Below the pieces are notes generated by a model. It was given only the letters and a program-made list of their open reading frames with translations, made no database searches and had not been told where the DNA came from. This document shows, one piece after another, positions 1-64,000 of a stretch of 64,000 bases of DNA. The translations under genes were made by a program, and so were the position numbers. Source of the stretch: Candidatus Liptonbacteria bacterium (lineage in GTDB: Bacteria > Patescibacteriota > Minisyncoccia > UBA6257 > 2-01-FULL-56-20); contig JACQBP010000040.1 of the NCBI GenBank assembly GCA_016194445.1, positions 20,402 through 84,401 of the forward strand, written 5' to 3'. Each line of letters opens with the position of its first letter. The first letter of the stretch is position 1.

Positions 1-57
1 CGTTGTTGGAATAAAAATACAGATCAACTCAAAGATTTATCGAGTCGAATAAAAAAG

Positions 58-930
58 ATGAAAGAACACCTACCTGGATTGGCTGGGGTGTTTTTGATAA
101 TCAATAATGAGGGCGAGAAAGGTAATGCAACCGAAGAGAGTCTTGAGTTGGCGGGTGGAGAAGCAAGCTTTGGCGTACCCATAGTTCCTTTCAGAGTGGA
201 AAATTACACTTGGACAGCAGGTCTCAACTCGGGAGTGGCCTTGTTGAATGAAATCTCGAAGGAAAAGGGGTTAGATGAGAATAAGATTAGGGTGGTTAAT
301 ATGTCTTTTGACACCGACCTTACTGAAGACGAACTCGACAAATTGAATAAGGAGATAGAAGCACAAAGATTTGTTTTTACAGAAAGAGAGACGGGCGACG
401 GAAAACCTCCGATAAGTGAAAGGGGTGGTAAATTGTGGGAAAAGTTCGTAGCCTTACTAAGGAAACCGGAGGAGGCTAATTTGGCGGAGATTTCTTACGC
501 CATGCGAAATACTTTCAACGTGATTAAACTATCGGACGTAGTAGAAATGGGCGGATTCAACCCGGTTTGTAATGGAGTACACGGATCGGACGATCGAAAA
601 TCAAAGAAATCGATATTAAAATCCGTCGATTTTCCTGTCCCCGGAGAGGATCCAAGAGAATATATAAAGGGTATGGAAGATGCCGAATTCTTCATGCGGT
701 TAATTCTAAAAGCCCTACAAGAAGGAGGAGTAAGAACCCTAAAAGACATAAGGGAATCTTTCGACGATCCTGTCGTATATGAGGATAGAAGTTGGACACG
801 TTTTCAAGAGACCGAACGAGTAAACAAAATTATAAACGACATGATCAGTGCGGGTCTTATTTTTCAAGGAAAGGTTACGGATAAATATGTTTTGCCGGAA
901 AGCGAACAGGACTTCAGAATAAGTAGATAG
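58..930 (+). CDS. hypothetical protein (290 aa), no recognisable domain
   Basis: Intact ATG-to-stop ORF with coding-like composition; no catalytic motif I recognise; sits alone upstream of a degraded region. Confidence 0.45.
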   Translation: MKEHLPGLAGVFLIINNEGEKGNATEESLELAGGEASFGVPIVPFRVENYTWTAGLNSGVALLNEISKEKGLDENKIRVVNMSFDTDLTEDELDKLNKEIEAQRFVFTERETGDGKPPISERGGKLWEKFVALLRKPEEANLAEISYAMRNTFNVIKLSDVVEMGGFNPVCNGVHGSDDRKSKKSILKSVDFPVPGEDPREYIKGMEDAEFFMRLILKALQEGGVRTLKDIRESFDDPVVYEDRSWTRFQETERVNKIINDMISAGLIFQGKVTDKYVLPESEQDFRISR

Positions 931-1239
931 TTAGGGGAGTATATCTGAAAACTATATTCGTCCTCGATCCTCTAATTGTCTGACTTTTTGGGGTTATTTT
1001 TTAGACTGCACTTTTAGTTTTCAAGACTTTGGAATAAATCGCTGGGTGGCTTTGACAAATTGGGTATGAAGTTTTAATATGTAGGCAGTTTTTGAAAGCC
1101 GCTCTTTGACATAAGCAACCCCCACACCAAACGAGAAAAACCACTAAAACAGAGAGGAGAAGTTTCTTGTTTGGTGTGGGGGTCAATAAACGAATCAGAA
1201 CGATAAACGAGATAGGGATGGAAGAAGGAGGAGGAAGGT

Positions 1240-1599
1240 ATGGAAGTGGGAATGATGGATTTTATCGAGGAAGTCCGAAGGGAATTTGTAAGTCTGATTC
1301 CTCTGTATCTTAGGACAACTCACAGCAACCGCGATGACAAGATCAAATCGGATGGAACGCCAGTTGGCAACATTGACGTCTACGCAGGGGACCGCTTGAG
1401 GAGTTTGATCCTCCGCAGATTCCCGAGTGACGTCATTATTGCCGAGGAAGACGAGAAAAGCCCAGAAGAGGTGGCGAGAATTCTCGCCGATAAGACAACG
1501 CGGCAGGGTAGTGCTGATGGGCTTGATGGTACTGGAAACAGAGGGATGCGTCTGCTTTCTTATGGCGCGATGCTCTCGCTTCGCCATCGGGCTACGTAG
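1240..1599 (+). pseudogene. inositol monophosphatase/CysQ-family gene fragment (N-terminal about 120 aa only)
   Basis: Translation KSDGTPVGNIDVYAGDRLRSLILRRFPSDVIIAEEDE...DGLDGTGNRG matches the IMPase/CysQ family (K.D.SPVT.AD...FP...I.EE... then DP.DGT). ORF stops after 119 aa; downstream frames are not IMPase-like. Region is GC-rich relative to the window and has ORFs on both strands. Confidence 0.35.
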
Positions 1600-1765
1600 G
1601 CGCGACACAAGATGCGGGGTCGCGCTTGGGAACTTCGGGGTCGTTACGAGCCCATCGTGCTTCAGCACTTACGGCTCGACACGGGACCGAAACACACGTC
1701 AGAGCAATCAGCAGAGGAAGCGCTCGCCTACATCCTCTCGTGATTCGTTTCTGTTTCGAACACGT

Positions 1766-1804
1766 AACCGCCTTGGTGTAATTTGCCGGGGCGGTTTTTC
1801 TTTT
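1766..1804 (+). terminator. rho-independent terminator-like hairpin (aaccgcc...ggcggtt) followed by TTTTTCTTTT
   Basis: 7-bp GC-rich stem at 1766-1772/1790-1796, then a T-tract; contains the 14-mer GCGGTTTTTCTTTT that recurs at 2383 and 3104. Confidence 0.4.
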
Positions 1805-1824
1805 GCCTATAAGTTCGAGTGATT

Positions 1825-2043
1825 TTACGCGCCAATCGAGATAGGGAGTCTCCGGTTACTGACGGCTGACTTAAACTCTTTGGGGAATTTTTTGGAAGCG
1901 TCAAGAATTTCCAGACCAACAATTTTGCCTTTCTTGTCATAATCCAAAATAATACCTTCGCTCACCTCAACGCTTTCAGCGTAAAGATTTTCGTTGAAAC
2001 GAAGGTAGAGAGCATCTTCGGATTTGTCGTAATGGAGGCGCAT
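1825..2043 (-). CDS. DUF2283-family small protein (putative antitoxin partner of DUF4258)
   Basis: 72 aa; MRLHYDKSEDALYLRF...GKIVGLEILDASK matches the DUF2283 pattern (M.I.YD.E.DALYI....G.EIL.AS); immediately downstream of a DUF4258 ORF with a 4-nt gap. Confidence 0.55.
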   Translation of the reverse strand: MRLHYDKSEDALYLRFNENLYAESVEVSEGIILDYDKKGKIVGLEILDASKKFPKEFKSAVSNRRLPISIGA

Positions 2044-2047
2044 GGAT

Positions 2048-2296
2048 TTAAAAGTATTTTTTGATTTTTGAGGTCAAGAAAACGGTAATGACTTTTTGAT
2101 AATTTTTAGTTTCTTCGTAAATAACAACCAGAAGATATTTTTTATTATGGTAGGTGATCTTTTTTAAAGCTTGTTTTCTTAGGTTGGATTGAGTTTTAAC
2201 TTTGTCTGGCTTAGCTACGACATCTAGAACAACCTGGCTACTGATATTCCTTTCATTGATTTGATAACGAGCATGGCTACTAAAGATAACATCCAT
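2048..2296 (-). CDS. DUF4258-family small protein (putative toxin of DUF4258/DUF2283 pair)
   Basis: 82 aa; N-terminus FSSHARYQINERNIS matches the DUF4258 motif (HA..RM.ERGI); tightly paired with a DUF2283 gene. Confidence 0.55.
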   Translation of the reverse strand: MDVIFSSHARYQINERNISSQVVLDVVAKPDKVKTQSNLRKQALKKITYHNKKYLLVVIYEETKNYQKVITVFLTSKIKKYF

Positions 2297-2469
2297 TACT
2301 TAAATATGATATTCCTCTTGCGAAAGTTAGTCAATCAAATAGGAGTGGAAAACATGAATCGCCCCTAGTTGCAACTGGTGGCGGTTTTTCTTTTCTGGGT
2401 AGTAGTCCCGCCGAGCGGGATCACTACTCGCTTTTGACAGAGAGAAGATAAAATTTTATCATTTGGCCA

Positions 2470-3054
2470 TTGCTAAAAAATAAGGAGTATATGCGAGAAC
2501 TAAAAAGCAAGACAATCATCGTGATCTGCGGAGTGGTGCTTTCGGGAAAATCCACGATCGCGCGGGAAGTTTCTAAAGAATTAGGGATTCGGCACTTGGA
2601 TGTTGATAACGATATTCGATTCCCGATTTTTGGAAAACCCGAACAAGGCGCGGATTTGTCGCCGGAAGGAAAAGAGCAGGAACGTTTAGAGATGCTCTCT
2701 TCGTATAAAGTTTTTTTGGCGGCCGCCGACGAATTGATTACGCTCGGCCGATCAGTAATTTTGACAGCGACTTTTTCACGAGAGATTTATTGGGAGATGA
2801 TCCGCGAAGTGATGGCAAAGCATCCGGACGCAAGTTTAAAGGTGGTTCAGTGTTAGATCAAAGACGATAGCGAGGAAGAAATTTGGCGGCGGATTCGAGA
2901 ACGAGGCGTTCACACCGTAAACTCTCCCACTCAATATCGTGAAGCAAAAAATCGATATATAAAACTACCGATTGATCACGCAGTAGTGGATACGTCTGGC
3001 CGCGAAGATTTCGAAAATAAAACGAATCGGGTGATTGAGTACGTCCTCGCTTAA
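2470..3054 (+). pseudogene. P-loop NTPase/kinase (AAA_33-like) interrupted by an in-frame TAG at 2854-2856
   Basis: Walker A GVVLSGKST near the N-terminus. The frame continues directly after the TAG for 65 more codons to TAA at 3052-3054, giving about 194 aa, the normal size for this kinase family. Confidence 0.5.
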
Positions 3055-3103
3055 CACTTCTTTTTTTGTGGCGAATGAAGCTGCTTTTAGTATCAATTGA
3101 GAG

Positions 3104-3117
3104 CGGTTTTTCTTTTA
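3104..3117 (+). terminator. third copy of the GCGGTTTTTCTTTT motif, at the convergent junction of the kinase gene and hddC
   Basis: Exact 14-mer shared with 1789-1802 and 2383-2396; T-rich tail; preceding stem is weak. Confidence 0.3.
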
Positions 3118-3936
3118 CTTCAAATTTTTAAGGTAATTTTCGACAAAATGGTAGCGGTCGACAGTGCCGATGTCTTTGCGCCACTCCCCGGCTTGAAGTT
3201 GGTAGGCATAGTATTTGAAACCCTTGCTTAAAAGATCGGGTACTAAATTGTGATCTATCTCGTAATATTTATTTTTGGGGATATATTCCAGAATTTTTTT
3301 TGAGAAAAGATAGGGCGCGGACATGCCGTAAAAACGCGGAATGGCGCGGACTGGCACCTGCTGGCGGTCGCTGATCGACGCGGATCCCGATTCTTTTTTT
3401 TCTGATCTGATAAGGCGATCGAGCAGATCTTGGCTATGGGGTTTGATTAAAAATTCTTTGACTTCATGGTTTTCTCCGACGATGGCTAAATCGGAATCTT
3501 CGGGATGGTCCGTCTTTCGAACTGTGCCGACTCCAATGGCGTCTTTTTTTGAGAAATACAAATTTTTAAGCTCAGAGTAATCAAGTTGATAAAAAGTATC
3601 GCCATAAAGAACGAAAAAATAATCGCCAAGAGAGTCTTCGAAATCTTTGATGCCGCCGGCCGTACCTAAAATTTCGGGCTGTTCCAGAAAATAATTTATT
3701 TTGACGCCGAACTTTGAGCCATCGCCGAAATGCTCGGTGATGACATCCGGCAAGTAGTGAAGATTGATAAAAAATTCACTGATGCCATGTTTCTTAAGCG
3801 CTTCAATATGCCACTCGAGGAGCGGTTTGCCTTCCAGGGGCACCATGACTTTGGGGATCTTGCCTTGAGTGATTTCTTGGAGCCGAGTGCCCAAGCCAGC
3901 GGAGAGGATGATGGCTTGATGGATGATTTTAGTCAT
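3115..3936 (-). CDS. hddC: sugar-1-phosphate nucleotidyltransferase, likely D-glycero-alpha-D-manno-heptose 1-phosphate guanylyltransferase
   Basis: N-terminal ILSAGLGTRL pyrophosphorylase motif and GTAGG; 273 aa; operonic with gmhB, gmhA and a GHMP heptose kinase. The symbol is inferred from context. Confidence 0.55.
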   Translation of the reverse strand: MTKIIHQAIILSAGLGTRLQEITQGKIPKVMVPLEGKPLLEWHIEALKKHGISEFFINLHYLPDVITEHFGDGSKFGVKINYFLEQPEILGTAGGIKDFEDSLGDYFFVLYGDTFYQLDYSELKNLYFSKKDAIGVGTVRKTDHPEDSDLAIVGENHEVKEFLIKPHSQDLLDRLIRSEKKESGSASISDRQQVPVRAIPRFYGMSAPYLFSKKILEYIPKNKYYEIDHNLVPDLLSKGFKYYAYQLQAGEWRKDIGTVDRYHFVENYLKNLK

Positions 3937-3939
3937 AAG

Positions 3940-4515
3940 TTATTGATTACTCGTGATGCGCTTGATGATTTTGATGGCTCCCTGAAGATTTTGGGTAGTG
4001 AAATCGGGTTTTATTTTATAATAATTGTCTTTGCCGGCGTAGCCGGTTTTAACTAAAATAGTTTTAAGTTTGGCATTTTTACCGGTCAAGATGTCGCGGG
4101 TGTGGTCACCAATCATAAAGCTTTTTTTGAGGTTAATTTTATATTTTTTGGCGGCTTTCAAAATCATTCCGATATTAGGTTTGCGACAATGGCATTTTAC
4201 CCGATATTTTTTTAAGTTGGCGTTGGGGTGATGGGGGCAGTAGTAGATCGCGTCAATTTTCGCCCCTTTTCTAGCCAGGCGGCTAATTAAAACGGCGTGG
4301 ATTTTATCAACTTCTTTTTCGGTAAGCCAACCGCGGGCGATGACTGGTTGGTTCGTAATCACGATGACGAGAAACCCCAGACGGTTGATTTTTTTGATGG
4401 CTTCAGCGGCGCGGGGTAAAATTTTTAGCTGTTTTAAGTCGCGGAGGACATCGACTTCGCGGTTAATGGTGCCGTCGCGATCTAAGAAAACGGCTGGATG
4501 ATGACTCATAAACAA
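3940..4515 (-). CDS. gmhB: HAD-family D,D-heptose 1,7-bisphosphate phosphatase
   Basis: VFLDRDGTIN HAD motif I, later GD..TD; 191 aa typical GmhB size; heptose operon context. Confidence 0.6.
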   Translation of the reverse strand: MFMSHHPAVFLDRDGTINREVDVLRDLKQLKILPRAAEAIKKINRLGFLVIVITNQPVIARGWLTEKEVDKIHAVLISRLARKGAKIDAIYYCPHHPNANLKKYRVKCHCRKPNIGMILKAAKKYKINLKKSFMIGDHTRDILTGKNAKLKTILVKTGYAGKDNYYKIKPDFTTQNLQGAIKIIKRITSNQ

Positions 4516-4563
4516 ATGACTAATAACTTAGGACGGATGACGAAGGATGAGAAATTAATGAAT

Positions 4564-5172
4564 TTATGATTTTGATACAAGATGATCGAAATAGTCTTTG
4601 AAGTATTTAATGATGAGGTGAAGAATTACACCATGTACTCCTTCGACAACAAAATAATTTCCTCCTTTCGTAGGAACATGAAGTTTCGCATCTGACAACT
4701 GATTTAAAGTGTTGGTATTTTCAAAACCGGATAAACCGATAACTGGTACCTTACGTTTCTTGGCAAGCTCAACTGCTTTTACAATATTGGCTGAATTGCC
4801 AGAACTTGAAATTGCAATGATCGCGTCCGCGTCCTGTAAATAGTTTTGAAGAGGGCCGGCGAAGACCATGTCGAATCCCACATCGTTCGCCCAAGCAGTT
4901 AACTCTTCCTCGGTGGTTGGCAGGCGGATGGCTTGAAACCGACGGTGGTGTTTGTCGAGCTCATGACCAGTATGGCCAAAAACGGTTTTATTAAAATCGC
5001 AGACCCAATGAGTGGCGAGAGCAAGGGAACCGCCATTACCAAAAACATAAATGCGGCCGTCGCGTTCATAGGCGGCTTCTAGAATATTTAAAGCTTTGGC
5101 AATTTCTAGGTTAGGCAAGTTTTTAAGCGCGCTTTCTGTTTCCGATACAAATTCTTTTATGTAGCTTTCCAT
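4564..5172 (-). CDS. gmhA: SIS-domain phosphoheptose (sedoheptulose-7-phosphate) isomerase
   Basis: GNGGSLALATHWVCDF matches the GmhA signature GNGGSAADAQHFAAE; 202 aa. Confidence 0.6.
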   Translation of the reverse strand: MESYIKEFVSETESALKNLPNLEIAKALNILEAAYERDGRIYVFGNGGSLALATHWVCDFNKTVFGHTGHELDKHHRRFQAIRLPTTEEELTAWANDVGFDMVFAGPLQNYLQDADAIIAISSSGNSANIVKAVELAKKRKVPVIGLSGFENTNTLNQLSDAKLHVPTKGGNYFVVEGVHGVILHLIIKYFKDYFDHLVSKS

Positions 5173-5177
5173 ATTAT

Positions 5178-6200
5178 TTACACGAAATTTTTATGATAAT
5201 GATCGCCATTATATAGGATTTCCGCCCCGCTTTGGACAAACTTGACTGGGATTTCTCTAAATTCATTTAAACTTTTTTCGGTGGCTACTTTTTTAACTGA
5301 TTCAAGGATGGCATTTTTTTTATCTAAAGGACAGATGAATAAAACACAACCGCCGCCGCCGGCGCCTAAGATTTTACCGCCCCAGGCGCCAGCGCTCACG
5401 CCAGCGTTATAAAGATCGTCGATAGTGGAGTTAGAAACATTCGACGCGAGACTTTTCTTTTTTAACCAACCTTGATGAAGCATGGCGCCGAGCCCCCGGA
5501 TGTCACCGGAGATGATTCTGTCCGCAAAATCAGAGACGGAGTCGGCCATTTCAGAAAGAGTTTGGAAGTTGTCATTAGTATTAGCTTTTTGCTCAGTCAA
5601 GACAGAAGAAGCATCGCGAGTGATACCGGTATAGAAAATTAAGAGACTATCTTCGAGTAAAAGACGTTTTTTGTAATCGATCAAAAGCGGAGAGACATCG
5701 ACAGATTCATCGGGATTGAATTGAAGAATGTTGAAACCACCGAAAGAGGCGGCGTACTGATCCTGTTTGCCGATGGGTTCACCCAAGAGATTAATTTCTA
5801 AGTGACTGGCCGCTTCGGCCGCTTCGCGCTGGTCAATCTTTATACCTTGAAAGGCGTTTAGAACTTTAATTAAAGCCACAGAAAAGCTGGAAGAGGATCC
5901 GAAGCCGGTTTTGGCGGGCATACTGGCGAAAGAAGAAATTTCTATATTCTTTTTTATATTTAAATTCGAGAGGGCGGCTTTGATGCGGGTGTGTTTTAAA
6001 TCTTCTAACTGGTCGACAGATTCAGTGATGGAATAGCGGGCGGTAACTTTGTCGATCATGGGAGTGCGGTTAACGACCACGTAGACAAATTTGTCGATGG
6101 CAGTTGAAATCACCCGGCCCGGGCGGCGGTGATAAAAATCGGGGAGGTCAGTGCCACCCCCAACAAAGCTGATGCGTAAGGGTGCTCGAACTACAATCAT
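5178..6200 (-). CDS. hddA: GHMP-family sugar kinase, likely D-glycero-alpha-D-manno-heptose 7-phosphate kinase
   Basis: N-terminal APLRISFVGGGTDLPDFY and a GHMP ATP-binding G/S-rich motif (GFGSSSS); 340 aa; next to gmhA and gmhB. Confidence 0.55.
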   Translation of the reverse strand: MIVVRAPLRISFVGGGTDLPDFYHRRPGRVISTAIDKFVYVVVNRTPMIDKVTARYSITESVDQLEDLKHTRIKAALSNLNIKKNIEISSFASMPAKTGFGSSSSFSVALIKVLNAFQGIKIDQREAAEAASHLEINLLGEPIGKQDQYAASFGGFNILQFNPDESVDVSPLLIDYKKRLLLEDSLLIFYTGITRDASSVLTEQKANTNDNFQTLSEMADSVSDFADRIISGDIRGLGAMLHQGWLKKKSLASNVSNSTIDDLYNAGVSAGAWGGKILGAGGGGCVLFICPLDKKNAILESVKKVATEKSLNEFREIPVKFVQSGAEILYNGDHYHKNFV

Positions 6201-6259
6201 GAGTTTTAGAGTAAGACATTAAGCCAAGGATGTCAAAAGACGATGACTGGTTCGAAGGG

Positions 6260-7375
6260 TTAGTTTTTGATACCAAGCTTGAGGCGCTTAAGATACTTTA
6301 AGTTAAGTTGCTTGGTGAATTTTTCTTTTTGAAACCATTCAACGTAACTTTTGATTGAATCTTCAGTGGAGAATTTTGGCCGCCAGCCGAGTTTCTTAAT
6401 TTTAGAAATGTCGGAGATTGCTTCTCTTGTGTCGGTGCGCCGGAAACCCGAGATTAGAATAGGGGAGGTGGCGCCGGTGATTTTTTTGACGAGGTTAGCA
6501 AAGTCGAGCACTTTCCAGGCGCGGCCGCCACCGACATTATAAATTTCAAAATCAGTTTTTTTGTTATTGAGCGCTAAAAGATTGGCGCGAACAACGTCGC
6601 GAATATTTACAAAATCTCTGGTTTGCTCGCCATCTTCGTAGACAGTAATGGGGACACCGGCGAGACTCTGACTGACAAAAATGCGGATGGCGCCAGAGTA
6701 TAGATTGAAGGGCGACTGGCGAGGACCTTGGACAATCGAGTAGCGAAGAATCGTGGTGGGAATGCTATAAGTTTTTCCGAGGCGCAAACCCAGGTTTTCC
6801 ATGGCCTGCTTGGAGAGGCCGTAGGAGTTGGTAGGCATCAATTTCTGATTTTCTTTGAAGGGGTGGAAGTTGGCTCGAGAGCCGTGAGGACATTTGATGG
6901 ACCAGTCTTTTTTTTGGAATTGTTTTAAGGGTCGGACTTCTGGGAAAAAAGTTTGCTGGGAATGAGGGCAAGAATACTCGCCGTCGCCGTAGATGAATTG
7001 GGTGCTAGCCAAAATAATTTTTTTGACCGGCAGTTTTTTGGCGGCGATGATTTCATAGAGAAGAGCGGAGCTCAAAACATTAGTTTCGAAAAATTTGGAA
7101 AAGTCGGGACGTTGATCTTGGTAGGCGGCGATGTGGTAGACGTAACTTACACCCCGCAGAGACCGCTCGATAGTTTTTTTGTTTCGAATATCGCCTTTGA
7201 TTAGTTCATAACTTTTATTTTGGACGTATTTAGGCCACCGATGGTTTTGGTGAATGGGAGGTTCGAGCGAATCAAGGATTTTTACTTTGTACCCTTTCCC
7301 CAATAAAGCATCGCCGGTATGACTACCGATAAAACCAGCGCCACCTGTTATAAGAACGGTTGCTTTCTTAGCCAT
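6260..7375 (-). CDS. NAD-dependent epimerase/dehydratase (extended SDR), possibly acting on GDP-heptose
   Basis: TGGAGFIGSH Rossmann motif; 371 aa, with an insert containing CPHGSRANFHPF. Confidence 0.6.
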   Translation of the reverse strand: MAKKATVLITGGAGFIGSHTGDALLGKGYKVKILDSLEPPIHQNHRWPKYVQNKSYELIKGDIRNKKTIERSLRGVSYVYHIAAYQDQRPDFSKFFETNVLSSALLYEIIAAKKLPVKKIILASTQFIYGDGEYSCPHSQQTFFPEVRPLKQFQKKDWSIKCPHGSRANFHPFKENQKLMPTNSYGLSKQAMENLGLRLGKTYSIPTTILRYSIVQGPRQSPFNLYSGAIRIFVSQSLAGVPITVYEDGEQTRDFVNIRDVVRANLLALNNKKTDFEIYNVGGGRAWKVLDFANLVKKITGATSPILISGFRRTDTREAISDISKIKKLGWRPKFSTEDSIKSYVEWFQKEKFTKQLNLKYLKRLKLGIKN

Positions 7376-8111
7376 TACTAATCTTCACCACTTTTTTTAG
7401 ATCTTCCATCCAAACTCGAAGAATATCTTGATTTTCTTTTTCTTTGCCGATTAAATAGGATGAGAGAATTTCTTCAGCGACTTTTAGCTCACTAACATCT
7501 TGACTCGTTTTTCTGGCCACGCAGAGAATATTAGGGATGACGTTGATACCGATAGCGTCCTTGATCGCAGAGGGGGTGAGTTTGGCTATGGCATCGAAGA
7601 TGGTGTTTAATTGGTAATCGACGCGTTTAGCCAGGTTGTTTCTCATCTTCACGATCTTAACTACTTCAAAACCCAGTTTTCCTAAAATGGAGCGGTACTT
7701 CTCTTCGAACCAACCGTCGTAATGGATGGCCCACGCGGCTTCGTTCGAACCGAAAATGTGGCGCAGATAGAGGCCTTTTTTTTTAAAAGGAGCATTCAAA
7801 AAATCTCTGGAAGATTCTTCAAAATCGGGAGTTTCGATCACTAATAATCCTCCGATTTTTAGCCAACGGCGCCAATTGATAAGCAAGGCTAAGGCTTCGG
7901 TTCTGGGAAAATGTTCGAGGACATGGTGGTGACGAATTTCGTCGACGGTACCTTCGGGATAAACGAGGGATCTTATTTCGGTGTATTGATCGGCTTGAAT
8001 ATTAACGATGGAGTGTTGGGCCTGGGGATAGTCGATATTAAAATAACCTTTTAAATAGATTTCCCCACAACCGAGGTGAAGGCGCAGAGGTTTGGGTTCT
8101 TGGTGATTCAT
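7368..8111 (-). CDS. class I SAM-dependent methyltransferase (type 11-like)
   Basis: LHLGCGEIYLKGYFNID and HHVLEHF motifs; 4-nt overlap with the upstream gene. Confidence 0.5.
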   Translation of the reverse strand: MNHQEPKPLRLHLGCGEIYLKGYFNIDYPQAQHSIVNIQADQYTEIRSLVYPEGTVDEIRHHHVLEHFPRTEALALLINWRRWLKIGGLLVIETPDFEESSRDFLNAPFKKKGLYLRHIFGSNEAAWAIHYDGWFEEKYRSILGKLGFEVVKIVKMRNNLAKRVDYQLNTIFDAIAKLTPSAIKDAIGINVIPNILCVARKTSQDVSELKVAEEILSSYLIGKEKENQDILRVWMEDLKKVVKISNG

Positions 8112-8125
8112 GGATGCTTAGAAAA

Positions 8126-9070
8126 TTAGGGGCTGCTTCTTTTGGATCTTTCTCTTGAATGATACCACGAAACAGCTAGGACGTGCCCTTTGTGATAGAA
8201 ACGATTCGGCAGGAAAGATAAGAGATATTGGAGCCAGGTTCTGGGATGGAATGACTTGACTGCTAAAGCTTTTTTTAGATACTCTCTTGCTTCTTTAGGA
8301 CGCGCTAAGCGAATTAGTTTTCCGGCGATGATTTGGAGAAATAAAAGATGGACGCGGGGGTGGCTCGTGATGAAGGAATGGTGTTTTTTATAAACTGTGA
8401 GTTCGGTATTCAGGTAATCCTCGAGGCGATAACTTAAACGGTAGCCTTGGTGAACATAGATATTAACTAGTGGTTTTTTCACGTAGTCAAAATAAAATTC
8501 TTTCGAAAGCCGCAGAAACATTTCGTAATCTTCTCCAGTGGTCACGTTTTCATCATAGGAGCCAACCTTTATAACGGCACTCTTTCTTAATAGAGGATTG
8601 GAAGCGGAACCAGTTAAGGTATCCCGGTGGCTAATTACATAGTTATAGACATGGCCTCTAAGTTTAGGGAAGATGGTTTCGAAAATTTTGCCGGACTCGG
8701 CGGTGATGTGAAAATAGGCGCCGTAGACTAATCCGGTTTTCCCAATTTTATCTTCCTTGAAAATTTGGTATTGATCCTCGAGTTTATTCGGCAACCATTC
8801 GTCGTCGTCATCGAGGAAGGCTAGGAATTCGCCGCGGGATTCTCTGACGCCTAAATTGCGAGCCCAGGAAATGTTCCCGGGGGCGTGACGAATATAGTAG
8901 ATTCTTGGATCATTGAATTCTTTAACGACATCGGCGGTATTATCCGAAGAACTGTTATCGAGAATTAAAAGTTCAAATTCAGTGAAGGTCTGACCAAGGA
9001 CGCTTGAAATGGCTCGGTGGAGCATTAAGGCTCTGTTCCAGGTGGTGATAATGGCTGAAATTTTAGGCAT
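8126..9070 (-). CDS. family 2 glycosyltransferase
   Basis: ISAIITTWNR...LDNSSSD...DDDDEW: GT-A fold DxD architecture. Confidence 0.6.
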   Translation of the reverse strand: MPKISAIITTWNRALMLHRAISSVLGQTFTEFELLILDNSSSDNTADVVKEFNDPRIYYIRHAPGNISWARNLGVRESRGEFLAFLDDDDEWLPNKLEDQYQIFKEDKIGKTGLVYGAYFHITAESGKIFETIFPKLRGHVYNYVISHRDTLTGSASNPLLRKSAVIKVGSYDENVTTGEDYEMFLRLSKEFYFDYVKKPLVNIYVHQGYRLSYRLEDYLNTELTVYKKHHSFITSHPRVHLLFLQIIAGKLIRLARPKEAREYLKKALAVKSFHPRTWLQYLLSFLPNRFYHKGHVLAVSWYHSRERSKRSSP

Positions 9071-9081
9071 AATGGTTCTAA

Positions 9082-10074
9082 TTAAAGAAGAGCGTCTGAC
9101 GCTTGAGAGTACTTTCTCATGACAAATTTTCGGCGAGCATAACGAAGAGCTGGAGAAAAAATAAAGAGGGGTAAAAAGAAAGTGATAACTGAGTTGGCAT
9201 AATAAGTAAGATTGTTTCGGGTAAGGGCTCTTTTTCTTTTAAGCCAATCGATCGCGTTTTTCTTATCTTTGACAATAAGCGCTCCGATGTATCCTTTGGT
9301 CAACCAAACACTTCTCTGATTTTTGATTTGAGACAAGAGATCGGAAAGCTGGATTCCGACATATTTTTTCTTAACTTCAGTTTCTAGCCAGTCGAATATT
9401 TTAATATTGGTCTCGGCGGTTTCGATGAGATAGGAGCCTTGGAAAGAGAGATTTTCCCGATGAAATCTCAAGTGGCCGAGGATTTTATTAAGATACTGAA
9501 ATCTGGCCCCTTTGAGAATAAGCTTGAGCCAAATAATGTGATCGTCGGCGCGGCGGAAACTTTCATCGAAACAGTCGATCACTTTTTCTTTTTTTATGAA
9601 GGTTCCCAGAAAATTAATAAAATTGTGCGCAATAAGATTTTCTAAGTTAACTTCAGGGAAGTAGTGGAGATCAAAGCTAAGAAAATGAGCGGGTCTTTCG
9701 GTTTCGAAATATCGAATGTCTCCGTAATACACATCGTAGCCGCTTTGGATGTTGGCAACTAAAGTCTCACAAGCTTGGGGCAAGAGAATGTTGTCCGCGT
9801 CTAAAAAACTCACCCATTGCCCGTGAGAAGATAGGAGCCCATTTTTCCTGGCGGCGGACTGCCCTCGGTTAACCTGTGAAAGGGATCGGCAATTTTGATG
9901 ACGAGATTCATACCGCTTGATTATTTCGGCGGTTTTATCGGTTGAACCATCATTGATTACAATCACTTCGATATTGGAGTAGGTTTGATTGAACGCCGAA
10001 GAAAGGGTGGCCTCGAGAAATGGCTCGGCATTATAAGCTGGGATGATGATAGATATGAGAGGTTGCTTATTCAT
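9082..10074 (-). CDS. family 2 glycosyltransferase
   Basis: ISIIIPAYNAE...VINDGSTDKT...FLDADN. Confidence 0.6.
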   Translation of the reverse strand: MNKQPLISIIIPAYNAEPFLEATLSSAFNQTYSNIEVIVINDGSTDKTAEIIKRYESRHQNCRSLSQVNRGQSAARKNGLLSSHGQWVSFLDADNILLPQACETLVANIQSGYDVYYGDIRYFETERPAHFLSFDLHYFPEVNLENLIAHNFINFLGTFIKKEKVIDCFDESFRRADDHIIWLKLILKGARFQYLNKILGHLRFHRENLSFQGSYLIETAETNIKIFDWLETEVKKKYVGIQLSDLLSQIKNQRSVWLTKGYIGALIVKDKKNAIDWLKRKRALTRNNLTYYANSVITFFLPLFIFSPALRYARRKFVMRKYSQASDALL

Positions 10075-11117
10075 GGAGAGATCCCAATCTTTTTGAATAA
10101 AGTTTTAAATCTTATTTTGTAGGTATGGTCTTGGAGAGTTCTCTGGTAAGCGGACTGGGCAATGGCTTCTCTTTCTTTGTCGTGCGATAGATAATATCTG
10201 ATTTTTTCGATAAGGTCACGCAGAGAGGTGTAGAATATCATTTCCTCACCTTCCGCATAGGATTGTTTTATATCATCAGAGAGACCAGAGATAACAAAAG
10301 CTCGACAACCGGCAAGTTCGAAGGGGCGGGCATGGGTGTGGGGAATAGCAAAGTGGAGATAAGCCTGGAGGTTGTTCAAGAGATGGAAATCTAGCTTTAA
10401 CTTATCGATGGATTTTTTAAAGAAAAGGCGGGCGATGACTTTAGGGGAAAGGCGGCTAGGACGGACATTGAGGTTGAGGTTAATTTTACTGCGAGAAAAA
10501 ATCTCGAGCATCTTTTCTTGAGAAATTCTGCCGCTCGGCCAACCATAACCAAAAGTTTGGACTTTTAAGCCAGCAGCTTCTAGGGTTTGGATAATTTTAC
10601 CGCGGGGAGTTTTAAATTGACCGATAAAACTTATATCGATATCTTTTTTAAGATCGAGGGGTTGATAAAGGGAGTCGTTACAGGCCCATTGGGAGGGGAT
10701 GACGTTTTCAAAACCTTGCTTACGGTACCAAGCGATGGCTTTTGAATAAGTAGTGATAACCCAGCTGAAATAGGGCGGCCAAGTTTTAGAATAGTTCCAG
10801 AAGCGCCAATAGTCGTCGGCGAACCAAGCGACACTTTTAGTTTTATGTTTGATTTTAAGAAGAAAATTAGGGTCAAGCTCGTTGGTATACATAAAAGCGA
10901 AAAAGAGATCGGGTTTTTCCTTTTCCACTAAAGCCAGAAGTTCTTCATTAAATTTTCGTTTACCGACTTCCAAGATGCGATCAAAGGGATGTTCAATAAC
11001 TTGGAGGCCGGGCATATTTTTTAGAGTAAGGTAAAAATTATTATACTCGAAACTTAGGCCACGATGGGGTTGATAGTTTTCTCTTTGAAGACCGGAGTAG
11101 ATGACCTTAAGAGACAT
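10071..11117 (-). CDS. CgeB-like / DUF3880 glycosyltransferase (paralog 1 of 5)
   Basis: Central WFADDYWRFWNYSK...SWVITTYSKA and C-terminal ELAGCRAFVIS...IRYYLSHDKEREAIAQSAYQRTLQDHTY; closely similar to 37123..38253. Confidence 0.5.
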   Translation of the reverse strand: MSLKVIYSGLQRENYQPHRGLSFEYNNFYLTLKNMPGLQVIEHPFDRILEVGKRKFNEELLALVEKEKPDLFFAFMYTNELDPNFLLKIKHKTKSVAWFADDYWRFWNYSKTWPPYFSWVITTYSKAIAWYRKQGFENVIPSQWACNDSLYQPLDLKKDIDISFIGQFKTPRGKIIQTLEAAGLKVQTFGYGWPSGRISQEKMLEIFSRSKINLNLNVRPSRLSPKVIARLFFKKSIDKLKLDFHLLNNLQAYLHFAIPHTHARPFELAGCRAFVISGLSDDIKQSYAEGEEMIFYTSLRDLIEKIRYYLSHDKEREAIAQSAYQRTLQDHTYKIRFKTLFKKIGISP

Positions 11118-11128
11118 ACTGGAAAAAA

Positions 11129-12136
11129 TTAAAAAGTTTTGAGATTTAGAGGGGTGATCGATGGCAATGAATACTGATGAGTTTTTAAATCAAACTCTTG
11201 ATAGCCAAGAGGGTTGCAAAGATTGACTAGCTTTCCCCAATCTTTTTCAGAAAGATTCTTAGCGAGTACGATATAGCCCCGGAGTAATGGGCTAGTGGAA
11301 CCAGCGGCGGAGGGAGGATACGCTGGAAATAAGATATGATAGTTGTCATTTAGGGTAGGCTCAATAAAGCTTAAATCATTTTTCAAAATTTTCTTCCCTT
11401 CGTAGTATATATCATATTCGAACCAGGGTTTCCCGGGAACCTCAAAATCGTCAATCATAATAACGGCTCGAGGAAGAGATTGGAGTTCATTTAACTCGTC
11501 AAGAATAGGCCAGTAATCGTACCAATGAGCATCGAGGAAGACTAGGGGAAAATTACCGAGGCAAGAAGTCTGGATAAGTTTATGAAGCGCTTTCGGAGAA
11601 GAATCCTTGAGTAAGACAATGTTTTTTGAAGAAAGGAAACGTCGCGCACTTTCTCGATAATATTCTCTTGAGAGTTCGATAGTGTAAATAGAAAGAGCTG
11701 GGAAGATTTTTGATAAGTAAAGAGTGGTGTCACCGAGAAAGGTGCCAGTTTCAACACAAGAAGTAAGAGGAAGGTTTTTGAAGACTTCAACTAAAGCCTG
11801 CCATTTTTTGTCGCCATGAAAAGGTTCGCCGTATTTTTTAAGCGAGGGGGGGGTAAGAAATCTGGCAGCGCGCGCCGGAAAATGTTTGGTTGCCCGACCA
11901 ATTTTGAAGATCAAAGGAGAATGGAAACGTAAAAACTTTTTAAGTGGAGCGGTTATTTTCATAAAACTAATAATATTCTCTAATCTTAGAAAAGGAAAGT
12001 CTTGAGAGGGGTGGTGAACGAAGAATGGATAAGAAGCGAAGGATTTTAGACTCGGTGGTTGATCATCGGCTTTCCTATCTGTTAATATGAAATGGGTGAT
12101 ATTTTTGAATTTGGTTTGAACTAATCCACCGAACAT
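11129..12136 (-). CDS. class I SAM methyltransferase, Methyltransf_24/CmcI-like (putative sugar O-methyltransferase)
   Basis: CVETGTFLGDTTLYL...IYTIELSREYYRESARRF and later MIDDFEVP; paralogous architecture to 38222..39022. Start uncertain: ATG at 12202 overlaps wzx, the internal ATG near 12136 does not. Confidence 0.45.
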   Translation of the reverse strand: MFGGLVQTKFKNITHFILTDRKADDQPPSLKSFASYPFFVHHPSQDFPFLRLENIISFMKITAPLKKFLRFHSPLIFKIGRATKHFPARAARFLTPPSLKKYGEPFHGDKKWQALVEVFKNLPLTSCVETGTFLGDTTLYLSKIFPALSIYTIELSREYYRESARRFLSSKNIVLLKDSSPKALHKLIQTSCLGNFPLVFLDAHWYDYWPILDELNELQSLPRAVIMIDDFEVPGKPWFEYDIYYEGKKILKNDLSFIEPTLNDNYHILFPAYPPSAAGSTSPLLRGYIVLAKNLSEKDWGKLVNLCNPLGYQEFDLKTHQYSLPSITPLNLKTF

Positions 12137-13616
12137 GATTAAAAAGATTAGAAGCTTTCTTTTCTTTAACAAGAATCTACGCCAAACTGTTGCTAAAAAC
12201 ACCTTTTGGCTAAGCGTGTCGAATGTAGTGGGTAAAAGCCTTCGCGCAATTATTATAATTTACGCTGCGCGAGTGTTGGGCGCCGAAGGATACGGGGTTT
12301 TTTCCTACGCATTCGGATTTTCAGCTTTTATAATGGGATTTAGCGACTTAGGGATTACCGGCATATTGAACCGTGAACTTTCAAAGGGACTGGGTCGAGA
12401 GAAAAAAATTATCGCGACAAGTTTTTTTTTAAAACTAATCCTTTCTGCTTTAACCTATACTATTACGCTCGTGGCCGCCTTCACGGTGATGCCGATTGCG
12501 GCCGCAAGAATAGTGGTGTTGATCTTAAGTTTTTCGCTTTTTTTAGATGGTTTACGAGAATTCGGGTTTGGTATTACCCGCTCGTTTCAAAAAATGGAAA
12601 TTGAGGCGGGGGTAACGATAGTTTATCAATTAGGTAGCGTGATAGTCGGGCTGATTGTTTTTGTTATTTGGAAAACACCTTTAGCACTAGCGGCGGCGTA
12701 TCTTTTTGGAAGCTTTTTGGGATTAGTGCTAATTATAAGGTATCTCAAGGAGTACTTTCGGAATATGAGAGAAGGGTATGATTCGAGTTTAGTAAAATCT
12801 ATCCTTCGAGACGCTTGGCCATTTGCTATAACAGCCTTTGGAAATTTGATCCTTCTTTACACTGATACTATTTTAATCGGATGGTTAAGAGCGGAAGCGG
12901 ATGTGGGCTACTACAGCGCGGCTTCTAAGATTATCCAACTTTTAAATATGGCGCCGAGTCTTTTTATTTTAGCCCTTTTTCCGGCGCTGACCCAGAAAAT
13001 TATGGCCAAAGAGGCGAAATCTATAATCGAAAAATCACTGGCTTTGCTTGTATTAATTGGGCTCCCAATAGCCATCGGAGGATTTTTAATACCGGGATTT
13101 ATAATTGGTCTTGTTTTCGGAAAAGAATACGCACTCACGGTGCCGATTTTTAGAATTTTAATTCTCACTACTATTGTCAGCTTTCCTTCCGCGGTCGTAG
13201 CCTATTCCCTTTTGGCTCACAATAAACAGTCGAAGGTGGTTAAATATGTGTTGGGATCAGCGGCTTTGAATTTAGCGTTGAACTATTTATTGATTCGAAG
13301 ATTGGGAAATCCGGGAGCGGCTCTGGCCACGTTGATTGCACAAACCATTACTTTTTTAGGTATGTTTTACGAACTTAATAAATTAGAAAAAATTTTTACG
13401 ATAAAGCCTTTCTGGCGGATTATAGCGAGCACAACGGTGATGACAATGGTGATCTTGGTTTTGAAAGTGGCGGGTGGGCCGCTACCGCTTGTTTTTGGAC
13501 TGGCTTTATTATCGTATTTGGGAGCGCTTAAAATTTTCAGAGAGCCATTACTTGGAGAAATTTTTGATCCTTTTAAAAAACTGATTGAAAATTTGAAAGG
13601 GAGATCTGTATTGTGA
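12135..13616 (+). CDS. Wzx-like oligosaccharide flippase (polysaccharide biosynthesis protein, MOP superfamily)
   Basis: 493 aa, about 12-14 predicted TM helices, N-terminal NTFWLSVSNVVGKSLRA typical of Wzx. Confidence 0.6.
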   Translation: MIKKIRSFLFFNKNLRQTVAKNTFWLSVSNVVGKSLRAIIIIYAARVLGAEGYGVFSYAFGFSAFIMGFSDLGITGILNRELSKGLGREKKIIATSFFLKLILSALTYTITLVAAFTVMPIAAARIVVLILSFSLFLDGLREFGFGITRSFQKMEIEAGVTIVYQLGSVIVGLIVFVIWKTPLALAAAYLFGSFLGLVLIIRYLKEYFRNMREGYDSSLVKSILRDAWPFAITAFGNLILLYTDTILIGWLRAEADVGYYSAASKIIQLLNMAPSLFILALFPALTQKIMAKEAKSIIEKSLALLVLIGLPIAIGGFLIPGFIIGLVFGKEYALTVPIFRILILTTIVSFPSAVVAYSLLAHNKQSKVVKYVLGSAALNLALNYLLIRRLGNPGAALATLIAQTITFLGMFYELNKLEKIFTIKPFWRIIASTTVMTMVILVLKVAGGPLPLVFGLALLSYLGALKIFREPLLGEIFDPFKKLIENLKGRSVL

Positions 13617-13620
13617 TATC

Positions 13621-14037
13621 ATGACAGATATGAACATGGTTACTTCGTTTTTACTTTTACTCGCTGCTCTGATTACTGCGACAGGACAAATATTAATGAA
13701 AAAAGGATCGCAGGTATTGCAGAAAACACTGACGCTTGTGGCACCGGATCAGTTAGGTGGGGGGTGGTTGAAGAAAATTTTCACGATCACCTTTGAGCCG
13801 CATGTTTTAATAGCATTTACACTATATTTTTTGGGGTCATTTCTATGGTTAAAAATTTTAACCCGGGGAAATTTGGGTTCTCTTTATCCTATACTGATCG
13901 GCATGACCATTTTGATCACAAGCGTCGCTTCAGTATTTATTTTTAAAGAAACATTCACGATTGTGAAAATGGCGGGGGTTATTTTTATCATTTTAGGAGT
14001 GACATTACTTTTAAATTTTGGAATCCAGCACAACTAG
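13621..14037 (+). CDS. small 4-TM DMT/EamA-type membrane protein (ArnE/ArnF- or GtrA-like lipid-linked sugar flippase subunit)
   Basis: 138 aa, four hydrophobic segments, GQILMKKG EamA-like motif; adjacent to a polyprenyl-phosphate GT2. Confidence 0.45.
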   Translation: MTDMNMVTSFLLLLAALITATGQILMKKGSQVLQKTLTLVAPDQLGGGWLKKIFTITFEPHVLIAFTLYFLGSFLWLKILTRGNLGSLYPILIGMTILITSVASVFIFKETFTIVKMAGVIFIILGVTLLLNFGIQHN

Positions 14038-14096
14038 ATTTCTCTTTGTGAACCCGCCACCACATTTTACAGTCTCAGAATCGAGGTCTTATATTT

Positions 14097-14834
14097 TCAA
14101 AGGCGAGGTTTCCTGTAGGATGGGGTAAAATAAATACGCCAGATGAGTTTACTGATAGTGCTCGCGACAAGCAGAAAGTTTTTTAGACTCAAGGCCTTGG
14201 CTTTTCCTCCCTCTCTTTTTTGCAAGCGCGTTTCCACTTCTTCGTAGGAGACGCCGGATTTTATAAGCTCGATTAAAATCTCAGACATAAAGGCGAACCC
14301 AGGTGTCCACCGGGGCAACTGCAGTAAAAGATCACGACGGATAAGACACGCACCATTTAAATAATGTAGCTTAAGACCGAAGAGAATATTGAGTATAACA
14401 ACATAACTACGAGAAATAATCTGTCGCGAGCGGGACCTTATTTCAGCATTTGTCGGATAAGAAATGATAAGATCAGTAACACCAAGTTTCTTAACGACAT
14501 TGATGAGTGTTTGTCCGGACTCTTCGTTATCGCCTGGGACCATCATCACATACTTTCCGCGAGCTTTCTCCACGCCCTGCCGGAAGGCGCCGCCGATATT
14601 ATACGGCTTTTGATTGTGAATAGCGGTGATTTTTGGGAATTCGCTTTTCCGAACCGCGTTATCCATCAGGGCGCCGGTGCGATCGCTGCTTCCATCATTC
14701 ACAAGAATAAGCTCGCACGGCGTTTTAAGCTCGCGAGCTACTTTTTGGATGACGGTTTGGATGGTCGCTTCGATAGCCTGCTCCTCGTTCAAGGCCGGAA
14801 TAATAATGGAAAGTTGGAGTGGAGAATCTGTCAT
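14097..14834 (-). CDS. polyprenyl-phosphate glycosyltransferase (GT2, DPM1/ArnC/GtrB-like)
   Basis: 245 aa short GT2; LSIIIPALNEE...VNDGSSDRT. Confidence 0.6.
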   Translation of the reverse strand: MTDSPLQLSIIIPALNEEQAIEATIQTVIQKVARELKTPCELILVNDGSSDRTGALMDNAVRKSEFPKITAIHNQKPYNIGGAFRQGVEKARGKYVMMVPGDNEESGQTLINVVKKLGVTDLIISYPTNAEIRSRSRQIISRSYVVILNILFGLKLHYLNGACLIRRDLLLQLPRWTPGFAFMSEILIELIKSGVSYEEVETRLQKREGGKAKALSLKNFLLVASTISKLIWRIYFTPSYRKPRL

Positions 14835-15298
14835 TTGGGTTTCGAACTCAACCAGGCAAGAAGATCCCGAAAATCTTCTTTATGATTAAAAGCTAAATCC
14901 ATTTTTAAAATATCCGGAACAGGTAAATAAGAAATTTTTTGTCCTTCGGTATGATAAGTGGTGGCCAGGGATAGATTCGCCAAGGCGTAAAAAACAAAAT
15001 TGTGGTTATACCAAGTAAATTGAGAGTCATGAGAAATCCAGAAGTAGTCTCGGAAAAATCTAATTTTTTGAAGATTAACACCGAGTTCTTCTTTGACCTC
15101 GCGGACGACGGTGACTTCGGGATCTTCAAGCACTTCTAGGGCGCCGGAGATGGGAGTCCATTTACCAGGTTCTCTGGTTGCACTGACCGTCCTTAATTGC
15201 ATTAAAAATTCTCCGTTTGAGTTTTCCAGGTAAATTGACACACCCCGAGCTAGCTTGGGTTCTTTTTTAAAAAAATCCTCGTCTTGGTTAAAAACCAT
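14831..15298 (-). CDS. NUDIX hydrolase
   Basis: Nudix box GALEVLEDPEVTVVREVKEELGV. Confidence 0.55.
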   Translation of the reverse strand: MVFNQDEDFFKKEPKLARGVSIYLENSNGEFLMQLRTVSATREPGKWTPISGALEVLEDPEVTVVREVKEELGVNLQKIRFFRDYFWISHDSQFTWYNHNFVFYALANLSLATTYHTEGQKISYLPVPDILKMDLAFNHKEDFRDLLAWLSSKPK

Positions 15299-15410
15299 GA
15301 GAATGATTATACTCCGGAAAATATTAAATCATAGGTTATAGTCCGCCGCCAAAAAAAGAGCCCCTAAAAGGCGGCTCTTTGATGGGTCCACTTTTTAGGG
15401 TGGACGACTT

Positions 15411-17294
15411 TCAGACTGAAGGCATACTGCCTAAGAACTGGCCGGGTCTTTCGCCCCGGAGTAGAGGCTTAGCGGGTTTTTTCCTCATAAAACGCTTCCA
15501 AACATCGAGCCGCAAGGTTTCGAGGAAGAATGCCCACGTTTCGCGCCTACTTTGGTGCATCGGGTAGACTCGTTTCTGGTGCATGTAGATCTTGGAGGCC
15601 GTATAGAGCCACTGATAAACTCGGGTGACCCAACGGAAAGGTATTTCGGCGAACACGTAGACGATGAGTCTACTGAGCGGTTTCGACAACCACCGCATGA
15701 AGCGGTTCCGACTCCCCGAGAACAAGATACAGACAGTTCCGAGGAGGGCCAGATTTTCCATAACCGTTTTCTCGCGTTCAGTGAAACACCCGACGAGAGG
15801 AGACCGATTTTGGTAGCTGGCGTGTAGAGCGCCGTAGTCGCCGTCAAAGTACCCTTTGCGAATGAGGTATTGGGTGACCTCGGTTCGAGGGTACGGACAA
15901 AGTGTCCCGAATTCGCCAAAGCTAGTGTGTAGGTCGGTAGTGTAGAGCACCGATTGGCGGTCGTAGTCAAGCTGGCTACGGTGTAAGTCGGTTTGCCGGA
16001 GGCGATTTAAGATGAGTTGCCGGCAGGGCAATCCGTCTGGGTTGCTGAATTGGCTACGGATCTCTCGAATGACCTGCCCTAAGTCAACACTCTTTCTCCT
16101 CACCGGTTTGAAGTGTTGCGACTCTTCAACGATCTCCGCCACCTTCTCGTCGAAATCTCGGTCAAGCAGACTCGGGATTTTTGGAGCAGGAATAGCCAGG
16201 ATAGTGTTGGAAAAAGTGCAAATACCCAGCTCCTCGGCGGCTCGGAAGCCTCCCTGGATTTCCTCGTCTGACATGTCGCGGGCAATAATGTGATCCCGAA
16301 TGAAAGAATTGCCCGACTCGATTGACATGGTTAGAGAGAAGATGCCGGCTTGCTTCAGAAGTGGCAGGGCCCAAGGATTTTTCATAACCAGGTCGCATCG
16401 GACTAGGCAGTGAAAGGGCAGACCGACTTGCCTTGGGTAAATCTCGGCAAATTTCTCTAACCACTCACGATCTGGAGGGAAAATGGGAAAGACGTCGTCG
16501 TAGTGCTTGATGAAGCGAGTGGGCCAATCCCTCTTCAGCTTCGCCAGCTCGTCACAATAACGTTCGGGCGAGTATCGTTGGAGGATGTTGCCCTTCCCCC
16601 CATACATTGCATTGAAGTCGTGTTCAAAGCAGTAGGTACAGCGGAATGGACAACCGCGCCCAGCCATGTGCGTTCGTTTGAAGCGCTGGCCGAAAAGCGT
16701 GGTTTGATAAACCAGTTCGCGGTCGAGGTAGGGCAGATCGTCCAGGTTGCTTTTCCGATCCGCATAGAAATCCGGAGTGACATAGGTTTCGGTGTGCGGT
16801 TTCCCGGAGGGATCGATGACGGAAAGTTGTTTTAACACCCGACCACAGTTTCTCTTCGTGATCATGTTCGGGATTTCGTCGATACGGCCAGACCCTTCTT
16901 CGAAAGCATCGAGGAAAGCCGGCCAGGCGTCATCGCATTCAAGAAATCCAATGGCGTCCAGACAAGGTTCTTCGGCGATCACTCCCGGATAGGAGCTGCA
17001 ATAAGGACCACCTAAAACCGTCATCACGCTTGAGCCCATTTTGCTTTTGATGGCGCGCATGATATCGATGTAGGCTCGGTGAGAACCAGTGATGGCACTC
17101 GCTGCCACGATGTTCGGCTTTAGTTCTTCAACAACCCGCATGATGTCATCGCGCTCAAGGAGAGCGAGATGACAAGTCCTCCAGGGAGCGTTTTGTTTCG
17201 TTAGCGCAGAGAGGAGCATGAGGTTCATAGGTTCGGTCATGTCTCCGTCGTCTCGCATAATCCACAAAACACGCGTTTCGCTTTTAAGCGGCAT
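15411..17294 (-). CDS. B12-binding radical SAM protein (class B rSAM methyltransferase-like) with about 250 aa C-terminal extension
   Basis: N-terminal cobalamin-binding-like domain, then CPFRCTYC (CxxxCxxC) radical SAM cluster motif; 627 aa. Confidence 0.6.
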   Translation of the reverse strand: MPLKSETRVLWIMRDDGDMTEPMNLMLLSALTKQNAPWRTCHLALLERDDIMRVVEELKPNIVAASAITGSHRAYIDIMRAIKSKMGSSVMTVLGGPYCSSYPGVIAEEPCLDAIGFLECDDAWPAFLDAFEEGSGRIDEIPNMITKRNCGRVLKQLSVIDPSGKPHTETYVTPDFYADRKSNLDDLPYLDRELVYQTTLFGQRFKRTHMAGRGCPFRCTYCFEHDFNAMYGGKGNILQRYSPERYCDELAKLKRDWPTRFIKHYDDVFPIFPPDREWLEKFAEIYPRQVGLPFHCLVRCDLVMKNPWALPLLKQAGIFSLTMSIESGNSFIRDHIIARDMSDEEIQGGFRAAEELGICTFSNTILAIPAPKIPSLLDRDFDEKVAEIVEESQHFKPVRRKSVDLGQVIREIRSQFSNPDGLPCRQLILNRLRQTDLHRSQLDYDRQSVLYTTDLHTSFGEFGTLCPYPRTEVTQYLIRKGYFDGDYGALHASYQNRSPLVGCFTEREKTVMENLALLGTVCILFSGSRNRFMRWLSKPLSRLIVYVFAEIPFRWVTRVYQWLYTASKIYMHQKRVYPMHQSRRETWAFFLETLRLDVWKRFMRKKPAKPLLRGERPGQFLGSMPSV

Positions 17295-17369
17295 AAGTTT
17301 TCCTCCTTATTTTCAGTTAACAAACAGCTAGTGGAAGGTTAACACAAGCCAGAGAAATAGCAAGTAAAA

Positions 17370-17885
17370 TTAGGGCTGCTCCGAAGATGGAAAAGTCCGA
17401 CAAATTTTTTGGATGATATCGGTAGAATGTGCTAACTCTAAAACAAATTCAACTTTTCCACCGTATGATTCTACTAAGTTTTTATCTAATACGAATCCGG
17501 AAGTGGGATGGGTTTGATACTCCGCACCTTTCACCAAAAAATGAGGCTGCACTGCCTCGATGATCTGGCGGGGACCATAATCATCATTGATAATAACGAA
17601 ATCAACCATCTCGAGTGCGGCGATCCACATTGATCTTAGATTTTGATCGAAAATAGGCCGGTTTGGCCCCTTCCGAACATAGTGGTCACCGACAAGAACA
17701 ACGTAGAGAATATCGCCCTTACTTTTGGCGCGCCAAAAGTAATCAATATGGCCCGGGTGGACAAGATCGAAAACGCCATCACATTGAACCAGCACCTGAC
17801 CTTCTTTTTTAAGTTCCCGAGCTAAGGCGATAAAATCTGCGGGAGTTTTTATTTTTGAGTTAGCTCTTTGATTAACAAAACTCAT
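17370..17885 (-). CDS. cytidylyltransferase-fold enzyme, HldE domain II-like heptose 1-phosphate adenylyltransferase
   Basis: CDGVFDLVHPGHIDYFWRAKSKGDILYV...RPIFDQNLR aligns with RfaE/HldE C-terminal domain (GCFDILHAGH); 171 aa. Confidence 0.55.
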   Translation of the reverse strand: MSFVNQRANSKIKTPADFIALARELKKEGQVLVQCDGVFDLVHPGHIDYFWRAKSKGDILYVVLVGDHYVRKGPNRPIFDQNLRSMWIAALEMVDFVIINDDYGPRQIIEAVQPHFLVKGAEYQTHPTSGFVLDKNLVESYGGKVEFVLELAHSTDIIQKICRTFPSSEQP

Positions 17886-17931
17886 ATCAGCCTTTAAAAG
17901 TTAGCGCGCGGGACGGCGTAACCGCGCTGAC

Positions 17932-18924
17932 TTATACATCTCCGGGAAGTTTCGCCATAAGTTTAAGGATGTCGGCCGTGTCTTCTCCTCTTCCTTCCTG
18001 TGAACTTTTGAAGGCTTCCATGTCAATGTGGTGGACATTCTCGGGAAAAGGAAATTTACGTTCTTTCACCTCTTTTACGTATTGAGAGAATACATCAAGA
18101 ATAACCTGCCCCGCAGTTTTATTCCCGACATCTGATTGGTAGTGTTTGATATATTTTGGCACAGGTCGGGTACCCCAGTCGTAGAAATCAATGGGATCGT
18201 GACCAATTAGAAGTTGCCCATCAGTAAAGCGTCCCGATCCGATACCGTAGACGGGGATTTTGAGCTCGTGATGGATGATTCCAGCAACTTCTTCGGTGAC
18301 GCCCTCGAGAAGAATCGCGAAGGCTCCGGCGTGTTCAAGCGCCTTGGCGGTTTTCAATAATTCCATGGTACTTTCTACGGTTTTCCCTTGGATGCGATGC
18401 CCCCCCATCTCATGAATTTTTTGGGGATTTAAGCCCAAGTGCCCCATGACAAGCACCTCCGCGTTCGCGATCGCCTCAAAGCGAGGAAGAAGCTTCATGC
18501 TCGCCTCACACTTCACCGCAGCACACTTCGCTTCTTTAATAAATCTTACAGCGTTGCGCACCGCATCTTCGTTAGACGCTTGATAGGCGCCCAAGGGCAT
18601 ATCCCCGACCGTAAATACTGGCCCAGCGCCGCGCACGGCGGCGGAGGCAAAAACAATCATCTCGTCCATGGTGACGGGAAGGGTGTTCCCATATCCCAAA
18701 ACTGTCATGCCAAGAGAGTCGCCGACGATAATAACATCGACGCCCGCTTTCGCCGCGGTCCTGGCAAAGGGATAATCATAGATACTCAAGGCCGCCACTG
18801 GAATCCCTTTTTCTTTCATATTCTGAAGGGTCGTGACTTTGACGTCGGAGCGTGGCTTTTTTGGAGACACCTCGAGTTGGGCCGCTGGTTGTGGTGAGTG
18901 CGCGGGATCAATAAGATCTGGCAT
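17932..18924 (-). CDS. PanB-like (ketopantoate hydroxymethyltransferase fold) enzyme with N- and C-terminal extensions
   Basis: LSIYDYPFARTAAKAGVDVIIVGDSLGMTVLGYGNTLPVTMDEM matches the PanB core (MTAYD...VGDSLGMV.LGY.ST.PVT.DDM); 330 aa against about 264 for PanB. Confidence 0.5.
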   Translation of the reverse strand: MPDLIDPAHSPQPAAQLEVSPKKPRSDVKVTTLQNMKEKGIPVAALSIYDYPFARTAAKAGVDVIIVGDSLGMTVLGYGNTLPVTMDEMIVFASAAVRGAGPVFTVGDMPLGAYQASNEDAVRNAVRFIKEAKCAAVKCEASMKLLPRFEAIANAEVLVMGHLGLNPQKIHEMGGHRIQGKTVESTMELLKTAKALEHAGAFAILLEGVTEEVAGIIHHELKIPVYGIGSGRFTDGQLLIGHDPIDFYDWGTRPVPKYIKHYQSDVGNKTAGQVILDVFSQYVKEVKERKFPFPENVHHIDMEAFKSSQEGRGEDTADILKLMAKLPGDV

Positions 18925-18982
18925 AATTTTAAACGATAGGCTATTAGCAGGAAAAGGTCAATCTTGGAATTTGATCTCCAAA

Positions 18983-20155
18983 CTAATGCTCCTGTGTAAA
19001 GTCACGGATCTGCTCAACTGCTTTTTGAAGTTCCTGCAATGGAGCGGCAAAACTGAGACGTACATACCCGGGCGCAAGAAAGGCTTCTCCGGGAACCACG
19101 GCTATTTTTTTCTCATCAAGGAGACGGGCGCACCACTTGGCAGACGTGCGGATCTTTCCTTTAAGAAGACGGCGAACATCAATGAAGAAATAAAAGGCTC
19201 CCTCTGGCGGCGCGAAGGAGATCCCATTGATTTTTGAGAGCGCGTTGATTAGAAATTGTCTCCGAGTTTGAAACTCCCGAAACATAAGATTTAACGACTT
19301 TTGAGAACCGGAAAGAGCGGCAAGCGCGGCCTTTTGCGCGATAGAGGAAGTGTTTGAAGTAGTTTGGCTCTGAAGCGAGGTGATGGCCTGAATGATCCAC
19401 TTGGGGCCGGCAGCGTATCCAATTCGCCACCCAGTCATCGCGTAAGCTTTAGAAAATCCATTGACGGTGAGAGTGAGCTCCTCGATACCCGCACCGAGCG
19501 ACGCGATAGAGTGGTGTTGGCCTTTGTAAAAAATCTTCTCGTAAATCTCATCGGATATAACGAAGAAGCCTTTTTTCTTCGCAAGATGCGCGATTTTGAT
19601 CAATTCAGATTTTTTAATCACCGCTCCGGTGGGATTAGAGGGACTATTCAGAAGGAGAGCTTTAGTGTGGCGAGAAACCTTATTTTGAACATCTTGAGCG
19701 GTAAGTTTAAACGGAGGGAGAAGCGGAATAAAAACGGGGGTGGCGCCGGAAAGCTTAATTTGTTCAACGTAGGTAGTCCAGGTGGGAGTGGGAACTAAGA
19801 CCTCATCCCCGCGACCACAGAGCGCTTGAAATGCATGGTAGAGAACTTGTTTTGTCCCCACGCCGACAACGATTTCGCTGGGCTGGTAATGGATATGGTT
19901 GTCACTCAATAATTTTCGAGTAATGGCTTTCCGAAGCTCAAGAATACCCGGCGTTTCGGTGTAGTGCGTAAAACCTCTTGCCATCGCCAACGCCGCCGCC
20001 CTTCGGATATAAAGAGGGGTTGGAAAATCAGGTTCTCCTAGCCCGAGGTTAATAACCGGGATACCGGATGTCTGTAGGGCTTTGACTTTTTCATCAAGCG
20101 CGAGAGTGGGCGAAGAAGAGAGGTGTTGCACTCGGGAAGATAAAGCATCTCTCAT
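18983..20155 (-). CDS. class I/II PLP aminotransferase (AspAT-like)
   Basis: NPTGAV and SKAYAMTGWRIGY (PLP lysine region); 390 aa. Confidence 0.65.
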   Translation of the reverse strand: MRDALSSRVQHLSSSPTLALDEKVKALQTSGIPVINLGLGEPDFPTPLYIRRAAALAMARGFTHYTETPGILELRKAITRKLLSDNHIHYQPSEIVVGVGTKQVLYHAFQALCGRGDEVLVPTPTWTTYVEQIKLSGATPVFIPLLPPFKLTAQDVQNKVSRHTKALLLNSPSNPTGAVIKKSELIKIAHLAKKKGFFVISDEIYEKIFYKGQHHSIASLGAGIEELTLTVNGFSKAYAMTGWRIGYAAGPKWIIQAITSLQSQTTSNTSSIAQKAALAALSGSQKSLNLMFREFQTRRQFLINALSKINGISFAPPEGAFYFFIDVRRLLKGKIRTSAKWCARLLDEKKIAVVPGEAFLAPGYVRLSFAAPLQELQKAVEQIRDFTQEH

Positions 20156-20180
20156 GGGCGTATTATACCGCAGAAACTCC

Positions 20181-22016
20181 TTACTCCAGCTTCTGCCATC
20201 CCTCTTTTTCTTTTTTCCTCGGAAGTGGATCCACGATCATATTCCCAAGAAATTCTTCATCAGGTAGATAGGGTTGCATGTCTTCAAGCGGCCTTCCAAA
20301 ATTAAGTCTGGGAACAAGCGTTTGGTTGGTATCGATGAGTACATTACAGATGACAGGCCGGTCGCTTTTCAAAGCTTTCTCGATAGCGCCCGCCATTTCG
20401 TCGGGTTTCTCGACAGCAAAGGCATCAATCCCATAGGCCTCGGCAACCTTTACAAAGTCTGGCATGGAGTAACCACCCTCGGGAGTGCTGGCGTAATAGC
20501 GACCATCAAAATAATTATCTTGGAACAGCTTGATAATACCCATACTGCGATTGTTAAGAATAAAAAGCTTAATCGGCAATTTATAGTGCGCGATAGTTTG
20601 AAGTTCTTGAATATTGAGCTGGACGCCACCATCGCCATCTAGACAAACAATCTTCTTCCCCGGAGCGGCGAAGGCAGCGCCAATAGCGCCGGGGACCGCG
20701 TATCCCATCGGAGAATTGGCAAAGGCCGTGAGTAACTTTTGACCAGATTTGATTTGCCATGATTGCATCGTCCAGACCAAATTGCCACCCTCGTCAACAA
20801 CAATAATCTCTCCTGGTTTAACGTGATCAGAGAGAGTTCGAACGAATGAGTAAGCATTAATGAAGGGCTGATTAAAATATTCAGGAAGTACTGAAGGATA
20901 TTTAAGCCACCATTCGTTCGTTTTCTTAACCCACAAATCCGCGTCAGGAATTTTCGCCGTCGCGAGTTCTTCCAGCACTCCGGCAAGAAACTCTTGGGCA
21001 TCCCCACAAACCTCGATGGCTGGTTTAAAATCTCGATACTTCTTAAACTCGGCCGGGTCAATATCAACCATAACGACCTTGGCGTTACGGGCAAACCAAT
21101 CGACTTTGCCACCAGTTTGCCGAGAGTCTAACCGAGAACCAACCGAGAGGATAAAATCACTGTTCTGGATAACAAAATTAGCCGCTCGGTTTGAATAAAC
21201 TCCCAGTGAACCTCGAAAGAGTGGGTGGTCGTGGGGAATAATATCAAAACCACCCCAGGACACCACCACCGGGATACCTAACTTCTCAAGAAGAATCCGG
21301 GCCGACTCTTCGGCTTTCGCGTGTTTGACTCCTCCACCAAGCAGAAAAACCGGTCGCTTAGAATTAGATAACAAGGCAACAGTTTCGCTCGCTTTTTTTC
21401 TTAAAATATTTTTAGGATCTGTGGAGGAATCGCTTGTTGCGGGTGGAGTAAATCCTTCGAGTAAATCAACATCGATATCAGTAACTTGAAGGTTCATAGG
21501 GAGATCAATTAGAACTGGCCCCGGTCTCCCGGTGGTGGCAATCCAATAGGCTTTTTCTAATTCGTAGCGGATGCGTGAGGGATCAGAAATCCAAATCGCA
21601 TATTTCGTGATGGGTTTTACGATATTCACAATATCGGTTTCTTGAAAGCCGAGTTGACGAGGACGCAGGGGTCCCTCGACGCTCTCAATGGATTCCCGAA
21701 CATTAACCTGACCAGTGATGAAAAGAGCGGGGATAGAATCAAAATAACAATCACAAATCCCTGTGATTAAATTAGTTGCCCCGGGGCCGCTGGTAGCGAT
21801 GGCAACGCCGATGCCGGGTCCGATGCGTGAATAGTTCTCGGCAGCCATGGCAGCGGCTTGCTCGTGTTGCATGCAGACATAGTTCAAATCCCCTTTTTCC
21901 GCAAACCGTCTTCCAATGGCATCTACTAGATGCGCCACGGAACCACCGGTTACTGAAAAGATATGTTGGGTGCCGCGCTTGGCTATAAAATCCACAAGAT
22001 AATCAGTCAGTTTCAT
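20181..22016 (-). CDS. thiamine-pyrophosphate enzyme of the acetolactate synthase large-subunit family
   Basis: N-terminal TPP-Pyr domain (GGSVAHLVDAI...GPGATNLITGI) and C-terminal TPP-PP GDGG motif (LDGDGGVQLN); 611 aa. Confidence 0.7.
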   Translation of the reverse strand: MKLTDYLVDFIAKRGTQHIFSVTGGSVAHLVDAIGRRFAEKGDLNYVCMQHEQAAAMAAENYSRIGPGIGVAIATSGPGATNLITGICDCYFDSIPALFITGQVNVRESIESVEGPLRPRQLGFQETDIVNIVKPITKYAIWISDPSRIRYELEKAYWIATTGRPGPVLIDLPMNLQVTDIDVDLLEGFTPPATSDSSTDPKNILRKKASETVALLSNSKRPVFLLGGGVKHAKAEESARILLEKLGIPVVVSWGGFDIIPHDHPLFRGSLGVYSNRAANFVIQNSDFILSVGSRLDSRQTGGKVDWFARNAKVVMVDIDPAEFKKYRDFKPAIEVCGDAQEFLAGVLEELATAKIPDADLWVKKTNEWWLKYPSVLPEYFNQPFINAYSFVRTLSDHVKPGEIIVVDEGGNLVWTMQSWQIKSGQKLLTAFANSPMGYAVPGAIGAAFAAPGKKIVCLDGDGGVQLNIQELQTIAHYKLPIKLFILNNRSMGIIKLFQDNYFDGRYYASTPEGGYSMPDFVKVAEAYGIDAFAVEKPDEMAGAIEKALKSDRPVICNVLIDTNQTLVPRLNFGRPLEDMQPYLPDEEFLGNMIVDPLPRKKEKEGWQKLE

Positions 22017-22100
22017 AAAATTTATAATATTCAGCTCAACTGCTGTTTATGTTGGCTTTTCGAACAGAGGGATGGGGTGGAGGTAATATTTGAGATTGTT

Positions 22101-23231
22101 TTAGTTTTGAATGCAGAATTGATGAATAGCCTCGCAAACATAATGAATGTCTTTGGGTTTTAAATATTGGTGGATGGGGAGGGTGACCATGGTTTCGGCT
22201 TGCTTTTCGCAGACCGGAAAATCTCCTTTCTTATATCCCAAATACTTAGCGGCTTCTTGAAGATGAATAGGGATGGGATAATGGACCAAAGCCTCAATCC
22301 CTTGGTTTTTCAAAAATTTAATAAGTTCTTTTTGCTGCTCAGTCTGGATGACGTAAAGGGTGTAGATTGGTTTCACTGGCACTTTGCACAAATCTCGCTT
22401 GGGGATGTGGACTTTCGGCTCTAAATCGGAAAGGAGTTGGTCGTAAAGTGCTGCATTCTGAGCTCTTTTTTCGGTATTTCCTTCAACTTCACTTAAAACG
22501 ATGCTCGCGATGGCGGCTTGAATCGTATCAAGTCGGCTGTTGTGAGCAAAAAAGATAACTTCGTCGCGATTTTTCAACCCGTGGTTCCTCCAAAGCCGAA
22601 GCTTCTCGGCGAGTGCATCGTTGTTGGTAGTAATCATACCGCCGTCACCCCAAATGTTGACGATTTTTTGTGGGTGAAAACTGAACCCAGCGGCATCACC
22701 AAAAGAACCGACATACTTATTGTCGTACATAACTGACGAAGACTGGGCGGCATCTTCGATGACAAAAAGATTGTGACGCTTGGCAATGTCTAAAATAGGA
22801 TACATGTCCGCAGGATTGCCAAAAAGGTGGACTGGGACGATGGCTCGAGTTTTTGAAGTGATGGCTTTTTCTACCGCCTCCGGGTCGATAGTGTAATCGT
22901 CGCGCACATCAGCGAAGACTGGTCTAGCGCCGGCGGTAGCGATAGCCCCAGCGGTGGCGATGAAACTGTTTGGAGCAGTAATAACTTCATCGCCTTCTTT
23001 AATGCCTAAAGCACGAAAGGAAAGGAAGAGGGCATCAGTACCGTTGCCGACGCCGATGGCATGCTTGATCCCGAATTTTTTTGCGTATTCTAACTCAAAA
23101 TCTCTTGCTTCTTGACCAAGAGTAAAATCGCCCCTTTTGGCAATTTCTTGAATTTTGAGAAGGAAGCGTTCGGGGTTTTTGAACTGTTCGGTTAGATATA
23201 CATAGCGAACTTTCCAGTTAGGCTGTTCCAT
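22101..23231 (-). CDS. DegT/DnrJ/EryC1/StrS-family sugar aminotransferase
   Basis: GDEVITAPNSFIATAG and the FHPQK.. lysine region; 376 aa. Confidence 0.7.
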   Translation of the reverse strand: MEQPNWKVRYVYLTEQFKNPERFLLKIQEIAKRGDFTLGQEARDFELEYAKKFGIKHAIGVGNGTDALFLSFRALGIKEGDEVITAPNSFIATAGAIATAGARPVFADVRDDYTIDPEAVEKAITSKTRAIVPVHLFGNPADMYPILDIAKRHNLFVIEDAAQSSSVMYDNKYVGSFGDAAGFSFHPQKIVNIWGDGGMITTNNDALAEKLRLWRNHGLKNRDEVIFFAHNSRLDTIQAAIASIVLSEVEGNTEKRAQNAALYDQLLSDLEPKVHIPKRDLCKVPVKPIYTLYVIQTEQQKELIKFLKNQGIEALVHYPIPIHLQEAAKYLGYKKGDFPVCEKQAETMVTLPIHQYLKPKDIHYVCEAIHQFCIQN

Positions 23232-23274
23232 AATAAGCGAATTGTACTATAAGAATTTAGGGCTGGCAAGAATT

Positions 23275-24288
23275 TTATTTTAATTTGATTTCCTGCATGG
23301 TCTTCACGTTAAAATATTTGGTGTTGTTGAGTGAGTCTTCAAATTTTCCTGCTTTAAACGCTTCGATAAGGTCAGAAACAGCTCCACGGATGTCTCTTTT
23401 GGGTTTAAATCCTAGTTCTTTAAATATTTTCTCGGATGATATGTGGTAGGATCTTTTGTCGTCGCCGGCTTCTTGATGGTTAACCTTAACACTATTGCCA
23501 CTTGAGGATTCGACCTCCGATTTGACGATGTTGGCAATTTCAGAAACGGTATAGTTTCTGGCGCCAGCGTTGAAAACTTTAGAGTGAATTTTTTCACTAG
23601 GATGCGATAGGAGGTCAGAATAAAGATCGGTAATGTCTTCAATGTGGATGTTGGGCCTTTTTTGCTCGCCACCAAAAACAGTGATAATACCTTTACTCCA
23701 AGCGTGATTAGTTAAAATGTTTACTGTTAGATCAAAACGCATGCGAGGAGAATAGCCGCAAACCGTTGCCGACCGGATCGCCACTGCAGTAAAATAAGGG
23801 GCTCCTTCTTTCATTAAGATTTCTTCGCCTAACACTTTGAATTTGGAATAATCAGTGAGTGGTTCAAGGGGCAAATCTTCGGTGATGTTTTCTTCCTGTT
23901 TTAAACCATAGACACTCGAGGTGGAGGCAAAGATGAAACGTTTCACTTCAGCTTGGCGCGCGTGGGATACGACCTTGATCATGGCGTCGTAGTTAATTGA
24001 TTTGCCAAGTTCGGGATTTAACTCAAAACTCGGATCGTTAGAAATACAGGCAAGATGAATAACGGCATCAACGCCCAGAAGGGCTTCGCTCAGAGTATTG
24101 TCATTACGGATATCGCCATGAATTTCTTCGAGGTTGGAATTTCGGTAACCGGCAAAAACGTTAGGTTCATATAAATACAAATCAAGCACTTTGACGCGAT
24201 AGCCTTTCTTTAATAGTTTGGGAACTAAAACAGAGCCGACGTATCCAGCCCCGCCAGTGACTAAAACCGTCTGGATATTACTCATCAT
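23275..24288 (-). CDS. NAD-dependent epimerase/dehydratase (extended SDR)
   Basis: VLVTGGAGYVGS Rossmann motif; 337 aa. Confidence 0.65.
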   Translation of the reverse strand: MMSNIQTVLVTGGAGYVGSVLVPKLLKKGYRVKVLDLYLYEPNVFAGYRNSNLEEIHGDIRNDNTLSEALLGVDAVIHLACISNDPSFELNPELGKSINYDAMIKVVSHARQAEVKRFIFASTSSVYGLKQEENITEDLPLEPLTDYSKFKVLGEEILMKEGAPYFTAVAIRSATVCGYSPRMRFDLTVNILTNHAWSKGIITVFGGEQKRPNIHIEDITDLYSDLLSHPSEKIHSKVFNAGARNYTVSEIANIVKSEVESSSGNSVKVNHQEAGDDKRSYHISSEKIFKELGFKPKRDIRGAVSDLIEAFKAGKFEDSLNNTKYFNVKTMQEIKLK

Positions 24289-24300
24289 TGGACATAGGGC

Positions 24301-25836
24301 CTAGTTTTTGAGCAGAGTGTTGATAGATTTTAACAAGGTGTTGGATTCAACGGAATGTTTGTTGCCCACGATAGTGACAGCTAGAGCTCCGACGGCATTA
24401 CCGATAAAACCGGCGGCTTCTACGGGCAGGCCAGCCCGGACTAAGGGCGAGGTGATGGCTAGAAAAGCATCACCGGCGCCAACCCGATCGAGAACACGAG
24501 TCGAGAGTACAGGAACTTTGTAAAGTTTTTTACCATCATACGATAAACAGCCCTCGTGGCCGAGGGTAACGATGATTCTTTTGGCCTTAAGTTTGTTGGT
24601 AACGGCGGCTAAAATTTCTTTCCATTCGTCCAGAGAAGCGACTTCTTTTTTCTTGGTGATCAGTCGGGCTTCTAAGTGATCAATACAGACAAAATCGGCG
24701 CGCGGATATTTGGTGGCCATATTGAAGCCAAAGTTAGCGCTGTTGGTTTGAGTATTCAAGGCCAGAAAGGGAGCATTGTGACTGAGGTAATCAATGAGGC
24801 GAGGAGTGAGGAGTCCGTGGCCGTAGTCTGCCACGATGACTAAATCATACATGGGTAAAACTTTTTTTAAATGGCTTAGAATTTTTTTCTCAAGAGCTTC
24901 GGGAATGAGCGAGTCTACGAAGTAGTAGACTTCAAACATTTTAGTTAGAAGTGGAGAGTCAATGAATCGCCGTTTGACGATGGTAGGGGCGGTGGGGTGA
25001 TAGAAAAATTGGGGCCGAACATTGGATTTTAGATGGGCTCGAATGAACTTTTCCTTGCTGTCTTTGGCGCCAAGACAAGTAAGGAGGTCAACTTGTTTGC
25101 AGTAACTAGTGAGGTGGTTCGCGCAAGCGATGGAGCCGCCGGCAAAAGCCTCTTCGTGTTCGTACCGAGCGGCAATAATGATATCTTTGGGCGTTTTATT
25201 CATGGCTCGCACATAGTGATACTCGTCAATAATCGCCTCGCCGATGATTAAAACTTTGTAATTTTTGATTTTTTCGAAGTAGCCCAAGATGTCTTCGAGG
25301 CTGAACCTTTTTTGAAATCCTTGGAGGAATTCTTGGGTGGCTTCGGGATAGGGAGTCAAAAAATTATTAATTAGTTTAGTGGAGCTGAAGGTGATGTCAT
25401 CGGTAAACTCGATTTTGCCTCCGACCTTTTTGACAGCTTCAGTTTCCTTATTAATACCGCCGCTGCTAATGGCCCTTTTCTTGCCGTATTCATTACCTTT
25501 GATATAAAAACTGGGTCGCACCGCATAAATGGCCGGAACGGCGGTGGGAGCATCATTCACGGCCACAAAATCAACGGCCGTCAAAGAAGCGACAGCTTCG
25601 GCTCTTAATTGCTCATTAAAGATGGGCCGGTCAGGACCTTTGTTGACATAACGATCCGAAGTAACGGTGACCACTAAGATATCCCCTCTTTTTTTAGCGG
25701 CGGCGAAATGGCGGATGTGGCCAGGATGGAGTAAATCAAAGACACCGTGGCATTGGACGATGCGTTTATGCTTGGCTTTCAAATCACGAAGTACGGGCGC
25801 AAGATTATTAAGTTTGTAAACTTTATTGACTGCCAT
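24301..25836 (-). CDS. bifunctional cytidylyltransferase + PfkB sugar kinase (HldE-like, reversed domain order)
   Basis: N-terminal CHGVFDLLHPGHIRHF adenylyl/cytidylyltransferase domain; C-terminal PfkB domain ending in DRVGAGDAFLA; 511 aa. Confidence 0.6.
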   Translation of the reverse strand: MAVNKVYKLNNLAPVLRDLKAKHKRIVQCHGVFDLLHPGHIRHFAAAKKRGDILVVTVTSDRYVNKGPDRPIFNEQLRAEAVASLTAVDFVAVNDAPTAVPAIYAVRPSFYIKGNEYGKKRAISSGGINKETEAVKKVGGKIEFTDDITFSSTKLINNFLTPYPEATQEFLQGFQKRFSLEDILGYFEKIKNYKVLIIGEAIIDEYHYVRAMNKTPKDIIIAARYEHEEAFAGGSIACANHLTSYCKQVDLLTCLGAKDSKEKFIRAHLKSNVRPQFFYHPTAPTIVKRRFIDSPLLTKMFEVYYFVDSLIPEALEKKILSHLKKVLPMYDLVIVADYGHGLLTPRLIDYLSHNAPFLALNTQTNSANFGFNMATKYPRADFVCIDHLEARLITKKKEVASLDEWKEILAAVTNKLKAKRIIVTLGHEGCLSYDGKKLYKVPVLSTRVLDRVGAGDAFLAITSPLVRAGLPVEAAGFIGNAVGALAVTIVGNKHSVESNTLLKSINTLLKN

Positions 25837-26014
25837 AGTGATGGAGGTAGTAAATGATTTTACTTACTCTTAAAGACTGATTTAAGTGTTATTATTCTAT
25901 GTTAATCATTTATTTTCGTCAATTTTGTGTAAATGGAAACGGCGAGCTCGAATCTTCGAACCCGCCGTTGGTTTTTGGGTTTGGCCTCACTCCTTGAGGT
26001 AATTCCCTGGTTGC

Positions 26015-26560
26015 TTAGGCGCTGGGAATGAGGGCGCGGTATTTCTTGATCAACTCTCGCGCCAAGAGAGTGATGTGTAACTGGCCGTAAACTCGCTCGA
26101 CGGTGGTGACGAGTTTTTTCATAAACTCAATCCACTCGCCAAGGATCTGAGGATAGAAATCGCCGCCATCATAGAGCGTCGCGGTTTTATCGTAGAGCTT
26201 TAGGAGTTGAATCAGTGGCGGCTTACTTAGAACTGCAACTTTCTCTTCCTCAAATCCTCCCTGATAGGTCATCTCATCAACAAGACGCCTGACTTCTTCG
26301 GGTAGATCGTTGGGAAGATCGGCGGAGGTGTCCTCGAAGACATCATGGAAAAGAAGCGCATACGCTCCAGGAATTCGAATGTTCTCTGGTAATTGGGTAT
26401 CCAGAAGGAGCATCACCGCACACCAGAGAGAGTGGGTCCAGTAGGGATTTTTTTCTCCGTTCTGGAAGGTACGGACCGCCTTCGCATTAGGTCGTGTGTG
26501 ATTGTTATGCGCCTCCGCGGCGGCAATAAGGTGTTGGAGGAATACCTGCGTATTGAGCAT
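26015..26560 (-). CDS. HD-domain phosphohydrolase (YfbR-like 5'-nucleotidase family)
   Basis: H...ALLFHDVFED HD motif; 181 aa; in a GC-richer segment. Confidence 0.5.
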   Translation of the reverse strand: MLNTQVFLQHLIAAAEAHNNHTRPNAKAVRTFQNGEKNPYWTHSLWCAVMLLLDTQLPENIRIPGAYALLFHDVFEDTSADLPNDLPEEVRRLVDEMTYQGGFEEEKVAVLSKPPLIQLLKLYDKTATLYDGGDFYPQILGEWIEFMKKLVTTVERVYGQLHITLLARELIKKYRALIPSA

Positions 26561-26596
26561 GCGATCACCTCGATGGGTTGGTTTGAGCCGTAACCC

Positions 26597-27283
26597 TTAT
26601 AGCTGGCTGGCGGTTTGATACCAGATCGAATCCGGAGATTGGATCAGGCCCCAGCACCTGAAGCGCCAGAGGGCGGCTTGGGTGAGACTACAGATGGTTT
26701 TGATCTTACGCACCTCTTCGGGAGGGAAGAATCGCACATGATCGATCTCTTCGTTTGGTTCGGGATGTGATCCAGAAGATCCCAGACCTACCAAAGTCGC
26801 GAAGAGTTCGTGGGCGGCTCCACTAAGCGCTGGGAGGGCGTGGACAAAACCGATGGAGGCCGCCTCTACGACTTTGAGTCTCATTTCCTCCAGCACTTTC
26901 TCTAAAGGAGTGAGAGCGAGGCCATGAACAGCCTCGTATTCCTCGATGCCGGAGCCATACTTTAGAACGCCCAGGATCTGGCTGGGATCTCTGGCGAACG
27001 CAACCGCCGAAATCTCTGGCGGAATGACACTGAACCGCCGATGGAAAACAAACCCCAGATGTCCATCGGACTGACGAATCACGATATGAAGTTCACCCCG
27101 CCGTGATTCAATGGCGATGCCTTCATAGGCCACCTCTCCGGTTGATACATTAACCGCATCGATGATTTGGATGGCCGCGCCGTGAATTGCGTTTTCGAGT
27201 CGGCGTTTCCTCGGATCCCACCGCCATTGTTTTCCAAACCGGCTCTCGGGTCCGGGTGGACGGACGATTAGTCTTGTGCTCAC
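26597..27283 (-). CDS. hypothetical protein (228 aa), possibly a degenerate NUDIX-fold
   Basis: Intact ORF in the GC-rich segment; no clear motif. Confidence 0.35.
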   Translation of the reverse strand: MSTRLIVRPPGPESRFGKQWRWDPRKRRLENAIHGAAIQIIDAVNVSTGEVAYEGIAIESRRGELHIVIRQSDGHLGFVFHRRFSVIPPEISAVAFARDPSQILGVLKYGSGIEEYEAVHGLALTPLEKVLEEMRLKVVEAASIGFVHALPALSGAAHELFATLVGLGSSGSHPEPNEEIDHVRFFPPEEVRKIKTICSLTQAALWRFRCWGLIQSPDSIWYQTASQL

Positions 27284-27521
27284 TCATAACTCCTTTCTAT
27301 GAAAATAGCTACCGTTAAATTCGTTTCCGTGGGTTAGCTCAAGATGCCAAAAAGCTGACTATATTATACTGATGATGAAAGAGAAGTCAAAAACCACGGG
27401 CTTTAGCCTGTGGTTTGAGAGTTGTTCTCTCCTGCGAGAGAAACTGGCTTGACCCTCAGCCTAAAGACCGGGGCTTGCGCTTGGAGTGTCAACGCGGGGA
27501 TGCGGAGCCGTGATATTGCAA

Positions 27522-27923
27522 TCACGGCTCCACTCGACGACCAGCAAGGAAATCCTCAAATCGCTTCCTTTCTTGTCTTTTTCTCTGTCTCTCGTCGAGA
27601 TGGCACCATATCCAATCTATCCACCAAATTGGCACAGCGCCAACGAGTGTAACGGAAAGATGCCAGTGACCCCAAAAAGGGATGGTGGGGTTCACGCGAG
27701 CTTGTTCCAGATCGGCGAGAAAAAAGGTGACGACAAAAAAAGACAGGAGACCGATTCCAAGGATGTGGGACTTTTCAAGCCAACCACCGACGATAACGCC
27801 AATGGCGCCCATGAAAATTCCTTGCAGGACAGTGAATCCAAGGTGCTTAGTAGCGATCACTGAAGTAACGAGAAACAAGGCAGTGAAGCCTATGGTTTCT
27901 CGCTTGGACCTTGTGGGTGACAA
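27522..27923 (-). CDS. hypothetical small membrane protein
   Basis: 133 aa with several hydrophobic helices; preferred over the overlapping + strand ORFs, which are less protein-like. Confidence 0.3.
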   Translation of the reverse strand: MSPTRSKRETIGFTALFLVTSVIATKHLGFTVLQGIFMGAIGVIVGGWLEKSHILGIGLLSFFVVTFFLADLEQARVNPTIPFWGHWHLSVTLVGAVPIWWIDWIWCHLDERQRKRQERKRFEDFLAGRRVEP

Positions 27924-28024
27924 GTGTGCCTCCTAGTTTCAACCCAAATCCACGTGGATTTGGGGCTGGCCACAATATAGGACTTTAAAAAAATAAAGTC
28001 AAGCCGACTAACTTTCTTTTTTAG

Positions 28025-29029
28025 CTAAGATAGATATTTAAACCAATCTTGGGTGGCTTCTTGAATCGTACTTTCCGTCCAAACGGGAGCGTTTTTCCAA
28101 TTATCTATTTCCTTAAGGACAATCTTAACTCCCTCTTTGATCGAAACGATAGGTTTCCAGTGAAGCCGGGTGGTGATTTTGGTGATGTCGGCAAAGGTTT
28201 GGTCGGGTTCGCCGGGGCGCTTTGGTAAATAGACTTTCTTTTCGGAACCGAGAAGCGTGACCAGAGTGTTGACACTCTCTGGGTGACCAGAGCCAATATT
28301 AAAAATTTCTCCGACACAATTTGATTCCGCAGCTTTCAAGAAAGCGTCGACGGCGTCGGTGACAAAAACAAAGTCGCGAGTTTGGGTGCCATCACCTACA
28401 ATGGTGAGCGGTTTTTGATTAGCTTTTTGGGCAAGAAAAACTCCGAGCGCGGCTCCATAACCGGAGTCGGTGCGAACGCGGGGGCCGTAGATATTAAACG
28501 GGCGCAAGGAAACCAGCGGCAGTTTGTAAAGTTTGGCGTAATGGAGGGCAAGATGTTCGCCTAGATACTTTGACTCGGCGTAAGGATATTGGGGGCGAAT
28601 CGCGGCGGTTTCTTTAGTGGGGTATTCATCGGGAATGCCGTAGCAACTCGAGGAGGCGGTATAGATAAATCTTTTCACTCCCCTTTTGCGACTAGCTTCA
28701 AGGATAGAGGCAGTCCCGAAAACGTTGCTCTCGAAATAATCAAGAGGTTTTTGGATGGACGGGATGAGATTGCTTAAAGCGGCTAAGTGGAAAACCCAAT
28801 CGACTCCTTCGAAAATTTCTAACATGGCATTAAAGTCGGTAATGTCAGCTTTAAAAACTTTTAAGCGAGGATGATTTTTGACGGACTCTAAATTGCGTTC
28901 GAGACCAGTAGAAAAATTGTCGATGACACTAACTGTGTGGCCATCTTTAATGAGTCGCTCGACAAGATGAGAACCGATAAATCCAGCGCCGCCGGTGACC
29001 ACGACTCTTTTTTGGTTGAAACTAGCCAT
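28025..29029 (-). CDS. NAD-dependent epimerase/dehydratase (UDP-sugar 4-epimerase/decarboxylase-like)
   Basis: VVVTGGAGFIGSHLVERL; 334 aa. Confidence 0.65.
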   Translation of the reverse strand: MASFNQKRVVVTGGAGFIGSHLVERLIKDGHTVSVIDNFSTGLERNLESVKNHPRLKVFKADITDFNAMLEIFEGVDWVFHLAALSNLIPSIQKPLDYFESNVFGTASILEASRKRGVKRFIYTASSSCYGIPDEYPTKETAAIRPQYPYAESKYLGEHLALHYAKLYKLPLVSLRPFNIYGPRVRTDSGYGAALGVFLAQKANQKPLTIVGDGTQTRDFVFVTDAVDAFLKAAESNCVGEIFNIGSGHPESVNTLVTLLGSEKKVYLPKRPGEPDQTFADITKITTRLHWKPIVSIKEGVKIVLKEIDNWKNAPVWTESTIQEATQDWFKYLS

Positions 29030-29059
29030 AAAAATTTTCGGAACGAGGAGGATTTAAGT

Positions 29060-29845
29060 TTAAGAGAATTCTAAAATGAGCGGAAGATGATCGGAGATGG
29101 CAAGAGTGGGCACGGTGAAATTTTTGATTTTTAAGCTCGGCGAGACAAAACAGTAATCAGCGAAATGCTGGAGGTTGCCTCCATACTTGGCCGCCTCGAT
29201 AATGCTCCGCGTCGTCGAGATTTTGAAATCTTTGATTAAATTCTTCATTCCGTTTTTTTCAATCATTTGGATACTTTCGGTATTGGGCAAGAGATTAAAA
29301 TCACCGCAAAGAATTTTCTCGCCGGGTTGCTCGCTAAGGAAGTTAATAATATTTTGAGATTGCTCAAGGCGCGCTGGGGAGTCTTCCTTTTTTCCGGGCC
29401 AAACAATTCCGTGGAGGTGGGCTATGGTAAGCCGATTACTTTTCCCTTCAATATTGATATATTGTATCGCGACCGGCAAATCAAGTAGGCCGTCTCTTAC
29501 AACGACGTCGTTATAGGAACCATAAATAAAACGTTCTCCATGAGAAAGGATAGGAAGAGAGCGTTTCGCAAAAATAGTTTCTCCACTGGCAGCGGGAAAA
29601 TTAATTTTTTCGTGGAGGTCATACTGTTCCTGAATAGGAGCAAAGTATCCGTCGTGGTCAGGGAGGGCAGCAACTAGATCTGAAAAAATATTCATTTTCA
29701 TTCCGTTGCTCACCTCCGGGCCGGCACTGCTTCGGAATACTTCTTGAAAGCAAAAAATGTCGGTGGAGGACGCTTGGGATTTAATAAATTCCAGGAGTGG
29801 TCCAAATTTTTTACCGCCCCAAATATTTAAAGAGATGAGTTTCAT
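29060..29845 (-). CDS. endonuclease/exonuclease/phosphatase (EEP) family protein
   Basis: MKLISLNIWGG start and C-terminal GDFN...SDHLP. Confidence 0.5.
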   Translation of the reverse strand: MKLISLNIWGGKKFGPLLEFIKSQASSTDIFCFQEVFRSSAGPEVSNGMKMNIFSDLVAALPDHDGYFAPIQEQYDLHEKINFPAASGETIFAKRSLPILSHGERFIYGSYNDVVVRDGLLDLPVAIQYINIEGKSNRLTIAHLHGIVWPGKKEDSPARLEQSQNIINFLSEQPGEKILCGDFNLLPNTESIQMIEKNGMKNLIKDFKISTTRSIIEAAKYGGNLQHFADYCFVSPSLKIKNFTVPTLAISDHLPLILEFS

Positions 29846-29861
29846 ATTTTTACTTTTCTAC

Positions 29862-32198
29862 TCAGATTGATATAGGCGAAAAATAGGGATTAAAAATGGT
29901 TCTAAAAGTTGCAGCACTAAAAGGCCAGTAGGTAAAATCGATAAGGTGATCCCCCCGAGAAAGGCGAACGCCTCGAAAAGTGGTGTGCGCGGTAATAATC
30001 TGACTTTCTTTGCCATCAACAAAAACGCGCCAGCCGGGATAATTGGTCTCGGCCAAAACTAGCAGGCCATCTCTCGCGGCATGAGTTTCAAGGGTGACGC
30101 GATTGGGTTCGCGGTGACTGATTATAACATCTTTTAGCGCTTGACCGTCTTCGGTTTCGATACGAGCGATGGGCAAGGCGGTTTTATTTTCATAAATTTT
30201 CACCTCGTGGTCATAGACGAGTGGGTAAGGAGCATCTTTGGGCAAAGGTTTTTCCGAAACAATATATTTAACACTGGCAACATTAAAAAGTGGCACGAAG
30301 TTTATATCACCTAACTTATCAGCTTCGCCAAAAACGTACATGTCAGACTCGCGCTTAAGAAAACCACCATCAAAAAGCGGTTTTAAACTATTCACGTACG
30401 ACTGAAGCAAGACACCTTCGTAATTACCCATGTTTTTAAGGCCATAGCCGGTGGGTATATGTTCCATCAACGTTCTTCCGATCGCAAGAATTCGATAGGA
30501 ATCAACGTCGGGGCGCGATTTTAAATATACAACAAAGGGTGGTTCTCGGTAGAGATCTTGGAGATTGGAAGTGTCTCGAAGTTTGGGAATATAAAAAACC
30601 ATCTCGACGATAAGGAAGACGAAAATGAGGTTAAAAAGCTTTTTCTTCCATAAAAACAAAAATAGGAGTAAAAAGAAAAAGGTGGTACCAAAAACCAAAG
30701 CCGCCACGGAATACGGATTGTGAATGAGCCAGTTGATGAAGTTTTGAAGAGGGGCTGGAAACCTGCCGATGTATAAACTTATCTTATTCAAATCAATTTC
30801 GTTGAAAACAAGTTTGTACGAGTGACGAAAGGAAGGAGAAAACACCATCAAGCCGGTGAAGGGACCTAAAAACGAGAGGAGGATCGCCCAAAATTTCTTG
30901 AGTGAGACATTTTGACTTTTCATATTCTCGAATCCGATGGCCGCAAGAATCGCAAGAGTAAAATGAAAAGCGCCCACGTATCGGAAAAAAGTCACCCTCT
31001 TTAACACCGGTAACCATTCTAACCAACTTACAGGTGGAACTCCTAGCCACATCAAAATAAAGAAAGACGCAGCTCCACCAAAAAATACAAGCGATGAGAT
31101 ATGCTCAGTTTTCTTCTTAAAACTGAAGGCGGCAATAGTAAGCAAGAGAATGAAGGTCCCCATATAGGTCACAATAAGACTGTCTTCTCTCATAGTGGAG
31201 GTTCCAACAATGCTAGCTTCCAGGAAAAGTGTGGGAGGGACAGGCAAGTGAAAGAATTTTTCTAACTGTACCAGGAAATGGTTATGCTCCGCACGATAAG
31301 CGTCGATCCACTCAACGGTATGCCCTTGCCCCCCAGACCCTTGGCTAAAAAAAAGAGACATATCCCAAAGCATAGGAAGGCTCATAATAAGCGCGACGCA
31401 CAGGGAAAAAATAAAGGCGCGGCCGGTAAATCGAAGGCTTATTTTACTGGTGAAATAGCGGTATACAAAATAGCTAAGAGAAAGGAGGGTAACAATGATG
31501 ACGGCTTCTGGATTACCGCTCAGTACCATAATCCCCCAGGCGATACCTAAAAAAAAGATGTTTTTAATAATAGGAGAGGATAGGAGGCGTTCAATCCCGA
31601 GGAGAAGATAGGGAGTCATCATGTCCGCGGCAAAACCCCAGTGAGTAATCCACAGCACAAAATACGCCGAAAACATATAGGCGACACCCCCGAGAAGCGC
31701 GCTTTGATGAGAAAGTCGCAGTTTTTTAAGAAAAAGGTAGGCTCCAAAGCCCGCGATTAGAAATCTAATAAGAAGATAGTAATCGAAGGTTTTTAGAAAC
31801 GGGAGGAGAGTGAAGAGCGCTAGTTTAAGCGGATTATATATACCGCTCGTGATGCTGGCGGAAAGCGGCTGACCGTTGCCTTGATATGGATTCCAGAAGG
31901 CGAAATGGCCTTTTCTTAGCTCCTGGGACCAGTAAAGAGTTTGAGGAACCTCAAAATGCGACCAATTAGTCGAGTCCAGATCCCAAAAAGTTTTGGGGCC
32001 GTGATAGTAATAAGATCCAGCGCTTAATGGCAAACCGGGACCATCGCTAAAAAAAGTTTGCTGGTTAATGATGATGCGAAAAAAAACAATCCCGATAAGA
32101 ACAGCGAAAAAAACGAAGGCTTTTTTACTCTGGCTTTGCCGACCAACGAAATTCTTTACTTGAGACAAGATATTGCTGAATGATCGGATTGTATTCAT
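29862..32198 (-). CDS. YfhO-family polytopic membrane protein (putative GT-C-type extracytoplasmic glycosyltransferase)
   Basis: 778 aa, many TM helices in the first two thirds and a large C-terminal soluble domain; architecture of YfhO. Confidence 0.5.
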   Translation of the reverse strand: MNTIRSFSNILSQVKNFVGRQSQSKKAFVFFAVLIGIVFFRIIINQQTFFSDGPGLPLSAGSYYYHGPKTFWDLDSTNWSHFEVPQTLYWSQELRKGHFAFWNPYQGNGQPLSASITSGIYNPLKLALFTLLPFLKTFDYYLLIRFLIAGFGAYLFLKKLRLSHQSALLGGVAYMFSAYFVLWITHWGFAADMMTPYLLLGIERLLSSPIIKNIFFLGIAWGIMVLSGNPEAVIIVTLLSLSYFVYRYFTSKISLRFTGRAFIFSLCVALIMSLPMLWDMSLFFSQGSGGQGHTVEWIDAYRAEHNHFLVQLEKFFHLPVPPTLFLEASIVGTSTMREDSLIVTYMGTFILLLTIAAFSFKKKTEHISSLVFFGGAASFFILMWLGVPPVSWLEWLPVLKRVTFFRYVGAFHFTLAILAAIGFENMKSQNVSLKKFWAILLSFLGPFTGLMVFSPSFRHSYKLVFNEIDLNKISLYIGRFPAPLQNFINWLIHNPYSVAALVFGTTFFFLLLFLFLWKKKLFNLIFVFLIVEMVFYIPKLRDTSNLQDLYREPPFVVYLKSRPDVDSYRILAIGRTLMEHIPTGYGLKNMGNYEGVLLQSYVNSLKPLFDGGFLKRESDMYVFGEADKLGDINFVPLFNVASVKYIVSEKPLPKDAPYPLVYDHEVKIYENKTALPIARIETEDGQALKDVIISHREPNRVTLETHAARDGLLVLAETNYPGWRVFVDGKESQIITAHTTFRGVRLSRGDHLIDFTYWPFSAATFRTIFNPYFSPISI

Positions 32199-33121
32199 TT
32201 TTTCTTAAAGACAAAGTTGGATCCCCAGGCGTAATTTTTATCGCCGGAAGGAACGAGGTTTGGGATGTGGACGAGTTCGCCTGATGAAGTAATGCCAAAA
32301 GATTGATAACCTAACTCGTATAAGGCTCGGATAGCGGGGAGGGAAAACTTTTCCCCAATTTTTCCTCTCCAGACCTCCATAAGGATAATCGGACTCGATT
32401 TCTCAAGAGTGTGTTGCCCTCCTTGGATAATGTTAAATTCGCTGCCCTCAACGTCAAGTTTAATAATGGTCGGGTGTTTTCGAGCGCGAACATATTCATC
32501 TAAAGTGGTGACGTCAACAGAGATTTCTTGATAGGTGGAAATATTTTGTTGGGCAACATTTTTTAAAAGGGTACCGCTGCCGCTTTCACCTTCGGCCGAT
32601 CCATCAAAAAATGGAAGGGATCCTTTGCAATCGGATAAAGCGACATTATTGAGAAAGATGTTTTTTCCTCCTCCCGAAAACACTGCGTCCAGATATTGGA
32701 ATATTTTAGGTGAAGGCTCGAACGCATGGATTTCTCCTTGAGTAATAAGTTCCCGAGCTAAAGAAGTGTAAAAACCGTAATGCGCGCCGATGTCGAAAAA
32801 CACGTCTTTTTCCTTAAGGTGCTCAAGAAGAAATAAAATTGATGGCTGTTCTTCGCGAGAGAGCGTACCGTAATAGTAAAGAGATTCGGCTTCTTCGAGA
32901 GACAGCAAGAGTTCCTTTTGCCAAAAAGTCTGGACTCGGAAATTCTTTGGCCGCCACCGTTTGCCCAAACTCATCAGGGTATGATAGGCAAGGTAACGAA
33001 CTCCATGATCGGCCAATTTTTTGAGTTTTCCCTTAAATGATGGATCGCTGGCCGCGAAAACATGTTTAGAGGCGGCTTGGGCGAGAGTGAGAAGGGTGAG
33101 TCTTTTTTCTTCTAAAGTCAT
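32195..33121 (-). CDS. FkbM-family methyltransferase
   Basis: FFDIGAHYGFYTSLAREL...IHAFEPSPKIFQYL. Confidence 0.55.
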   Translation of the reverse strand: MTLEEKRLTLLTLAQAASKHVFAASDPSFKGKLKKLADHGVRYLAYHTLMSLGKRWRPKNFRVQTFWQKELLLSLEEAESLYYYGTLSREEQPSILFLLEHLKEKDVFFDIGAHYGFYTSLARELITQGEIHAFEPSPKIFQYLDAVFSGGGKNIFLNNVALSDCKGSLPFFDGSAEGESGSGTLLKNVAQQNISTYQEISVDVTTLDEYVRARKHPTIIKLDVEGSEFNIIQGGQHTLEKSSPIILMEVWRGKIGEKFSLPAIRALYELGYQSFGITSSGELVHIPNLVPSGDKNYAWGSNFVFKKK

Positions 33122-33169
33122 AATCCATATACTACCGAACTAAACGACAATTTAAAACCCACGAAAAAG

Positions 33170-34225
33170 CTAAGGAGGAAAAACTACTCGCAAGACTTCC
33201 TTCGCTCGGTTTACGTACGTATGTCGTCGTAAGGTCACCTGATAGAGCTGGCTGGCAATATTTTCTCGCTCCTCTTCGTGATTTAAGTAGTACTTAACCT
33301 GATCGGCCATTTCTTTAACAGAGCGGAAAGTGACTAAGTGTCCTTCAAATAATTGTTCCGCATCACGTTGATAGTCGGCGAGAGGAAAACTCCCAGCGAG
33401 AGCAGCCTCAAAGGCGCGGGGCGAGGGAGCGTCTTTATCGCGTGGATGTTCTGGGGCGAGCACAATTTTAGATCGGTTGTAAAGCACGTTCACTTCTTCG
33501 ATTGGTAACGACGAAGTGGTGATAACCTCAAGATTTTTCAAATGAGGAAACTCGGGGCGGCGAATTAATTTTTCTAATCCAGGCCCGGCCGCGCTGACCC
33601 GGAAACCTTCCGCGCAGAGATAATCCAAAATATAGGCCTTAGTAACGGTGGCGGTTGAAATCGAAGAAAACTGGCCCATTAAAAAAAGATCGATATCTTT
33701 TTTAAGACGGAGAGGTTTATAAAATCGCGGGTCACCTGCAAGGGGCAAAATGTGCATAGAAGCATCACTGATTAGGCGAAGGCTAGGAATAGCGGAACTA
33801 TTAATAAAGAAGAGATGGGAGCAATAGATTAAATTGGTAAGGAAATACGAACTGTTTTTAGCGGCGATTAAAGGATCGGCAAAGACCATGTAGGCAGTGG
33901 GGATTTTATAATATTTTTTTATTTTCTTGAAAAGTTTGATTGAAATTGAATTGAAATTATAGAAAAAGATCAAATCGGGCTTGAAAAGTTTTATTTTTTC
34001 TTCGTACTGAGCGCTATTCACTTCCTTGTATCGCTCCCAATATTTCAGGTTTAAGTAGGTAAAGGGAGTCCGGGAGAAGAATTTAAAAAGACCCAAGGAA
34101 ATGCGGTAATGATCATGAAAATATATTTCGGTGGTATGTCCCAAGGATTGAAACGAGTGCTCAAAACTTTCTGTAACCCGATCTAGTCCCCCGCCAGAAA
34201 ATATCAGGATTTTTTTAAAAGCCAT
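33170..34225 (-). CDS. CgeB-like / DUF3880 glycosyltransferase (paralog 2)
   Basis: LPLAGDPRFYKP...KDIDLFLMG and C-terminal VKYYLNHEEERENIASQLYQVTLRRHTY. Confidence 0.5.
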   Translation of the reverse strand: MAFKKILIFSGGGLDRVTESFEHSFQSLGHTTEIYFHDHYRISLGLFKFFSRTPFTYLNLKYWERYKEVNSAQYEEKIKLFKPDLIFFYNFNSISIKLFKKIKKYYKIPTAYMVFADPLIAAKNSSYFLTNLIYCSHLFFINSSAIPSLRLISDASMHILPLAGDPRFYKPLRLKKDIDLFLMGQFSSISTATVTKAYILDYLCAEGFRVSAAGPGLEKLIRRPEFPHLKNLEVITTSSLPIEEVNVLYNRSKIVLAPEHPRDKDAPSPRAFEAALAGSFPLADYQRDAEQLFEGHLVTFRSVKEMADQVKYYLNHEEERENIASQLYQVTLRRHTYVNRAKEVLRVVFPP

Positions 34226-34228
34226 AGT

Positions 34229-35167
34229 TTAAGAAATCAGCTTATAAGCTTTGAGTGTTCGGAGAATTCCTTCGTCTAGACTAATTTGCGGCTCCCAACC
34301 GAATTCTTTCTTGGCTTTTTCATGAGAGACGACGAAGCGGAGCATCTCGCCAGCCCTTTGGGGAAGGTAGAGAGGATGATTATCCGGCTGGCCTAGCAAC
34401 CGCGCAATCTTCTCATATAATACATTTAAAGTTATCTCCTGGCCGGATCCTAAGTTAAAAATAGGTTCGGGATGATGATCATCGAGTTCGAGAACTAGCA
34501 AATTGGCGCGAACAACGTCGTCAACGTAGACATAATCTCGGGTTAGATTGCCGTCGCCATACATCTCGGCATGCTGATGACTGGAAATTTTTCGAATATA
34601 ATCCGCCAGGGCACCCCCAATCTGTCGCGGCCCGTATACTGTAGCGTAGCGCAAAACGACGAAGGGAAGATTGTAGGCTTGGTTGAAAAACCGCAGGTAA
34701 TTTTCGGAGGCAATTTTTGAAATAGCGTAAGGAGAAATGGGCTGAGTGGGGTGTTGTTCGGTTAGTGGAAAACTATGGGTGTTTCCATACACAAAACTCG
34801 ATGAAGCCATCACGACTTTTTTCACTTTGGAACGGTGGGCGTTAAGAAAAATATTGAGCGACCCAGATATGCCCCGAGCGTCGAATAGTGGATTGACCAC
34901 TGACTGAGGAACATTAGTGTTGAAGGCTAAGTGATAGACAATATCGGGTTGTTCTTTTTTGAAAACATCCGAAACTTTTTCATCGCCCATATCGAGATGA
35001 TAAAAACGCGCCCGGGGATGGAGGTTTTCCTTCTTGCCAGTCGATAGATCATCAATAATAGAAACAGAAGCGCCAAGTTCAACTAAGGTGCCAACAAGAC
35101 GAGAACCGATAAATCCAGCTCCCCCGGTGACGATTATATTTTTATTAGATATATCAAATTTAGTCAT
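34229..35167 (-). CDS. NAD-dependent epimerase/dehydratase
   Basis: IIVTGGAGFIGSRLV; 312 aa. Confidence 0.65.
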   Translation of the reverse strand: MTKFDISNKNIIVTGGAGFIGSRLVGTLVELGASVSIIDDLSTGKKENLHPRARFYHLDMGDEKVSDVFKKEQPDIVYHLAFNTNVPQSVVNPLFDARGISGSLNIFLNAHRSKVKKVVMASSSFVYGNTHSFPLTEQHPTQPISPYAISKIASENYLRFFNQAYNLPFVVLRYATVYGPRQIGGALADYIRKISSHQHAEMYGDGNLTRDYVYVDDVVRANLLVLELDDHHPEPIFNLGSGQEITLNVLYEKIARLLGQPDNHPLYLPQRAGEMLRFVVSHEKAKKEFGWEPQISLDEGILRTLKAYKLIS

Positions 35168-36207
35168 GCCACAATTTTTAATATTGCTTCAGCTCTTTTG
35201 TGATAGGTATGTTGATTAAACGCAATAGAACGAATTTTCTGACTGATATGTTCTCTTGCGTTATTGTCACTGAGAAAGCTCTCCACAGTATCAAGCAATT
35301 CGCGAGCTGTGGTAATGGTGACAAGCTCGTTATTGAAAAGCTTGGGGGTATTAATTTTCGCATCAGTAATTAAAAAATTGCCACTTAAAGCGATGTCAAA
35401 CACGGGTTCACTAAAATCAGTCTTCAGAAGCAATGGGTTGATGTAGATAATTACCTTGGATCGATTATAAAGTTTATTTAACTGATCCTCTCGAGGAGCG
35501 GTGGCTTTAAGTTTAGGGAAGAAATAGCGGATTTTCCGAAAACCATCGCCCCTCACTTTGAAATTCAGTCCTGCCTGCTGTAAATGAGAAAGAAGAATGG
35601 CTCGCCCGAAACCAGAAACAATGTGGCGATCGTCCGGGAAAAAAGAGCCGACGAAAAGGAGGTCAATATCTTTTTGAAAAGAAAGTTTTTTGTATAGACG
35701 ATTGTCGCCAGCCATAGGTAGGTAAAACTTCGGAATATTAAAAAGCTGGAGGGATTGAGCCCATAATTCATCAATGACGAATAAATGAGAGTAAGCCGAG
35801 TAGTTAAGCCATCCGGTCGAGTGATACACGTCGATAGCGGCAGGTTCTTCCATAACCCAACAAGCCACGGGAATTTTGAACCTCGCTCGGATTTCGAAGA
35901 CGGTGGCGGGAAGAATGCTTTCGCCCCCGACTACCAAGACAAAGTCAGGATGAGAAGAAGCGATGGCGGCTAAAAGCTTTCGACTTAAAATCTCACGTTG
36001 TTTGGCATAATATCGCGCGATAGTTCCTTTGAGGGGGAGATAGGAAGCAAGCTTCGCGAATTCTAGCGGGAAACCTAGGTGATCGCCAAAAAATGCGGTG
36101 CGATGACCAAGTTCATCGAAAGCAGCTTGGATAGATTCTCCACACTGCCTATTAACACCTAGCCCTGAAACAAAAATAGTCATGGGCGGCACCTTAGTAT
36201 CCGGCAT
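35164..36207 (-). CDS. CgeB-like / DUF3880 glycosyltransferase (paralog 3)
   Basis: LPMAGDNRLYKK...KDIDLLFVG and C-terminal HTY motif. Confidence 0.5.
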   Translation of the reverse strand: MPDTKVPPMTIFVSGLGVNRQCGESIQAAFDELGHRTAFFGDHLGFPLEFAKLASYLPLKGTIARYYAKQREILSRKLLAAIASSHPDFVLVVGGESILPATVFEIRARFKIPVACWVMEEPAAIDVYHSTGWLNYSAYSHLFVIDELWAQSLQLFNIPKFYLPMAGDNRLYKKLSFQKDIDLLFVGSFFPDDRHIVSGFGRAILLSHLQQAGLNFKVRGDGFRKIRYFFPKLKATAPREDQLNKLYNRSKVIIYINPLLLKTDFSEPVFDIALSGNFLITDAKINTPKLFNNELVTITTARELLDTVESFLSDNNAREHISQKIRSIAFNQHTYHKRAEAILKIVA

Positions 36208-36446
36208 TTGAGCATTGTATAAGAAAGACTAACCTTATTCAAGAAGACAGATAAATCAGAAACCCGAAATTTTTCCCGGAGTGGTGGGTTTAGATCAATA
36301 GTTTTAGAGTGAAGCAGAATTCTCCGCAAACATCATTGATAAGGAGGGGTCGCCAACTATAACCGAAAAACCCTGCTGTTTTAGAAATTCTTTGAGCTTA
36401 ACGGAGCTTCCGATAATCGGATCATGAGTTTCGAGTGTAATGCTCT

Positions 36447-37091
36447 TTATCCGTTTAAGATAGGCCGGGGGGTATGAAAAATAATTTCAGACTCAGAACC
36501 TTCGCAATCTATTTTTAGAAAGTCGCAGCGTGAGATGTGATTTTTTTCAAAGATATCTGCAAGGGTTAGAGAATGAACGTCGAACTGGTCAGTTTGTCGC
36601 TGCCCAGGAATAGGAAAGAAGCTAGAGCCAGTTCTTTCGGAGAAAAAGTGGAGTCGGCGCAACCCACGCCGCCCGGAGACGGCAAGTTGAAAAGGAAAGA
36701 CTCGATCGCTTAATGCGTTCAAGTCGATATTGGCTTTCAAAAGAGAGAAGTTCTCAGGAAGAGGCTCGAAGCTAAAAACTTTTGCGCCTCGGATACGCTG
36801 GGCGGCCAAGATAGAGAAAACACCAATGTGAGCTCCAATATCCACAACCACCGCATTATTTTTGAGACGGGAAAGAAATCGGCCATAGTGATCGTAGGTT
36901 GCGATTTCTTTCAGCACGTGAATATCTCCCCGGCTTTTAACTAAAAACTGGGTGCTGTTCCGCAGTTTACAGATGACCGGTTTGGGTTTTTCAAATGTGA
37001 ACACAGAGGCCCAGAGTATCAGCGGCCAACTTTTGTAAACGCGAACGGTTCTAAACACCGACTTTATCTTGTGAAAATATTTCTGAAACAT
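36447..37091 (-). CDS. FkbM-family methyltransferase
   Basis: VVVDIGAHIGVFSILAAQRI...VFSFEPLPENFSLL. The longest ORF reaches 37238 but would overlap the upstream gene by 115 nt; the internal Met near 37091 is preferred. Confidence 0.5.
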   Translation of the reverse strand: MFQKYFHKIKSVFRTVRVYKSWPLILWASVFTFEKPKPVICKLRNSTQFLVKSRGDIHVLKEIATYDHYGRFLSRLKNNAVVVDIGAHIGVFSILAAQRIRGAKVFSFEPLPENFSLLKANIDLNALSDRVFPFQLAVSGRRGLRRLHFFSERTGSSFFPIPGQRQTDQFDVHSLTLADIFEKNHISRCDFLKIDCEGSESEIIFHTPRPILNG

Positions 37092-37122
37092 AGAGGAGAG
37101 TAAGGAGAGCAAGCAGAATTTT

Positions 37123-38253
37123 TTACGGATACCGTAAGCCAGCTTTTTGGAATATCTCAATAAAGCGTTTCTCATAGGTATGGTCACGAAGGGTTCGTGT
37201 GTACCCAGCGAGAGCAATACGTTCACGCTCATCTTCACGCTTAAGATAATACTTGATTTTTTTGATCAGCTCGGGAAGAGAGCGAAAGGCGACGATTTCT
37301 TTGTCGAGTTTATAATACTCGGGGAGGTCATGCGTCATTTGAGTGAGCACAAAACTTCTAGCCGCAAGGCAATTAAACGTCCTTGGCTTGATCATGGGAG
37401 TACGTTTCTGCCACCATTCCCTTATATTATTAAAGAAGTTACCGAAATCAGGGCGAATGCCCTCCTTAGATGGCTTCAAGAAGAAGCGCGCGAAAGGCTT
37501 GAGGCCTAGGTACGAAGAAGGCGGGTTGATATCAATGTTGATCTTCGTCGCGTGAACGACGGGAACCATTAAATCATCAGATAAACGTCCTTCCGGCCAT
37601 CCCGGTCCCCACACTGCGACAGAAATACCGGCTCGGCGGAGGGCGTGAATAACTTGCTCTCGATTGTGATACCAAGCACCAACAAAACTCACATCATACT
37701 TAAAACGATTAGGGCTTGGATTAGAGGGAGGAATAAAAAGCCGATGATTGGCCCCCAAATGCGTGCGGATTACCCGACATCCTAATTTCTCATATTTAGG
37801 AACCGCTTTCGAATAGGTGGTCGCAACCCAAGATAAATGGGGCGCGCCAAATTTTGAAGAGTTGTCGAAATGCCAGTGATCATCCATAAAAAAACCGATG
37901 CTAGTGGTCATCGCTTTGATCGCATCAAGAGTGGCAAAAGTAAGATCTTCGTAATACATGATGCTTAAAAAGGCGTCGGGTTTTTCCCGACGAACCAGAT
38001 CTAGGAGTTCCTGATTGACGCCTTTGGCTCCGACAGATTCCACGCGATCATACTCATAATACACTACTTGAAGGTTGGGGAGTCGTCGCAGACTGTCGTA
38101 TATATTCGAATGATCAAAAGAAAATCCTTGGGCGGGATCGTGGTTGTAGTATTTATTGCCGGCGTATAGAATGCGCAACATGATACGGATGTTGTTTATA
38201 GAGCTTAGATAATAATTGCATTCAACCCGCGGCGTGAGCGCGCTGTAATTCAC
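37123..38253 (-). CDS. CgeB-like / DUF3880 glycosyltransferase (paralog 4)
   Basis: FFMDDHWHFDNSSK...SWVATTYSKA and IKYYLKREDERERIALAGYTRTLRDHTY; closest paralog of 10071..11117. Confidence 0.5.
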   Translation of the reverse strand: MNYSALTPRVECNYYLSSINNIRIMLRILYAGNKYYNHDPAQGFSFDHSNIYDSLRRLPNLQVVYYEYDRVESVGAKGVNQELLDLVRREKPDAFLSIMYYEDLTFATLDAIKAMTTSIGFFMDDHWHFDNSSKFGAPHLSWVATTYSKAVPKYEKLGCRVIRTHLGANHRLFIPPSNPSPNRFKYDVSFVGAWYHNREQVIHALRRAGISVAVWGPGWPEGRLSDDLMVPVVHATKINIDINPPSSYLGLKPFARFFLKPSKEGIRPDFGNFFNNIREWWQKRTPMIKPRTFNCLAARSFVLTQMTHDLPEYYKLDKEIVAFRSLPELIKKIKYYLKREDERERIALAGYTRTLRDHTYEKRFIEIFQKAGLRYP

Positions 38254-39022
38254 TTCTCAGATTAACTAATAGAACAAGATATCCACGCAAGCCATCATTG
38301 ATGAAGTTATTACCGAAGGCTTCTTGCGCTGTGTATTGCGGAAAGAAGACTTGATAATCATGCTGGGCATTAAGCGCGGGCGATATAAATTCAAGATCAT
38401 ATGAGCGTACTTTTCCTAATGCATATTCATAAACATCATGGCCAAAATCGCTCCGTTCCGGAACCACAAAATCATCAATAATAACTATTGCTTGTTGCAA
38501 GCTTGATAAAGCCCGGAGTTCTTCTTGGAGTGGAACATTCCCCCCACTGTGAGCATCAAGAAAAAAGAAGGGTCTTTCCCCTAAAGCTTTTTGCTTAACC
38601 AAGCGGTTCACAAAAACTGGAGACGATAATTGCTGGATGATTACCCCCGGCGCCTTGTGAAGTCGCCACCGACTTTCCCGAAAATATGGGCCAGATATTT
38701 CGCAGGTATAAATCGGCATACGAGTCGAAGCCAATTTGGCTAGAAAAAGCGTTGTGGTGGTCTTGTGCGTTCCTGTTTCCACAAGCGCGGTCGGTCGAAA
38801 TTCCTCAATTATCTCGGATACTAATTCGCGCAATACCCGATCACCGTGAAAACCATAAAAAGTTACATCGGGATACCGACGCCAACGATATGGTACTAAT
38901 TGACGCCACGCACCGAGTTTGTTCCAAAACCAGCTGGGACTCCGTTTAAGAACAACGAGAAATAAAAAAAACCTTGGCCAGCGTTGTAATTTTTGCTTAA
39001 GTATCTGATTCATCTTAATCAT
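38222..39022 (-). CDS. class I SAM methyltransferase, Methyltransf_24/CmcI-like (paralog of 11129..12136)
   Basis: ALVETGTHKTTTTLFLAKL...IYTCEISGPYFRESRWRL and FFLDAH...IIDDFVVP. Confidence 0.45.
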   Translation of the reverse strand: MIKMNQILKQKLQRWPRFFLFLVVLKRSPSWFWNKLGAWRQLVPYRWRRYPDVTFYGFHGDRVLRELVSEIIEEFRPTALVETGTHKTTTTLFLAKLASTRMPIYTCEISGPYFRESRWRLHKAPGVIIQQLSSPVFVNRLVKQKALGERPFFFLDAHSGGNVPLQEELRALSSLQQAIVIIDDFVVPERSDFGHDVYEYALGKVRSYDLEFISPALNAQHDYQVFFPQYTAQEAFGNNFINDGLRGYLVLLVNLRSELQRAHAAG

Positions 39023-39028
39023 TAGAAA

Positions 39029-40021
39029 CTATGATAGCAGTGAAAGTAGAGTATGAACCCGATTGTGAAAAGTATGTTCCTTCAAAACCTTTGCGGTAGC
39101 TTTGGATTGCATCACTTTTCGTTCTTCTTCATGAGCCAAGTAATATGCGACGACTTCAAACCAGTCTCTGTTAATTTTGGGCATTGCCAACTCATCTTCA
39201 TCAAAAAACTCTCGTATTTGGGGTACATAGTCACACACTTCAAATCCTCCACTAGCGGGTATTTTGAAAGTTCTGGCATTAATAGTCCTTATATCAGCAC
39301 CAGGTTGTTTTTCGTGAAAATTGATACTGATTTTTGCCGAGGCATATGCCGAACCTTCTAAATCAATCGGAACTTGCCGCATAAGCCTTAGTTTTGATAT
39401 TACCCCACTTCCAAAAATCGTTCGCTCAATTTTTACGAGAGGATGCAAAAAGTTTCGATCAATAAAATCCCAACCGAAACCATAAATTTTTACATGGTAC
39501 TTTTTTGCAAGCGGGAAAAGTATACGCTCGAAAGCTTCTCGTTTCTTTGGAAGATTGGCCCCGATATAGATAATATCACAATTGTATTTCGGGATGGGTT
39601 TTGCCGTACCATGAATTTTCCTTGACGCGGCAAGCCAATGCATTTTTTTGAAACGATACGCCGGAAAACTTTGAAATTCAACAGTGGGATCCACTTCTGA
39701 AAAATAGACGTCTACAATCTCATCTCTTTTTATAGCGAGCGCCAATTCGGGAGACATTGCACCATGTAGCACTACTTTGCCGCCTTGCCGTTTAAAGTTT
39801 CTCAATACGTCAATCTTTTTTTCCAAATCGTGGATCAAAAATCCGCCTTCTTCTATAAAAATATCCGGCTTAAAGGAGGTGAGTGTTTTCAATAAATCTT
39901 CTTTTTCAGTTAAAGGGTAAACCTCGTGTCCAAAATCTTCAAACGCGTTTTTATAGCCCTCATAGGTAAAGCGATCGTCACCGAGTCCGTAAGGGTAAAG
40001 GATGTGATAGAGAATTTTCAT
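39029..40021 (-). CDS. CgeB-like / DUF3880 glycosyltransferase (paralog 5)
   Basis: C-terminal FEVCDYVPQIREFF...VVAYYLAHEEERKVMQSKATAKVLKEHTF. The ATG at 40099 overlaps the upstream GT2; the Met at about 40021 abuts it. Confidence 0.45.
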   Translation of the reverse strand: MKILYHILYPYGLGDDRFTYEGYKNAFEDFGHEVYPLTEKEDLLKTLTSFKPDIFIEEGGFLIHDLEKKIDVLRNFKRQGGKVVLHGAMSPELALAIKRDEIVDVYFSEVDPTVEFQSFPAYRFKKMHWLAASRKIHGTAKPIPKYNCDIIYIGANLPKKREAFERILFPLAKKYHVKIYGFGWDFIDRNFLHPLVKIERTIFGSGVISKLRLMRQVPIDLEGSAYASAKISINFHEKQPGADIRTINARTFKIPASGGFEVCDYVPQIREFFDEDELAMPKINRDWFEVVAYYLAHEEERKVMQSKATAKVLKEHTFHNRVHTLLSLLS

Positions 40022-40851
40022 ACGCTTAGAGTATGAAATAAATTTTTTATTCGGTTGTGGATTTTGGGGAAATGATTTTTTAAAAATCCGAAAAACCATT
40101 GGAAGTAGACGTTTTTTAGATAAAGGAAGTAGAAACGCGATCGGCAGCTGGCTCCGTTTCTAAAATTGACTTTTTTGGTTTCTCGCCACGACCGGGCATG
40201 GCTACTGGTTGTTTTTCGACCCTCGTGTTCTAGGGTGACTTGAAATACTCGTGGATAATAAAGTAGTTTAGCGCCACTTTTTACAATCCGCAAGAATAAA
40301 TCGTGTTCGGCGACATGACGGAGAGATTCATCGAAGCCACCGACTTGATTGATAAATTTTCTTTTGAAAATAGCGGAGCTTTGAGGAATTTGGCAGGCGC
40401 CATTAATTATATCATTCAGGGTGTAAGGTCGGTGATGGATGGTTGTTTGCTCACCACTTGGGAAAAGGGTGTCGTGGTTGCCATAAATTAAATCGATGTT
40501 GGGGTGAGAAATAAGCTGACTCATAAAGTCTTGGATGGCTCCGGGGACGAGAAAGTCGTCGGAGTTAAGGATGGTGATGTATTCACCAGTGGCTTTCTGA
40601 AGCCCTTTATTCATTGCTTCACCTTGGCCAGAGTCTCTCTCTGAAATCCAAGAAAATAAAAACCCGCGCTTTTGAAATTTAGCTTCGCAGTTTTTAAGTA
40701 GAAGGATGGTGTTGTCGGTGGATTTGGCATCGATGACTAACTGTTCAATGTGAGGGTAAGTTTGCTCAAGCACGCTTGCGAGGGTTTTTTCTAAAAGAAC
40801 TCGACGATTCAGGGAGGTGGTGATAATGCTTAAAAGAGGGGTGTTTGTCAT
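40018..40851 (-). CDS. family 2 glycosyltransferase
   Basis: LSIITTSLNRR...IDAKSTDNT...NSDD. Confidence 0.6.
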   Translation of the reverse strand: MTNTPLLSIITTSLNRRVLLEKTLASVLEQTYPHIEQLVIDAKSTDNTILLLKNCEAKFQKRGFLFSWISERDSGQGEAMNKGLQKATGEYITILNSDDFLVPGAIQDFMSQLISHPNIDLIYGNHDTLFPSGEQTTIHHRPYTLNDIINGACQIPQSSAIFKRKFINQVGGFDESLRHVAEHDLFLRIVKSGAKLLYYPRVFQVTLEHEGRKTTSSHARSWRETKKVNFRNGASCRSRFYFLYLKNVYFQWFFGFLKNHFPKIHNRIKNLFHTLSV

Positions 40852-41792
40852 GGGACGCGATTTAATAGTAAACTCCGAATGACCCTCATGAAAGAGTTTT
40901 TGAAATTATCGAAGATGAGGAAGGGTTTATAGCCAAAGGTTGCAAAACCAGAATATAAAATATTTTTAAAGGAGGGTTGACGTTGTCTTGAGCGTTTTAA
41001 GAAGAGCCTTCCTTTGTCGACTTGGCTCGCGCGCATGTAAACCAACCCGCCAAAAAAACAAAGCCAACTGATGGCTTCTTCGCCTTGGTTTTCGTAAAGT
41101 TTTTCATATTTGGTAAAGAAATTTTCGAAGGAACGAACGAAACGCTTATGATACTCGGAGGAAGAAAGGGCACTTGATGAAGGGCGTGTTCGTAAAAAAT
41201 ACAGCCGAAGGGGAACATCGATAACGTATCCTCGAAAATGTTGCCGAAACTGAAGATGGAGGTCAAGATCTTCAAAACCACTCATACTCGGATCGGAGTG
41301 AATACCGAACTTTTCAAAAGCTGACTGGCGAAAAACCCAGCCGTTACCGATGGATAATTTCCAAAAGGGTTCTAATTGCGGTAGATAATAAGTTTTCCGA
41401 CCAAACTCATCTTCGTTGATGACTCCTCCGCTTAGATAGGCAACGTCGGCTGGCAGATGGCGGAAGGCCTCGACGGCTTTTTGAACGTACTCCGGCAAGT
41501 AGGCGTCATCGTGGTCGTTAAACGCGATAAACTCTCCTTGAGCTTGTTTGATGCCAAAATTTTTGGCGACAGATTGCCCTCCATTTTTTAACTTAAAATA
41601 CTTCAGGCGAGGCTCGTGGGTCATTAAATTTTTTACCTTTTCTTCGGTATCATCTGTTGATCCGTCGTCGATGACTAGGCATTCGATGTTTTGGTAGGTT
41701 TGATCAAGAACACTCTTTATAGATCGATTCATTAAGATCTTTGATAAGTTGAAGGTGGGTATGATAATGCTAACTTTAGGATTATAAGACAT
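40848..41792 (-). CDS. family 2 glycosyltransferase
   Basis: VSIIIPTFN...VIDDGSTDDT...NDHDD. Confidence 0.65.
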   Translation of the reverse strand: MSYNPKVSIIIPTFNLSKILMNRSIKSVLDQTYQNIECLVIDDGSTDDTEEKVKNLMTHEPRLKYFKLKNGGQSVAKNFGIKQAQGEFIAFNDHDDAYLPEYVQKAVEAFRHLPADVAYLSGGVINEDEFGRKTYYLPQLEPFWKLSIGNGWVFRQSAFEKFGIHSDPSMSGFEDLDLHLQFRQHFRGYVIDVPLRLYFLRTRPSSSALSSSEYHKRFVRSFENFFTKYEKLYENQGEEAISWLCFFGGLVYMRASQVDKGRLFLKRSRQRQPSFKNILYSGFATFGYKPFLIFDNFKNSFMRVIRSLLLNRVP

Positions 41793-41822
41793 GATTTCTT
41801 AGTTTATAGCAAAAAGAAAAAA

Positions 41823-42785
41823 TTACCGTTTCGAGGCGCAGTTATTCAAATACCAAGTGATGGTTTCTTTTACTCCTTCTTTTAGATTTTTGGCTGGCTC
41901 GAAACCCCAATTGTTTTTGACGTAAGAGATATCGAGGGTCCGAGTTGAATCAGCTCCAACAGCTCCAACCCATTCAATCTTTCCTTTAAAGCCGGCTGCT
42001 GTGGCTATTATAACTGAAAGATCGCGAAGATTTATTTTTTTTCCGGTACCGATATTGATGGGATTTTCTAATGGGCGCGATTTAAGTGATTGGACAATAG
42101 CCTCGGCGGCATCACTTATATAGAGAAATTCTCTTTCGGCTAGGCCGGTGCCTGAAAAAGTTATTTTCTCTTCATTGCTTGAAACAGCAATACATATTTT
42201 TTTTACCATGTAAGAGAAAAAAGATTGGGATTTTTTGCAGTCTCCCCAGGGACCGTAAAGATTCGGAAAGATTAGATAAGCGGAGTCAAGGTTGTATTGT
42301 TTATGATAAGCCTGACAGCCAACAAGGATCGCTAATTTCGCGATTGCGTAAGACGCGTTCGCTTCTTCTGGATATCCTTGCCAAAGATAAGATTCTTTAA
42401 ATGGCGCAATTGCGTTTGCTGGATAACTATTAATACTTCCGACAAAAATGGTTTTTTTTATTTTTGCTTCACGAGAAGCTTCAAGGACATTTAACCCCAT
42501 CAAAATGTTTTCATAAAAAAATTGACCGGGGGCTTTTTTTTGATCGGTGCTGTCGCCTACTTTACCAGCAAGGTGAATGACGTAGTCACATTTATTAACA
42601 GCCTTAACGCAATCTTCTTTAATTAAAAAATCGCACTCGGCGAAAGTTGGAGTGATAAGATTACTTTTTGGAAAACCTTTGGAAAGCAGTCTCCCAATGA
42701 CGTAGGAGCCTAAAAAACCCCTAGCACCGGTTATAAGTATGCGGGATTTTTCGGGAGAAGGAACAGAATTTGCGTTAATCTCCAT
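41823..42785 (-). CDS. NAD-dependent epimerase/dehydratase
   Basis: ILITGARGFLGSYVIGRL; 320 aa. Confidence 0.6.
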   Translation of the reverse strand: MEINANSVPSPEKSRILITGARGFLGSYVIGRLLSKGFPKSNLITPTFAECDFLIKEDCVKAVNKCDYVIHLAGKVGDSTDQKKAPGQFFYENILMGLNVLEASREAKIKKTIFVGSINSYPANAIAPFKESYLWQGYPEEANASYAIAKLAILVGCQAYHKQYNLDSAYLIFPNLYGPWGDCKKSQSFFSYMVKKICIAVSSNEEKITFSGTGLAEREFLYISDAAEAIVQSLKSRPLENPINIGTGKKINLRDLSVIIATAAGFKGKIEWVGAVGADSTRTLDISYVKNNWGFEPAKNLKEGVKETITWYLNNCASKR

Positions 42786-43503
42786 GGACGTCCCGGTGGA
42801 TGTTTCCTTTTGCCGCCCAGAGACTAGCCTCCAGAAGAGAACCGAAGGTTCCAGCGTCAGCCCAGAAACCAGAAATATTCCCGTAGTTTAGTTTTTTGAT
42901 TTCGGCGTATTTATTTAAGGCGTCGGTAATTTCGAGTTCTCCTCTGCCCGAAGGTTTTAACTCGGAAATTATCTCAAAGACCACTTTATCAAAAAGATAA
43001 AACCCGGTTACGGCGTACCTGGATTTTGGATTTTCCGGTTTTTCCTCAACTTTAACGATTTCCCCTTTTTCAAAAACAGGCACACCAAAACGCTTGAGAT
43101 CGGAAACTTCTTTAAGAAAAATTTTGGCTCCGATTTTGAACTCGTTAACATCTTTTTCGAAATTATCATCAAAAATATTGTCGCCTAGGATCACGGCTAT
43201 GGAGTCGCCTTTGGAAAAATCTCTGGCTTTTTTTAGGGCCTCCGCAATCCCGCCGGCGCCAATCTGAGGAGCGTAAGTAAGGGAAACCTGATGGTCTACG
43301 CCGTTTTTCAAAAAATTAGAAAAAAGCTCGAGGTGTGAGCTTTCTGAAACAATCAAAATTTCGTCGATGCCGCTCTTGCGCAGAGTTGCGATCGGATAGA
43401 AAATCATCGGCCGATCATAAATAGGCAGAAGATGTTTGTTAGTAACGCCAGTGAGAGGAAGCAAGCGCGTTCCAAACCCACCAGCCAAGATAACTCCCTT
43501 CAT
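42775..43503 (-). CDS. rmlA: glucose-1-phosphate thymidylyltransferase-like nucleotidyltransferase (short RmlA form)
   Basis: MKGVILAGGFGTRLLPLTGVTNKHLLPIYDRPMIFYP aligns closely with the RmlA N-terminus; 242 aa, shorter than canonical. Confidence 0.55.
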   Translation of the reverse strand: MKGVILAGGFGTRLLPLTGVTNKHLLPIYDRPMIFYPIATLRKSGIDEILIVSESSHLELFSNFLKNGVDHQVSLTYAPQIGAGGIAEALKKARDFSKGDSIAVILGDNIFDDNFEKDVNEFKIGAKIFLKEVSDLKRFGVPVFEKGEIVKVEEKPENPKSRYAVTGFYLFDKVVFEIISELKPSGRGELEITDALNKYAEIKKLNYGNISGFWADAGTFGSLLEASLWAAKGNIHRDVHGD

Positions 43504-43589
43504 AAAATAGATTTAGATAATAATTAAGCCTATTCAATCTAAGATAGAAAGTCTTTTTTGTAAAGGAGAAATAGAGGATTTCCTTGGAG

Positions 43590-44660
43590 CTATTGCTTGG
43601 TTTCGGTTTTTTTCTGATTTAGATCGTGCCCGCCCCATAGTTCAATGTGGGGGTTAAAAACTCCGGTTTTTTTTCTGATAGCATCAACCCAATTTGGGTT
43701 GCCTAAATACCACTCGATGGTTTCCTTAAAGGCTTTTTCAAATGAAGCTTTCGGCTTCCAGCCAAGCTCATTCCTGATTTTGCTAGAGTCAATAGAATAC
43801 CTTCGGTCGTGCCCTGGTCGCTCAGCGACGAATTCAGTTTTAGATTTATTGTTGTTGAAATATTTCAGGATGGCGTTGGCTATTTCCAGATTATTTTTTT
43901 CGTTATCTGCCCCAATATTATAAACTTCACCAGCTCGACCATTAAAAAGACAAAGGGTTAGAGCTTCGCAGTGATCGAGGACGTAGATCCAATCTCTGAC
44001 GTGCCTTCCATCGCCATAGAGTGGGAGGGTTTCCCCTTCCATTGCCCGCACAATAAAGAATGGAATGAGCTTCTCGGGATACTGGAAAGGGCCGTAGTTG
44101 TTTGAACAGTGGGTGACAACAACTGGGACTTCCCAGGTTGAAAAGTACGCTCCGCAAAGCAGATCTCCGCCGGCTTTGGTGGCGGAGTAGGGTATATGAG
44201 GAGCAAAGGCGGTGGTTTCAGTAAAACGGTTTCTACTATCTAACTCGAGAGATCCATAGACTTCATCGGTTGAGACTTGGAGGTATTTTTCTACTTTGTG
44301 ATTTTTTAGATATTCTAAAAAATTAAAAGGCCCCCATATGTTGGTTTGGATAAAGGATTCGGCGCCGATGTGGATACTCCGATCGACATGAGTTTCGGCG
44401 GCGAAATTTATAATGTAAGAAGGCTTAAAAGAATCTAAAGCTTTAAAGAGAAAAGTTTTATTGACAATATCTCCTTCAACGAATTGGTAGCGGGGATGAT
44501 TTTTGACATCCTGCAGATTTTCCAAATTACCAGAGTAAGTAAGCTTGTCGTAATTCAAAATCGAAAAGTTAGGGTTTTTATTAAGAAGATAGCGGATAAA
44601 ATTTGACCCGATAAAGCCGGCGCCGCCGGCAACAAAAAATTTTTCGTCTTTCAAAGACAT
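43590..44660 (-). CDS. rmlB: dTDP-glucose 4,6-dehydratase
   Basis: FFVAGGAGFIGSNFIRYLL...NYDKLTYSGNLENL...FAAETHVDRSI tracks the RmlB/RfbB N-terminal consensus. Confidence 0.7.
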   Translation of the reverse strand: MSLKDEKFFVAGGAGFIGSNFIRYLLNKNPNFSILNYDKLTYSGNLENLQDVKNHPRYQFVEGDIVNKTFLFKALDSFKPSYIINFAAETHVDRSIHIGAESFIQTNIWGPFNFLEYLKNHKVEKYLQVSTDEVYGSLELDSRNRFTETTAFAPHIPYSATKAGGDLLCGAYFSTWEVPVVVTHCSNNYGPFQYPEKLIPFFIVRAMEGETLPLYGDGRHVRDWIYVLDHCEALTLCLFNGRAGEVYNIGADNEKNNLEIANAILKYFNNNKSKTEFVAERPGHDRRYSIDSSKIRNELGWKPKASFEKAFKETIEWYLGNPNWVDAIRKKTGVFNPHIELWGGHDLNQKKTETKQ

Positions 44661-44696
44661 GATATAGAAAAATTTAACATACTTACTTTCAGAAGT

Positions 44697-44726
44697 GAAA
44701 CCCCCGTGGTAAGACGGGGGTTGGAA
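44697..44726 (-). terminator. hairpin (cccccgt...acggggg) between the LhgO-like stop and rmlB start
   Basis: Perfect 7-bp G/C stem; weak U-tract on the minus strand. Confidence 0.3.
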
Positions 44727-44736
44727 AGGGAAACTC

Positions 44737-45849
44737 TCAAGTAGTCAGCATTGAGGCAACATAACGGCCAATGGCAAGACAAGAAGTGAGTCCAGGAGAT
44801 TCAATGCCGATTAAGTTGACTAAGTGAGGGGAGCAGCTGTCTAAGTGGATCCCGAAGTCATCCTCACCGACGGCGGGGTTGGTTTTGGAGCGAAGACCAG
44901 CGTAAGCCCAAGTTAGATCTCCCTCTTCAAGATCGGGCAGGAAACGCTGAGCGCCTTCTAAAAACTCTTGGGGGGGAGTTTTCTCAAAAGAGTTCCGAGA
45001 TCGGTTCCCCGCCGGCTTAGCGTTTGGTCCGATTAGAAGGCGATTATTCGAAGCGGGTTTGGTTAGGTGGATACCCTTCACGGGATGGCCTGGTCTGAGA
45101 GCAGGATAGACTAAGGTGCGTTGAATGAGGTTGGCTTTCCCACCAGTCACTTCGTAATACTCACCCCGCCAAGGATAGTGACGATAGTGACAAAACCCAG
45201 CTTGATTGGCAAAGATATCAGCCGAGAGACCAGCGGCATTCACGACAATGGGGGCTGAAAAATCTCCTTCGGTGGTCTCGACTAGGTAGTTCCGTCCAAC
45301 CTTAATGAGGGAGAAAACTTCAGTTTGGAATTGCAGACGGATGCCTTGAGAGCGGCACGTCGCCGCCAGTTTTTTCCCCAGAGCAGGCTGGTCAACGACC
45401 CAAACGTCTTCCAGGTAAATACCCAAAGAAGCTCGCACTTCCGGCTCAAGTTCTCGAATCCCACGAGAGGAGAGAACATGAAGATGGAGGTTTTGGCTAT
45501 GGCTATTTCGCCAAAGCAACCAGAGGTGATGAACTTCGGCGGCGAGATGTCTGAAATCGCGACTTGAAGCAACGATCAACATGCCCGACTGGCGAATGGG
45601 AACCTGGTGGAGCTTACAGAAATCGACTAGCTCCCGGCTTCCCTCTCGAGCAAGTTTGGATTTTAAGAGCCCGGGTCTTTGATGAACCCCAGTGTGAATA
45701 ACGCCGCTGTTGTAAAGGCTGGTTTCGCCAAACTCATGAGGGTTTTTCTCCAGAACAGCGACAGTTCTTTCAGGAAACCTTTGCTTGGCGGCGAGAGCTA
45801 CGCCGAGACCGACAGCACCAGCGCCGATGATTAAGATATCTGTTCTCAG
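44737..45849 (-). CDS. FAD-dependent oxidoreductase of the L-2-hydroxyglutarate oxidase (LhgO/YgaF) family, probable CTG start
   Basis: The ORF track gives only the Met-started 281 aa part (44737..45582). The frame stays open upstream to 45849 and encodes DILIIGAGAVGLGVALA (FAD Rossmann) and VAVLEKNPHEFGETSLYNSGVIHTGVH, matching the E. coli LhgO N-terminus. AGGAGG lies 6 nt before a CTG at 45847-45849. Confidence 0.5.
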   Translation of the reverse strand: MRTDILIIGAGAVGLGVALAAKQRFPERTVAVLEKNPHEFGETSLYNSGVIHTGVHQRPGLLKSKLAREGSRELVDFCKLHQVPIRQSGMLIVASSRDFRHLAAEVHHLWLLWRNSHSQNLHLHVLSSRGIRELEPEVRASLGIYLEDVWVVDQPALGKKLAATCRSQGIRLQFQTEVFSLIKVGRNYLVETTEGDFSAPIVVNAAGLSADIFANQAGFCHYRHYPWRGEYYEVTGGKANLIQRTLVYPALRPGHPVKGIHLTKPASNNRLLIGPNAKPAGNRSRNSFEKTPPQEFLEGAQRFLPDLEEGDLTWAYAGLRSKTNPAVGEDDFGIHLDSCSPHLVNLIGIESPGLTSCLAIGRYVASMLTT

Positions 45850-45952
45850 TTAGGACCTCCTTTAAGTTTAAAACCCAGTGTAAAATGACCGAAAATAGTA
45901 TAGCTGGTTTAATGAAGGATAGTCAAATATGAGAGGCGAGGAAAAGACAAAT

Positions 45953-46900
45953 TTAATCGACATTCGAGAAGGGATTACTGATGTGGAGAGCTTGATAGCC
46001 GCCGAGAAGTTCACGAATGCCATCATGAAGATTGACTGAGAGGTCAAAGCCAGTGTTTTTGATTTTAGTATAGGAGACCTCATAATTTCTTTGATCAGGA
46101 TCAGTGCCAAAATCAGCGAAGTGAAGGTGGTAAGGAATAAATTCTTGAATTTTTTTGGCAATGTCTTCTTTGGTAAAATTCATTTCTTCGGAGCCGACAT
46201 TATAAATTTCATTTTTCATTTTTCCGAAATTTTTAACGGCGTGGACAAAACTCCTGCCAACGTCAACGGAATGAATGAAGGTCCGTTTGAAGTGGGCTTC
46301 ATAGACAATGTTAACTTTTTGTTTTAAAGCTCGATAAACAAAGTCGTTGATCATGAGATCTAATCGAGGACGAGGAGAAAGGCCAAAGCCGGTGGCGAAA
46401 CGATAGATGATGTAGTTGGGTTTGGTTTTGATGGCAGATTCAGCTTGAAGTTTGGAGAGGCCGTAGTCGGAAACGGGATTAGTGGCTGTGGTTTCAGTAC
46501 AAATACCATCTACTTTCCCATAGACACTACCAGTGGAACCGAAAATTATCTTCTGATTCTCGGACCTTAAATCATTAATAAGCTTAGTGGCATTAAGATT
46601 GACTTCATAGCAAAGTTCGGGATCTTTTTTACAGGCAGGCTCGCCGACGATACCAGCCAGGTGAATGATATAATCTACCCCGTCAAGAGCTTTCTTAACC
46701 ACCTCTTTGTTTCTGACATCGCCTTTAATAAATTCGAATTTTTTATCGATGAAATTAGGGAAGAGAGTATGCTGGCGGTACATAAGATTGTCTAAAACTC
46801 TCACAGCATATCCATCTTTTAAGAGCATAGGGACTAAAATAGAGCCGATGTAGCCAGCACCGCCAGTAATTAAAATTTTTTGAGGTTGAGATTGGGGCAT
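45953..46900 (-). CDS. NAD-dependent epimerase/dehydratase
   Basis: ILITGGAGYIGSILVPML; 315 aa. Confidence 0.6.
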   Translation of the reverse strand: MPQSQPQKILITGGAGYIGSILVPMLLKDGYAVRVLDNLMYRQHTLFPNFIDKKFEFIKGDVRNKEVVKKALDGVDYIIHLAGIVGEPACKKDPELCYEVNLNATKLINDLRSENQKIIFGSTGSVYGKVDGICTETTATNPVSDYGLSKLQAESAIKTKPNYIIYRFATGFGLSPRPRLDLMINDFVYRALKQKVNIVYEAHFKRTFIHSVDVGRSFVHAVKNFGKMKNEIYNVGSEEMNFTKEDIAKKIQEFIPYHLHFADFGTDPDQRNYEVSYTKIKNTGFDLSVNLHDGIRELLGGYQALHISNPFSNVD

Positions 46901-46901
46901 A

Positions 46902-47687
46902 TTAACCTAAATGAGTGGAAAGAAATTCTCTTAGGTATTCGTCTGAGGTTTTGAGCGGATAGGGTGGGATAAGAGAGGCGAGTTTTAAGGTTGGCATTTC
47001 ATAAATTTGACATTTTGCCTCTTTGGCAAAAGAAATGTTTTTCCCGAAATATTGACTAATACTTTGAAAATCAACGGTGCCGCGCCCACCGACGTTGAAA
47101 ACCTCTTTTTTCACGGGGCGCCGCAAAAGCTCTTCGATCACCTCTGCGACTCCTTTGGTGGTAATCATTTGCAAGCGCGAATCTTCGGTAACGAAGAGGG
47201 GTTGGTTTTGGAGAATATCATGGACGGGACCCTTTTTCAAGTTTTGGCCGAGCATCATTGAGCATCGAAGGATAAGGAAGTCTTGGGTGTGATTACTAAC
47301 GATTATTTCACTTAGATATTTATGAAGGCCGTAAGGGGAAAGGATTTTGGGATCGATGAAGATATCTTCTCGAGTGTGGTCGAGGTGGCTGTGGTTTGGA
47401 TAGACATCACTCGAAGAGATATAGATATATTTGCCAAACTTAAAATCAAACAAACTTTTATAAACAGAAGTAGTTGAGGCTTCAAAATCTTCGAGGATAT
47501 TTTGGTTAGCCCAAAAACGGCGGCTGTTGCCGTTGGCGTTCACTAAAACATCAAACTCCTGGCCTTGGAACTCACTGTAATTATCTTTGTCGATGGCGGT
47601 GGTTTGGTGATGCTCGCCTAAAAACTTAACAAGATCGCTACCCAACATACCGCGGCCACCTAAAATACCTATGGTGAGCTTTTTCAT
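46902..47687 (-). CDS. dTDP-4-dehydrorhamnose reductase-like SDR (RmlD-like)
   Basis: ILGGRGMLGSDL N-terminus, SSSDVYPN...YGLHKY catalytic region; 261 aa. Confidence 0.45.
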   Translation of the reverse strand: MKKLTIGILGGRGMLGSDLVKFLGEHHQTTAIDKDNYSEFQGQEFDVLVNANGNSRRFWANQNILEDFEASTTSVYKSLFDFKFGKYIYISSSDVYPNHSHLDHTREDIFIDPKILSPYGLHKYLSEIIVSNHTQDFLILRCSMMLGQNLKKGPVHDILQNQPLFVTEDSRLQMITTKGVAEVIEELLRRPVKKEVFNVGGRGTVDFQSISQYFGKNISFAKEAKCQIYEMPTLKLASLIPPYPLKTSDEYLREFLSTHLG

Positions 47688-47730
47688 ACAAATCTACGCA
47701 TGAGGGAAAAGTTTTGAAAAGAAGTAATCG

Positions 47731-48402
47731 TCATGGTAACACCCCCCAACCGAAACCGGCATCCGCCAGTTTTTCGAAAATGGCAAAGTGGTCGCGCGAG
47801 TGAAACCCCTTGAACTGAGGCTGGATCTCAACAAACGCGCTAACTACTTTTTCCTTGATGGCCTGACTTCCTCCAGTAAGCACTTCATATTCGGTTCCTT
47901 CGACGTCAATTTTCAGAAAATCGATACTTGATATTCTCTGCTCACGAACAACGTCATCAAGACACCTGATTTGAACAATCATTTTTTTCTTAAAGCCAAT
48001 TTTTTTGTCCAAGAAAGAACTGCCGTCCGGATTAGGGGAAACATAAAACGCGAGCTGGCCTTCGTGGTTATGAAGACCATGTGGAAATAGCCGGACGCGT
48101 CTAGCGTAAGGAGCCGTTCGTTTGACTAACTGAGCGAAAGAATCCGGGAATGGTTCAAAACAATATATTATAGCGTTCGGAAACGCGCTCAAAAAATGGA
48201 GCGCATACTCTCCGGTGGCTGCTCCAACATCGAAAACCGTGTGTATCTTACCGGCTCCACCCGCAAGTCGTTCTGCTTCCTCGATTGCTCGATAAATTCC
48301 GCTCTTGCCCAACAACCGATGTTTAATCGGACGAACCCAGTTCTTGATCCTTTTTACAAACTCGAGCCGATACAATGCACCAAGAATTTTTGACGAGATC
48401 AT
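47731..48402 (-). CDS. FkbM-family methyltransferase
   Basis: VFDVGAATGEYALHF...IYCFEPFPDSFAQL. Confidence 0.55.
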   Translation of the reverse strand: MISSKILGALYRLEFVKRIKNWVRPIKHRLLGKSGIYRAIEEAERLAGGAGKIHTVFDVGAATGEYALHFLSAFPNAIIYCFEPFPDSFAQLVKRTAPYARRVRLFPHGLHNHEGQLAFYVSPNPDGSSFLDKKIGFKKKMIVQIRCLDDVVREQRISSIDFLKIDVEGTEYEVLTGGSQAIKEKVVSAFVEIQPQFKGFHSRDHFAIFEKLADAGFGWGVLP

Positions 48403-48415
48403 ATTTCTATAGAAT

Positions 48416-49381
48416 TTAGTTTTTCACTGCGGAGTCGTAATTCTTATCGAACCAATCTATAGTTTCCTTAATCCCGTCCTCGAGCGAGGTTCCTGGAAAC
48501 CAATGAAGTTTTTCTTTCATTTTACGGGTACTGAGTGTTTTCTTTAGCGCACCATCTGGCTTTGAGGTATTAAACACAATCTCACCGTCGTAGCCGATGA
48601 TTTTTTTAATAAGGCGCGCCAAATCAGCGATCGAAACACCTATGCCGCTTGCAATATTCAACGGTTCAATTTCGTTATAAAGCTCGCCAGCGCAAAGCGC
48701 GGCTTCGGCGCCATCTTCCACGTAAAGCCAATCACGAACCGGTTTGCCGGTTCCCCACACTTCAACGGATGGTAAATTATTTTTCTTGGCTTCGTAGAAT
48801 TTTTTGATAAGACCAGCGAGGGCTTTCGATTGATCGGGGTTAAAATGCTCCCCGGGCCCGTACATATTCGCATAGATTAAATGGATGGAGTTGAAATTAA
48901 ATTGCTTTTTTAAGGCTTTGCCGTAAACAACGCTCATTTTACGGGAAACGCCATAACTGAAGATAGAATCATGAACTTCACCACTCCAATAATCTTCTTC
49001 ATTTAATTCATCTTTTTCGACATAGCCAGGGTAAGAGCAACCCGCAACGATATTGATAAATTTTTGAACGCCGGATGCCTGCGCCGCTTCCATTAAAAAC
49101 AACCCCATCTTCATGTTATATAAGAAAAGTTCCGCTTCTTTCCCTTTATGAAAACCGATTCCTCCTTGAAACGCGGCACAGTTAATCACGACTTCTGGTT
49201 TAACTTTCTCCATGTACTCATAGCAGGTTTTTTCGATCGTGAAATCAATGCCTTGGTTGGTGCGAGGAATAAAAACTTCCGCGCCCGCATGCTTTAAACG
49301 TTCGACAATCCGCAAACCTAGAAATCCCCCTCCTCCAGGGACGGCAACTTTTTTCCCTTGGTAAAAACTAAGATGATCCAT
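48416..49381 (-). CDS. GDP-L-fucose synthase-like epimerase/reductase (Fcl paralog A)
   Basis: KVAVPGGGGFLGLRIVERL...NMYGPGEHFNPDQSKALAGLI...VWGTGKPVRDWLYVED. The longest ORF starts at 49519 and overlaps the upstream gene by 130 nt; the Met at about 49381 (MDHLSF) is preferred. Confidence 0.55.
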   Translation of the reverse strand: MDHLSFYQGKKVAVPGGGGFLGLRIVERLKHAGAEVFIPRTNQGIDFTIEKTCYEYMEKVKPEVVINCAAFQGGIGFHKGKEAELFLYNMKMGLFLMEAAQASGVQKFINIVAGCSYPGYVEKDELNEEDYWSGEVHDSIFSYGVSRKMSVVYGKALKKQFNFNSIHLIYANMYGPGEHFNPDQSKALAGLIKKFYEAKKNNLPSVEVWGTGKPVRDWLYVEDGAEAALCAGELYNEIEPLNIASGIGVSIADLARLIKKIIGYDGEIVFNTSKPDGALKKTLSTRKMKEKLHWFPGTSLEDGIKETIDWFDKNYDSAVKN

Positions 49382-49388
49382 TGATTTT

Positions 49389-50369
<981 letters not shown>

Positions 50370-50402
50370 TTATGTATAACAAGAATTGAGAATGGAGTGA
50401 AG

Positions 50403-50858
50403 TTATTCAAAACCGGCTAATTTTAGCATGTCTTGAGCATATTTTAACCACTTTTTGTCGATGCGGGAAAACCACTGCAACTTCGAACTTTGGAGATCGG
50501 GTTGAATAGTTTGGCCAGGTGGAACCAAAACAAGAAAAACTGAGTTGATACTATGAGTAGGGACCCCGAAAGAACTACTACTGGAAAAAAATTCCCGGGT
50601 AGTGATGAATTTTGAAATTTTAAATTTCTTAAGACCAGTCTCTTCTTCGACTTTTCGAATGACCGCTCGCCTCAAAGTTTCACCCCTTAGAACTCGACCG
50701 CCGGGAATACACCACTTGCCGATTCCAGGTTTGTTTTTTCTTTTGCAAAGGAGGAATTTTTCCCCGCTGACTAAAACTACGTCCACGCAAGGAATGGGCA
50801 TCACAGTCAAAATCTTACGATAGAACTGAGTGCTAATTTTAGCCTTTTTTACTTTCAC
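50403..50858 (-). CDS. gmm: NUDIX hydrolase, GDP-mannose mannosyl hydrolase-like
   Basis: Nudix box [24 protein letters not shown]; [32 protein letters not shown] aligns with Gmm/NudD; directly downstream of gmd. Confidence 0.55.
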
Positions 50859-51874
50859 GATATCCTAATCTCATCGGCTTTTTCCTTTAAGTTATGGCCC
50901 TCAAGGTCGTGCTTCAACATTTTTTTAACTAAATCTTTAAAACCGACTTTGGCCCGCCAACCCAGTTTTTCTTTGGCTTTCCGCGTGTCGGCAAATAGAT
51001 TTTCGACTTCAGTGGGACGGTAGTATTTGGAATCGATCTCAACATAATCCTGCCAGTTCAAACCGGCTAATTTGAAAGCAGTTTCCACAAATTCTTTGAC
51101 GCTGTGGCTTTCGCCCGTGCCAATCACATAATCTTCTGGGTTGGGCTGTTGAAGCATTAGCCACATGGCTTCAACATATTCAGGAGCATAACCCCAATCG
51201 CGTTTAGCGTCGAGGTTGCCGAGGTAAAGTTTTTGATCTAAACCAGCTAAGATTCTCGAAATGCCGCGAGTAATTTTTTTAGTGACGAAAGTTTCGCCGC
51301 GCCGTTCGGATTCATGGTTGAAAAGAATGCCATTGACCGCAAAAATATTGTGAGCTTCTCGATAGTTTCGGGTGGTGTGATAGGCAAAAACTTTGGCGCA
51401 AGCGTAGGGGCTGCGTGGATAAAATGGAGTGTTTTCGCTCTGGGGAGGCGGGGTAGCGCCGAACATTTCGCTGGAACTGGCTTGGTAAAATTTCACTTTC
51501 TTGCCAGTGTGTTCTTCATAGTCCTTGATAGCTTCAAGAAGCCTTAAGGTGCCAAGTCCGGCAATGTTCACTGTATATTCCGCAATATCGAAAGAGACCC
51601 GGACGTGGGACTGGGCACCAAGGTTATAAATCTCATCGGGTTGAACTTTGTAAATCAACCGACGAATAGTGTTGGCGTCAGCCAGATCTCCATAGTGGAG
51701 AAAGAGATGGTGCTCTTTTTCATGGGGGTCTTGGTAAATGTGGTCAATGCGGCCAGTGTTAAAACTTGAAGCTCTGCGGATGATACCGTGAACCTCGTAA
51801 CCCTTAGAAAGAAGGAGTTCAGCCAAATAAGATCCGTCCTGGCCGGTAATGCCAGTAATAAGAGCTTTCTTCAT
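50855..51874 (-). CDS. gmd: GDP-mannose 4,6-dehydratase
   Basis: [48 protein letters not shown] is near-identical to the Gmd consensus. Confidence 0.8.
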
Positions 51875-51891
51875 ACCAACTTTTTATCATG

Positions 51892-52521
51892 CTATTTCTT
51901 TTTAGTCAAGACTTTCGCCATAAAATCTTCCAGAGCTTTTTTGGTTCTTTCTTCATTGGGCCACTGGTTTAAAATTTGATCGGCGATACGTTTGACTTCG
52001 GAGACATTGCCCTCGACCCTATAAACATCAAAAAGTCCAAAAAGGACTTGGGGACGTTTAGGACCAAGTTCATAAGAAGAGAGATAGTATTTCTTAGCCG
52101 CAGCCAAGTAATTAACTTGTTGAGTTTTAAGAAAAGCTAGCTCATTTAAGGAACCAAGGAGATAAAGATTTTGGTTGAAGCTCATGCCGCGACCACTTTG
52201 AATAATAGGATCATAGTTTTGACTAAGATAATTCATAAGATCAGCAATGACCTCGGGTTTGACGTTGGGTTGACTCAAGATATTAGTAAATAAACTGCCG
52301 ACCTGCCGGACTAACTCCTCTTGGCCAAACGGAGAGTGAAAATCGAGTGGAGCAGAAATCCGACTTTTTAGCTCATCGAGAGTGGTCGCTTCGTTTAGTG
52401 TTCGCATGGTCTCTATAAAAAGCTGGGCTTTACGCAGTGGCCGGTAAGACCCGTAATGAGCAACAAAAATGATGAAGCTGCTTAAAGCAACCGCGATGAT
52501 TTTTTTAAGGTTTGGGTTCAT
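51892..52521 (-). CDS. hypothetical protein with N-terminal signal anchor
   Basis: 209 aa; hydrophobic N-terminus then soluble domain; no motif. Confidence 0.4.
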   Translation of the reverse strand: MNPNLKKIIAVALSSFIIFVAHYGSYRPLRKAQLFIETMRTLNEATTLDELKSRISAPLDFHSPFGQEELVRQVGSLFTNILSQPNVKPEVIADLMNYLSQNYDPIIQSGRGMSFNQNLYLLGSLNELAFLKTQQVNYLAAAKKYYLSSYELGPKRPQVLFGLFDVYRVEGNVSEVKRIADQILNQWPNEERTKKALEDFMAKVLTKKK

Positions 52522-53929
52522 AGGACTTTAAAAATTGGTACGAACTAAAAGCCAAGAAAAGGAAGAGGTTGAGGTAAATAGGGAGAACATCAAAGAGGGC
52601 GAGACCTTGGACTAAATAGCCGATCGAGAGAGCAAGCATCATACCCTTGACAACAGACTGGTGAGGGAGCGAAGTTGATTCAGGTGAATGGTCGGCTAAC
52701 GCCGTTTTTCTTCGAGAAAAAATATGCCAGAAAAAAACGACAAAAATCCCTAAATAACTAAGGAGGCCAAAAATCCCAGTCTCAGTTAAGTAATCGAAGA
52801 AAACGCTATGAGCTCGATCGAACCAGGTTTCAGAATTCGTACCCGGGACGTAATGCCGAGGATCGAAATGGCGATCAAAGACGGTGCTGAAATTTTCGGG
52901 GCCCCAGCCCAAGAGAGGGCGTTCTTTAAAACCCTGCCAAGCAGAGTTCCAGGTCCAAAAACGAGTTTTAAAAGTTTGATCACCGGGACTAATATTTAAA
53001 AGTCGGTTGTTGGCAAGTTGGGCATAGAACGAGGAGCAAGTGGTTTTGGCGCAGAGGGGAGAGACATAGAAAGAAACCCAAACCAATAAACCAGCTAACA
53101 AAGCGGAGAGAGTTAATCCAGTAGCAAACCATTTTTTTGCTTTTCCGCGGCTGGTAAAAAAGAGATGGACAAAAAAATACAAAAGAGCGACTAAGAGGCC
53201 TAAAAAGGCGCCGCGGGTGCGACTAAAGTAAAAAAAGAGGAGGAAGAAAATAATGAGAAAACTGTGAGTAGCCCAAATAAACCATTTTTTCTTAGCGGGT
53301 GAAGTAAACCAAAGATAGGCGGCATAGAAAATAGCAAACAGAAGATAGGGAGCGACATAGGCCGGGTTACCGAGAGAACCTTGGAATCTAGCGTTGGTGT
53401 CGGTTAATTTTGCCCAGACACCGGGTAACGAAGACTCGCTGTAGGGAGTGATAAAACTGTGGAACAAACTTGAATTAAACGGGATGCCATAAAGAATCAT
53501 TAAAGAGGCGGCGATCACCGAAAGCATAAAGATTTTTTTCCATTCTTTTTGATCCTGAAACACCAAAAGAAGCAGAACGAAAAAAAGATAATAATGAAGC
53601 ATTTGGAAGCCGCCTTCCCCTCTTTCGTAGTTAGACCAAAAAGCGGAAGCGGGACTGTAGGCAAAAAGCGAAGCCAACAAGTAAAACAAGACAAATGCAG
53701 AAACAGCGACGAAAAGCGGCTGCCGATAAATTTTTTTAAATCGCTCTTGAAGAGATCCGGAGGGTGACCCGAAGGCCCACCAGAGCAATAAAAAGACGAG
53801 GGCAAGTTCAGTGCAAATCCTAAAAAAATAATATTTGCCCCCGATAAAAGGGAAGAAAGTGGAGGGTAGGACAACCACCACGCTAAAAACTGAGGCGTAA
53901 AGAAAAAATTTAGAGATTTTGAGTAACAT
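52505..53929 (-). CDS. O-antigen ligase/polymerase-like (Wzy/WaaL-family) polytopic membrane protein
   Basis: 474 aa, about 10-12 TM helices with a large periplasmic loop. Confidence 0.45.
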   Translation of the reverse strand: MLLKISKFFLYASVFSVVVVLPSTFFPFIGGKYYFFRICTELALVFLLLWWAFGSPSGSLQERFKKIYRQPLFVAVSAFVLFYLLASLFAYSPASAFWSNYERGEGGFQMLHYYLFFVLLLLVFQDQKEWKKIFMLSVIAASLMILYGIPFNSSLFHSFITPYSESSLPGVWAKLTDTNARFQGSLGNPAYVAPYLLFAIFYAAYLWFTSPAKKKWFIWATHSFLIIFFLLFFYFSRTRGAFLGLLVALLYFFVHLFFTSRGKAKKWFATGLTLSALLAGLLVWVSFYVSPLCAKTTCSSFYAQLANNRLLNISPGDQTFKTRFWTWNSAWQGFKERPLLGWGPENFSTVFDRHFDPRHYVPGTNSETWFDRAHSVFFDYLTETGIFGLLSYLGIFVVFFWHIFSRRKTALADHSPESTSLPHQSVVKGMMLALSIGYLVQGLALFDVLPIYLNLFLFLAFSSYQFLKSYEPKP

Positions 53930-54033
53930 AAAATCTTGCTACGGAATACGGATGTAGTACGAATATACGGATAATGCTCTCTTCCTTTTGTATATTCGTA
54001 AGCGATTAGTAATTTGGTAGCTACTTAGCATAC

Positions 54034-54163
54034 CCGGTAGTGAAACTGCGACCATTGAAAAATCCGATGGGTTTAAATTTTGTCTTTGTCTAGAGGATGG
54101 CATGGAATAATTTCTAACTATTTCACTTGTTGAGACAAGTTTAAGTCGCAGTTCTACTACCGG
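54034..54163. repeat. 19-bp near-perfect inverted repeat (ccggtagtgaaactgcgac / gtcgcagttctactaccgg) enclosing about 92 nt, at the 3' end of rny
   Basis: Arms at 54034-54052 and 54145-54163 (one mismatch); inner hairpin acttg...caagt at 54125-54140. Confidence 0.5.
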
Positions 54164-55680
54164 GCGTATTCGACGGCTCGCATTTCTCTGATAACATTCA
54201 CTTTAATCTCGCCTGGATATTTTAACTCAGATTGGATACGGTTGGCAATCTCCCGAGCCATTTCAAGAGCCCGGAAGTCGTCGATTTTTTCGGGCGTGAC
54301 GAAAACCCGAAGTTCGCGGCCAGCTGAGATAGCGTAGGCGGTTTTGACGCCGGGAAAGTCGGTAGCAATCTTTTCGAGTTCGGAGAGGCGTTTGATGTAA
54401 TTTTCCAGGCTGTCGCGTCTGGCGCCAGGACGAGCGCCTGAGAGGACATCCGCGGTAGTGACGAGATACGCCTCGGGGATAGCGTAGGGGTAGTCCTCGT
54501 GGTGAGACTGCATGGCTTGAATGACTAAGTCGGGGAGGTTGTATTTTTTTAAAATTTTGCGACCAAGTTCGACGTGAGTGCCTTCGACCTCATGGTCGAT
54601 AGCTTTGCCGATGTCATGAAGGAGGGCGCCTTTTTTAGCGATCTCGACGTTCAGACCGAGTTCCCCGGCTAGCATACCCGCGATATGCGCCATTTCGATT
54701 GAGTGCAGAAGCACGTTTTGCCCATAACTGGTCCGGAAATGGAGACGACCAAGGAGTTGAATAATTTCTTTGGGTAAATCGTAGATGCCGACTTCCATGG
54801 TGGCGGCTTCCCCGATTTCCATAATTCTTTTTTGGATTTCTTGTTTAGCTTCTTCGACTTTCTCCTCGATTTTAGCCGGCTGGATGCGGCCGTCTTTAAT
54901 GAGTTTTTCAAGAGCCAGCCTGGCAATTTCGCGACGCAGAGGATCGAAGGAAGAGATCACGACGCTGTCGGGAGTTTCATCAATCACAAACTCGACGCCG
55001 GTGGCTCTTTCTAAAGCTCGAATATTGCGGCCTTCGCGGCCGATAATTTTACCTTTGAGCTCTTCGTCGGTGAGATGGAAGGCGGTGGTAGTGAGTTCGG
55101 CCACTTGAGAGCGAGCGTAGCGTTCCAGACTAGTGGTGATGATCTCGGCGGATTTTTTTTCGATTTCTTCTTTTCTTTCTTTTTCTAGTTTTTGGATAGA
55201 GATAGCTAGATCTTTACTATAGGTTTCTTTAATTTCGGACTGGAGTGAACTCAAGGCTTGATCTCTCGTTAAACCGCTGATTTTTTCGAGTTGAACTTCG
55301 AGTTGTTCTTTGAGGCTAGAGAGTTCGAGTTCTTTCTTTTTAAACTCTTCTTTTTTACCTTTGAGGGCGGCTTCGTCGTCGCCAAGGGCAACGATTTTTT
55401 TGTCGAGCATCTCCTCCCGCTTGAGGAATCTTTCTTCTAGACTATCGAGTTTAGTTTTTTGTTCGCGCCCTTCGCGTCTGACTTCGGCCAAAAGATCGGC
55501 TGCTTTACCTTCGGCTTCGAGAATAATTTTTTTCGAGCGCTCTTCGGCGGTTTCGAGTTTAGTTTTGGCCTTTTCTTCAACCGAACCGGCCTTACGAACC
55601 GAGAGAAACTGGCGAAGCGAGTAACCGGCGCCCAAACCTAAAAGAACACCGACTGCGGTTATTAAATACGGACTCGTCAT
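54157..55680 (-). CDS. rny: ribonuclease Y
   Basis: N-terminal TM helix, long coiled-coil, KH domain (GREGRNIRALERATGV) and HD domain (LHDIGKAIDHE); 507 aa. Confidence 0.75.
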   Translation of the reverse strand: MTSPYLITAVGVLLGLGAGYSLRQFLSVRKAGSVEEKAKTKLETAEERSKKIILEAEGKAADLLAEVRREGREQKTKLDSLEERFLKREEMLDKKIVALGDDEAALKGKKEEFKKKELELSSLKEQLEVQLEKISGLTRDQALSSLQSEIKETYSKDLAISIQKLEKERKEEIEKKSAEIITTSLERYARSQVAELTTTAFHLTDEELKGKIIGREGRNIRALERATGVEFVIDETPDSVVISSFDPLRREIARLALEKLIKDGRIQPAKIEEKVEEAKQEIQKRIMEIGEAATMEVGIYDLPKEIIQLLGRLHFRTSYGQNVLLHSIEMAHIAGMLAGELGLNVEIAKKGALLHDIGKAIDHEVEGTHVELGRKILKKYNLPDLVIQAMQSHHEDYPYAIPEAYLVTTADVLSGARPGARRDSLENYIKRLSELEKIATDFPGVKTAYAISAGRELRVFVTPEKIDDFRALEMAREIANRIQSELKYPGEIKVNVIREMRAVEYAR

Positions 55681-55899
55681 GGGAATTTTTTCCTAAATTC
55701 TTCATTTAATTTATTTTGGGTATTTGAATTTTTTAGGAAATAAAAATTTTGACTTTTAACAGTCGCCTTGAGACACCTTTATCCGCCAATCAACTTTTGG
55801 CTGTTGGGCTTAAACAATAAATTCGCTAAACGAATAGGAGAAACGGTTTCGGAAGTAAGGGTTCAAAGACGACATGATTTGTTTAAAGTTTAAAGCGAA

Positions 55900-56270
55900 A
55901 ATGGGGTCTAGTCAAGGGTTGCTTCGCACCTTGTTCCCAGAACCGGTTGTTCTCGCTTTCCAACGAAGCGAGCCAACCTGCGCTCTCGGCGTCAAAAGTC
56001 GCTAAGAGCGACACCAAGCTTTTGGCGCCTCTGAGAGTCCCGTAACTGTCCGCGAGTGTAGCGAGCGGTTATCAGTTGGCGCGATCCCGTGTATCTCCGA
56101 AGCCAGGCAATATAACAAGAGCTTTCATCGCGAACAAACGGGACCAACGCCACTCTACCCTCAAGCTTCGCTTTTCGGAGATTGGCGGGACTTCTCGGGA
56201 TAGACATTTCGCTCTGGAAGGATAGGGTAAGAAAACTCAACACCTTTTATGGAAACCGCAGACGAGGATA
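55900..56270 (-). ncRNA. rnpB: candidate RNase P RNA (rnpB), minus-strand orientation
   Basis: About 750-bp gene-free interval between rny and gpmI, GC-richer with small ORFs on both strands. The minus strand carries GAGAAGUCCCGCC (rc of 56185-56197; compare GGAAAGUCCGGGC) and ACAGUUACGGGACU (rc of 56036-56049; compare ACAGAA.CCGGCUUA), able to form the P4 pairing GUCCCG/CGGGAC. Between them are CGGGAUC (compare E. coli GCGGGAUCAGG) and GAAAGCUC..AUAUUGCC. Ends are not defined. Confidence 0.3.
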
Positions 56271-56436
56271 ATTTAAATTGGGTTCGGGAAAAAGGAGGAA
56301 ATGATTTAAAATAGAAGGCATGAATCCCGTTAGAAGCCGCGATCACTTTTAAACACATGAATACGCAACTTAATACATATTCACTAAAACAAACTAATTT
56401 GCAGATTCACTTAGATTGTGATCTGCTTCTAACGGG

Positions 56437-57966
56437 ATGAAAAGGACGGTACTTTTGGTGATTTTAGACGGATGGGGATTGGGACAGAAAAACCAATCAA
56501 ATCCAGTCCACGTAGCGGATCCTCAAAGTTTTAAGTGGCTTGAGGAAAATTTCCCAGTTACGAGTTTGCAGGCATCGGGCATTAGCGTGGGGCTCCCTTG
56601 GGGCGAAGTAGGCAACAGCGAGGTCGGCCACTTGACGATTGGGGCGGGTAAGGTGATCTACCAGTATTTCCCAAGAATCACGCTCACGATTAGAGATAGA
56701 ACTTTTTTCCAAAACGAGGCTTTGGAGGGCGCGTTCAATCACGCGCGGAAGAATAATTCAGCCGTAAATTTAGTGGGGCTTTTGACGGAAGGGACAGTCC
56801 ACGCGTCTCTAGATCATTTATTGGCGCTCATCGAGATGGGAGAAAAAGAAAAAGTGCCGGTCAAGTTGCACCTTTTCTCCGACGGCAAAGACGGCACACC
56901 GTATCGCCTGCAAGAAATTTTAAAGAAAATTCCTAAAGAAAAAATAGCGACACTAATGGGCCGTTATTACGGAATGGACCGAGAGAAAAACTGGAGTTTA
57001 ACCGAGAGGGCGTATGAAGCCATGACGAGTAGGGATTGGCCGGTGACGGGAGACATCGATGGGGTCATTCAAGAAACTTACCAAAAGAATCTAAACGAGG
57101 AGTTTGTGCCGCCGATGGCGCTTCAAGAAAACGCTTACATCAGGGACGGCGAAGCTTTGATTTTTTTCAACTTCCGGGAAGACAGCATTCGACAGATAGC
57201 GGAGTCTTTTATATCAAAAGATTTTGATAAATTTAAGAGGGTGAATTTCCAAAATCTTTACGTGACGACTATGACGCAATACGAAGACAGCTTCAAAGTG
57301 CCGGTGGCTTTCCCTCAAGAGAAAGTTGAGGCGCCTTTAGGTAAAGTTTTGAGTGAAGCGGGGAAAACCCAGTTACGACTCGCGGAAAGCTATAAATACG
57401 CTCACGTGACTTACTTCTTTAACGCTTACGTTGAGCAACCTTTTAAAGATGAGTATCGGGTATTTCTGCCGTCAATCAAGACACCGCACCCTGATGATCA
57501 TCCGGCAATGATGGCCGAGGCCATCACCGACCGCCTGATTCAGGCCCTCGAGACTCAGACTTTTGATTTTATTTTAGTGAATTACGCCAACCCGGACACC
57601 ATCGCTCACACGGGAAACTTCCAGGCGGCGCTAGAGGCGGTAAAAACGATTGATGATCAAATCGGGAAATTGATTAAAGTGAGCTTGGGGACGGGGGCGG
57701 TGCTTATGATCACCTCGGATCACGGCAACATCGAAGAAATGGTGAACCCCCTAACGGGGGTGGCGGAGACCCAGCACGACCCGAATCCGGTGCCGTTTTA
57801 TTTGGTGGCCACGGATTTTAGAAATAAAAGATTTATGAACTGGCAAAATTACAACGCAGAAACCATCGGCGTTTTATGCGATGTGGCGCCCACGATCTTA
57901 GAAATTATGGGTATCCCCCAACCCAAAGAAATGACGGGCCGGAGCTTGTTCCGAGATTTACTTTGA
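56437..57966 (+). CDS. gpmI: 2,3-bisphosphoglycerate-independent phosphoglycerate mutase
   Basis: LVILDGWGLG start, 509 aa, characteristic iPGM length and C-terminal metal-binding region (SDHGN). Confidence 0.75.
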   Translation: MKRTVLLVILDGWGLGQKNQSNPVHVADPQSFKWLEENFPVTSLQASGISVGLPWGEVGNSEVGHLTIGAGKVIYQYFPRITLTIRDRTFFQNEALEGAFNHARKNNSAVNLVGLLTEGTVHASLDHLLALIEMGEKEKVPVKLHLFSDGKDGTPYRLQEILKKIPKEKIATLMGRYYGMDREKNWSLTERAYEAMTSRDWPVTGDIDGVIQETYQKNLNEEFVPPMALQENAYIRDGEALIFFNFREDSIRQIAESFISKDFDKFKRVNFQNLYVTTMTQYEDSFKVPVAFPQEKVEAPLGKVLSEAGKTQLRLAESYKYAHVTYFFNAYVEQPFKDEYRVFLPSIKTPHPDDHPAMMAEAITDRLIQALETQTFDFILVNYANPDTIAHTGNFQAALEAVKTIDDQIGKLIKVSLGTGAVLMITSDHGNIEEMVNPLTGVAETQHDPNPVPFYLVATDFRNKRFMNWQNYNAETIGVLCDVAPTILEIMGIPQPKEMTGRSLFRDLL

Positions 57967-57992
57967 TAGACGGCGGTGATTTAATAAAAGAG

Positions 57993-58346
57993 ATGAAGGG
58001 GTTAGTAAAAACAGCAGCTATTATAGTGATAAACGCTTTGGTTTTTTGGGCGATGGGGCGTTATCTACCGGGCTTTACTTTAAGCGGAGATTTTAGGCAA
58101 GTGTTAGTGATCGCTTCGATTTTTACGGCGCTCAACTTTATTTTAAAACCGGTTATTAAACTGCTTTTCGGCCCGATTATTGTTTTAACTTTGGGTTTGG
58201 GGTTGGTGGTGGTCAATATGCTCGTGCTCTATATTCTTGACAGATTAGTAAATAGCCTTACTATTCAAGGAGTCTTGACGCTGCTTTACGCGTCGCTCAT
58301 TGTGGGGGTAGTTAATTTCGGACTGCATTCAATTTTTAAAAAATAG
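57993..58346 (+). CDS. phage-holin-family (Phage_holin_4_2-like) 4-TM membrane protein
   Basis: INALVFWAMGRYLPGF...GPIIVLTLGLGLVVVNMLVLYIL matches the holin_4_2/mycobacterial 4TM pattern. The longest ORF (57876) overlaps gpmI; the Met at about 57993 is preferred. Confidence 0.45.
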   Translation: MKGLVKTAAIIVINALVFWAMGRYLPGFTLSGDFRQVLVIASIFTALNFILKPVIKLLFGPIIVLTLGLGLVVVNMLVLYILDRLVNSLTIQGVLTLLYASLIVGVVNFGLHSIFKK

Positions 58347-58559
58347 ATGATCCCAATCATTCAAATAGCGATAGCGGTGGCCATTATTGTGCTTATACTA
58401 CTACAAGAAAGATCGGCGGGGCTTTCGGGTATTTTGGGCGGCGGGGATAGCGGCGGAGTGTATCAGACACGGCGGGGACTTGAAAAGGTAATTTTTAGAG
58501 GGACGATTGTGCTCGGGATAGTTTTTATCGCTCTCGCGATTTTTCAATTTCTAAAATAA
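58347..58559 (+). CDS. secG: preprotein translocase subunit SecG
   Basis: 70 aa, two TM helices flanking the glycine-rich LLQERSAGLSGILGGGDSGG loop. Confidence 0.55.
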   Translation: MIPIIQIAIAVAIIVLILLQERSAGLSGILGGGDSGGVYQTRRGLEKVIFRGTIVLGIVFIALAIFQFLK

Positions 58560-58572
58560 GCGAGAGATTAAG

Positions 58573-60300
58573 ATGCTTCCAGCCTCCAAAAATTTAAATT
58601 GGGGGGTGGCGAAGACAACAAAAAAAGTGAATAAATTTCGAAAAATTTTTTTGAGTCTTTCATTAAAAGAGCAGAGGGTGTTTTTGGCGGCGAGTTTGGT
58701 TTTAATTTTATCCTTAGTGATACTCGGAGCTAATCTTTTGGGAAAATCAACGGAGGCGCTACCGGTGGGTGGCGGGGAGTATACGGAAGGAATGGTGGGG
58801 CAGCCAACTTTTGTTAACCCAGTGACGGCGAAGACGGAAGTGGATAAAAGTTTGGTGGCATTAATTTTTAGCCGGGTGGACGAGGTGGCCACTCAAATCG
58901 ATAATTTGAAAGATAAACCTTTAATCTGGAAGGTGAGGGTGAAAGAAGGATTGGTTTGGCCAGATCAAGAGAAATTAACGAGTGACGATATTGTTTTTAC
59001 CGTTTCGAAAATTCAAGATGAAGACATGCACTCGCCGAGCGCTCCGGATTGGCAAGGAGTGCGGGTCGAGAGACTGAGCGAGTTGGAAGTGAACTTTACA
59101 ATCGCGGCGCCAGATGCCTCTTTTTTAAATAATTTAAAAAATCTTTACATTTTGCCCAGCCATATTTTCAAGAGCATCCCCGCGCCTAACTGGCGAATCT
59201 CGGACTATAATTTAAGCCCTTTAGGAGGCGGTCCTTATAAATTTGTGACTTACGAAAAGCAAGCCAACGGTTTTATTAAAGAATATCACTTGAAGGCGAA
59301 TCCGAATTATCCTGGCGAGACCCTGATTCAAACGATCAACTTAAAATTTTACGAAGAAAAAAATGGTTTGCTAAAAGATTTTAATCGAGGTGGGGTGGAT
59401 GGGGTGGGTGGCTTAGTCGCGAAAGATCTAGAGGAGATAAAAAGGCCTTATGAAGCTTTATCTTTCCGACTACCTAACTACTACGCGATTTTTATGAACC
59501 AGAGCAAAAATGAAGCCCTGAAAGATGGAGGAGTCAGGAGAGCTCTGGAGATGCTGACGCCAAAAAATAACCTGGTCGACGAGATTTGGGGAGGACGAGG
59601 GAAGGTTCAAAACGGCCCGATTCCAGTCGACGCGCCTTATTTTTATACCGAAGAAAAAACGTCCGAAAAGACAGGAGTGCAGTTACTCGAGGCCGCGGGG
59701 TGGACGACGCCAGAGGCAACCAGTCAAACTCAAGGAACCGAAACCCCTGTGGGAGTGAGGCAAAAAACTATAAATAAAAAAACTTTCGGCCTCCAGTTTA
59801 ATTTGACGGTGCCAGATATCCCGTTTCTGGTTCAAACGGCCAAAAAAATAAAAGAGGCTTGGGAGGGGGCAGGAATGGAGGTAAAGATGGTCACCTTGCC
59901 GATAGAAGAAATTGATGGAAGAGTGATCAAAAATAGAGATTACGAACTGTTGCTCTACGGCAATATTCTTAGCGCGGACTCGGATCTTTTCCCTTTTTGG
60001 CATTCATCGCAAAGGTTTTACCCGGGGTTAAATTTTTCTCTTTACAGCAATCCTCAAGTCGACAAAATGCTCGAAAAGGCAAGGCAGACACTCGAATACG
60101 GAGAGCGGCAACAAATTTTCGCCAAAATCCAGAACCTGATAAATTCAGATAACCCGGCGATATTTTTATATTCACCGGATTATATTTATGCAGTGAAAAC
60201 AGATTTAAAGGGAGTCACCCCTAGTTTTATCGCCGAGCCGGCCGATCGGTTTAAATCAATCGGCAAGTGGTACTTGAAGACCGCGAGAGTATTTAAATAA
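58573..60300 (+). CDS. ABC-transporter substrate-binding protein, family 5 (peptide/nickel type), N-terminal membrane anchor
   Basis: 575 aa; N-terminal TM helix; overall SBP_bac_5 size and layout. Confidence 0.5.
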   Translation: MLPASKNLNWGVAKTTKKVNKFRKIFLSLSLKEQRVFLAASLVLILSLVILGANLLGKSTEALPVGGGEYTEGMVGQPTFVNPVTAKTEVDKSLVALIFSRVDEVATQIDNLKDKPLIWKVRVKEGLVWPDQEKLTSDDIVFTVSKIQDEDMHSPSAPDWQGVRVERLSELEVNFTIAAPDASFLNNLKNLYILPSHIFKSIPAPNWRISDYNLSPLGGGPYKFVTYEKQANGFIKEYHLKANPNYPGETLIQTINLKFYEEKNGLLKDFNRGGVDGVGGLVAKDLEEIKRPYEALSFRLPNYYAIFMNQSKNEALKDGGVRRALEMLTPKNNLVDEIWGGRGKVQNGPIPVDAPYFYTEEKTSEKTGVQLLEAAGWTTPEATSQTQGTETPVGVRQKTINKKTFGLQFNLTVPDIPFLVQTAKKIKEAWEGAGMEVKMVTLPIEEIDGRVIKNRDYELLLYGNILSADSDLFPFWHSSQRFYPGLNFSLYSNPQVDKMLEKARQTLEYGERQQIFAKIQNLINSDNPAIFLYSPDYIYAVKTDLKGVTPSFIAEPADRFKSIGKWYLKTARVFK

Positions 60301-60373
60301 GAGAAAACTGTCCCGCCCGAGGACACGACTTTGTGGTTTGATAAAGTTTGGTTTTTAAGATAACTGTGATAGG

Positions 60374-60721
60374 ATGGGAGAAATTAAAATGACTAAAGAA
60401 GAGATCAAAAAATATAAAGGGGTGCTCGAGCAAGAAAAAGCGCGCTTAGAAAAGGAAGTGGCGGAACACGAAAAACTGGTGGACTTTGGAGTCGATATTG
60501 ACGGGGCGGACGAGGAGGCGGACGAGGCGGAGGAGATGGGAAACCAAATGGCGATTAGCCACGATCTTAGAAAGAGGCTCACGGAAATCGAGGGAGCGTT
60601 CGACCGAATGAAGAATGGAACGTACGGGAAATGCGTCAGATGCGGAGGTGAGATTTCGAAGGAAGTTTTGGAGATTGTGCCGGAGTCGGAGTTGTGTGCT
60701 AAGTGTAAGAAAGCAGGTTAA
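60374..60721 (+). CDS. DksA/TraR-family C4 zinc-finger protein
   Basis: Coiled-coil N-terminus, acidic tip (DGADEEADEAEE) and C-terminal CVRCGGEIS...CAKC zinc finger. Confidence 0.6.
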   Translation: MGEIKMTKEEIKKYKGVLEQEKARLEKEVAEHEKLVDFGVDIDGADEEADEAEEMGNQMAISHDLRKRLTEIEGAFDRMKNGTYGKCVRCGGEISKEVLEIVPESELCAKCKKAG

Positions 60722-60749
60722 AGGTTGTAGGTGTTAGGTTATAGATCAG

Positions 60750-62276
60750 ATGCAAAAGAATTTAGCGAAAGTTTATTCGGCGGAACTCGAAGGAATCAAC
60801 GCGCGGTTGATTGAGGTGGAGGTTGACTTAAATGTCGGCCTTCATGCTTTTAATATCGTAGGGCTCGCGGATAAGGCCCTGAACGAAGCGAAGGAGAGAG
60901 TGAACTCGGCTTTAAAAAACGCCGGGGTGAAGCCGCCGAATCGAGAGAATCGAAAAATTACGATTAATTTGGCGCCGGCGGATGTGAAAAAAACCGGGTC
61001 GCAGTACGATTTGGCGATTGCGCTCGGATACCTCCTTTCGACCGGACAGATTAAAAACTTTGAAGCGAAAGATAAAATTTTTTTGGGCGAGTTGGCGTTA
61101 GACGGCCGGCTCCGGCCGATCGCGGGAGCTTTAAATATGGCGCAGTTGGCGAAAGAGGAAGATTTTCAATATCTTTTTTTGCCCGAAGAGAACGCGAATG
61201 AAGCGGCGGTGGTTCACGGAGTAAAGGTGATCCCAATTGATAATCTTCAAGACGCGATAGATTTTTTGGAGGAGCGAAAAGAGATTTCGCCAGCGGTTTT
61301 TAAGGTTCAACATACCAGATCAAGCGTGGTGCCAGATTTTTCCGAAATTAAGGGACAAGAGAACGCCAAGCGAGCGCTCACGATTGCCGCCGCGGGCGGG
61401 CACAATCTTCTGATGATCGGGCCGCCGGGGGTAGGAAAAAGTTTTTTGGCTCAAGCGACGGTGGGGATTTTGCCGGATTTAGGGCGAGAAGAAGCGATTG
61501 AGGTGACAAAAATTTACAGCGCCGCTGGACTAAATCCCGGAGGACTCATAATGTCTCGGCCTTTTCGAACACCGCACCAGACAGCATCATTAATCGCAGT
61601 GACGGGCGGAGGGACTTACCCCCGGCCAGGCGAGATTAGCTTAGCTCACCGAGGCGTGCTTTTTTTGGATGAAGTGCCGGAGTTTCAAAAAAATATTTTG
61701 GAGGCTCTGCGGCAACCGATGGAAGCGGGGGAGGTACACGTGGCCCGCGCTAAGGGCACGCTCGCGTTCCCGGCAAAATTTTCTTTGGTCGCCGCGATGA
61801 ACCCTTGCCCTTGCGGTTTTTACGGCGACGAGGAAAAAGAGTGCCGATGCACGGCTTACGAAGTCATTCGCTACCAGAAGAAACTTTCCGGGCCTATGCT
61901 AGACCGGATTGATCTTCAAATCAAAGTGCCGCGCGTGAAAATCGCGGAGCTTAGAGAGCGGAAAAATCTGAAGCCGGCGAGTCCAGAAATTAAAGCTCAA
62001 GTAGAGAGAGCTCGCTCGATTCAGGCGGCGCGGTTTAAAAATTCTAAGATTAGAACTAACGCCGAGATGAGTTCAAAACAAACCGAGGATTTGGTTAATT
62101 TGGAACCAGCGGCGGAAGATTTCTTAAAAACTTTTGACAAGACGCGGCTCTCGCCCCGAGGCTACTATCGCCTTATTAAAGTGGCTCGCACGATTGCGGA
62201 TTTAGAAGGAAAAGAAGGGGTTTCTGAAAATCATTTGGCGGAAGCGTTTAGTTATAGATTGAGGGAGGAGATGTAG
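60750..62276 (+). CDS. comM: YifB/ComM-family Mg-chelatase-like AAA ATPase
   Basis: N-terminal Lon-like domain (YSAELEGINARLIEVEVDL), Walker A GPPGVGKS, C-terminal Mg-chelatase domain; 508 aa. Confidence 0.7.
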   Translation: MQKNLAKVYSAELEGINARLIEVEVDLNVGLHAFNIVGLADKALNEAKERVNSALKNAGVKPPNRENRKITINLAPADVKKTGSQYDLAIALGYLLSTGQIKNFEAKDKIFLGELALDGRLRPIAGALNMAQLAKEEDFQYLFLPEENANEAAVVHGVKVIPIDNLQDAIDFLEERKEISPAVFKVQHTRSSVVPDFSEIKGQENAKRALTIAAAGGHNLLMIGPPGVGKSFLAQATVGILPDLGREEAIEVTKIYSAAGLNPGGLIMSRPFRTPHQTASLIAVTGGGTYPRPGEISLAHRGVLFLDEVPEFQKNILEALRQPMEAGEVHVARAKGTLAFPAKFSLVAAMNPCPCGFYGDEEKECRCTAYEVIRYQKKLSGPMLDRIDLQIKVPRVKIAELRERKNLKPASPEIKAQVERARSIQAARFKNSKIRTNAEMSSKQTEDLVNLEPAAEDFLKTFDKTRLSPRGYYRLIKVARTIADLEGKEGVSENHLAEAFSYRLREEM

Positions 62277-62372
62277 TGGTTTTATGAGCTTTAAGAGTCA
62301 TATAGCGCTATATGTGACTTGCGTGGAATATACTTGCCCTACTTGATATAATAAAGGTATTATCATTTACTA

Positions 62373-62543
62373 ATGAAAAAGTTGATTAAATTTTTACAAC
62401 CCAAAAAGATGGAGAAAAAGAGACTCCTCGTTTCGCCCATAGAGAGAGAAGAGTTGGAGAAGAAGGCGGTTGAAGGAGCAAAAAAAGCAGTAAAAGAATA
62501 CCGCCGAGTTTTTGAGCGTCTAGCAGAATATGATAGAACCTAG
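62373..62543 (+). CDS. small RHH/Phd-like putative antitoxin (56 aa; may start at Met13)
   Basis: Not in the ORF track (under 60 aa). KRLLVSPIEREELEKKAVEGAKKA has beta-strand + helix RHH character; overlaps the doc start by 14 nt. Confidence 0.3.
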   Translation: MKKLIKFLQPKKMEKKRLLVSPIEREELEKKAVEGAKKAVKEYRRVFERLAEYDRT

Positions 62544-62985
62544 CCATATTCACTATATTGATTTAGTGATGATGGAAAAAATGTGCCATCCAATCGCGGT
62601 GAATCTTTATGACTCAATGGCAGAACCTATGCCGAAATTCACCGATCACGAGGGAGCTTTGCTAGATTCAGCACTTAAAAATCCACAACAGAGTTACTAT
62701 CCGACTTTTACAAGAAAAGCGGCAGTTCTTTACTACGGGTTAATAAAGAATCATCCATTTAAAAATGGAAATAAGAGAACGGCAACCGCTTCGTTGCTTG
62801 TTTTCTTGTTTATTAATAACTTTTGGTTGGGAGTGCCTGACAACGAATTTGAGAGGGACATTGATGACTATCTAGTGAATCTTGCTCAAAAAGTCGCCAG
62901 ATCGGAGGGATCAAGCGGACGAGATAAATTTCTTGCAGAAATCGAAACTTGGTTATCAGAACATATTGTTGTTGCTAAAAAATAG
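62530..62985 (+). CDS. doc: Fic/Doc-family toxin (death-on-curing type)
   Basis: Fic motif HPFKNGNKRTA; 151 aa. Confidence 0.65.
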   Translation: MIEPSHIHYIDLVMMEKMCHPIAVNLYDSMAEPMPKFTDHEGALLDSALKNPQQSYYPTFTRKAAVLYYGLIKNHPFKNGNKRTATASLLVFLFINNFWLGVPDNEFERDIDDYLVNLAQKVARSEGSSGRDKFLAEIETWLSEHIVVAKK

Positions 62986-63016
62986 CCATGATTCTAAAAT
63001 TTTCGAATATGCCCCA

Positions 63017-63105
63017 GACGATTGCGGACATCGAAGGGAGTGCGGGGGGGTTCCGAAAATCATTTGGCGGAAGCGTTTAGTTATAGGTTAAGAGAGGAGG
63101 TGTAA
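63017..63105 (+). repeat. degenerate direct duplication of the last about 88 bp of comM (62189..62276)
   Basis: 63056-63089 matches 62228-62262 at 34/35 with a 1-nt deletion; flanking bases acgattgcgga...gaagg and ttagttatag.ttaagagaggagg.gta also conserved. The copy ends in a TAA-terminated remnant. Confidence 0.55.
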
Positions 63106-63143
63106 AAATTTGTATTTTGCAAGAATGGTAGTATAATAGAGAT

Positions 63144-63728
63144 ATGAATGTGAGTAAGATTAAAATTTTTAGGAAACTACTTGGGGTAATTTCGATAATT
63201 TCTCTGGTTATTTTTCTTACTTCACTTTTGCCTTTGTTGTCGGTAGGAGGTTGTAACACTAATTCCGAACTTAAGGATCTAAATAATCCTAGTAATATAA
63301 ATATATCAGTTACTCCGAATAAATGTATTGGTGGTTTTAAAGTAACGAACAACGGAGATGGTATAAGTTTAATTGCGATTAGAGGAAATATAGAAACTTT
63401 TGACGGTAAAAAACGCGGTTTTCTTTCAAATACTTTAGTGTGTGTGAGTTGGTTTGATAGGAGTAATTGGTCAGAAAAAATCGTTAGCCCAATAAATAGT
63501 ACTGAAACATGTGAGCCTTTTATTTTGGAGGCTGGAAAAGCATACCAATTTTACAGAGTAACAGGACCCTGGGAATTAACAACAAATAGAGGAACTGTAA
63601 CTGGAGTGTCAAAATCTTACAGTGCGCTTGGAAATTTTCACTTACTTTTCTTACTTAATTTATTCGTACTCATATTTTCCTATATTTTTTACACGATTCT
63701 TAAACGAAAAGCGAGAATGAAATCTTAG
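63144..63728 (+). CDS. hypothetical membrane-anchored protein (N- and C-terminal TM segments), AT-rich
   Basis: 194 aa; N-terminal TM, Cys/Gly/Asn-rich middle, C-terminal TM; lower GC than neighbours. Confidence 0.4.
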   Translation: MNVSKIKIFRKLLGVISIISLVIFLTSLLPLLSVGGCNTNSELKDLNNPSNINISVTPNKCIGGFKVTNNGDGISLIAIRGNIETFDGKKRGFLSNTLVCVSWFDRSNWSEKIVSPINSTETCEPFILEAGKAYQFYRVTGPWELTTNRGTVTGVSKSYSALGNFHLLFLLNLFVLIFSYIFYTILKRKARMKS

Positions 63729-63756
63729 GGCTACTAATACATTCTGCCAAAACCCT

Positions 63757-63783
63757 AAAAACCCCGCATAACGCGGGGTTTTT
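63757..63783. terminator. bidirectional rho-independent terminator (aaaaaccccgc ataa cgcggggttttt)
   Basis: Perfect 7-bp G/C stem with A-tract upstream and T-tract downstream, between convergent genes. Confidence 0.65.
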
Positions 63784-63812
63784 AGGGTTTTCTCTGACTT
63801 AGAATTCCCTTT

Positions 63813-64000
63813 TTAGATGTAACCAGAATCGCTCTCGCCGATCAGACCAGGACTGAGAGGCATAGCTTCGGGAGTGGAATTAAGGATCGGCTCGAAGTTG
63901 GGTTCGAGACTAGGAGTTTGGTCGGGCATCACTTCAGGCTCGGTGTTTTTTAATTTCTTTTCTGGATGACGGAAAAAGATGAGCCAAAGAATAAAGAGGA
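63813..64000 (-). CDS. 3' end of a minus-strand CDS running off the window (C-terminus ...PEAMPLSPGLIGESDSGYI*)
   Basis: Open minus-strand frame to the window end; stop is rc of 63813-63815; Pro/Glu-rich tail. Confidence 0.3.
   Translation of the reverse strand, partial: LFILWLIFFRHPEKKLKNTEPEVMPDQTPSLEPNFEPILNSTPEAMPLSPGLIGESDSGYI

Follow-up and report, generated by a model that had tools for sequence, protein, structure and literature searches.

The gene considered here encodes a 611-aa ThDP-dependent enzyme of Candidatus Liptonbacteria (CPR), a tiny uncultured bacterium, and is situated in a 64-kb stretch of DNA that was analysed over its whole length and is hereafter called the window. 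It is surrounded by one co-directional glycan locus that extends from ~3.1 to 53.9 kb (roughly 50 kb), in which the following genes were recognized (handles such as L006 denote related loci used for comparison):

13621..14037, plus strand: small EamA/GtrA-like membrane protein, candidate lipid-linked-sugar flippase (weak Pfam EamA match; counterparts in L001 and L005)
14097..14834, minus strand: small GT2 glycosyltransferase, candidate polyprenyl-phosphate sugar synthase (Pfam Glycos_transf_2)
14831..15298, minus strand: NUDIX hydrolase (Pfam NUDIX; 4-bp overlap with the downstream GT2 gene; 61% identity in L093)
15411..17294, minus strand: B12-binding radical-SAM enzyme, putative C-methyltransferase (Pfam B12-binding and Radical_SAM)
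17370..17885, minus strand: stand-alone HldC-like nucleotidyltransferase, 171 aa (rfaE_dom_II 111.8 bits, under cutoff; best PDB match 5x9q, HldC)
17932..18924, minus strand: predicted glycan-type PanB-like 2-oxo-acid hydroxymethyltransferase, directly after AT1 (Pfam and NCBIfam PanB cutoffs passed)
18983..20155, minus strand: AspAT-type class-I aminotransferase, AT1, 25 bp downstream of the ThDP gene (Pfam Aminotran_1_2, 7e-79)
20181..22016, minus strand: predicted YerE-like ThDP carboligase, 611 aa, ATG start (Pfam, NCBIfam, tree and model)
22101..23231, minus strand: DegT/PseC-like nucleotide-sugar aminotransferase, 84 bp upstream of the ThDP gene (Pfam DegT, 5.5e-106)
23275..24288, minus strand: epimerase/reductase-type SDR (ASTSSVYG...YSKFK; Pfam Epimerase; motifs without the TDE dehydratase signature)
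24301..25836, minus strand: fused nucleotidyltransferase (HldC-like, N-terminal) and PfkB kinase (HldA-like, C-terminal) (Pfam CTP_transf_like and PfkB)
28025..29029, minus strand: epimerase-type SDR (TASSSCYG), conserved with the module (72% identity in L006)
29862..32198, minus strand: YfhO-type GT-C membrane glycosyltransferase (Pfam YfhO; a YfhO gene also in L001)
42775-43503, beside RmlB: RmlA-like transferase
43590..44660, minus strand: dTDP-glucose 4,6-dehydratase RmlB (TIGR01181, 432 bits vs. cutoff 365; STDEVYG motif)
50855..51874, minus strand: GDP-mannose 4,6-dehydratase Gmd (Pfam GDP_Man_Dehyd, 1.6e-140; SSSEMFG motif)

Organization of the glycan locus

The initial annotation had placed the ThDP gene between two aminotransferases and SDR epimerases, and these positions were borne out (22101-23231 and 18983-20155 for the aminotransferases, 23275-24288 for an SDR, with more of them farther away), except that one of the two aminotransferases turned out to be of the AspAT type. 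The PanB-like gene and the unity of the co-directional glycan locus had been overlooked in it. Judging by its motifs, the SDR at 23275..24288 is a candidate C4 oxidoreductase or branch-ketone reductase, i.e., an enzyme with a YerF-like role. The fused protein encoded next to it stays under the NCBIfam cutoffs for HldE and the rfaE domains, and has HldA (4e84) and HldC (5x9q, BpHldC; PMC7993394) as best PDB relatives; it probably serves sugar activation of the ADP-heptose type, with its two domains in swapped order. Both the window and related loci also contain GmhA-type SIS genes. For the B12-binding radical-SAM enzyme weak PDB matches were obtained to TokK and to an apramycin-cluster enzyme (6fd2), and a different B12-radical-SAM cluster adjoins the ThDP gene in 9 other loci. 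The pair formed by the GT2 glycosyltransferase and the small EamA-like membrane protein is found again upstream of the ThDP gene in L001. By analogy with the CsbB/GtcA/YfhO systems known from Firmicutes, the YfhO-type protein is a candidate for the final transferase of a three-component surface glycosylation system.

The module around the ThDP gene is conserved in L006 and L093 with the same gene order and about 62-84% identity, for instance 84% for the DegT protein in the syntenic L006, 71% for the stand-alone nucleotidyltransferase in L006/L093, and 62% for the radical-SAM enzyme in L093. Promoters and terminators predicted between 13 and 30 kb were at background level (23 found vs. 21.3 expected, and 27 vs. 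21.8) and are uninformative on operon structure; short or overlapping intergenic distances are the only indication that the module may be co-transcribed. The Rfam scan of the window gave no matches.

The ThDP enzyme and its relatives

The open reading frame occupies exactly 20181..22016 and, in agreement with its first description as a full-length ALS-like protein of 611 aa, all three ThDP domains were recovered with Pfam (N-terminal, residues 1-129, 3.2e-27; central, 211-345, 2e-37; C-terminal, 410-559, 7.2e-40). Residue counts on the translation identified E52 (in HEQ) as the catalytic Glu and located the ThDP motif at G461-D462-G463-G464 ... N488-N489; the active site is intact, and the protein has the PYR / central / PP architecture, the catalytic Glu and the G(C)DG-X24-NN motif of YerE-like lyases. 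Alignment with the domain that binds FAD in AHAS and JanthE showed the motifs GGG, VDIDPAE, and GSRLDxRQTG to be kept, and the enzyme probably binds FAD as well.

The top NCBIfam names for the window enzyme all read 'acetolactate synthase large subunit', but every AHAS model remained under its cutoff: TIGR00118 (IlvB) reached 432.7 bits vs. a cutoff of 538.35, and the PRK AHAS models 300-400 bits vs. cutoffs of 738-1084. Among PDB sequences JanthE (8rph, 377 bits) and PpYerE (5ahk, 345 bits) ranked before AHAS (≤ 279 bits), with ~37% identity to both JanthE (36.6%) and PpYerE as compared to 29–32% for AHAS. Neighbour-joining trees, built with few reference sequences and leaving out YerE itself (YpYerE), ErwE, and MyGE, separated the family together with PpYerE and JanthE from AHAS and Gcl in 200/200 bootstraps, with JanthE nested in the family; kinship of the window enzyme to YerE was judged through PpYerE and JanthE. 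The clade to which the window enzyme belongs is rich in Patescibacteria. Its AlphaFold model (pLDDT 87.6) retrieved JanthE first in Foldseek (E 6e-60, TM 0.91, rmsd 2.2 Å), while PpYerE and AHAS followed at E ~1e-50.

Several signatures are common to the window enzyme, PpYerE, and JanthE and absent from AHAS, namely an insertion with R120-Q121 before GFQE, Y274, K/R570, F498, and a C-terminal extension. Where AHAS has His (GMH), Met (P-M), and Trp (Q-W), the conserved residues of its acceptor site, the window enzyme has Y274, R570, and F498, respectively, R570 being located at the K567 acceptor hotspot of JanthE. JanthE (Janthinobacterium sp. HH01; 8rph/8rpi/8rpj), the nearest PDB relative in both structure and sequence, shares with it the basic residue at this hotspot and the Tyr at Y268 but differs in its CDG motif, V121, P293, and Y297, for which the window enzyme has GDG, F124, R299, and G303 (F124 and R299 as in PpYerE and AHAS). 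The hotspots V121, P293, and Y297 are JanthE-specific, and the mapping of the JanthE hotspots as a whole helps to define family signatures, not to predict substrates. AHAS (IlvB/IlvI/IlvG) has in common with the window enzyme the three-domain fold, the catalytic Glu, GDG...NN, and the FAD-domain motifs; it differs in belonging to a separate clade, in the His/Met/Trp positions, and in its regulatory subunit, IlvC and IlvD, none of which is encoded near the ThDP gene. Pfam searches of every ORF ≥ 110 aa in the 64-kb window detected no IlvN/IlvH, IlvC, or IlvD, and tblastn of E. coli IlvH and IlvN against the window gave no match, which confirms the absence of IlvN/IlvC/IlvD reported for this stretch before.

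The window enzyme is a YerE-like ThDP-dependent enzyme, a predicted carboligase, and not a canonical acetolactate synthase, and its gene resides in a surface-glycan/nucleotide-sugar cluster, as expected of a YerE-like lyase. The initial annotation as an ALS-like enzyme of a sugar pathway and YerE-like candidate is upheld by the score below the IlvB cutoff, by the phylogeny against IlvB (outside AHAS and within the JanthE/PpYerE clade), and by the genes of its relatives, which adjoin RfbF and RfbH. Family membership is no guarantee of sugar branching, since ketones proved not to be in vitro substrates of MygE and of some other predicted members (PMC12247030).

Conserved neighbours and candidate donor-making enzymes

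For 86 loci, the genes lying up to 6 kb from the ThDP gene were counted. SDRs occurred in 70/86 loci (directly adjoining in 43), DegT-family proteins in 51/86, and RfbF in 36/86, and the usual neighbours of YerE-like ThDP genes (84 related loci) are SDRs, RfbF, and RfbH. The cluster representatives of the latter two are genuine (RfbF, 435 bits vs. cutoff 300; RfbH, 729 bits vs. cutoff 423), and in the majority of family loci the DegT-family neighbour is no aminotransferase but the dehydrase RfbH. RfbF and RfbH both act in the pathway leading to CDP-4-keto-3,6-dideoxyglucose, the acceptor of YerE (PMC9306805). Neither was found in the 64-kb window, which thus does not contain the local CDP-4-keto-3,6-dideoxyhexose supply (RfbF, CDP-glucose dehydratase, RfbH/E1, E3) that accompanies YerE and ErwE; this concerns the type of acceptor, not the enzyme family. 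The clade of the window differs from the usual loci in a true DegT aminotransferase, an adjoining AspAT-type aminotransferase, and the PanB-like hydroxymethyltransferase. For the DegT protein the best NCBIfam model was PseC (239 bits), with just 143 bits, in two stretches, for RfbH, and the gene for such a sugar aminotransferase directly adjoins the ThDP gene not only in the window but also in L006 and L007.

According to its sequence, AT1 is an amino-acid (AspAT) transaminase and not a sugar aminotransferase. Its best PDB relatives are aspartate/prephenate aminotransferases, and both the PLP Lys236 and the α-carboxylate Arg366 are invariant in 31/31 ThDP-linked aminotransferases. A class-I aminotransferase is located directly beside the ThDP gene in 20/86 loci, many of them without a DegT aminotransferase; these proteins represent at least 5 non-orthologous lineages, all keeping the α-carboxylate Arg, and the adjacency survives lineage replacement. 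We propose that AT1 supplies a 2-oxo acid from an amino acid. The genes of its closest relatives adjoin PEP carboxylase and AT1 nests within that clade; this nearness to housekeeping AspATs is a point against a dedicated function, and AT1 could have a general job, e.g., the recycling of glutamate for DegT.

The PanB-like protein passes the curated models (TIGR00222, 231 vs. cutoff 208; NF001452, 278 vs. 272) and, as in E. coli PanB, the catalytic, Mg, and carboxylate ligands D45, S46, D84, K112, E114, H136, and E181 are kept. It differs from E. coli PanB in belonging to a separate, glycan-type subfamily (≥ 52% identity inside the group, ≤ 41% to E. coli PanB) with 14 systematic substitutions and extra N- and C-terminal segments, the genes of which are found in a glycan/YerE-like context instead of with panC/panD. 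panC and panD were absent from the surroundings of the gene in 22/22 subfamily loci, while most housekeeping PanB loci have these genes. Conversely, a YerE-like gene accompanied it in 13/15 loci with enough flanking sequence (14 with inclusion of a ThDP gene that is cut off at the end of L090), directly beside it at ~110 bp in five of these independent metagenome loci and at 23 bp in L019. L091 has no ThDP gene within 7 kb of its glycan-type PanB, which is a point against a functional link between the two, and most glycan-type PanB loci are without an aminotransferase. We propose that the PanB-like enzyme makes a C3-hydroxymethylated (4-hydroxy) 2-oxo-acid donor. Convergent residues of the PanB-linked ThDP enzymes were considered as a read-out of donor specificity and dropped; no convergent active-site signature emerged, only the single conservative and uninformative position V31. 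Searches of the literature returned nothing relevant that links a ketopantoate hydroxymethyltransferase to branched sugars or O-antigens, and the pairing of a YerE-like gene with two candidate donor-making enzymes was not found described in the searchable literature.

Proposed pathway and alternative readings

To our knowledge, acyl addition to isolated ketones is confined, among decarboxylase-type ThDP enzymes, to the YerE-like ones, which give rise to the rare branched sugars found on bacterial surfaces and are of interest to biocatalysis for chiral tertiary alcohols. CPR bacteria have a minimal metabolism and no lipopolysaccharide; the locus described here puts a YerE-like member in such a bacterium and ties it to two candidate donor-making enzymes. 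Our preferred reading, to which we assign a probability of roughly 0.6, is that the YerE-like carboligase attaches an acyl branch to an NDP-keto-sugar and that transamination and hydroxymethylation within the locus provide its 2-oxo-acid donor.

By analogy with YerE, ErwE, and JanthE, ThDP would attack the 2-oxo acid, CO2 would be lost, and the acyl-anion equivalent would add to the carbonyl of the NDP-keto-sugar, giving a C-acyl-branched sugar with a tertiary alcohol. The donor would arise in two steps: AT1 would convert an amino acid to the 2-oxo acid, with its ancestry favouring an Asp/Glu-type substrate (oxaloacetate, 2-oxoglutarate, or a similar small polar 2-oxo acid), and the glycan-type PanB would then place a hydroxymethyl group from methylene-tetrahydrofolate on C3, yielding a 4-hydroxy-2-oxo acid. 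A route from valine over ketoisovalerate to ketopantoate is weakened because the aminotransferase is of the AspAT and not the branched-chain type, and is kept just as one possibility. The acceptor would come from the same array, as an NDP-4-keto-6-deoxyhexose produced by RmlB, a 4-keto-6-deoxyhexose produced by Gmd, or a C4-oxidised heptose provided by the HldE-like and SDR neighbours. RmlB and Gmd alone carry dehydratase-type SDR motifs and are 20–30 kb from the ThDP gene, next to which the SDRs are of the epimerase/reductase type, and this counts against the preferred reading. DegT, the SDRs, and the B12-radical-SAM enzyme may tailor the sugar further, and its delivery to the cell surface would be the task of the GT2, the small flippase-like protein, and the YfhO-type transferase. 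The data establish the family membership, the intact active site, and the gene associations; the carboligation onto a sugar, the order of the steps, and the donor-supply role we infer.

More tentatively, the glycan-type PanB and the YerE-like enzyme might constitute an undescribed folate-dependent route to acyl-branched sugars, fed by an AspAT in the window clade, in which the C3-hydroxymethylated 2-oxo acid loses CO2 on ThDP and is joined to a keto-sugar that may be a heptose; we consider this route as conceivable, with the odds somewhat against it. In a more radical version the PanB-type enzyme may act on a sugar-derived 2-ulosonic acid, and the branch would be a higher-carbon sugar chain. 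The association of the PanB subfamily with YerE-like genes allows the donor class to be predicted in a testable way, as C3-hydroxymethylated 2-oxo acids, and indicates that many metagenomic genes annotated as PanB probably do not encode pantothenate enzymes, which matters for the vitamin/CoA capabilities inferred from CPR and DPANN gene lists. If the folate route is true, it would imply a new class of branched sugars on CPR surfaces and the existence of related ones in DPANN archaea, SAR11, and further uncultured lineages.

Among the known systems, YerE (Yersinia pseudotuberculosis, yersiniose A) is likewise an AHAS-like ThDP enzyme encoded in a surface-glycan cluster without AHAS partners, but takes pyruvate (C2) and CDP-4-keto-3,6-dideoxyglucose (PMC9306805, PMC12247030), while the window is without RfbF/RfbH and in their place encodes a PanB-like enzyme and two aminotransferases, one for sugars and one of the AspAT type. 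With this arrangement it is reminiscent of the ErwE/MyGE type, for which the donor is functionalised. ErwE, MMAR_2332, and MyGE (erwiniose, caryophyllose, gastriose; the 'unifying scheme') take their 4-hydroxy-2-oxo acids from an aldolase encoded next to them (PMC9306805), so that in both cases a maker of the functionalised donor is encoded beside the YerE-like enzyme; their donor comes from a pyruvate aldolase, whereas the candidates in the window are a folate-dependent PanB-type enzyme and a transaminase, and their hosts are Proteobacteria and mycobacteria rather than CPR. Transamination appears in the 'unifying scheme' paper solely as a synthetic route (PMC9306805).

The initial annotation took as precedent the transfer of a C2 unit from pyruvate onto an NDP-4-keto-3,6-dideoxyhexose. 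This classical YerE chemistry, in which the acceptor is the CDP-linked sugar, is probably inapplicable here, because the window is without RfbF/RfbH and the ThDP gene has as neighbours those of a PanB-like protein and of an aminotransferase that forms 2-oxo acids. It is unlikely, too, that nothing beyond an acetyl branch from pyruvate is involved, AT1 being a housekeeping AspAT and the PanB-like protein serving another glycan step or another ThDP/transketolase enzyme. Such a scheme would fit the nesting of AT1 among PEP-carboxylase-linked AspATs, the glycan-type PanB loci that mostly have no aminotransferase and once no ThDP gene, the ThDP enzymes without PanB-specific residues, and the preference of YpYerE for pyruvate (PMC12247030). 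Against it, chance or support of DegT is an inadequate explanation for an aminotransferase adjacency that recurs across lineages and often where DegT is missing, the tight spacing of glycan-type PanB and YerE-like genes was found in independent loci, and ErwE is a family member that rejects pyruvate altogether.

Still less probable is that the product of the ThDP enzyme, AT1, and PanB is a small non-sugar head-group, either a hydroxy-ketone or an amino-alcohol, that would be phosphorylated by PfkB, activated by a cytidylyl- or adenylyl-transferase, and attached as a phospho-substituent like phosphocholine or glycerol phosphate. The two small nucleotidyltransferases and the PfkB kinase of the module, all below the curated HldE/rfaE cutoffs, would suit this idea, as would the match of one nucleotidyltransferase to ethanolamine-phosphate and glycerol-3-phosphate cytidylyltransferases and the situation in L003, where a close ThDP relative is encoded beside an SDR, an IspD-like cytidylyltransferase, and a TagF-like glycerophosphotransferase. 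However, both nucleotidyltransferases and the kinase have the heptose-pathway enzymes HldC and HldA as best structural relatives, GmhA-type SIS genes accompany them, the family is tied to NDP-sugar genes, and the three genes in L003 could be a self-contained CDP-ribitol-type set.

Very improbable is an FAD-dependent oxidative acyl transfer as in pyruvate oxidase, in which the acyl-ThDP would be oxidised and the acyl group passed to a DegT-made amino-sugar, resulting in N-acylation and not C-branching. It could account for the sugar aminotransferase gene directly adjoining the ThDP gene in L006 and L007 as well as in the window, for a module without a recognisable acyltransferase, and for the conserved FAD-domain motifs (GGG, VDIDPAE, SRLDxR), yet it has no precedent in the family, JanthE binds FAD with no reported redox role, and the DegT-family neighbour is mostly RfbH. 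The FAD of AHAS is structural.

A canonical AHAS (IlvB) that feeds valine or pantoate synthesis, with PanB as an ordinary pantothenate enzyme, agrees with the NCBIfam names and the passed PanB cutoffs but is largely refuted by the missed AHAS cutoffs, the position outside the AHAS clade (200/200), the replaced AHAS-specific residues, the window without IlvN/H, IlvC, or IlvD, the glycan-operon setting, and a glycan-type PanB that, unlike housekeeping PanB, is never beside panC/panD.

A fosfomycin/phosphonate-like cluster (PEPM protein, ThDP decarboxylase, transaminase, cytidylyltransferase, B12-radical-SAM enzyme, hydrolase) was also considered and rejected, as the PEPM-superfamily protein scores as PanB with no PEP_mutase match and the ThDP enzyme has a central domain, in contrast to a two-domain decarboxylase of the phosphonopyruvate (Ppd) type; a Fom1-type identity of the cytidylyltransferase was ruled out as well, PDB 5x9q being HldC of Burkholderia (PMC7993394).

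The candidate carboligase and its locus

All ORFs of at least 110 aa in the window were annotated, and the reading frame proposed for the ThDP enzyme in the initial annotation was recovered (20181..22016, minus strand, ATG start, 611 aa), together with the N-terminal, central and C-terminal ThDP-enzyme domains attributed to it (Pfam). By residue count, its catalytic glutamate is E52 and its ThDP motif G461-D462-G463-G464 ... N488-N489. An identical protein is on record from a Candidatus Liptonbacteria MAG (CPR/Patescibacteria). The two aminotransferases and the SDR described as flanking the gene were also found by Pfam, and the absence of IlvN/H, IlvC and IlvD held among the annotated ORFs, with E. 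coli IlvH and IlvN giving no tblastn match in the window. The region from ~3.1 to 53.9 kb forms a single co-directional glycan locus bounded by RNase Y (54157-55680) and carries many glycosyltransferases, methyltransferases and several nucleotide-sugar modules, as well as a Wzx-type flippase and a Wzy_C (O-antigen ligase/polymerase-type) membrane protein. The genes around the ThDP gene are listed below in transcription order; intergenic gaps between the HldC-HldA-like fusion and the GT2 range from -4 to 112 bp.

28025-29029, SDR, followed by two unannotated genes
24301-25836, HldC-HldA-like fusion
23275-24288, SDR
22101-23231, DegT/PseC-like aminotransferase, 84 bp upstream of the ThDP gene
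20181-22016, minus, ThDP enzyme
18983-20155, minus, class-I/II aminotransferase (AT1), 25 bp downstream of the ThDP gene
17932-18924, minus, PanB-like protein
17370-17885, minus, small HldC-like nucleotidyltransferase
15411-17294, minus, B12-radical-SAM (B12-rSAM) enzyme
14831-15298, minus, NUDIX protein
14097-14834, minus, small GT2

This module is kept in the syntenic locus L006/L093 at 62-84% identity, and the three genes after PanB (second HldC-like, B12-rSAM, NUDIX) are kept in L093 at 61-71%. The window nucleotidyltransferases and kinase have HldC and HldA, enzymes of the heptose pathway, as their best structural relatives, with scores under the curated cutoffs. The SDRs adjoining the ThDP gene have epimerase/reductase motifs; within the locus, only a genuine RmlB (43590-44660; 432 bits, cutoff 365) and Gmd (50855-51874) are SDRs of dehydratase type. 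Besides the HldE-like module beside the ThDP gene, the locus carries a complete GDP-heptose-type set at its downstream end (3115-7375, minus), comprising SIS/GmhA-like, GHMP kinase/HddA-like and HAD/GmhB-like proteins, a nucleotidyltransferase, and an SDR that has an unusual insertion and is matched by Pfam in two separate stretches. In 9 other loci the ThDP gene adjoins a different B12-rSAM cluster, ~28 bp away in the Nitrospira loci checked.

The ThDP sub-cluster (14000-22000 and 26000-28000) has a higher GC content than the remainder of the window (B12-rSAM 0.53, PanB 0.51, AT1 0.49, ThDP gene 0.47, hyp228 0.55; window overall 0.44), and its GC skew is near zero, as against 0.1-0.2 in the flanks; both would fit a module gained by horizontal transfer. 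The 740 bp upstream of the sub-cluster (27284-28024) contain no convincing gene and had no match in Pfam or Rfam; the region's best promoter-like match falls there (27390-27363, minus strand, 11/12), such matches occurring at background frequency overall.

Relationship to YerE-like enzymes and acetohydroxy-acid synthases

Against TIGR00118, the model of the biosynthetic acetohydroxy-acid synthase (AHAS) large subunit, the window enzyme scored 432.7 bits (curated cutoff 538.35), and specific AHAS models gave 300-400 bits against cutoffs of 738-1084. Its top PDB sequence matches were JanthE (8rph, 377 bits) and a Pseudomonas protegens protein (5ahk, 345 bits), with plant, fungal and bacterial AHAS ranking lower (≤ 279 bits). 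JanthE has been termed a 'YerE-like enzyme', and PpYerE and JanthE are the two solved YerE-like structures (PMC12188165, PMC12247030); numbered from the native start, 5ahk has a valine at the position of the published PpYerE V479, which fits its being PpYerE. Identities were 36.6% to JanthE and 36.8% to PpYerE, 31.1% to IlvI, 31.9% to plant AHAS, 29.2% to IlvB, and 28.1% to glyoxylate carboligase (Gcl).

Trees were built by neighbour joining only, leaving out YpYerE (YerE of Yersinia pseudotuberculosis), ErwE and MyGE. With 83 family members, JanthE, PpYerE, three AHAS and Gcl, the AHAS formed one clade and all other sequences its sister clade. A 31-taxon subset was bootstrapped (200 replicates): the window enzyme grouped with JanthE and PpYerE, the split between the family with these two references and AHAS with Gcl being recovered in 200/200 replicates, and JanthE fell outside the YerE-like family in 0/200. 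In the alignment, the window enzyme shares with JanthE and PpYerE a 6-10-residue insertion with a conserved Arg-Gln (R120-Q121) before GFQE that AHAS lacks, Tyr274 and Phe498 of YerE-like enzymes replace the His of 'GMH' and the Trp of 'QW' in AHAS, and Lys/Arg570, at the JanthE K567 hotspot, stands against Met. A conserved C-terminal extension (PLEDM.PYL..EEF) is present in the window enzyme, JanthE and PpYerE and missing from AHAS, and the window enzyme retains the motifs that align with the FAD domain in AHAS and in JanthE. Its AlphaFold model (24-sequence alignment; pLDDT 87.6, pTM 0.90) had six JanthE chains as top Foldseek matches in the PDB (E ~6e-60, TM 0.91, rmsd 2.2 Å), followed by PpYerE (5.7e-51) and then by AHAS structures (2.9e-50 and weaker).

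The tree, the sub-cutoff AHAS scores and the shared signatures thus support the YerE-like, non-IlvB reading put forward in the initial annotation. The window ThDP enzyme is not a canonical acetolactate synthase, a true AHAS being essentially excluded, and it is a new member of a known YerE-like subclass. [quoted passage not shown]

Gene neighbourhoods and candidate donor-supply enzymes

A scan of species-representative genomes gave at least 576 confirmed relatives of the window enzyme, from which 80 loci were kept (hosts including Patescibacteria, DPANN archaea, SAR11, Paenibacillus, Pelotomaculum, Nitrospira, Geobacter and methanogens). Every ORF within 6 kb of the ThDP gene was clustered for 86 loci (two of them duplicates). 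SDRs occurred in 70/86 loci (adjoining the ThDP gene in 43), DegT-family proteins in 51 (adjoining in 20), a class-I aminotransferase in 31 (adjoining in 20), and a cluster of 257-aa proteins in 36. The representative of the latter is the glucose-1-phosphate cytidylyltransferase RfbF (435 bits, cutoff 300), and a 436-aa DegT-family representative is the E1 3-dehydrase RfbH (729 bits, cutoff 423); both are steps towards CDP-4-keto-3,6-dideoxyglucose, which YerE and ErwE use as acceptor (PMC9306805). Descent and this RfbF/RfbH/SDR context together assign the family to YerE-like, sugar-branching enzymes. Transketolase genes divided into N- and C-terminal halves are found repeatedly close to YerE-like and glycan-type PanB genes, in about 10 family loci and several PanB loci (L008, L014, L015, L039, L043, L090, L094, L104, L105, L108, L152); as transketolases also produce branched sugars (review, PMC12247030), two ThDP branching systems may coexist in some loci.

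Within the family, the window enzyme clusters with those of L006, L001, L005, L007 and L003 (199/200 bootstraps), the L006 protein being 76% identical with the same gene order. RfbF and RfbH are absent from the loci of this clade, and the DegT neighbour in the window is a true aminotransferase (best model PseC; RfbH just 143 bits). A class-I aminotransferase directly adjoins the ThDP gene in every locus of the clade but L003. In L003/L004 (Candidatus Kaiserbacteria), where the ThDP relative is 53% identical and of the same subclade, the neighbours are an SDR, an IspD-like cytidylyltransferase and a TagF-like glycerophosphotransferase, with no aminotransferase and no DegT protein. The enzyme may serve a different purpose there, or may lie by chance beside a teichoic-acid module of the CDP-ribitol type.

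In AT1 the lysine for PLP, the asparagine of SPSNPTG and the Asp/Tyr pair are retained, as is a C-terminal arginine aligned with the alpha-carboxylate-binding Arg of AspAT-type enzymes. This arginine is invariant in 31/31 ThDP-linked aminotransferases, which points to amino acids/2-oxo acids as their substrates and not to a decarboxylated sugar branch. In a reciprocal test, the nearest relatives of AT1 (58-63% identity) lay immediately upstream of PEP carboxylase in 3/3 contexts; they are housekeeping aspartate aminotransferases, and AT1, which has a G-x-K-Q motif, nests within this PEP-carboxylase-linked clade. The other ThDP-adjoining aminotransferases belong to at least five further class-I lineages, and the sister loci L005 and L007 have a different lineage in the same position, so that adjacency was kept through non-orthologous replacement. 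This argues for a functional link, most simply the supply of a 2-oxo-acid donor with the amino acid varying by lineage. For the window, the ancestry of AT1 favours oxaloacetate, 2-oxoglutarate or a like small polar 2-oxo acid as donor precursor; AT1 could instead have a general role.

The PanB-like protein clears the curated PanB cutoffs and keeps D45, S46, D84, K112, E114, H136 and E181 (E. coli PanB numbering); with these ligands kept, enolisation of a 2-oxo acid bound to Mg and hydroxymethyl transfer should remain within its capacity. It belongs to a group of 22 loci, here called glycan-type, with ≥ 52% identity to the window copy and ≤ 41% to E. coli PanB. No member lies next to panC or panD (0/22), whereas PanB copies ≤ 47% identical have panC, often together with panD, as a neighbour and in no case a three-domain ThDP gene. 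Such a ThDP gene is near glycan-type PanB in 13/15 loci with enough flank (14/15 if a truncated one at the L090 edge is included); it directly adjoins PanB in L100, L103, L105, L106 and L109 (~110 bp) and lies 1-2.4 kb off in L089, L092, L093 and L096, and one locus has none within 7 kb. In L019, too, only 23 bp separate PanB and the ThDP gene. The PanB-linked ThDP proteins are clear family members or a divergent group scoring higher with JanthE than with AHAS, and no convergent residues are common to them. Glycan-type and housekeeping PanB differ at 14 otherwise-conserved positions, several beside catalytic residues. An aminotransferase accompanies glycan-type PanB in the window type only, so the two are separable putative donor-supply modules. 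Glycan-type PanB loci (window, L089-L109, L152) often contain the heptose-pathway genes SIS, GHMP kinase and nucleotidyltransferase. These PanB genes carry pantothenate-enzyme annotation in MAGs, and a literature search within the searchable library found nothing linking PanB to branched sugars.

Candidate pathway, alternatives and gene calls

ErwE, MMAR_2332 and MyGE use 4-hydroxy-2-oxo-acid donors from an aldolase encoded next door (PMC9306805). For the window, the analysis establishes the enzyme family, the integrity of the active sites and the statistical association of the genes. The logic proposed beyond this is modelled on these relatives and differs from their aldolase-made donor: we infer sugar C-branching in which an aminotransferase would convert an amino acid to a 2-oxo acid, glycan-type PanB would hydroxymethylate it at C3, and the ThDP enzyme would decarboxylate the product and join the resulting acyl-anion equivalent to an NDP-keto-sugar. 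Tailoring of the sugar would then fall to SDR, DegT and radical-SAM enzymes, and the GT2, an EamA-like protein and a YfhO-type GT-C would serve its surface display. New here are the putative donor supply by a transaminase and a dedicated PanB subfamily, and the CPR host. Competing readings are classical YerE chemistry with pyruvate only, which would leave AT1 and PanB outside donor supply, a nucleotide-activated non-sugar head-group, and oxidative N-acylation.

The GT2 (14097-14834, minus), the small EamA/GtrA-like membrane protein (13621-14037, plus) and the YfhO-type GT-C (29862-32198, minus) recur as a trio in L001, and resemble the CsbB/GtcA/YfhO-type three-component extracytoplasmic glycosylation of Firmicutes.

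Elsewhere in the window, a DAO-like FAD-dependent oxidoreductase (44737-45801, minus) was called with the ATG at 45582 as its start (281 aa). A 380-aa protein of L001 remains homologous in frame as far as 45801, including a GAGAVG dinucleotide-binding motif; this extension contains no ATG, GTG or TTG and no stop codon, which points to a start at a non-canonical codon or to an error in the sequence. Adjoining minus-strand ORFs overlap by 82-131 bp at three places (48416-49519 and 49389-50330; 39029-40099 and 40018-40851; 36447-37238 and 37123-38253). In the SDR at 48416-49519 the Pfam domain begins at residue 59 and the first 40 residues lack a Rossmann motif, so the true starts of the overlapping ORFs probably lie downstream of the longest-ORF starts.

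Follow-up and report, generated by a model that had tools for sequence, protein, structure and literature searches.

A widespread HldE-related nucleotidyltransferase-PfkB kinase fusion with permuted domain order in a glycan cluster of Candidatus Liptonbacteria

The gene at 24301-25836 lies within a glycan cluster of more than 50 kb in a Candidatus Liptonbacteria genome. It was analysed in a window (the whole stretch of DNA under study, 64,000 nucleotides) in which all the genes treated here, including the fusion gene itself, a standalone nucleotidyltransferase (NT) gene and a set of four genes at 3115-6200, are on the minus strand. The gene and the segments of its product are the following.

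24301..25836, minus strand: fusion of an NT domain, a linker and a PfkB kinase domain, permuted HldE-like; 511 aa, ATG start (open reading frame, Pfam and NCBIfam)
25366..25788, minus strand: NT domain, aa 17-157 (TIGR02199 rfaE_dom_II), with HPGH (aa 37-40) and FSST (aa 150-152)
25279..25365, minus strand: family-specific linker, aa 158-186, mostly helical by prediction (AF2 model, alignment A1, junction-spanning search)
24340..25278, minus strand: PfkB kinase domain, aa 187-499 (TIGR02198 rfaE_dom_I), with GAGDA at aa 453-457

A reading made earlier from the sequence only had described this open reading frame as an HldE-like enzyme with the NT domain first and the PfkB kinase second, and the mapping of the domain boundaries with HMMs bears out this order (aa 17-157 followed by aa 187-499). 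The Pfam families CTP_transf_like (PF01467; aa 30-140, E 2.8e-11, 44.2 bits, cut-off 21) and PfkB (PF00294; aa 194-496, E 2.3e-20, 73.6 bits, cut-off 25.8) both match above their gathering scores. According to both Pfam and NCBIfam the arrangement is the reverse of that in E. coli HldE (RfaE), where the kinase match covers aa 13-299 and the NT domain aa 336-451. The two proteins have in common the presence of PfkB and HxGH domains in one polypeptide, the aspartate of GAGD, the HxGH motif, an S-T-rich C-terminal motif and their association with GmhA-like and sometimes GmhB-like genes. They differ, besides the order, in the family-specific helical linker of about 30 residues and in the gene context, which for the fusion is a tailoring cluster (SDR, TPP, radical-SAM, GT2) and not the LPS core genes. 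In the AF2 model the linker region contains helices at residues 165-177 and 180-192, preceded by a stretch of pLDDT below 50 (aa 148-160). Alignment A1 shows that the linker is kept across the family and that HPGH, FSST and GAGDA are invariant in 22 members from several phyla.

A Candidatus Liptonbacteria MAG protein matches it at 100%, and homologues with the same architecture run into the thousands. The homologue search scored 8,000 candidates, 7,228 of them at E<=1e-5, and the best 120 of these 7,228 all carry PF01467 followed by PF00294, nearly all with a length of 505-520 aa. A query spanning the junction between the domains found 578 representatives of 50%-identity clusters (E<=1e-10), in one contiguous match. 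The inverted order is thus real and no peculiarity of this locus; it belongs to a large family, with relatives in at least 15 phyla, archaea and CPR bacteria among them. Two of the carriers are cultured bacteria, Azospirillum oryzae KACC 14407 (WP_149200362.1) and Solidesulfovibrio carbinolicus DSM 3852 (WP_129356083.1), in which the orthologues lie on finished plasmids. Phage genomes hold distant relatives only (up to 36% identity), and in phage Sf-FS3 of Synechococcus separate NT and PfkB genes adjoin in the same order, so that unfused arrangements exist. In annotation the relatives at present carry no other name than 'PfkB family carbohydrate kinase' or 'adenylyltransferase/cytidyltransferase family protein'. 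In the literature searched no biochemical report on any member of the permuted family was found, nor anything relevant on the NT/PfkB architecture or on heptose in combination with radical SAM and transketolase. The gene at 24301-25836 is a genuine, intact gene for a two-domain HldE-related enzyme with swapped domains.

Both domains are closest to heptose enzymes. For the NT domain rfaE_dom_II (TIGR02199) is the top model of all, matching aa 17-157 with 102.7 bits (cut-off 181.5) versus 29.8 bits for the glycerol-3-phosphate cytidylyltransferase model. The best PDB match is the HldC of B. pseudomallei (5x9q, E 7.8e-15), and the identity is 31-37% to canonical HldC/HldE proteins (34% to the NT domain of E. 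coli HldE). The kinase domain aligns over the full length of rfaE_dom_I (TIGR02198, model positions 2-308; E 2.9e-30, 105.5 bits, cut-off 345) versus 51.8 bits for the ribokinase model, and only the heptose-kinase model aligns with the PfkB domain from end to end. By sequence its best solved structure is HldA (PDB 4e84, E 9.4e-16); by fold, a Foldseek search with the AF2 model puts HldA in all of the top seven places (E about 1e-22 to 1e-20), with ribokinases at 1e-15. The split HldA/HldC pair of Burkholderia therefore supplies the closest solved structures for both domains, and the window likewise has a standalone HldC-like protein. The kinase is 20-24% identical to canonical kinases (22% to that of E. 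coli HldE), as against 40-70% inside the permuted family, and its lid segment reads GKSPKExII in the family versus RISPEAPVP in HldA and E. coli HldE. The whole protein scores 143.4 bits with the HldE equivalog model NF008454, below the cut-off of 521. These scores (143 vs 521, 105 vs 345 and 103 vs 181 bits), the divergence of the kinase and the altered HldC motifs described below were counted against reading the protein as an NDP-β-heptose synthase.

Five short motifs of HldC (TNG, NSD, KG, EXTP, KGG) have been predicted by docking to bind heptose-1-phosphate (PMC7993394). In this weak test only KG is kept in the fusion; with respect to the B. pseudomallei HldC the other four become CHG, TSD, APTA and KGN in the window protein and CHG, TSD, (A/W)PTA and KG(N/S) in the family, so that four of the five are altered family-wide. 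Promiscuous heptose nucleotidyltransferases are marked by the STTR5 motif, (F/L)XXGRSTT with Arg at position 5 (PMC11573728). It is present in the B. pseudomallei HldC (FEHDRSTT) and absent at the equivalent site of the fusion (ITFSST, in ..DDITFSSTK..) and from the standalone NT (..LELAHSTD..); E. coli has FEDGCSTT there. The motif is therefore uninformative on nucleotide specificity, and its use for this purpose was dropped for both NT proteins. The two-domain, HldE-like character put forward in the sequence-only reading holds, whereas its 'ADP-type' and 'adenylyltransferase' labels are no more than candidates, both NTs being below the HldC/HldE cut-offs and devoid of STTR5. Leaving the substrate aside, the protein is best read from these matches as a putative bifunctional sugar-phosphate kinase/nucleotidyltransferase of the HldE type in permuted order.

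The genes around the fusion are listed below in order along the window; the handles (L001 and so on) denote loci of other family members.

14097..14834, minus strand: small GT2 glycosyltransferase that is conserved along with the module; identity of 37-44% with its GT2 counterpart in L001-L004
14831..15298, minus strand: NUDIX hydrolase (Pfam NUDIX)
15411..17294, minus strand: B12-binding radical-SAM enzyme (Pfam); in L001 and L004 the B12 radical-SAM enzymes share 38-40% identity with it
17370..17885, minus strand: standalone NT, paralogue of the fusion NT domain; 171 aa, CTP_transf_like/rfaE_dom_II-like
17932..18924, minus strand: PanB-like hydroxymethyltransferase; NF001452 278.4 bits (cut-off 272), TIGR00222 231.2 bits (cut-off 207.55); syntenic in L090
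18983..20155, minus strand: class I/II aminotransferase (Pfam/NCBIfam); syntenic in L090
20181..22016, minus strand: acetolactate-synthase (ALS)-like TPP enzyme; TPP_enzyme N, M and C, acolac_lg 432.7 bits (cut-off 538); syntenic in L090
22101..23231, minus strand: DegT-type sugar aminotransferase; Pfam DegT 355 bits, PseC- and WecE-like
23275..24288, minus strand: second SDR (Pfam Epimerase), starting 12 bp downstream of the fusion stop codon
26015..26560, minus strand: 181-aa CPR-specific HD-like protein; 37 homologues, all unnamed but one (JGI 'HD superfamily hydrolase')
26597..27283, minus strand: 228-aa protein of no Pfam family that travels with the module; 58% identical in L090/L091, 43-46% in L087
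28025..29029, minus strand: epimerase-type SDR and the fusion gene's conserved partner; in L001-L005 the SDR immediately upstream of the fusion is 56-61% identical to it
29862-32198: YfhO, named in the polymer step proposed below

Two SDR genes flank the fusion. The adjacent one (23275-24288), syntenic in L090/L091, was rejected as the conserved partner of the family, being 27-29% identical to the SDR found at position -1 elsewhere, whose orthologue is 28025-29029. The latter contains SSSCYG/YxxxK and lacks the Asp-Glu pair of dehydratases, and the GalE and LegB models outscore heptose_epim (126 bits, cut-off 274). It was accordingly discarded as a 4,6-dehydratase or HldD orthologue and appears to be of epimerase type, with nothing narrower assignable. 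The HD-like protein at 26015-26560 was considered as the missing 7-phosphatase and set aside: its homologues elsewhere in CPR adjoin the housekeeping genes smpB, infC, rpmI and rplT and it is absent from the other 90-odd loci, so that it is probably outside the pathway. A remnant of the inositol-monophosphatase-family gene that L090 has at the position of 27284-28024 gave no tblastn match, and the paired proteins of about 175 aa beside the SIS gene in L001 and L004 were rejected as phosphatases, as they are hydrophobic and membrane-protein-like.

The second NT gene reported in the sequence-only reading, of 171 aa, is indeed present at 17370-17885. Its product matches PF01467 with 49.5 bits (cut-off 21) and TIGR02199, the top model of all, with 111.8 bits (cut-off 181.5); it is 43% identical to aa 17-168 of the fusion and 34% to the NT domain of E. 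coli HldE. Its homologues are all standalone proteins of about 165 aa, and their genes adjoin TPP and radical-SAM genes, with an ALS-like TPP enzyme alongside in L089.

Across the family, 40 of 77 loci have a GmhA-like SIS gene at a distance of up to eight genes from the fusion, and in 24 of them it lies immediately downstream (+1). These SIS proteins match the gmhA models best, below the equivalog cut-offs, and keep His61, Ser119/121/124 and His180 of GmhA, with Glu65 replaced by Asp. An SDR is found within eight genes in 61 of the 77 loci (position -1 in 29), a count made on a broad similarity cluster that takes in other SDR genes of the window as well. DegT (18/77), a small GT2 (16/77) and radical-SAM enzymes are also recurrent. 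A two-subunit TPP enzyme, either a split transketolase or an E1 alpha/beta pair, occurs in 26 of the 44 well-covered loci and is thus as frequent as SIS, and an ALS-like TPP enzyme takes its place in the window and in L089/L090. In about 45% of the well-covered loci no SIS gene lies nearby. GmhB-like genes are rare, at three of the 44; they are near the fusion in L011, L032 and L063. In L092 an SDR, a GmhB-like HAD protein, the fusion and SIS are contiguous, which brings together all four heptose-activation activities.

The remaining genes with a bearing on the pathway are 19-20 kb away.

3115..3936, minus strand: HddC-like NTP_transferase of the alpha/GDP route; Pfam NTP_transferase 98.3 bits
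3940..4515, minus strand: GmhB-like HAD phosphatase; NF006506 (beta-type GmhB) 162.3 bits, near the cut-off of 178
4564..5172, minus strand: GmhA-like SIS isomerase, the only one of the window; best NCBIfam matches are gmhA models, 80-88 bits, below cut-offs
5178..6200, minus strand: HddA-like GHMP kinase of the alpha/GDP route; GHMP_kinases N and C, NF049969 145.5 bits (cut-off 600)

The gmhA/hddA/gmhB/hddC genes that the sequence-only reading had recognised at 3.1-6.2 kb were thus recovered as SIS, GHMP kinase, HAD and NTP_transferase proteins. As a GDP-heptose-type set about 19 kb from the fusion they stand; as its conserved partner they do not, since the conserved partners of the fusion are the GmhA-like SIS, the epimerase-type SDR, TPP and radical-SAM enzymes and a small GT2. 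The SIS protein of the window falls in the same BLAST cluster as those encoded next to the fusion elsewhere and keeps the catalytic residues, and no SIS gene adjoins the fusion here. The distance of gmhA (19 kb), the loci without SIS, the rarity of GmhB and the frequency of TPP enzymes were counted, too, against the NDP-β-heptose reading.

On balance we favour, with somewhat better than even confidence, the fusion as a permuted NDP-β-heptose synthase that feeds a modified-sugar pathway and shares gmhA and gmhB with the GDP-heptose genes; from homology and gene context we infer the substrate, the anomer, the nucleotide, this sharing and the downstream tailoring. In this scheme GmhA (4564-5172) would convert sedoheptulose-7-phosphate to the 7-phosphate of D-glycero-D-manno-heptose, which the C-terminal PfkB domain would phosphorylate at O-1 to the β-1,7-bisphosphate, with Asp456 of GAGDA as the presumed catalytic base. 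GmhB (3940-4515) would then take off the 7-phosphate, and the N-terminal HPGH domain would join the β-1-phosphate with an NTP to give the NDP-β-heptose. The two domains of the fusion would therefore perform the second and fourth steps, which are not consecutive, so that channelling is not needed and either domain order is workable. The nucleotide sugar may be tailored by the SDR 28025-29029, the second SDR, DegT, the ALS-like TPP enzyme and the B12 radical-SAM enzyme, and the small GT2, possibly with YfhO (29862-32198), would place the sugar onto a surface polymer. From the same pool of heptose-7-phosphate the hddA/hddC pair would make the alpha/GDP form. This GDP route thus shares the window and the proposed starting compound with the fusion, and differs from it in its non-homologous enzymes (a GHMP kinase and an NTP_transferase-fold protein) and in the alpha anomer.

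The same chemistry may act on another sugar phosphate, the alternative already raised in the sequence-only reading, such as an octose or other higher-carbon or branched aldose phosphate made by a TPP-dependent C2-transfer enzyme and a GmhA-type isomerase, a possibility that deserves consideration although we regard it as rather unlikely. As the TPP enzyme is as frequent as SIS, in split or E1 form or as the ALS-like enzyme of the window and L089/L090, the substrate could be a different ketose-derived sugar. The low identity of the kinase to canonical HldA/HldE (about 22%), its distinct lid and the family-wide change of the predicted heptose-binding motifs of HldC agree with this, as does the position of SIS, HAD, kinase and NT proteins below the heptose-pathway equivalog cut-offs. 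A parallel is found in the GDP-octose route of lincomycin (LmbR, LmbN, LmbP, LmbK and LmbO). On the other hand, the heptose enzymes are still the closest homologues of the four core enzymes, nothing points positively to any particular alternative, and the TPP enzymes may merely supply sedoheptulose-7-phosphate or act later on the nucleotide sugar, as YerE does in the branching of a nucleotide sugar in yersiniose formation.

It is improbable that what the fusion activates is a non-sugar alcohol (a polyol, a hydroxy acid or a compound of the phosphonate type), which it would turn into an NMP conjugate in the manner of TagD or Fom1; the conjugate would give the B12 radical-SAM enzyme a handle and later be removed by NUDIX. 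In fosfomycin biosynthesis the cytidylyltransferase domain of Fom1 works with Fom3, a B12 radical-SAM enzyme, and the window offers a similar combination, with a small HxGH protein, a B12 radical-SAM enzyme and, downstream, a hydrolase in the gene order NT (17370-17885), radical-SAM (15411-17294) and NUDIX (14831-15298). The neighbourhood of standalone NTs to TPP and radical-SAM genes elsewhere and the NUDIX gene that closes the operon of Azospirillum oryzae also fit, and both NT proteins have weak PDB matches to 5x3d, the CyTase domain of Fom1 (E 5e-4 and 1e-4). However, this logic is a better fit to the standalone NT than to the fusion, HldC far outscores Fom1 and TagD for both NTs (the similarity of the standalone NT to Fom1 is weak, E about 1e-4), and the PfkB domain aligns end to end with the heptose-kinase model only. 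Neither PEP mutase, phosphonopyruvate decarboxylase nor other phosphonate genes were found in the window, where the PEP-mutase-superfamily gene passes the PanB cut-offs.

A frameshift or assembly chimera joining two separate genes, the scenario raised against the fusion in the sequence-only reading, deserves practically no credence in spite of the unfused genes of phage Sf-FS3: the frame runs uninterrupted for 511 codons, the linker is conserved, the best 120 homologues share the architecture, and the same contiguous junction recurs in hundreds of independent clusters and on complete plasmids of two cultured species.

NDP-β-heptoses are precursors of cell-envelope glycans, and since 2018 they have also been known as agonists of innate immunity, with ALPK1 as their sensor. 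Three types of HENase were distinguished by Tang et al. (2024), namely a mono-domain NT, a kinase/NT and an isomerase/kinase/NT protein, and in the commentaries on that work (PMC11461863, PMC11573728) the NT-then-kinase order is not among the types described. The permuted family occurs in bacteria and archaea, a distribution that Tang et al. give for heptose enzymes in general. If the NDP-β-heptose reading holds, the permuted protein would add a fourth way of combining these activities. CDP- and UDP-heptose are described there as having no known role so far (PMC11573728).

The family might even mark a widespread pathway in which an NDP-β-heptose, perhaps with CDP or UDP as its carrier, or some other sugar derived through GmhA is branched at carbon by a TPP enzyme, modified by radical-SAM/B12 enzymes and then used in surface glycans, with the recurrent second NT nucleotidylating a second intermediate to give the B12 radical-SAM enzyme a handle that NUDIX removes; so extended, the proposal is speculative and must be considered unlikely. 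If true, it would give non-ADP heptose nucleotides a physiological role and reveal a new class of higher-carbon surface sugars. The permuted family, with its unusual and conserved neighbourhood of tailoring genes, is present in organisms without LPS (CPR bacteria, Chloroflexota and archaea), which suggests that heptose-type sugars may serve surface glycans in a way not yet explored; the two cultured carriers make this accessible to experiment.

The open reading frame at 24301–25836 encodes a fusion of a nucleotidyltransferase (NT) domain with a PfkB kinase domain. Two regions exceed the Pfam gathering score, residues 30–140 as a cytidylyltransferase-like domain and residues 194–496 as a PfkB kinase domain, and the NCBIfam models for the two halves of HldE align to residues 17–157 (rfaE_dom_II, NT) and 187–499 (rfaE_dom_I, kinase), in the reverse of their order in E. 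coli HldE. BLASTP pairs the N-terminus with residues 336–451 of E. coli K-12 HldE (34% identity) and the C-terminal part with residues 13–299 (22%). The inverted domain order proposed in the sequence-only reading is borne out by all three analyses, and the other genes it had pointed to are in place: a separate NT gene at 17370–17885, whose product is 43% identical to the NT domain of the fusion, and genes of gmhA/hddA/gmhB/hddC type at 3115–6200. The catalytic motifs of the fusion are intact; HPGH (37–40), FSST (150–152) and GAGDA (453–457) are invariant in an alignment of 22 family members, in which the linker between the domains is also conserved.

Features of the window
3115–6200, minus strand: NTP_transferase, HAD phosphatase, SIS (GmhA-like) isomerase and GHMP kinase genes (GDP-heptose set)
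14097–14834, minus strand: GT2, orthologous to the GT2 of two compared loci, L001 and L004
15411–17294, minus strand: B12 radical-SAM enzyme, orthologous to that of L001 and L004
17370–17885, minus strand: standalone NT, 171 aa
24301–25836, minus strand: fusion, 511 codons without interruption
26015–26560, minus strand: 181-aa HD-like protein, between the 228-aa gene and the fusion
26597–27283, minus strand: 228-aa protein, no Pfam family, kept with the module
28025–29029, minus strand: short-chain dehydrogenase/reductase (SDR), orthologue of the conserved upstream SDR (56–61% identity)

An assembly frameshift or chimera, the scenario that the sequence-only reading had named against the fusion, is ruled out by matches across the junction, the conserved linker and plasmids of cultured species. 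A protein from a Candidatus Liptonbacteria (CPR/Patescibacteria) MAG matches the fusion at 100%, and in all of the best 120 homologues PF01467 is followed by PF00294, nearly all being 505–520 aa long with at least 50% identity. A query restricted to residues 120–260 (end of the NT domain, linker and start of the kinase) retrieved, from 1.84 billion cluster representatives, 578 at E ≤ 1e-10 and 1079 at E ≤ 1e-3; each of the 150 matches listed is a single stretch over the junction, spanning approximately residues 125–260 where the protein is full length. Homologues with 42–43% identity across 99% of the fusion are encoded on finished plasmids of the cultured species Azospirillum oryzae and Solidesulfovibrio carbinolicus, where they are annotated merely as 'PfkB family carbohydrate kinase'.

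When one genome was scanned for each GTDB species, at least 196 relatives were confirmed, from which 80 loci were kept. These come from Omnitrophota, Elusimicrobiota, Nitrospirota, Planctomycetota, Verrucomicrobiota, Bacteroidota, Desulfobacterota, Bdellovibrionota, Chloroflexota, Lentisphaerota and several proteobacterial classes, and include Obscuribacterales (Cyanobacteria-related) and archaea (Nitrosotalea, Nanoarchaeota and Methanomicrobia). Identity inside the family is 40–70% in both domains, whereas the canonical HldE, HldA and HldC proteins of E. coli, Sphingomonas, Paludisphaera and Bernardetia share 34–37% with the NT domain and 20–24% with the kinase domain of the fusion, and unfused cyanophage NT and PfkB genes reach 31% and 26%. 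Because of this gap the permuted family is, as judged from identity, a lineage of its own, distinct and coherent, rather than a canonical hldE that was recently rearranged. An unfused counterpart of the arrangement is found in Synechococcus phage Sf-FS3 (L103, 3007–6196), where NT (135 aa) and PfkB (261 aa) genes stand side by side but separate, NT first; the pair is flanked by carbamoyltransferase genes, with a phosphoheptose isomerase gene about 1.7 kb downstream. On contig L088 (Logan SRR21686411, 1–19494), which looks viral from its NUMOD4/HNH genes and numerous ORFs lacking annotation, the module is represented by two standalone NT genes, two SPASM radical-SAM genes and E1/transketolase fragments.

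By several lines of evidence, the fusion most resembles the heptose enzymes. Among curated models, rfaE_dom_I gives 105.5 bits for the kinase half (ribokinase, 51.8) and rfaE_dom_II gives 102.7 bits for the NT half (glycerol-3-phosphate cytidylyltransferase, 29.8); the heptose models outscore all others, yet remain far below the equivalog cut-offs. Among solved structures, those nearest in sequence are of B. cenocepacia HldA and B. pseudomallei HldC. In an AlphaFold model made from the family alignment (pLDDT 81.7, pTM 0.67) the linker is predicted to be helical, and a Foldseek search of the PDB with this model returned HldA chains as the top seven matches (E approximately 1e-22 to 1e-20, TM 0.78–0.84 on the target), with ribokinases next (1e-15).

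For the genomic neighbourhood, ORFs called in 86 sequences (85 loci and the window) were clustered by BLAST, and neighbours were counted up to eight genes from the fusion in 77 fusion-bearing loci. An SDR of one broad similarity cluster (~333 aa), which also takes in other SDR genes of the window, occurs in 61 loci, directly upstream of the fusion in 29. Linkage to GmhA-like SIS genes holds at the family level (40 loci, directly downstream in 24), and linkage to GmhB-like HAD phosphatases is occasional (3 loci). In 37 loci there is a transketolase/E1 beta-type subunit, partnered by E1-alpha (25) or Transketolase_N (23), and further neighbours are SPASM radical-SAM enzymes (27), DegT aminotransferases (18), small GT2 enzymes (16) and B12 radical-SAM enzymes (8). 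The SIS proteins beside fusions match gmhA models best (77–105 bits, cut-off 209) and keep His61, Ser119/121/124, His175 and His180 of E. coli GmhA, with Glu65 replaced by Asp. In L092, the genes for E1-alpha, TK-beta, GT2, SDR, GmhB-like HAD (129.5 bits on the beta-GmhB model), fusion and SIS stand in a row, so that all four NDP-heptose synthesis activities lie side by side.

Near the small GT2, three loci carry paired paralogous hydrophobic proteins of ~175 aa, each ending in GxGG (L001 13147–14198; L004 12181–13232; L002 18441–19489; none in the window). They are likely membrane proteins and, more speculatively, could form a heterodimeric flippase after the manner of ArnE/ArnF. The module also abuts nonulosonic-acid genes (pseB, pseC, pseF, NeuB, CMP-sugar synthetase) in several genomes (L004/L005 1–8587; L098 1–11942; L087 19915–20501), a hint that it may act in glycosylation islands of the flagellin type or for surface proteins.

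In the window, the SIS protein and the GHMP kinase of the GDP-heptose set match gmhA models and HddA best, respectively, and the HAD phosphatase reaches 162 bits on the beta-type GmhB model (cut-off 178). The SDR at 28025–29029 is, by its SSSCYG and YxxxK signature without the dehydratase Asp-Glu pair, of epimerase type; the adjoining SDR at 23275–24288 is not the conserved upstream SDR. A close relative (69% identity; groundwater CPR loci L090/L091) is syntenic over the whole stretch, in the order YfhO, Exo_endo_phos, SDR, inositol-monophosphatase-family phosphatase, 228-aa protein, fusion, SDR, DegT, acetolactate-synthase-like thiamine-dependent (TPP) enzyme, aminotransferase, PanB-like protein, standalone NT, histidine phosphatase and B12 radical-SAM. 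Both phosphatases are absent from the window, which has a NUDIX gene and the 181-aa HD-like ORF instead. The HD-like family is CPR-restricted and elsewhere lies among smpB, infC, rpmI and rplT, and this ORF is accordingly left out of the pathway. At 27284–28024 (~740 bp), where L090 has the inositol-monophosphatase-family gene, no remnant of it was detectable, just short overlapping ORFs at 27486–27863 (plus strand) and 27522–27923 (minus strand), the latter hydrophobic. The 228-aa protein is 58% identical in L090/L091 and 43–46% in L087, where its gene is flanked by those for a transketolase-like beta subunit and a radical-SAM enzyme of 624 aa.

The PanB-like, acetolactate-synthase-like and aspartate-aminotransferase-like genes (17932–22016, minus strand), syntenic in L090/L091, lie inside the glycan operon of a CPR bacterium. 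The PanB-like protein exceeds both NCBIfam PanB cut-offs (278.4 bits against 272) and the acetolactate-synthase-like enzyme reaches 432.7 bits (cut-off 538); the trio may serve to make not pantoate or valine but an unusual substituent, acyl or branched. The minus strand at 30–54 kb holds SDRs (seven epimerase/dehydratase genes at 34–52 kb; at least 10 in the whole window), four Glyco_trans_1_2 and two GT2 glycosyltransferases, two FkbM methyltransferases, a second NTP_transferase, a DAO oxidoreductase, Wzy_C and YfhO. Together with 3–29 kb it forms a glycan super-cluster of >50 kb, almost all on one strand, which is unusual for a small CPR genome.

The standalone NT is 34% identical to the E. 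coli HldE NT domain and is one of a small family (~165 aa) whose members all stand alone; their neighbours are TPP, radical-SAM or B12 radical-SAM and GT2 genes, often with a fusion and SIS pair. Its cluster occurs in 6 of the 77 loci, directly upstream of the fusion in five (L069, L073, L078, L081 and L083; Nitrospirota, Planctomycetota and Omnitrophota). Since these relatives share the same cluster type, two NTs with one kinase is a recurrent design and no accident of this genome. At 14831–17885 (minus strand) the standalone NT is followed by the B12-binding radical-SAM and a NUDIX hydrolase; a NUDIX gene also closes the homologous operon on the A. oryzae plasmid. Fosfomycin biosynthesis uses transient cytidylylation through the Fom1 CyTase, Fom3 and FomD, a logic that this gene order recalls. 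Transient nucleotidylation is only a lead, because the similarity of the window NT proteins to Fom1 is weak.

On balance, the fusion is probably a permuted NDP-beta-heptose synthase acting with GmhA, GmhB, SDR tailoring and GT2 transfer. In this scheme, of which we infer the substrate, anomer, nucleotide and every downstream step, GmhA would produce heptose-7-phosphate, the C-terminal PfkB domain would phosphorylate O-1, GmhB would strip the 7-phosphate and the N-terminal NT domain would yield NDP-beta-heptose. The conserved SDR and other cluster enzymes would tailor this product, and GT2, perhaps with YfhO, would place the sugar on the surface. No SIS or GmhB genes lie in the window apart from those in the GDP-heptose set (3.9–5.2 kb), and gmhA and gmhB would presumably be shared with the hddA/hddC route.

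Action on a different GmhA-type sugar phosphate is possible, if rather unlikely given the likeness to heptose enzymes. It draws on the failure to reach any heptose-pathway equivalog cut-off, on a kinase domain highly divergent from canonical kinases, with GKSPKExII in place of the RISPEAPVP of HldA, and on changes across the family in four of the five docking-predicted heptose-1-phosphate motifs of HldC (TNG to CHG, NSD to TSD, EXTP to (A/W)PTA and KGG to KG(N/S)). TPP-dependent C2-transfer enzymes are, in addition, as constant a neighbour as SIS, and SIS is missing near the fusion from about 45% of the well-covered loci. Neither NT protein of the window has the STTR5 motif, which has been tied to CTP/UTP promiscuity (PMC11573728), but the lack of it is not diagnostic (PMC11461863). 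A non-sugar alcohol as substrate, for which the same cautions count, is less likely than another sugar phosphate and seems improbable.

Tang et al. (Science 2024), as relayed in commentaries, distinguished three arrangements of heptose nucleotidyltransferases: NT alone, kinase/NT and isomerase/kinase/NT (PMC11461863, PMC11573728). Full-text searches, covering that study through its commentaries, found no description of an NT-then-kinase family, and databases hold the architecture under generic names. The steps catalysed by the two domains of HldE do not follow each other directly, since GmhB acts between them (PMC11573728), so there is no mechanistic constraint on their order and a permuted version is unsurprising; by itself, the inverted order would not surprise a specialist. 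The enzyme chemistry of the fusion is probably familiar, and what is uncharacterised is the NT-then-kinase arrangement together with its conserved tailoring neighbourhood. The family is a reasonable target on account of its size, its occurrence in lineages that lack LPS and the TPP and radical-SAM genes conserved around it; two carriers, A. oryzae and S. carbinolicus, are in culture.

Follow-up and report, generated by a model that had tools for sequence, protein, structure and literature searches.

The locus described here raises the question of whether a series of CgeB-like glycosyltransferase genes, interleaved with single SDR and methyltransferase genes, represents a modular assembly line or merely one section of an ordinary polysaccharide gene cluster. 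It was encountered in a 64,000-nucleotide stretch of DNA (the window) from Candidatus Liptonbacteria, an ultra-small CPR groundwater bacterium with a reduced genome, in which a surface-sugar gene island of ~60 kb carries all five CgeB-like copies. We find that the array is part of an ordinary polysaccharide gene cluster, and we reject the modular assembly line. The interpretation offered by a first-pass annotation is partly supported, in the homology and divergence of the paralogs but not in the module-like iteration that would add differently modified sugars stepwise; the observation itself is confirmed.

Five diverged glycosyltransferase paralogs

The annotation had listed five CgeB-like ORFs on the minus strand. 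All five are present, and each exceeds the gathering score (25 bits) of PF13524 (Glyco_trans_1_2).

10071..11117, minus strand: paralog #1, CgeB-like GT-B, 348 aa, motif RPFE (PF13524, 98.8 bits)
33170..34225, minus strand: paralog #2, CgeB-like GT-B, 351 aa, motif RAFE (PF13524, 88.8 bits)
35164..36207, minus strand: paralog #3, CgeB-like GT-B, 347 aa, motif EPVFD (PF13524, 59.4 bits)
37123..38181, minus strand: paralog #4, CgeB-like GT-B, 352 aa, motif RTFN (PF13524, ~89 bits [88.9])
39029..40021, minus strand: paralog #5, CgeB-like GT-B, 330 aa, C-domain motif RTFK (PF13524, ~66.4–66.7 bits)

Two starts were corrected by using independent gene calls, most likely to 38181 for paralog #4 and to 40021 for paralog #5, where the start forms an ATGA overlap with the stop of the upstream GT2 gene. 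Paralog #1 is 22 kb distant from the array. The reported C-terminal signature (YYL..ER…HTY..R) is found in every paralog. Three copies (10071, 33170, and 37123) carry it in clean form, 39029 has HTF at its end, and 35164 has a degenerate version (SFLSDNNARE…HTY). Paralog #4 carries an insertion of ~20 residues in the C-domain that is common to 10071. No hydrophobic stretch suggestive of a membrane span was found in the paralogs (maximum KD19 ≤1.4).

The DUF3880 label did not hold up. PF12996 (DUF3880/YkvP_N; threshold 25.2 bits) was over threshold in none of the five, with 37123 reaching 15.4 bits (E 0.022) and no match for the rest even at E = 10, whereas a Paenibacillus CgeB-family control (P0017) scored 73.3 bits. 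NCBIfam models matched none of the paralogs, but neither do controls named 'CgeB family protein' by NCBI match any CgeB model. The paralogs do show full-length homology to Paenibacillus CgeB-family proteins (22–28% identity, pairwise E 1e-8 to 1e-21, profile E 1e-41). With Bacillus subtilis CgeB/YkvP of the 'CgeB family' (PF12996 plus PF13524), the window proteins have in common the C-terminal PF13524 domain, a two-domain GT-B architecture, and a similar size (~320–380 aa), but not a detectable N-terminal DUF3880/YkvP_N signature. The settings differ as well. The window ORFs offer no sporulation or crust context and no CgeA-like acceptor gene, and in place of a cgeAB operon with a single gene there is an array of four to six genes in a lipid-carrier polysaccharide island of a CPR genome. 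The flagellin-glycosylation context that had been suggested for comparison is also absent from the window. As the annotation remarked, the CgeB family is poorly characterized biochemically: the B. subtilis protein exhibits weak UDP-glucose-dependent activity in vitro, has no solved structure, and is proposed to target Thr112 of CgeA (PMC13577073). That the only studied namesake has a protein as its proposed target speaks against a lipid-linked acceptor.

Structure prediction, which had been proposed as a check of the GT-B fold, yielded a high-confidence AlphaFold (AF2) model for 33170 (pLDDT 92.6, pTM 0.90) with two Rossmann-like halves, both of which exhibit a beta-alpha-beta pattern. A Foldseek search with this model gave 361 PDB matches at E ≤0.001, and the 50 listed are without exception glycosyltransferases, for the most part GT-B enzymes of the GT4 type. 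The nearest structural neighbors (ManT 7qsg, MshA 3c4q, BshA 3mbo, PimB' 3oka, TreT 2x6q, and glycogen synthase 3l01) align with E 6e-13 to 1e-10 and TM ~0.65–0.72, but with only 9–15% sequence identity. Links to the PDB by sequence profile are marginal (E 0.001 or weaker), with the inverting T4 beta-glucosyltransferase (E 0.0012) and the GT4 (retaining) enzyme ManT (E 0.0074) both weak and about equally favored. The model thus places 33170 in the GT-B fold, and the other four paralogs are assigned to it by homology to 33170. Distinct from the solved GT4-type enzymes are the family-specific ER…HTY..R C-terminal helix and an R-x-F-E motif, which we take to stand where GT4 enzymes carry EX7E.

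Protein identity between paralogs is 21–39%, with BLASTP E values from 6e-84 to 1e-3 that establish homology far past chance; paralog #4 is 38% identical to 10071 (E 6e-84), and paralog #3 is 32% identical to 33170. At the DNA level, matches among the paralogs occur in only two lengths, 39 and 56 bases, and the copies are not near-identical duplicates. In a neighbor-joining tree, each window paralog falls in its own clade with members from related loci (L001, L002, L008, or L004). Each constitutes its own orthogroup that is found also in related CPR contigs: orthologues of #5 reside in L008, L001, and L018 (54–71% identity), those of #4 and of #3 in L008 and L001/L002, and that of #1 in L004 (51% identity). 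The age of the paralogs and the conservation of a separate orthogroup for each make it probable that every one has a donor/acceptor specificity of its own.

Ten family-conserved residues (P83, D84, D179, G184, K253, F272, R320, H335, T336, and R340) are present in all five paralogs. The putative nucleotide-binding motif R-x-F-E varies by orthogroup in the forms listed above, and the substitutions are common to whole orthogroups; for example, the arginine is missing (EPVFD) throughout the orthogroup of paralog #3. In paralogs #3, #4, and #5, the motif lacks its arginine or its acidic residue; this could mean that nucleotide binding is modified or abolished, not that specificity has shifted.

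Interleaved genes and the question of a module

The annotated order of GT, SDR, GT, FkbM, GT, methyltransferase, GT is correct, although the FkbM gene is not intact and the gene called 'Methyltransf_24' does not match that Pfam family. The interleaved genes, and a related gene next to paralog #1, are as follows.

34229..35167, minus strand: SDR NDP-sugar epimerase/dehydratase (PF01370, E 1e-54)
36304..37091, minus strand: FkbM-family methyltransferase, frameshifted (PF05050, profile positions 1–129 of 173 only)
38222..39022, minus strand: class I SAM-dependent methyltransferase of the COMT/YrrM type, earlier the 'Methyltransf_24' gene (profile and fold)
11129..11962, minus strand: COMT/YrrM-like methyltransferase, 277 aa, directly upstream of paralog #1 (weak sub-threshold Methyltransf_3/24 matches)

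The SDR, which scores under every NCBIfam equivalog cut-off, is kept within the array in all related loci (orthologues 50–76% identical). It had been viewed as a tailoring enzyme; however, it is a nucleotide-sugar enzyme that acts ahead of transfer, and so provides no tailoring step between sugar additions. The FkbM gene separating paralogs #4 and #3 carries a frameshift in a run of six C residues (36467–36472), such that its C-terminal third is read in another frame up to the stop at 36304–36306. The same sequence is present in an independent assembly, and an intact 265-aa orthologue resides in L018. This gene is probably a pseudogene or in an 'off' state.

The 38222 gene has no Pfam match even at E = 10. 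Nevertheless, a two-sequence profile identifies catechol O-methyltransferases in the PDB (E 2e-4), an AF2 model (pLDDT 91.3) has COMT as its best Foldseek matches (5e-8), and its homologues bear the names 'class I SAM-dependent methyltransferase' or 'O-methyltransferase YrrM'. Residues E82-T83-G84, D156-A157-H158, and D184 are invariant in 40 homologues. By profile and predicted fold, 38222 and its paralog 11129 (37.6% identity, E 4e-34) are COMT/YrrM-type class I SAM-dependent methyltransferases. Because 11129 is directly upstream of paralog #1, the window contains two methyltransferase–GT gene pairs, and Liptonbacteria GWB1_49_6 has the pair again, interrupted by one gene.

By our own arithmetic, four GT genes and three others can be ordered in 35 ways, of which perfect alternation is one; this is weaker evidence than the homology. 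The order #5-#4-#3-#2 is kept in L008, L001, and L002. Across L008, L001/L002, and L018, the orthologous GTs retain their order, but genes for the SDR, the COMT-like methyltransferase, and FkbM are in other slots or missing. Specifically, orthologues of #5, #4, and #3 are directly adjacent in L008, the #4 orthologues in L008 and L001/L002 have no adjoining methyltransferase, and the methyltransferases of L018 are clustered together rather than paired with GTs. Strict alternation is therefore one permutation and not a conserved module. We regard the SDR and methyltransferase genes that lie between the GTs as movable accessories, which relatives differ in having and in where they place them.

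The surrounding island and its probable product

Other features of the island that bear on its product are listed below.

3115..6200, minus strand: GDP-D-glycero-D-manno-heptose-type set of nucleotidyltransferase, HAD phosphatase, SIS isomerase, and GHMP kinase (Pfam)
12135–13616, plus strand: Wzx-type flippase (PF01943, E 1e-39)
13621–14037, plus strand: small ArnF/SMR-like membrane protein (ArnF, E 1.6e-7, under cut-off)
14097–14834, minus strand: DPM1-like GT2 (PF00535)
29862..32198, minus strand: YfhO-like polytopic membrane protein (PF09586, 37.6 bits)
32195..33121, minus strand: intact FkbM-family methyltransferase (PF05050, 72.7 bits; TIGR01444, 96 bits, over cut-off)
40018..41792, minus strand: pair of genes for GT2 (GT-A) glycosyltransferases, immediately upstream of paralog #5 (PF00535)
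41823..51874, minus strand: nucleotide-sugar supply, with RmlA/RmlB-like proteins, GDP-mannose 4,6-dehydratase, three GDP-fucose-synthase-like SDRs, further SDRs, a third FkbM methyltransferase, and a NUDIX protein (Pfam)
52505..53929, minus strand: Wzy_C/O-antigen-ligase-like membrane protein (PF04932, 69.1 bits)

The island holds five GT2 genes, at least 10 SDR genes, and at least six methyltransferase genes. Its sugar-supply genes cover GDP-heptose, GDP-6-deoxyhexose, and dTDP-sugar routes, the first of which we presume for the 3115..6200 set from the established GmhA/HddA/GmhB/HddC route. The start of the YfhO-like gene overlaps the stop of the intact FkbM gene by 4 nt, and its product is probably a GT-C enzyme that decorates the glycan outside the cytoplasm. 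The two GT2 genes at 40018..41792 are kept with the array, with orthologues (54–60% identity) in L008 and L018. Every GT-B gene in the window is PF13524-only, and the Pfam search found no gene for PF00534 (canonical GT4) there.

The gene set for a Wzx-dependent lipid-linked glycan is present. The Wzx flippase and Wzy_C protein lie inside the window, and a PF02397 Bac_transf phosphoglycosyl transferase is just outside on the same contig, ~5–6 kb past the left edge; this gene and a second flippase are both within 6.9 kb of that edge. Because the priming enzyme is ~40 kb from the array, with a small toxin–antitoxin-like insertion between them, the island may encode more than one glycan. Distant homologues of the paralogs are located in Wzx/Wzy/Wzz/Poly_export loci (L005–L007 are Wzx/Wzy loci), and in L004 the CgeB-like homologue adjoins Bac_transf and Wzx.

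With Wzx/Wzy-dependent O-antigen, capsule, and S-layer-glycan clusters, the island has in common the priming Bac_transf, flippase, Wzy_C, and nucleotide-sugar genes, the interspersed GT and methyltransferase genes, and accessory-gene turnover between relatives. It differs in its unusually large size, in its reduced-genome CPR host, and in that the window showed no Wzz-type chain-length regulator. PF13524 enzymes (GtrOC2, GtrOC17, and GtrOC21) are also carried by the lipooligosaccharide (LOS) outer-core loci of Acinetobacter baumannii (PMC10327509), likewise variable surface-glycan loci that mix GT-A and GT-B enzymes, but those have one PF13524 gene among several canonical GT4 genes.

We consider it likely that the five paralogs are soluble cytoplasmic PF13524 (CgeB-like) glycosyltransferases that serve as the GT-B complement of this surface-glycan island, each adding one sugar to a lipid-linked glycan. 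In such a pathway, the Bac_transf enzyme would prime polyprenyl phosphate, and the five CgeB-like enzymes plus several GT2 enzymes would each add a specific sugar at the cytoplasmic face, drawing on the GDP-heptose, GDP-6-deoxyhexose, and dTDP-6-deoxyhexose pathways of the island. Some residues would be O-methylated by the COMT-like and FkbM methyltransferases. Wzx would then flip the product, which the Wzy_C-family protein would polymerize or ligate to an acceptor, and the DPM1-like GT2, ArnF-like, and YfhO-like proteins may decorate it further outside the membrane.

Alternatively, the paralogs might be protein O-glycosyltransferases that act in the cytoplasm without a lipid carrier, attaching sugars one after another directly to a surface protein (a pilin or S-layer protein, for instance), as CgeB is proposed to do with CgeA. 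The full-length homology to Paenibacillus CgeB-family proteins fits this proposal, but we judge it unlikely given the complete lipid-carrier kit (Bac_transf, two Wzx-type flippases, and Wzy_C), the placement of relatives in Wzx/Wzy and LOS core loci, the failure to detect DUF3880 of true CgeB-family proteins, and the lack of a candidate acceptor protein gene in or beside the array among window ORFs and independent gene calls.

The strongest form of the modular idea, in which methyltransferase–GT pairs operate as an alternating polymerization machine, with each sugar methylated before the next is added to yield a polymethylated polysaccharide, appears improbable. Mycobacterial ManT works with MeT1/MeT3 in making methylmannose polysaccharide, and the structural search with the 33170 model ranks this mannosyltransferase (7qsg) first, albeit barely ahead of dozens of other GT4 structures. 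The twice-occurring pair (~38% identity for both partners), its counterpart in GWB1_49_6, and the wealth of methyltransferase genes would also suit such a machine. However, the unpaired #4 orthologues, the grouped methyltransferases of L018, the frameshift in one alternating methyltransferase, and GT paralogs that are diverged rather than iterative copies all argue against it. It is very improbable that the five copies arose by faulty assembly or are recent duplicates, redundant or decaying, that have no function of their own, even though the neighboring FkbM gene is frameshifted and #3, #4, and #5 carry substituted motif residues. At 21–39% identity the paralogs are neither recent duplicates nor artefacts, and both possibilities are ruled out by this divergence, the short DNA matches (≤56 bases), an independent assembly identical to the window across 17,056 bases, and the orthologues of every paralog elsewhere; decay is further opposed by the orthogroup-wide nature of the substitutions and the intact state of all ten other conserved residues.

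Returning to the lipid-linked surface glycan, the variation in accessory genes among relatives would diversify this product. A more far-reaching proposal, which we hold to be doubtful, is that a lineage-specific CgeB-like radiation took over the main GT-B role from canonical GT4 enzymes in Liptonbacteria and relatives, that the motif variants (RAFE/RPFE, RTFN, RTFK, and EPVFD) mark dedication to different activated donors (such as GDP-heptose, GDP-/dTDP-6-deoxyhexoses, or non-nucleotide donors), and that the recurring COMT-like methyltransferase and GT pair is a coupled add-then-methylate unit. If true, the surface glycan of these ultra-small bacteria would be strain-variable and heavily O-methylated, and would mediate their recognition of hosts.

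CgeB-like paralogs and their family

Pfam searches confirmed the five homologous minus-strand open reading frames (ORFs) described in the first-pass annotation, all of which exceed the gathering score of PF13524 (Glyco_trans_1_2) and match no other glycosyltransferase family in Pfam. Two starts were corrected by using gene calls from an independent assembly: that of paralog 4 is most likely 38181 (352 aa), and that of paralog 5 most likely 40021 (330 aa), where it overlaps the stop of an upstream GT2 gene.

CgeB-like ORFs matching PF13524 (Glyco_trans_1_2), with putative donor-site motifs
10071-11117, minus strand: paralog 1; RPFE
33170-34225, minus strand: paralog 2; RAFE
35164-36207, minus strand: paralog 3; EPVFD or QxIFN, lacking the arginine
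37123-38253, minus strand: paralog 4; RTFN
39029-40099, minus strand: paralog 5; RTFK

The proposed C-terminal signature is present in the alignment of all five proteins (YYLSHDKEREAIAQSAYQRTLQDHTY, YYLNHEEERENIASQLYQVTLRRHTY, YYLKREDERERIALAGYTRTLRDHTY and YYLAHEEERKVMQSKATAKVLKEHTF), with a weaker form in one (SFLSDNNAREHISQKIRSIAFNQHTY). Pairwise protein comparison gave 38% identity for the ORFs at 10071 and 37123 (E 6e-84), 32% for those at 33170 and 35164 (E 1e-42), and 26% across most of the length for those at 10071 and 33170, while the alignment of the other pairs is confined largely or wholly to the C-terminal region (22-40% identity). At the DNA level, only two matches among the paralogs were found, of 39 and 56 bases, and an independent Logan assembly of SRR12113410 is identical to the window base for base along a 17,056-base stretch that spans the array. 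These results rule out assembly collapse or recent duplication. The paralogs are not the near-identical tandem duplicates that would have undercut the original proposal, and the copies are therefore real and old. No membrane-span-like segment occurs in any of the five. Paralogs 1 (10071-11117) and 4 (37123-38181) have in common an insertion of ~20 residues in the C-terminal domain, before the R-x-F-E motif, that paralogs 2, 3 and 5 lack; a protruding helix has been reported in the C-terminal domain of Bacillus subtilis CgeB.

Related loci were collected from metagenomes and one GTDB genome (L001, L002, L004, L008, L009 and L018). L008 is CAYTEE010000016.1, labelled a Saccharibacteria MAG, and L009 carries the same genes, with identical BLAST matches for those shared. 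A genome scan with an orthogroup alignment returned only L008, and a metagenome scan only L009 and two distant loci; thus, our census of arrays rests on five related loci. In a neighbour-joining tree, each of the window paralogs forms a separate clade together with proteins of the related loci; identity to the window protein is 51% for the paralog 1 orthologue, 59-76% for paralog 2, 36-54% for paralog 3, 44-56% for paralog 4 and 54-71% for paralog 5. Judged from these sequences, the paralogs are ancient and individually conserved. Ten family-conserved residues (P83, D84, D179, G184, K253, F272, R320, H335, T336 and R340 in 33170 numbering) are kept in all five, and the motif at the position of R269/E272 in T4 beta-glucosyltransferase varies by orthogroup, which suggests diversified donor recognition.

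The expected GT-B fold was recovered by structure prediction. The 33170 protein was modelled with AF2 from an alignment of 34 sequences. The model has two Rossmann-like halves (pLDDT 92.6, pTM 0.90), and a Foldseek search of the PDB matched it to GT4-type GT-B glycosyltransferases (ManT 7qsg, glycogen synthase, TreT, MshA, BshA, GlgM and PimB') at E 6e-13 to 1e-10 and TM ~0.7, with 9-15% sequence identity. Among PDB sequences, the 34-sequence profile revealed no close solved structure, its matches being limited to the DNA beta-glucosyltransferase of phage T4 (E 0.0012) and to ManT (E 0.0074); a five-paralog profile gave only spurious matches to RSV nucleoprotein.

The assignment to CgeB-like proteins is supported by a profile search linking the paralogs (E 1e-41) to Paenibacillus proteins annotated by NCBI as 'CgeB family' and by BLASTP identities of 22-28% to them over most of the length. 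The accompanying DUF3880 label was not borne out, as the best PF12996 score (15.4 bits, for 37123) is far below the 73.3 bits of a Paenibacillus control. NCBIfam has no match for the five paralogs, and the named controls are likewise unmatched. A single-sequence phmmer query against 1.84 billion representatives retrieved PF13524 relatives numbering, as cluster representatives, 4,297 at E <=0.001, 428 at <=1e-10 and 17 at <=1e-30, many with the domain embedded in proteins of 700-2,000 aa. By these searches, PF13524 is large, and sequence comparison connects it to no solved structure. To our knowledge, almost no enzymology exists for it, and our literature search found nothing specific on CgeB-like enzymes outside Bacillus or on glycan islands of CPR bacteria. 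The paralogs are probably functional, diverged glycosyltransferases, members of an established family within a gene cluster of familiar type.

Interleaved genes and gene order

Three other genes separate the members of the array, and a paralog of one of them lies beside paralog 1.

Genes adjoining the CgeB-like ORFs
34229-35167: typical extended SDR NDP-sugar epimerase/dehydratase (PF01370, E 1e-54)
36304-37091, minus strand: FkbM-family methyltransferase gene, frameshifted
38222-39022: COMT/YrrM-like methyltransferase
11129-11962: paralog of the 38222 methyltransferase

The SDR reaches no NCBIfam equivalog cut-off. The PF05050 match of the FkbM ORF (36447-37238) covers only profile positions 1-129 of 173. 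At a run of six C residues (36467-36472), the expected C-terminal sequence (…AYLKRIKSITLETHD…FAENSASL) passes into another frame, which runs to a stop at 36304-36306. The frameshift is also present in the independent assembly, which derives from the same read set, and an intact orthologue of 265 aa occurs in L018. Therefore, the gene is a pseudogene or an 'off' variant in this genome; from its sequence, it could be either a fixed pseudogene or the 'off' state of a phase-variable gene.

The 38222-39022 gene had been labelled Methyltransf_24, yet it has no Pfam match even at E=10. It is 37.6% identical to 11129-11962, which has sub-threshold Methyltransf_3/24 matches. A two-sequence profile of the pair matched catechol O-methyltransferases in the PDB (E 2e-4), an AF2 model (pLDDT 91.3) matched COMT-type class I methyltransferases in Foldseek (E 5e-8), and homologues are annotated as 'class I SAM-dependent methyltransferase' or 'O-methyltransferase YrrM'. 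The label therefore holds no further than the superfamily level. The two genes (locus tags HY093_04190 and HY093_04315) belong with homologous proteins P0184-P0301 to a family of 414 hits, mostly escaping Pfam, that is common to CPR bacteria and DPANN archaea (Pacearchaeota and Nanoarchaeota) and has E-T-G, D-A-H and a further Asp (D184) invariant across 40 homologues.

Gene order in the direction of transcription (p1 to p5, CgeB-like paralogs or their orthologues; MT, COMT-like methyltransferase)
Window: GT2-GT2-p5-MT-p4-FkbM(frameshifted)-p3-SDR-p2-FkbM-YfhO
L008: GT2-GT2-p5-p4-p3-SDR-p2-extra-extra-FkbM
L001/L002: p5-SDR-p4-p3-p2-FkbM-extra-GtrA-fused membrane protein
L018: GT2-GT2-p5-SDR-MT-FkbM-p4/p1-type

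The alternation of glycosyltransferases and tailoring enzymes had been read as module-like iteration, for which we found no evidence: it is absent from the gene orders of L008, L001/L002 and L018. By our own arithmetic, perfect alternation is one of the 35 possible orders of four glycosyltransferase and three other genes, and because the relatives show other permutations, it carries no mechanistic weight. As these sequences indicate, glycosyltransferase order is the stable scaffold, while accessory genes move, vanish or decay and extra CgeB-like copies arise. A weaker regularity survives in that the COMT-like methyltransferase directly precedes a glycosyltransferase of the p1/p4 type twice in the window and, with one gene between, in Liptonbacteria GWB1_49_6; it was not found in that position in L008, L001 or L002. 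A scan for promoters and terminators revealed no promoter enrichment and no terminator separating the genes.

The surrounding glycan island

From ~3 kb to 54 kb, the window is mostly one glycan-biosynthesis island, almost entirely on the minus strand, and tRNA and Rfam scans found no tRNA gene or Rfam family in the window.

Membrane-associated and transfer functions
12135-13616: Wzx flippase
13621-14037: small ArnF/SMR-like membrane protein
14097-14834: DPM1-like GT2
29862-32198: YfhO-like polytopic protein

The window also encodes a gene set of the GDP-heptose type, one SDR, one methyltransferase and two GT2 genes. It further carries two additional GT2 genes, several SDRs, genes resembling RmlA/RmlB, Gmd, SDRs of the GDP-fucose-synthase-like kind and a Wzy_C protein. 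None of the ORFs scanned is a PF00534 gene, which leaves the CgeB-like proteins as the sole GT-B enzymes of the island. The suggested comparison with flagellin-glycosylation islands does not hold, because flagellar and Maf-type genes are absent. Together, the DPM1-like, ArnF/SMR-like and YfhO-like proteins (13621-14834 and 29862-32198) resemble a three-component system for sugar addition outside the membrane. What follows the array in L001/L002 is instead a large GtrA-fused membrane protein.

Unusually for a sugar island, 15411-25836 encodes a B12-binding radical SAM enzyme, a cytidylyltransferase, a PanB-like protein (PF02548, E 2e-85), a class I/II aminotransferase, a three-domain acetolactate-synthase-like TPP enzyme, a DegT aminotransferase, an SDR and a cytidylyltransferase-PfkB fusion. 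This block may serve to make a sugar with a branched chain or an uncommon acyl group. In Liptonbacteria GWB1_49_6 (L012), the part comprising the PanB, cytidylyltransferase, radical-SAM, NUDIX and GT2 genes occurs again.

Just beyond the left edge, the same contig (L016, 13007-20286) encodes a GT2, a second Wzx-like flippase, a nucleotidyltransferase, a DUF218 protein, an SDR and a 453-aa PF02397 Bac_transf priming enzyme. The priming enzyme, second flippase and additional sugar genes lie <=6.9 kb from that edge, which brings the full island to about 60 kb, with its initiating enzyme outside the window. ORF 58-930 belongs to a 372-aa gene whose start also lies outside. The island is interrupted at 1167-2856 by short overlapping ORF debris (1167-1822, including an apparent phosphatase-gene fragment), a DUF2283 and DUF4258 small-gene pair (1825-2296) and an AAA_33-like ORF (2470-2856). 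An FAD-dependent oxidoreductase (DAO, PF01266) lies at 44737-45953, where ORF 44737-45582 starts at profile position 100. We dropped N-terminal truncation as an explanation because the frame continues upstream through a GxGxxG motif (GAGAVG) with no ATG, GTG or TTG start; the start codon may therefore be non-canonical, or the start may carry a lesion.

Proposed pathway and significance

The most economical reading is a Wzx-dependent pathway on a lipid carrier, in which each paralog would add one sugar at the cytoplasmic face. Consistent with this reading, distant homologues sit in Wzx/Wzy/Wzz/Poly_export loci, and the relatives GtrOC2, GtrOC17 and GtrOC21 are listed in Acinetobacter LOS core loci (PMC10327509). 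Direct protein glycosylation, for which B. subtilis CgeB offers a precedent (PMC13577073), would be a minority alternative. Polymerisation by adding and then methylating each sugar, analogous to mycobacterial methylmannose polysaccharide synthesis, is possible and weakly supported. On the lipid-carrier reading, the part of the original interpretation that stands is stepwise addition by diverged, probably functional glycosyltransferases; for modular iteration we found no evidence. The underlying observation was confirmed, with a pseudogene recognised and two start positions and two domain labels corrected, and the genes are arranged as in an ordinary polysaccharide cluster rather than as a new type of assembly line.

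The paralogs are new, uncharacterised members of PF13524. Because this locus and its relatives hold five to six naturally diverged paralogs with conserved orthologues and differing putative donor-site motifs, next to genes for a defined set of candidate nucleotide-sugar donors, they form a convenient panel for PF13524 specificity. Their main value lies in this natural panel and in the share of a small CPR genome given to surface glycans: a reduced-genome bacterium spends about 60 kb on a complex, probably methylated surface glycan, which bears on how CPR cells present themselves to hosts and phages.
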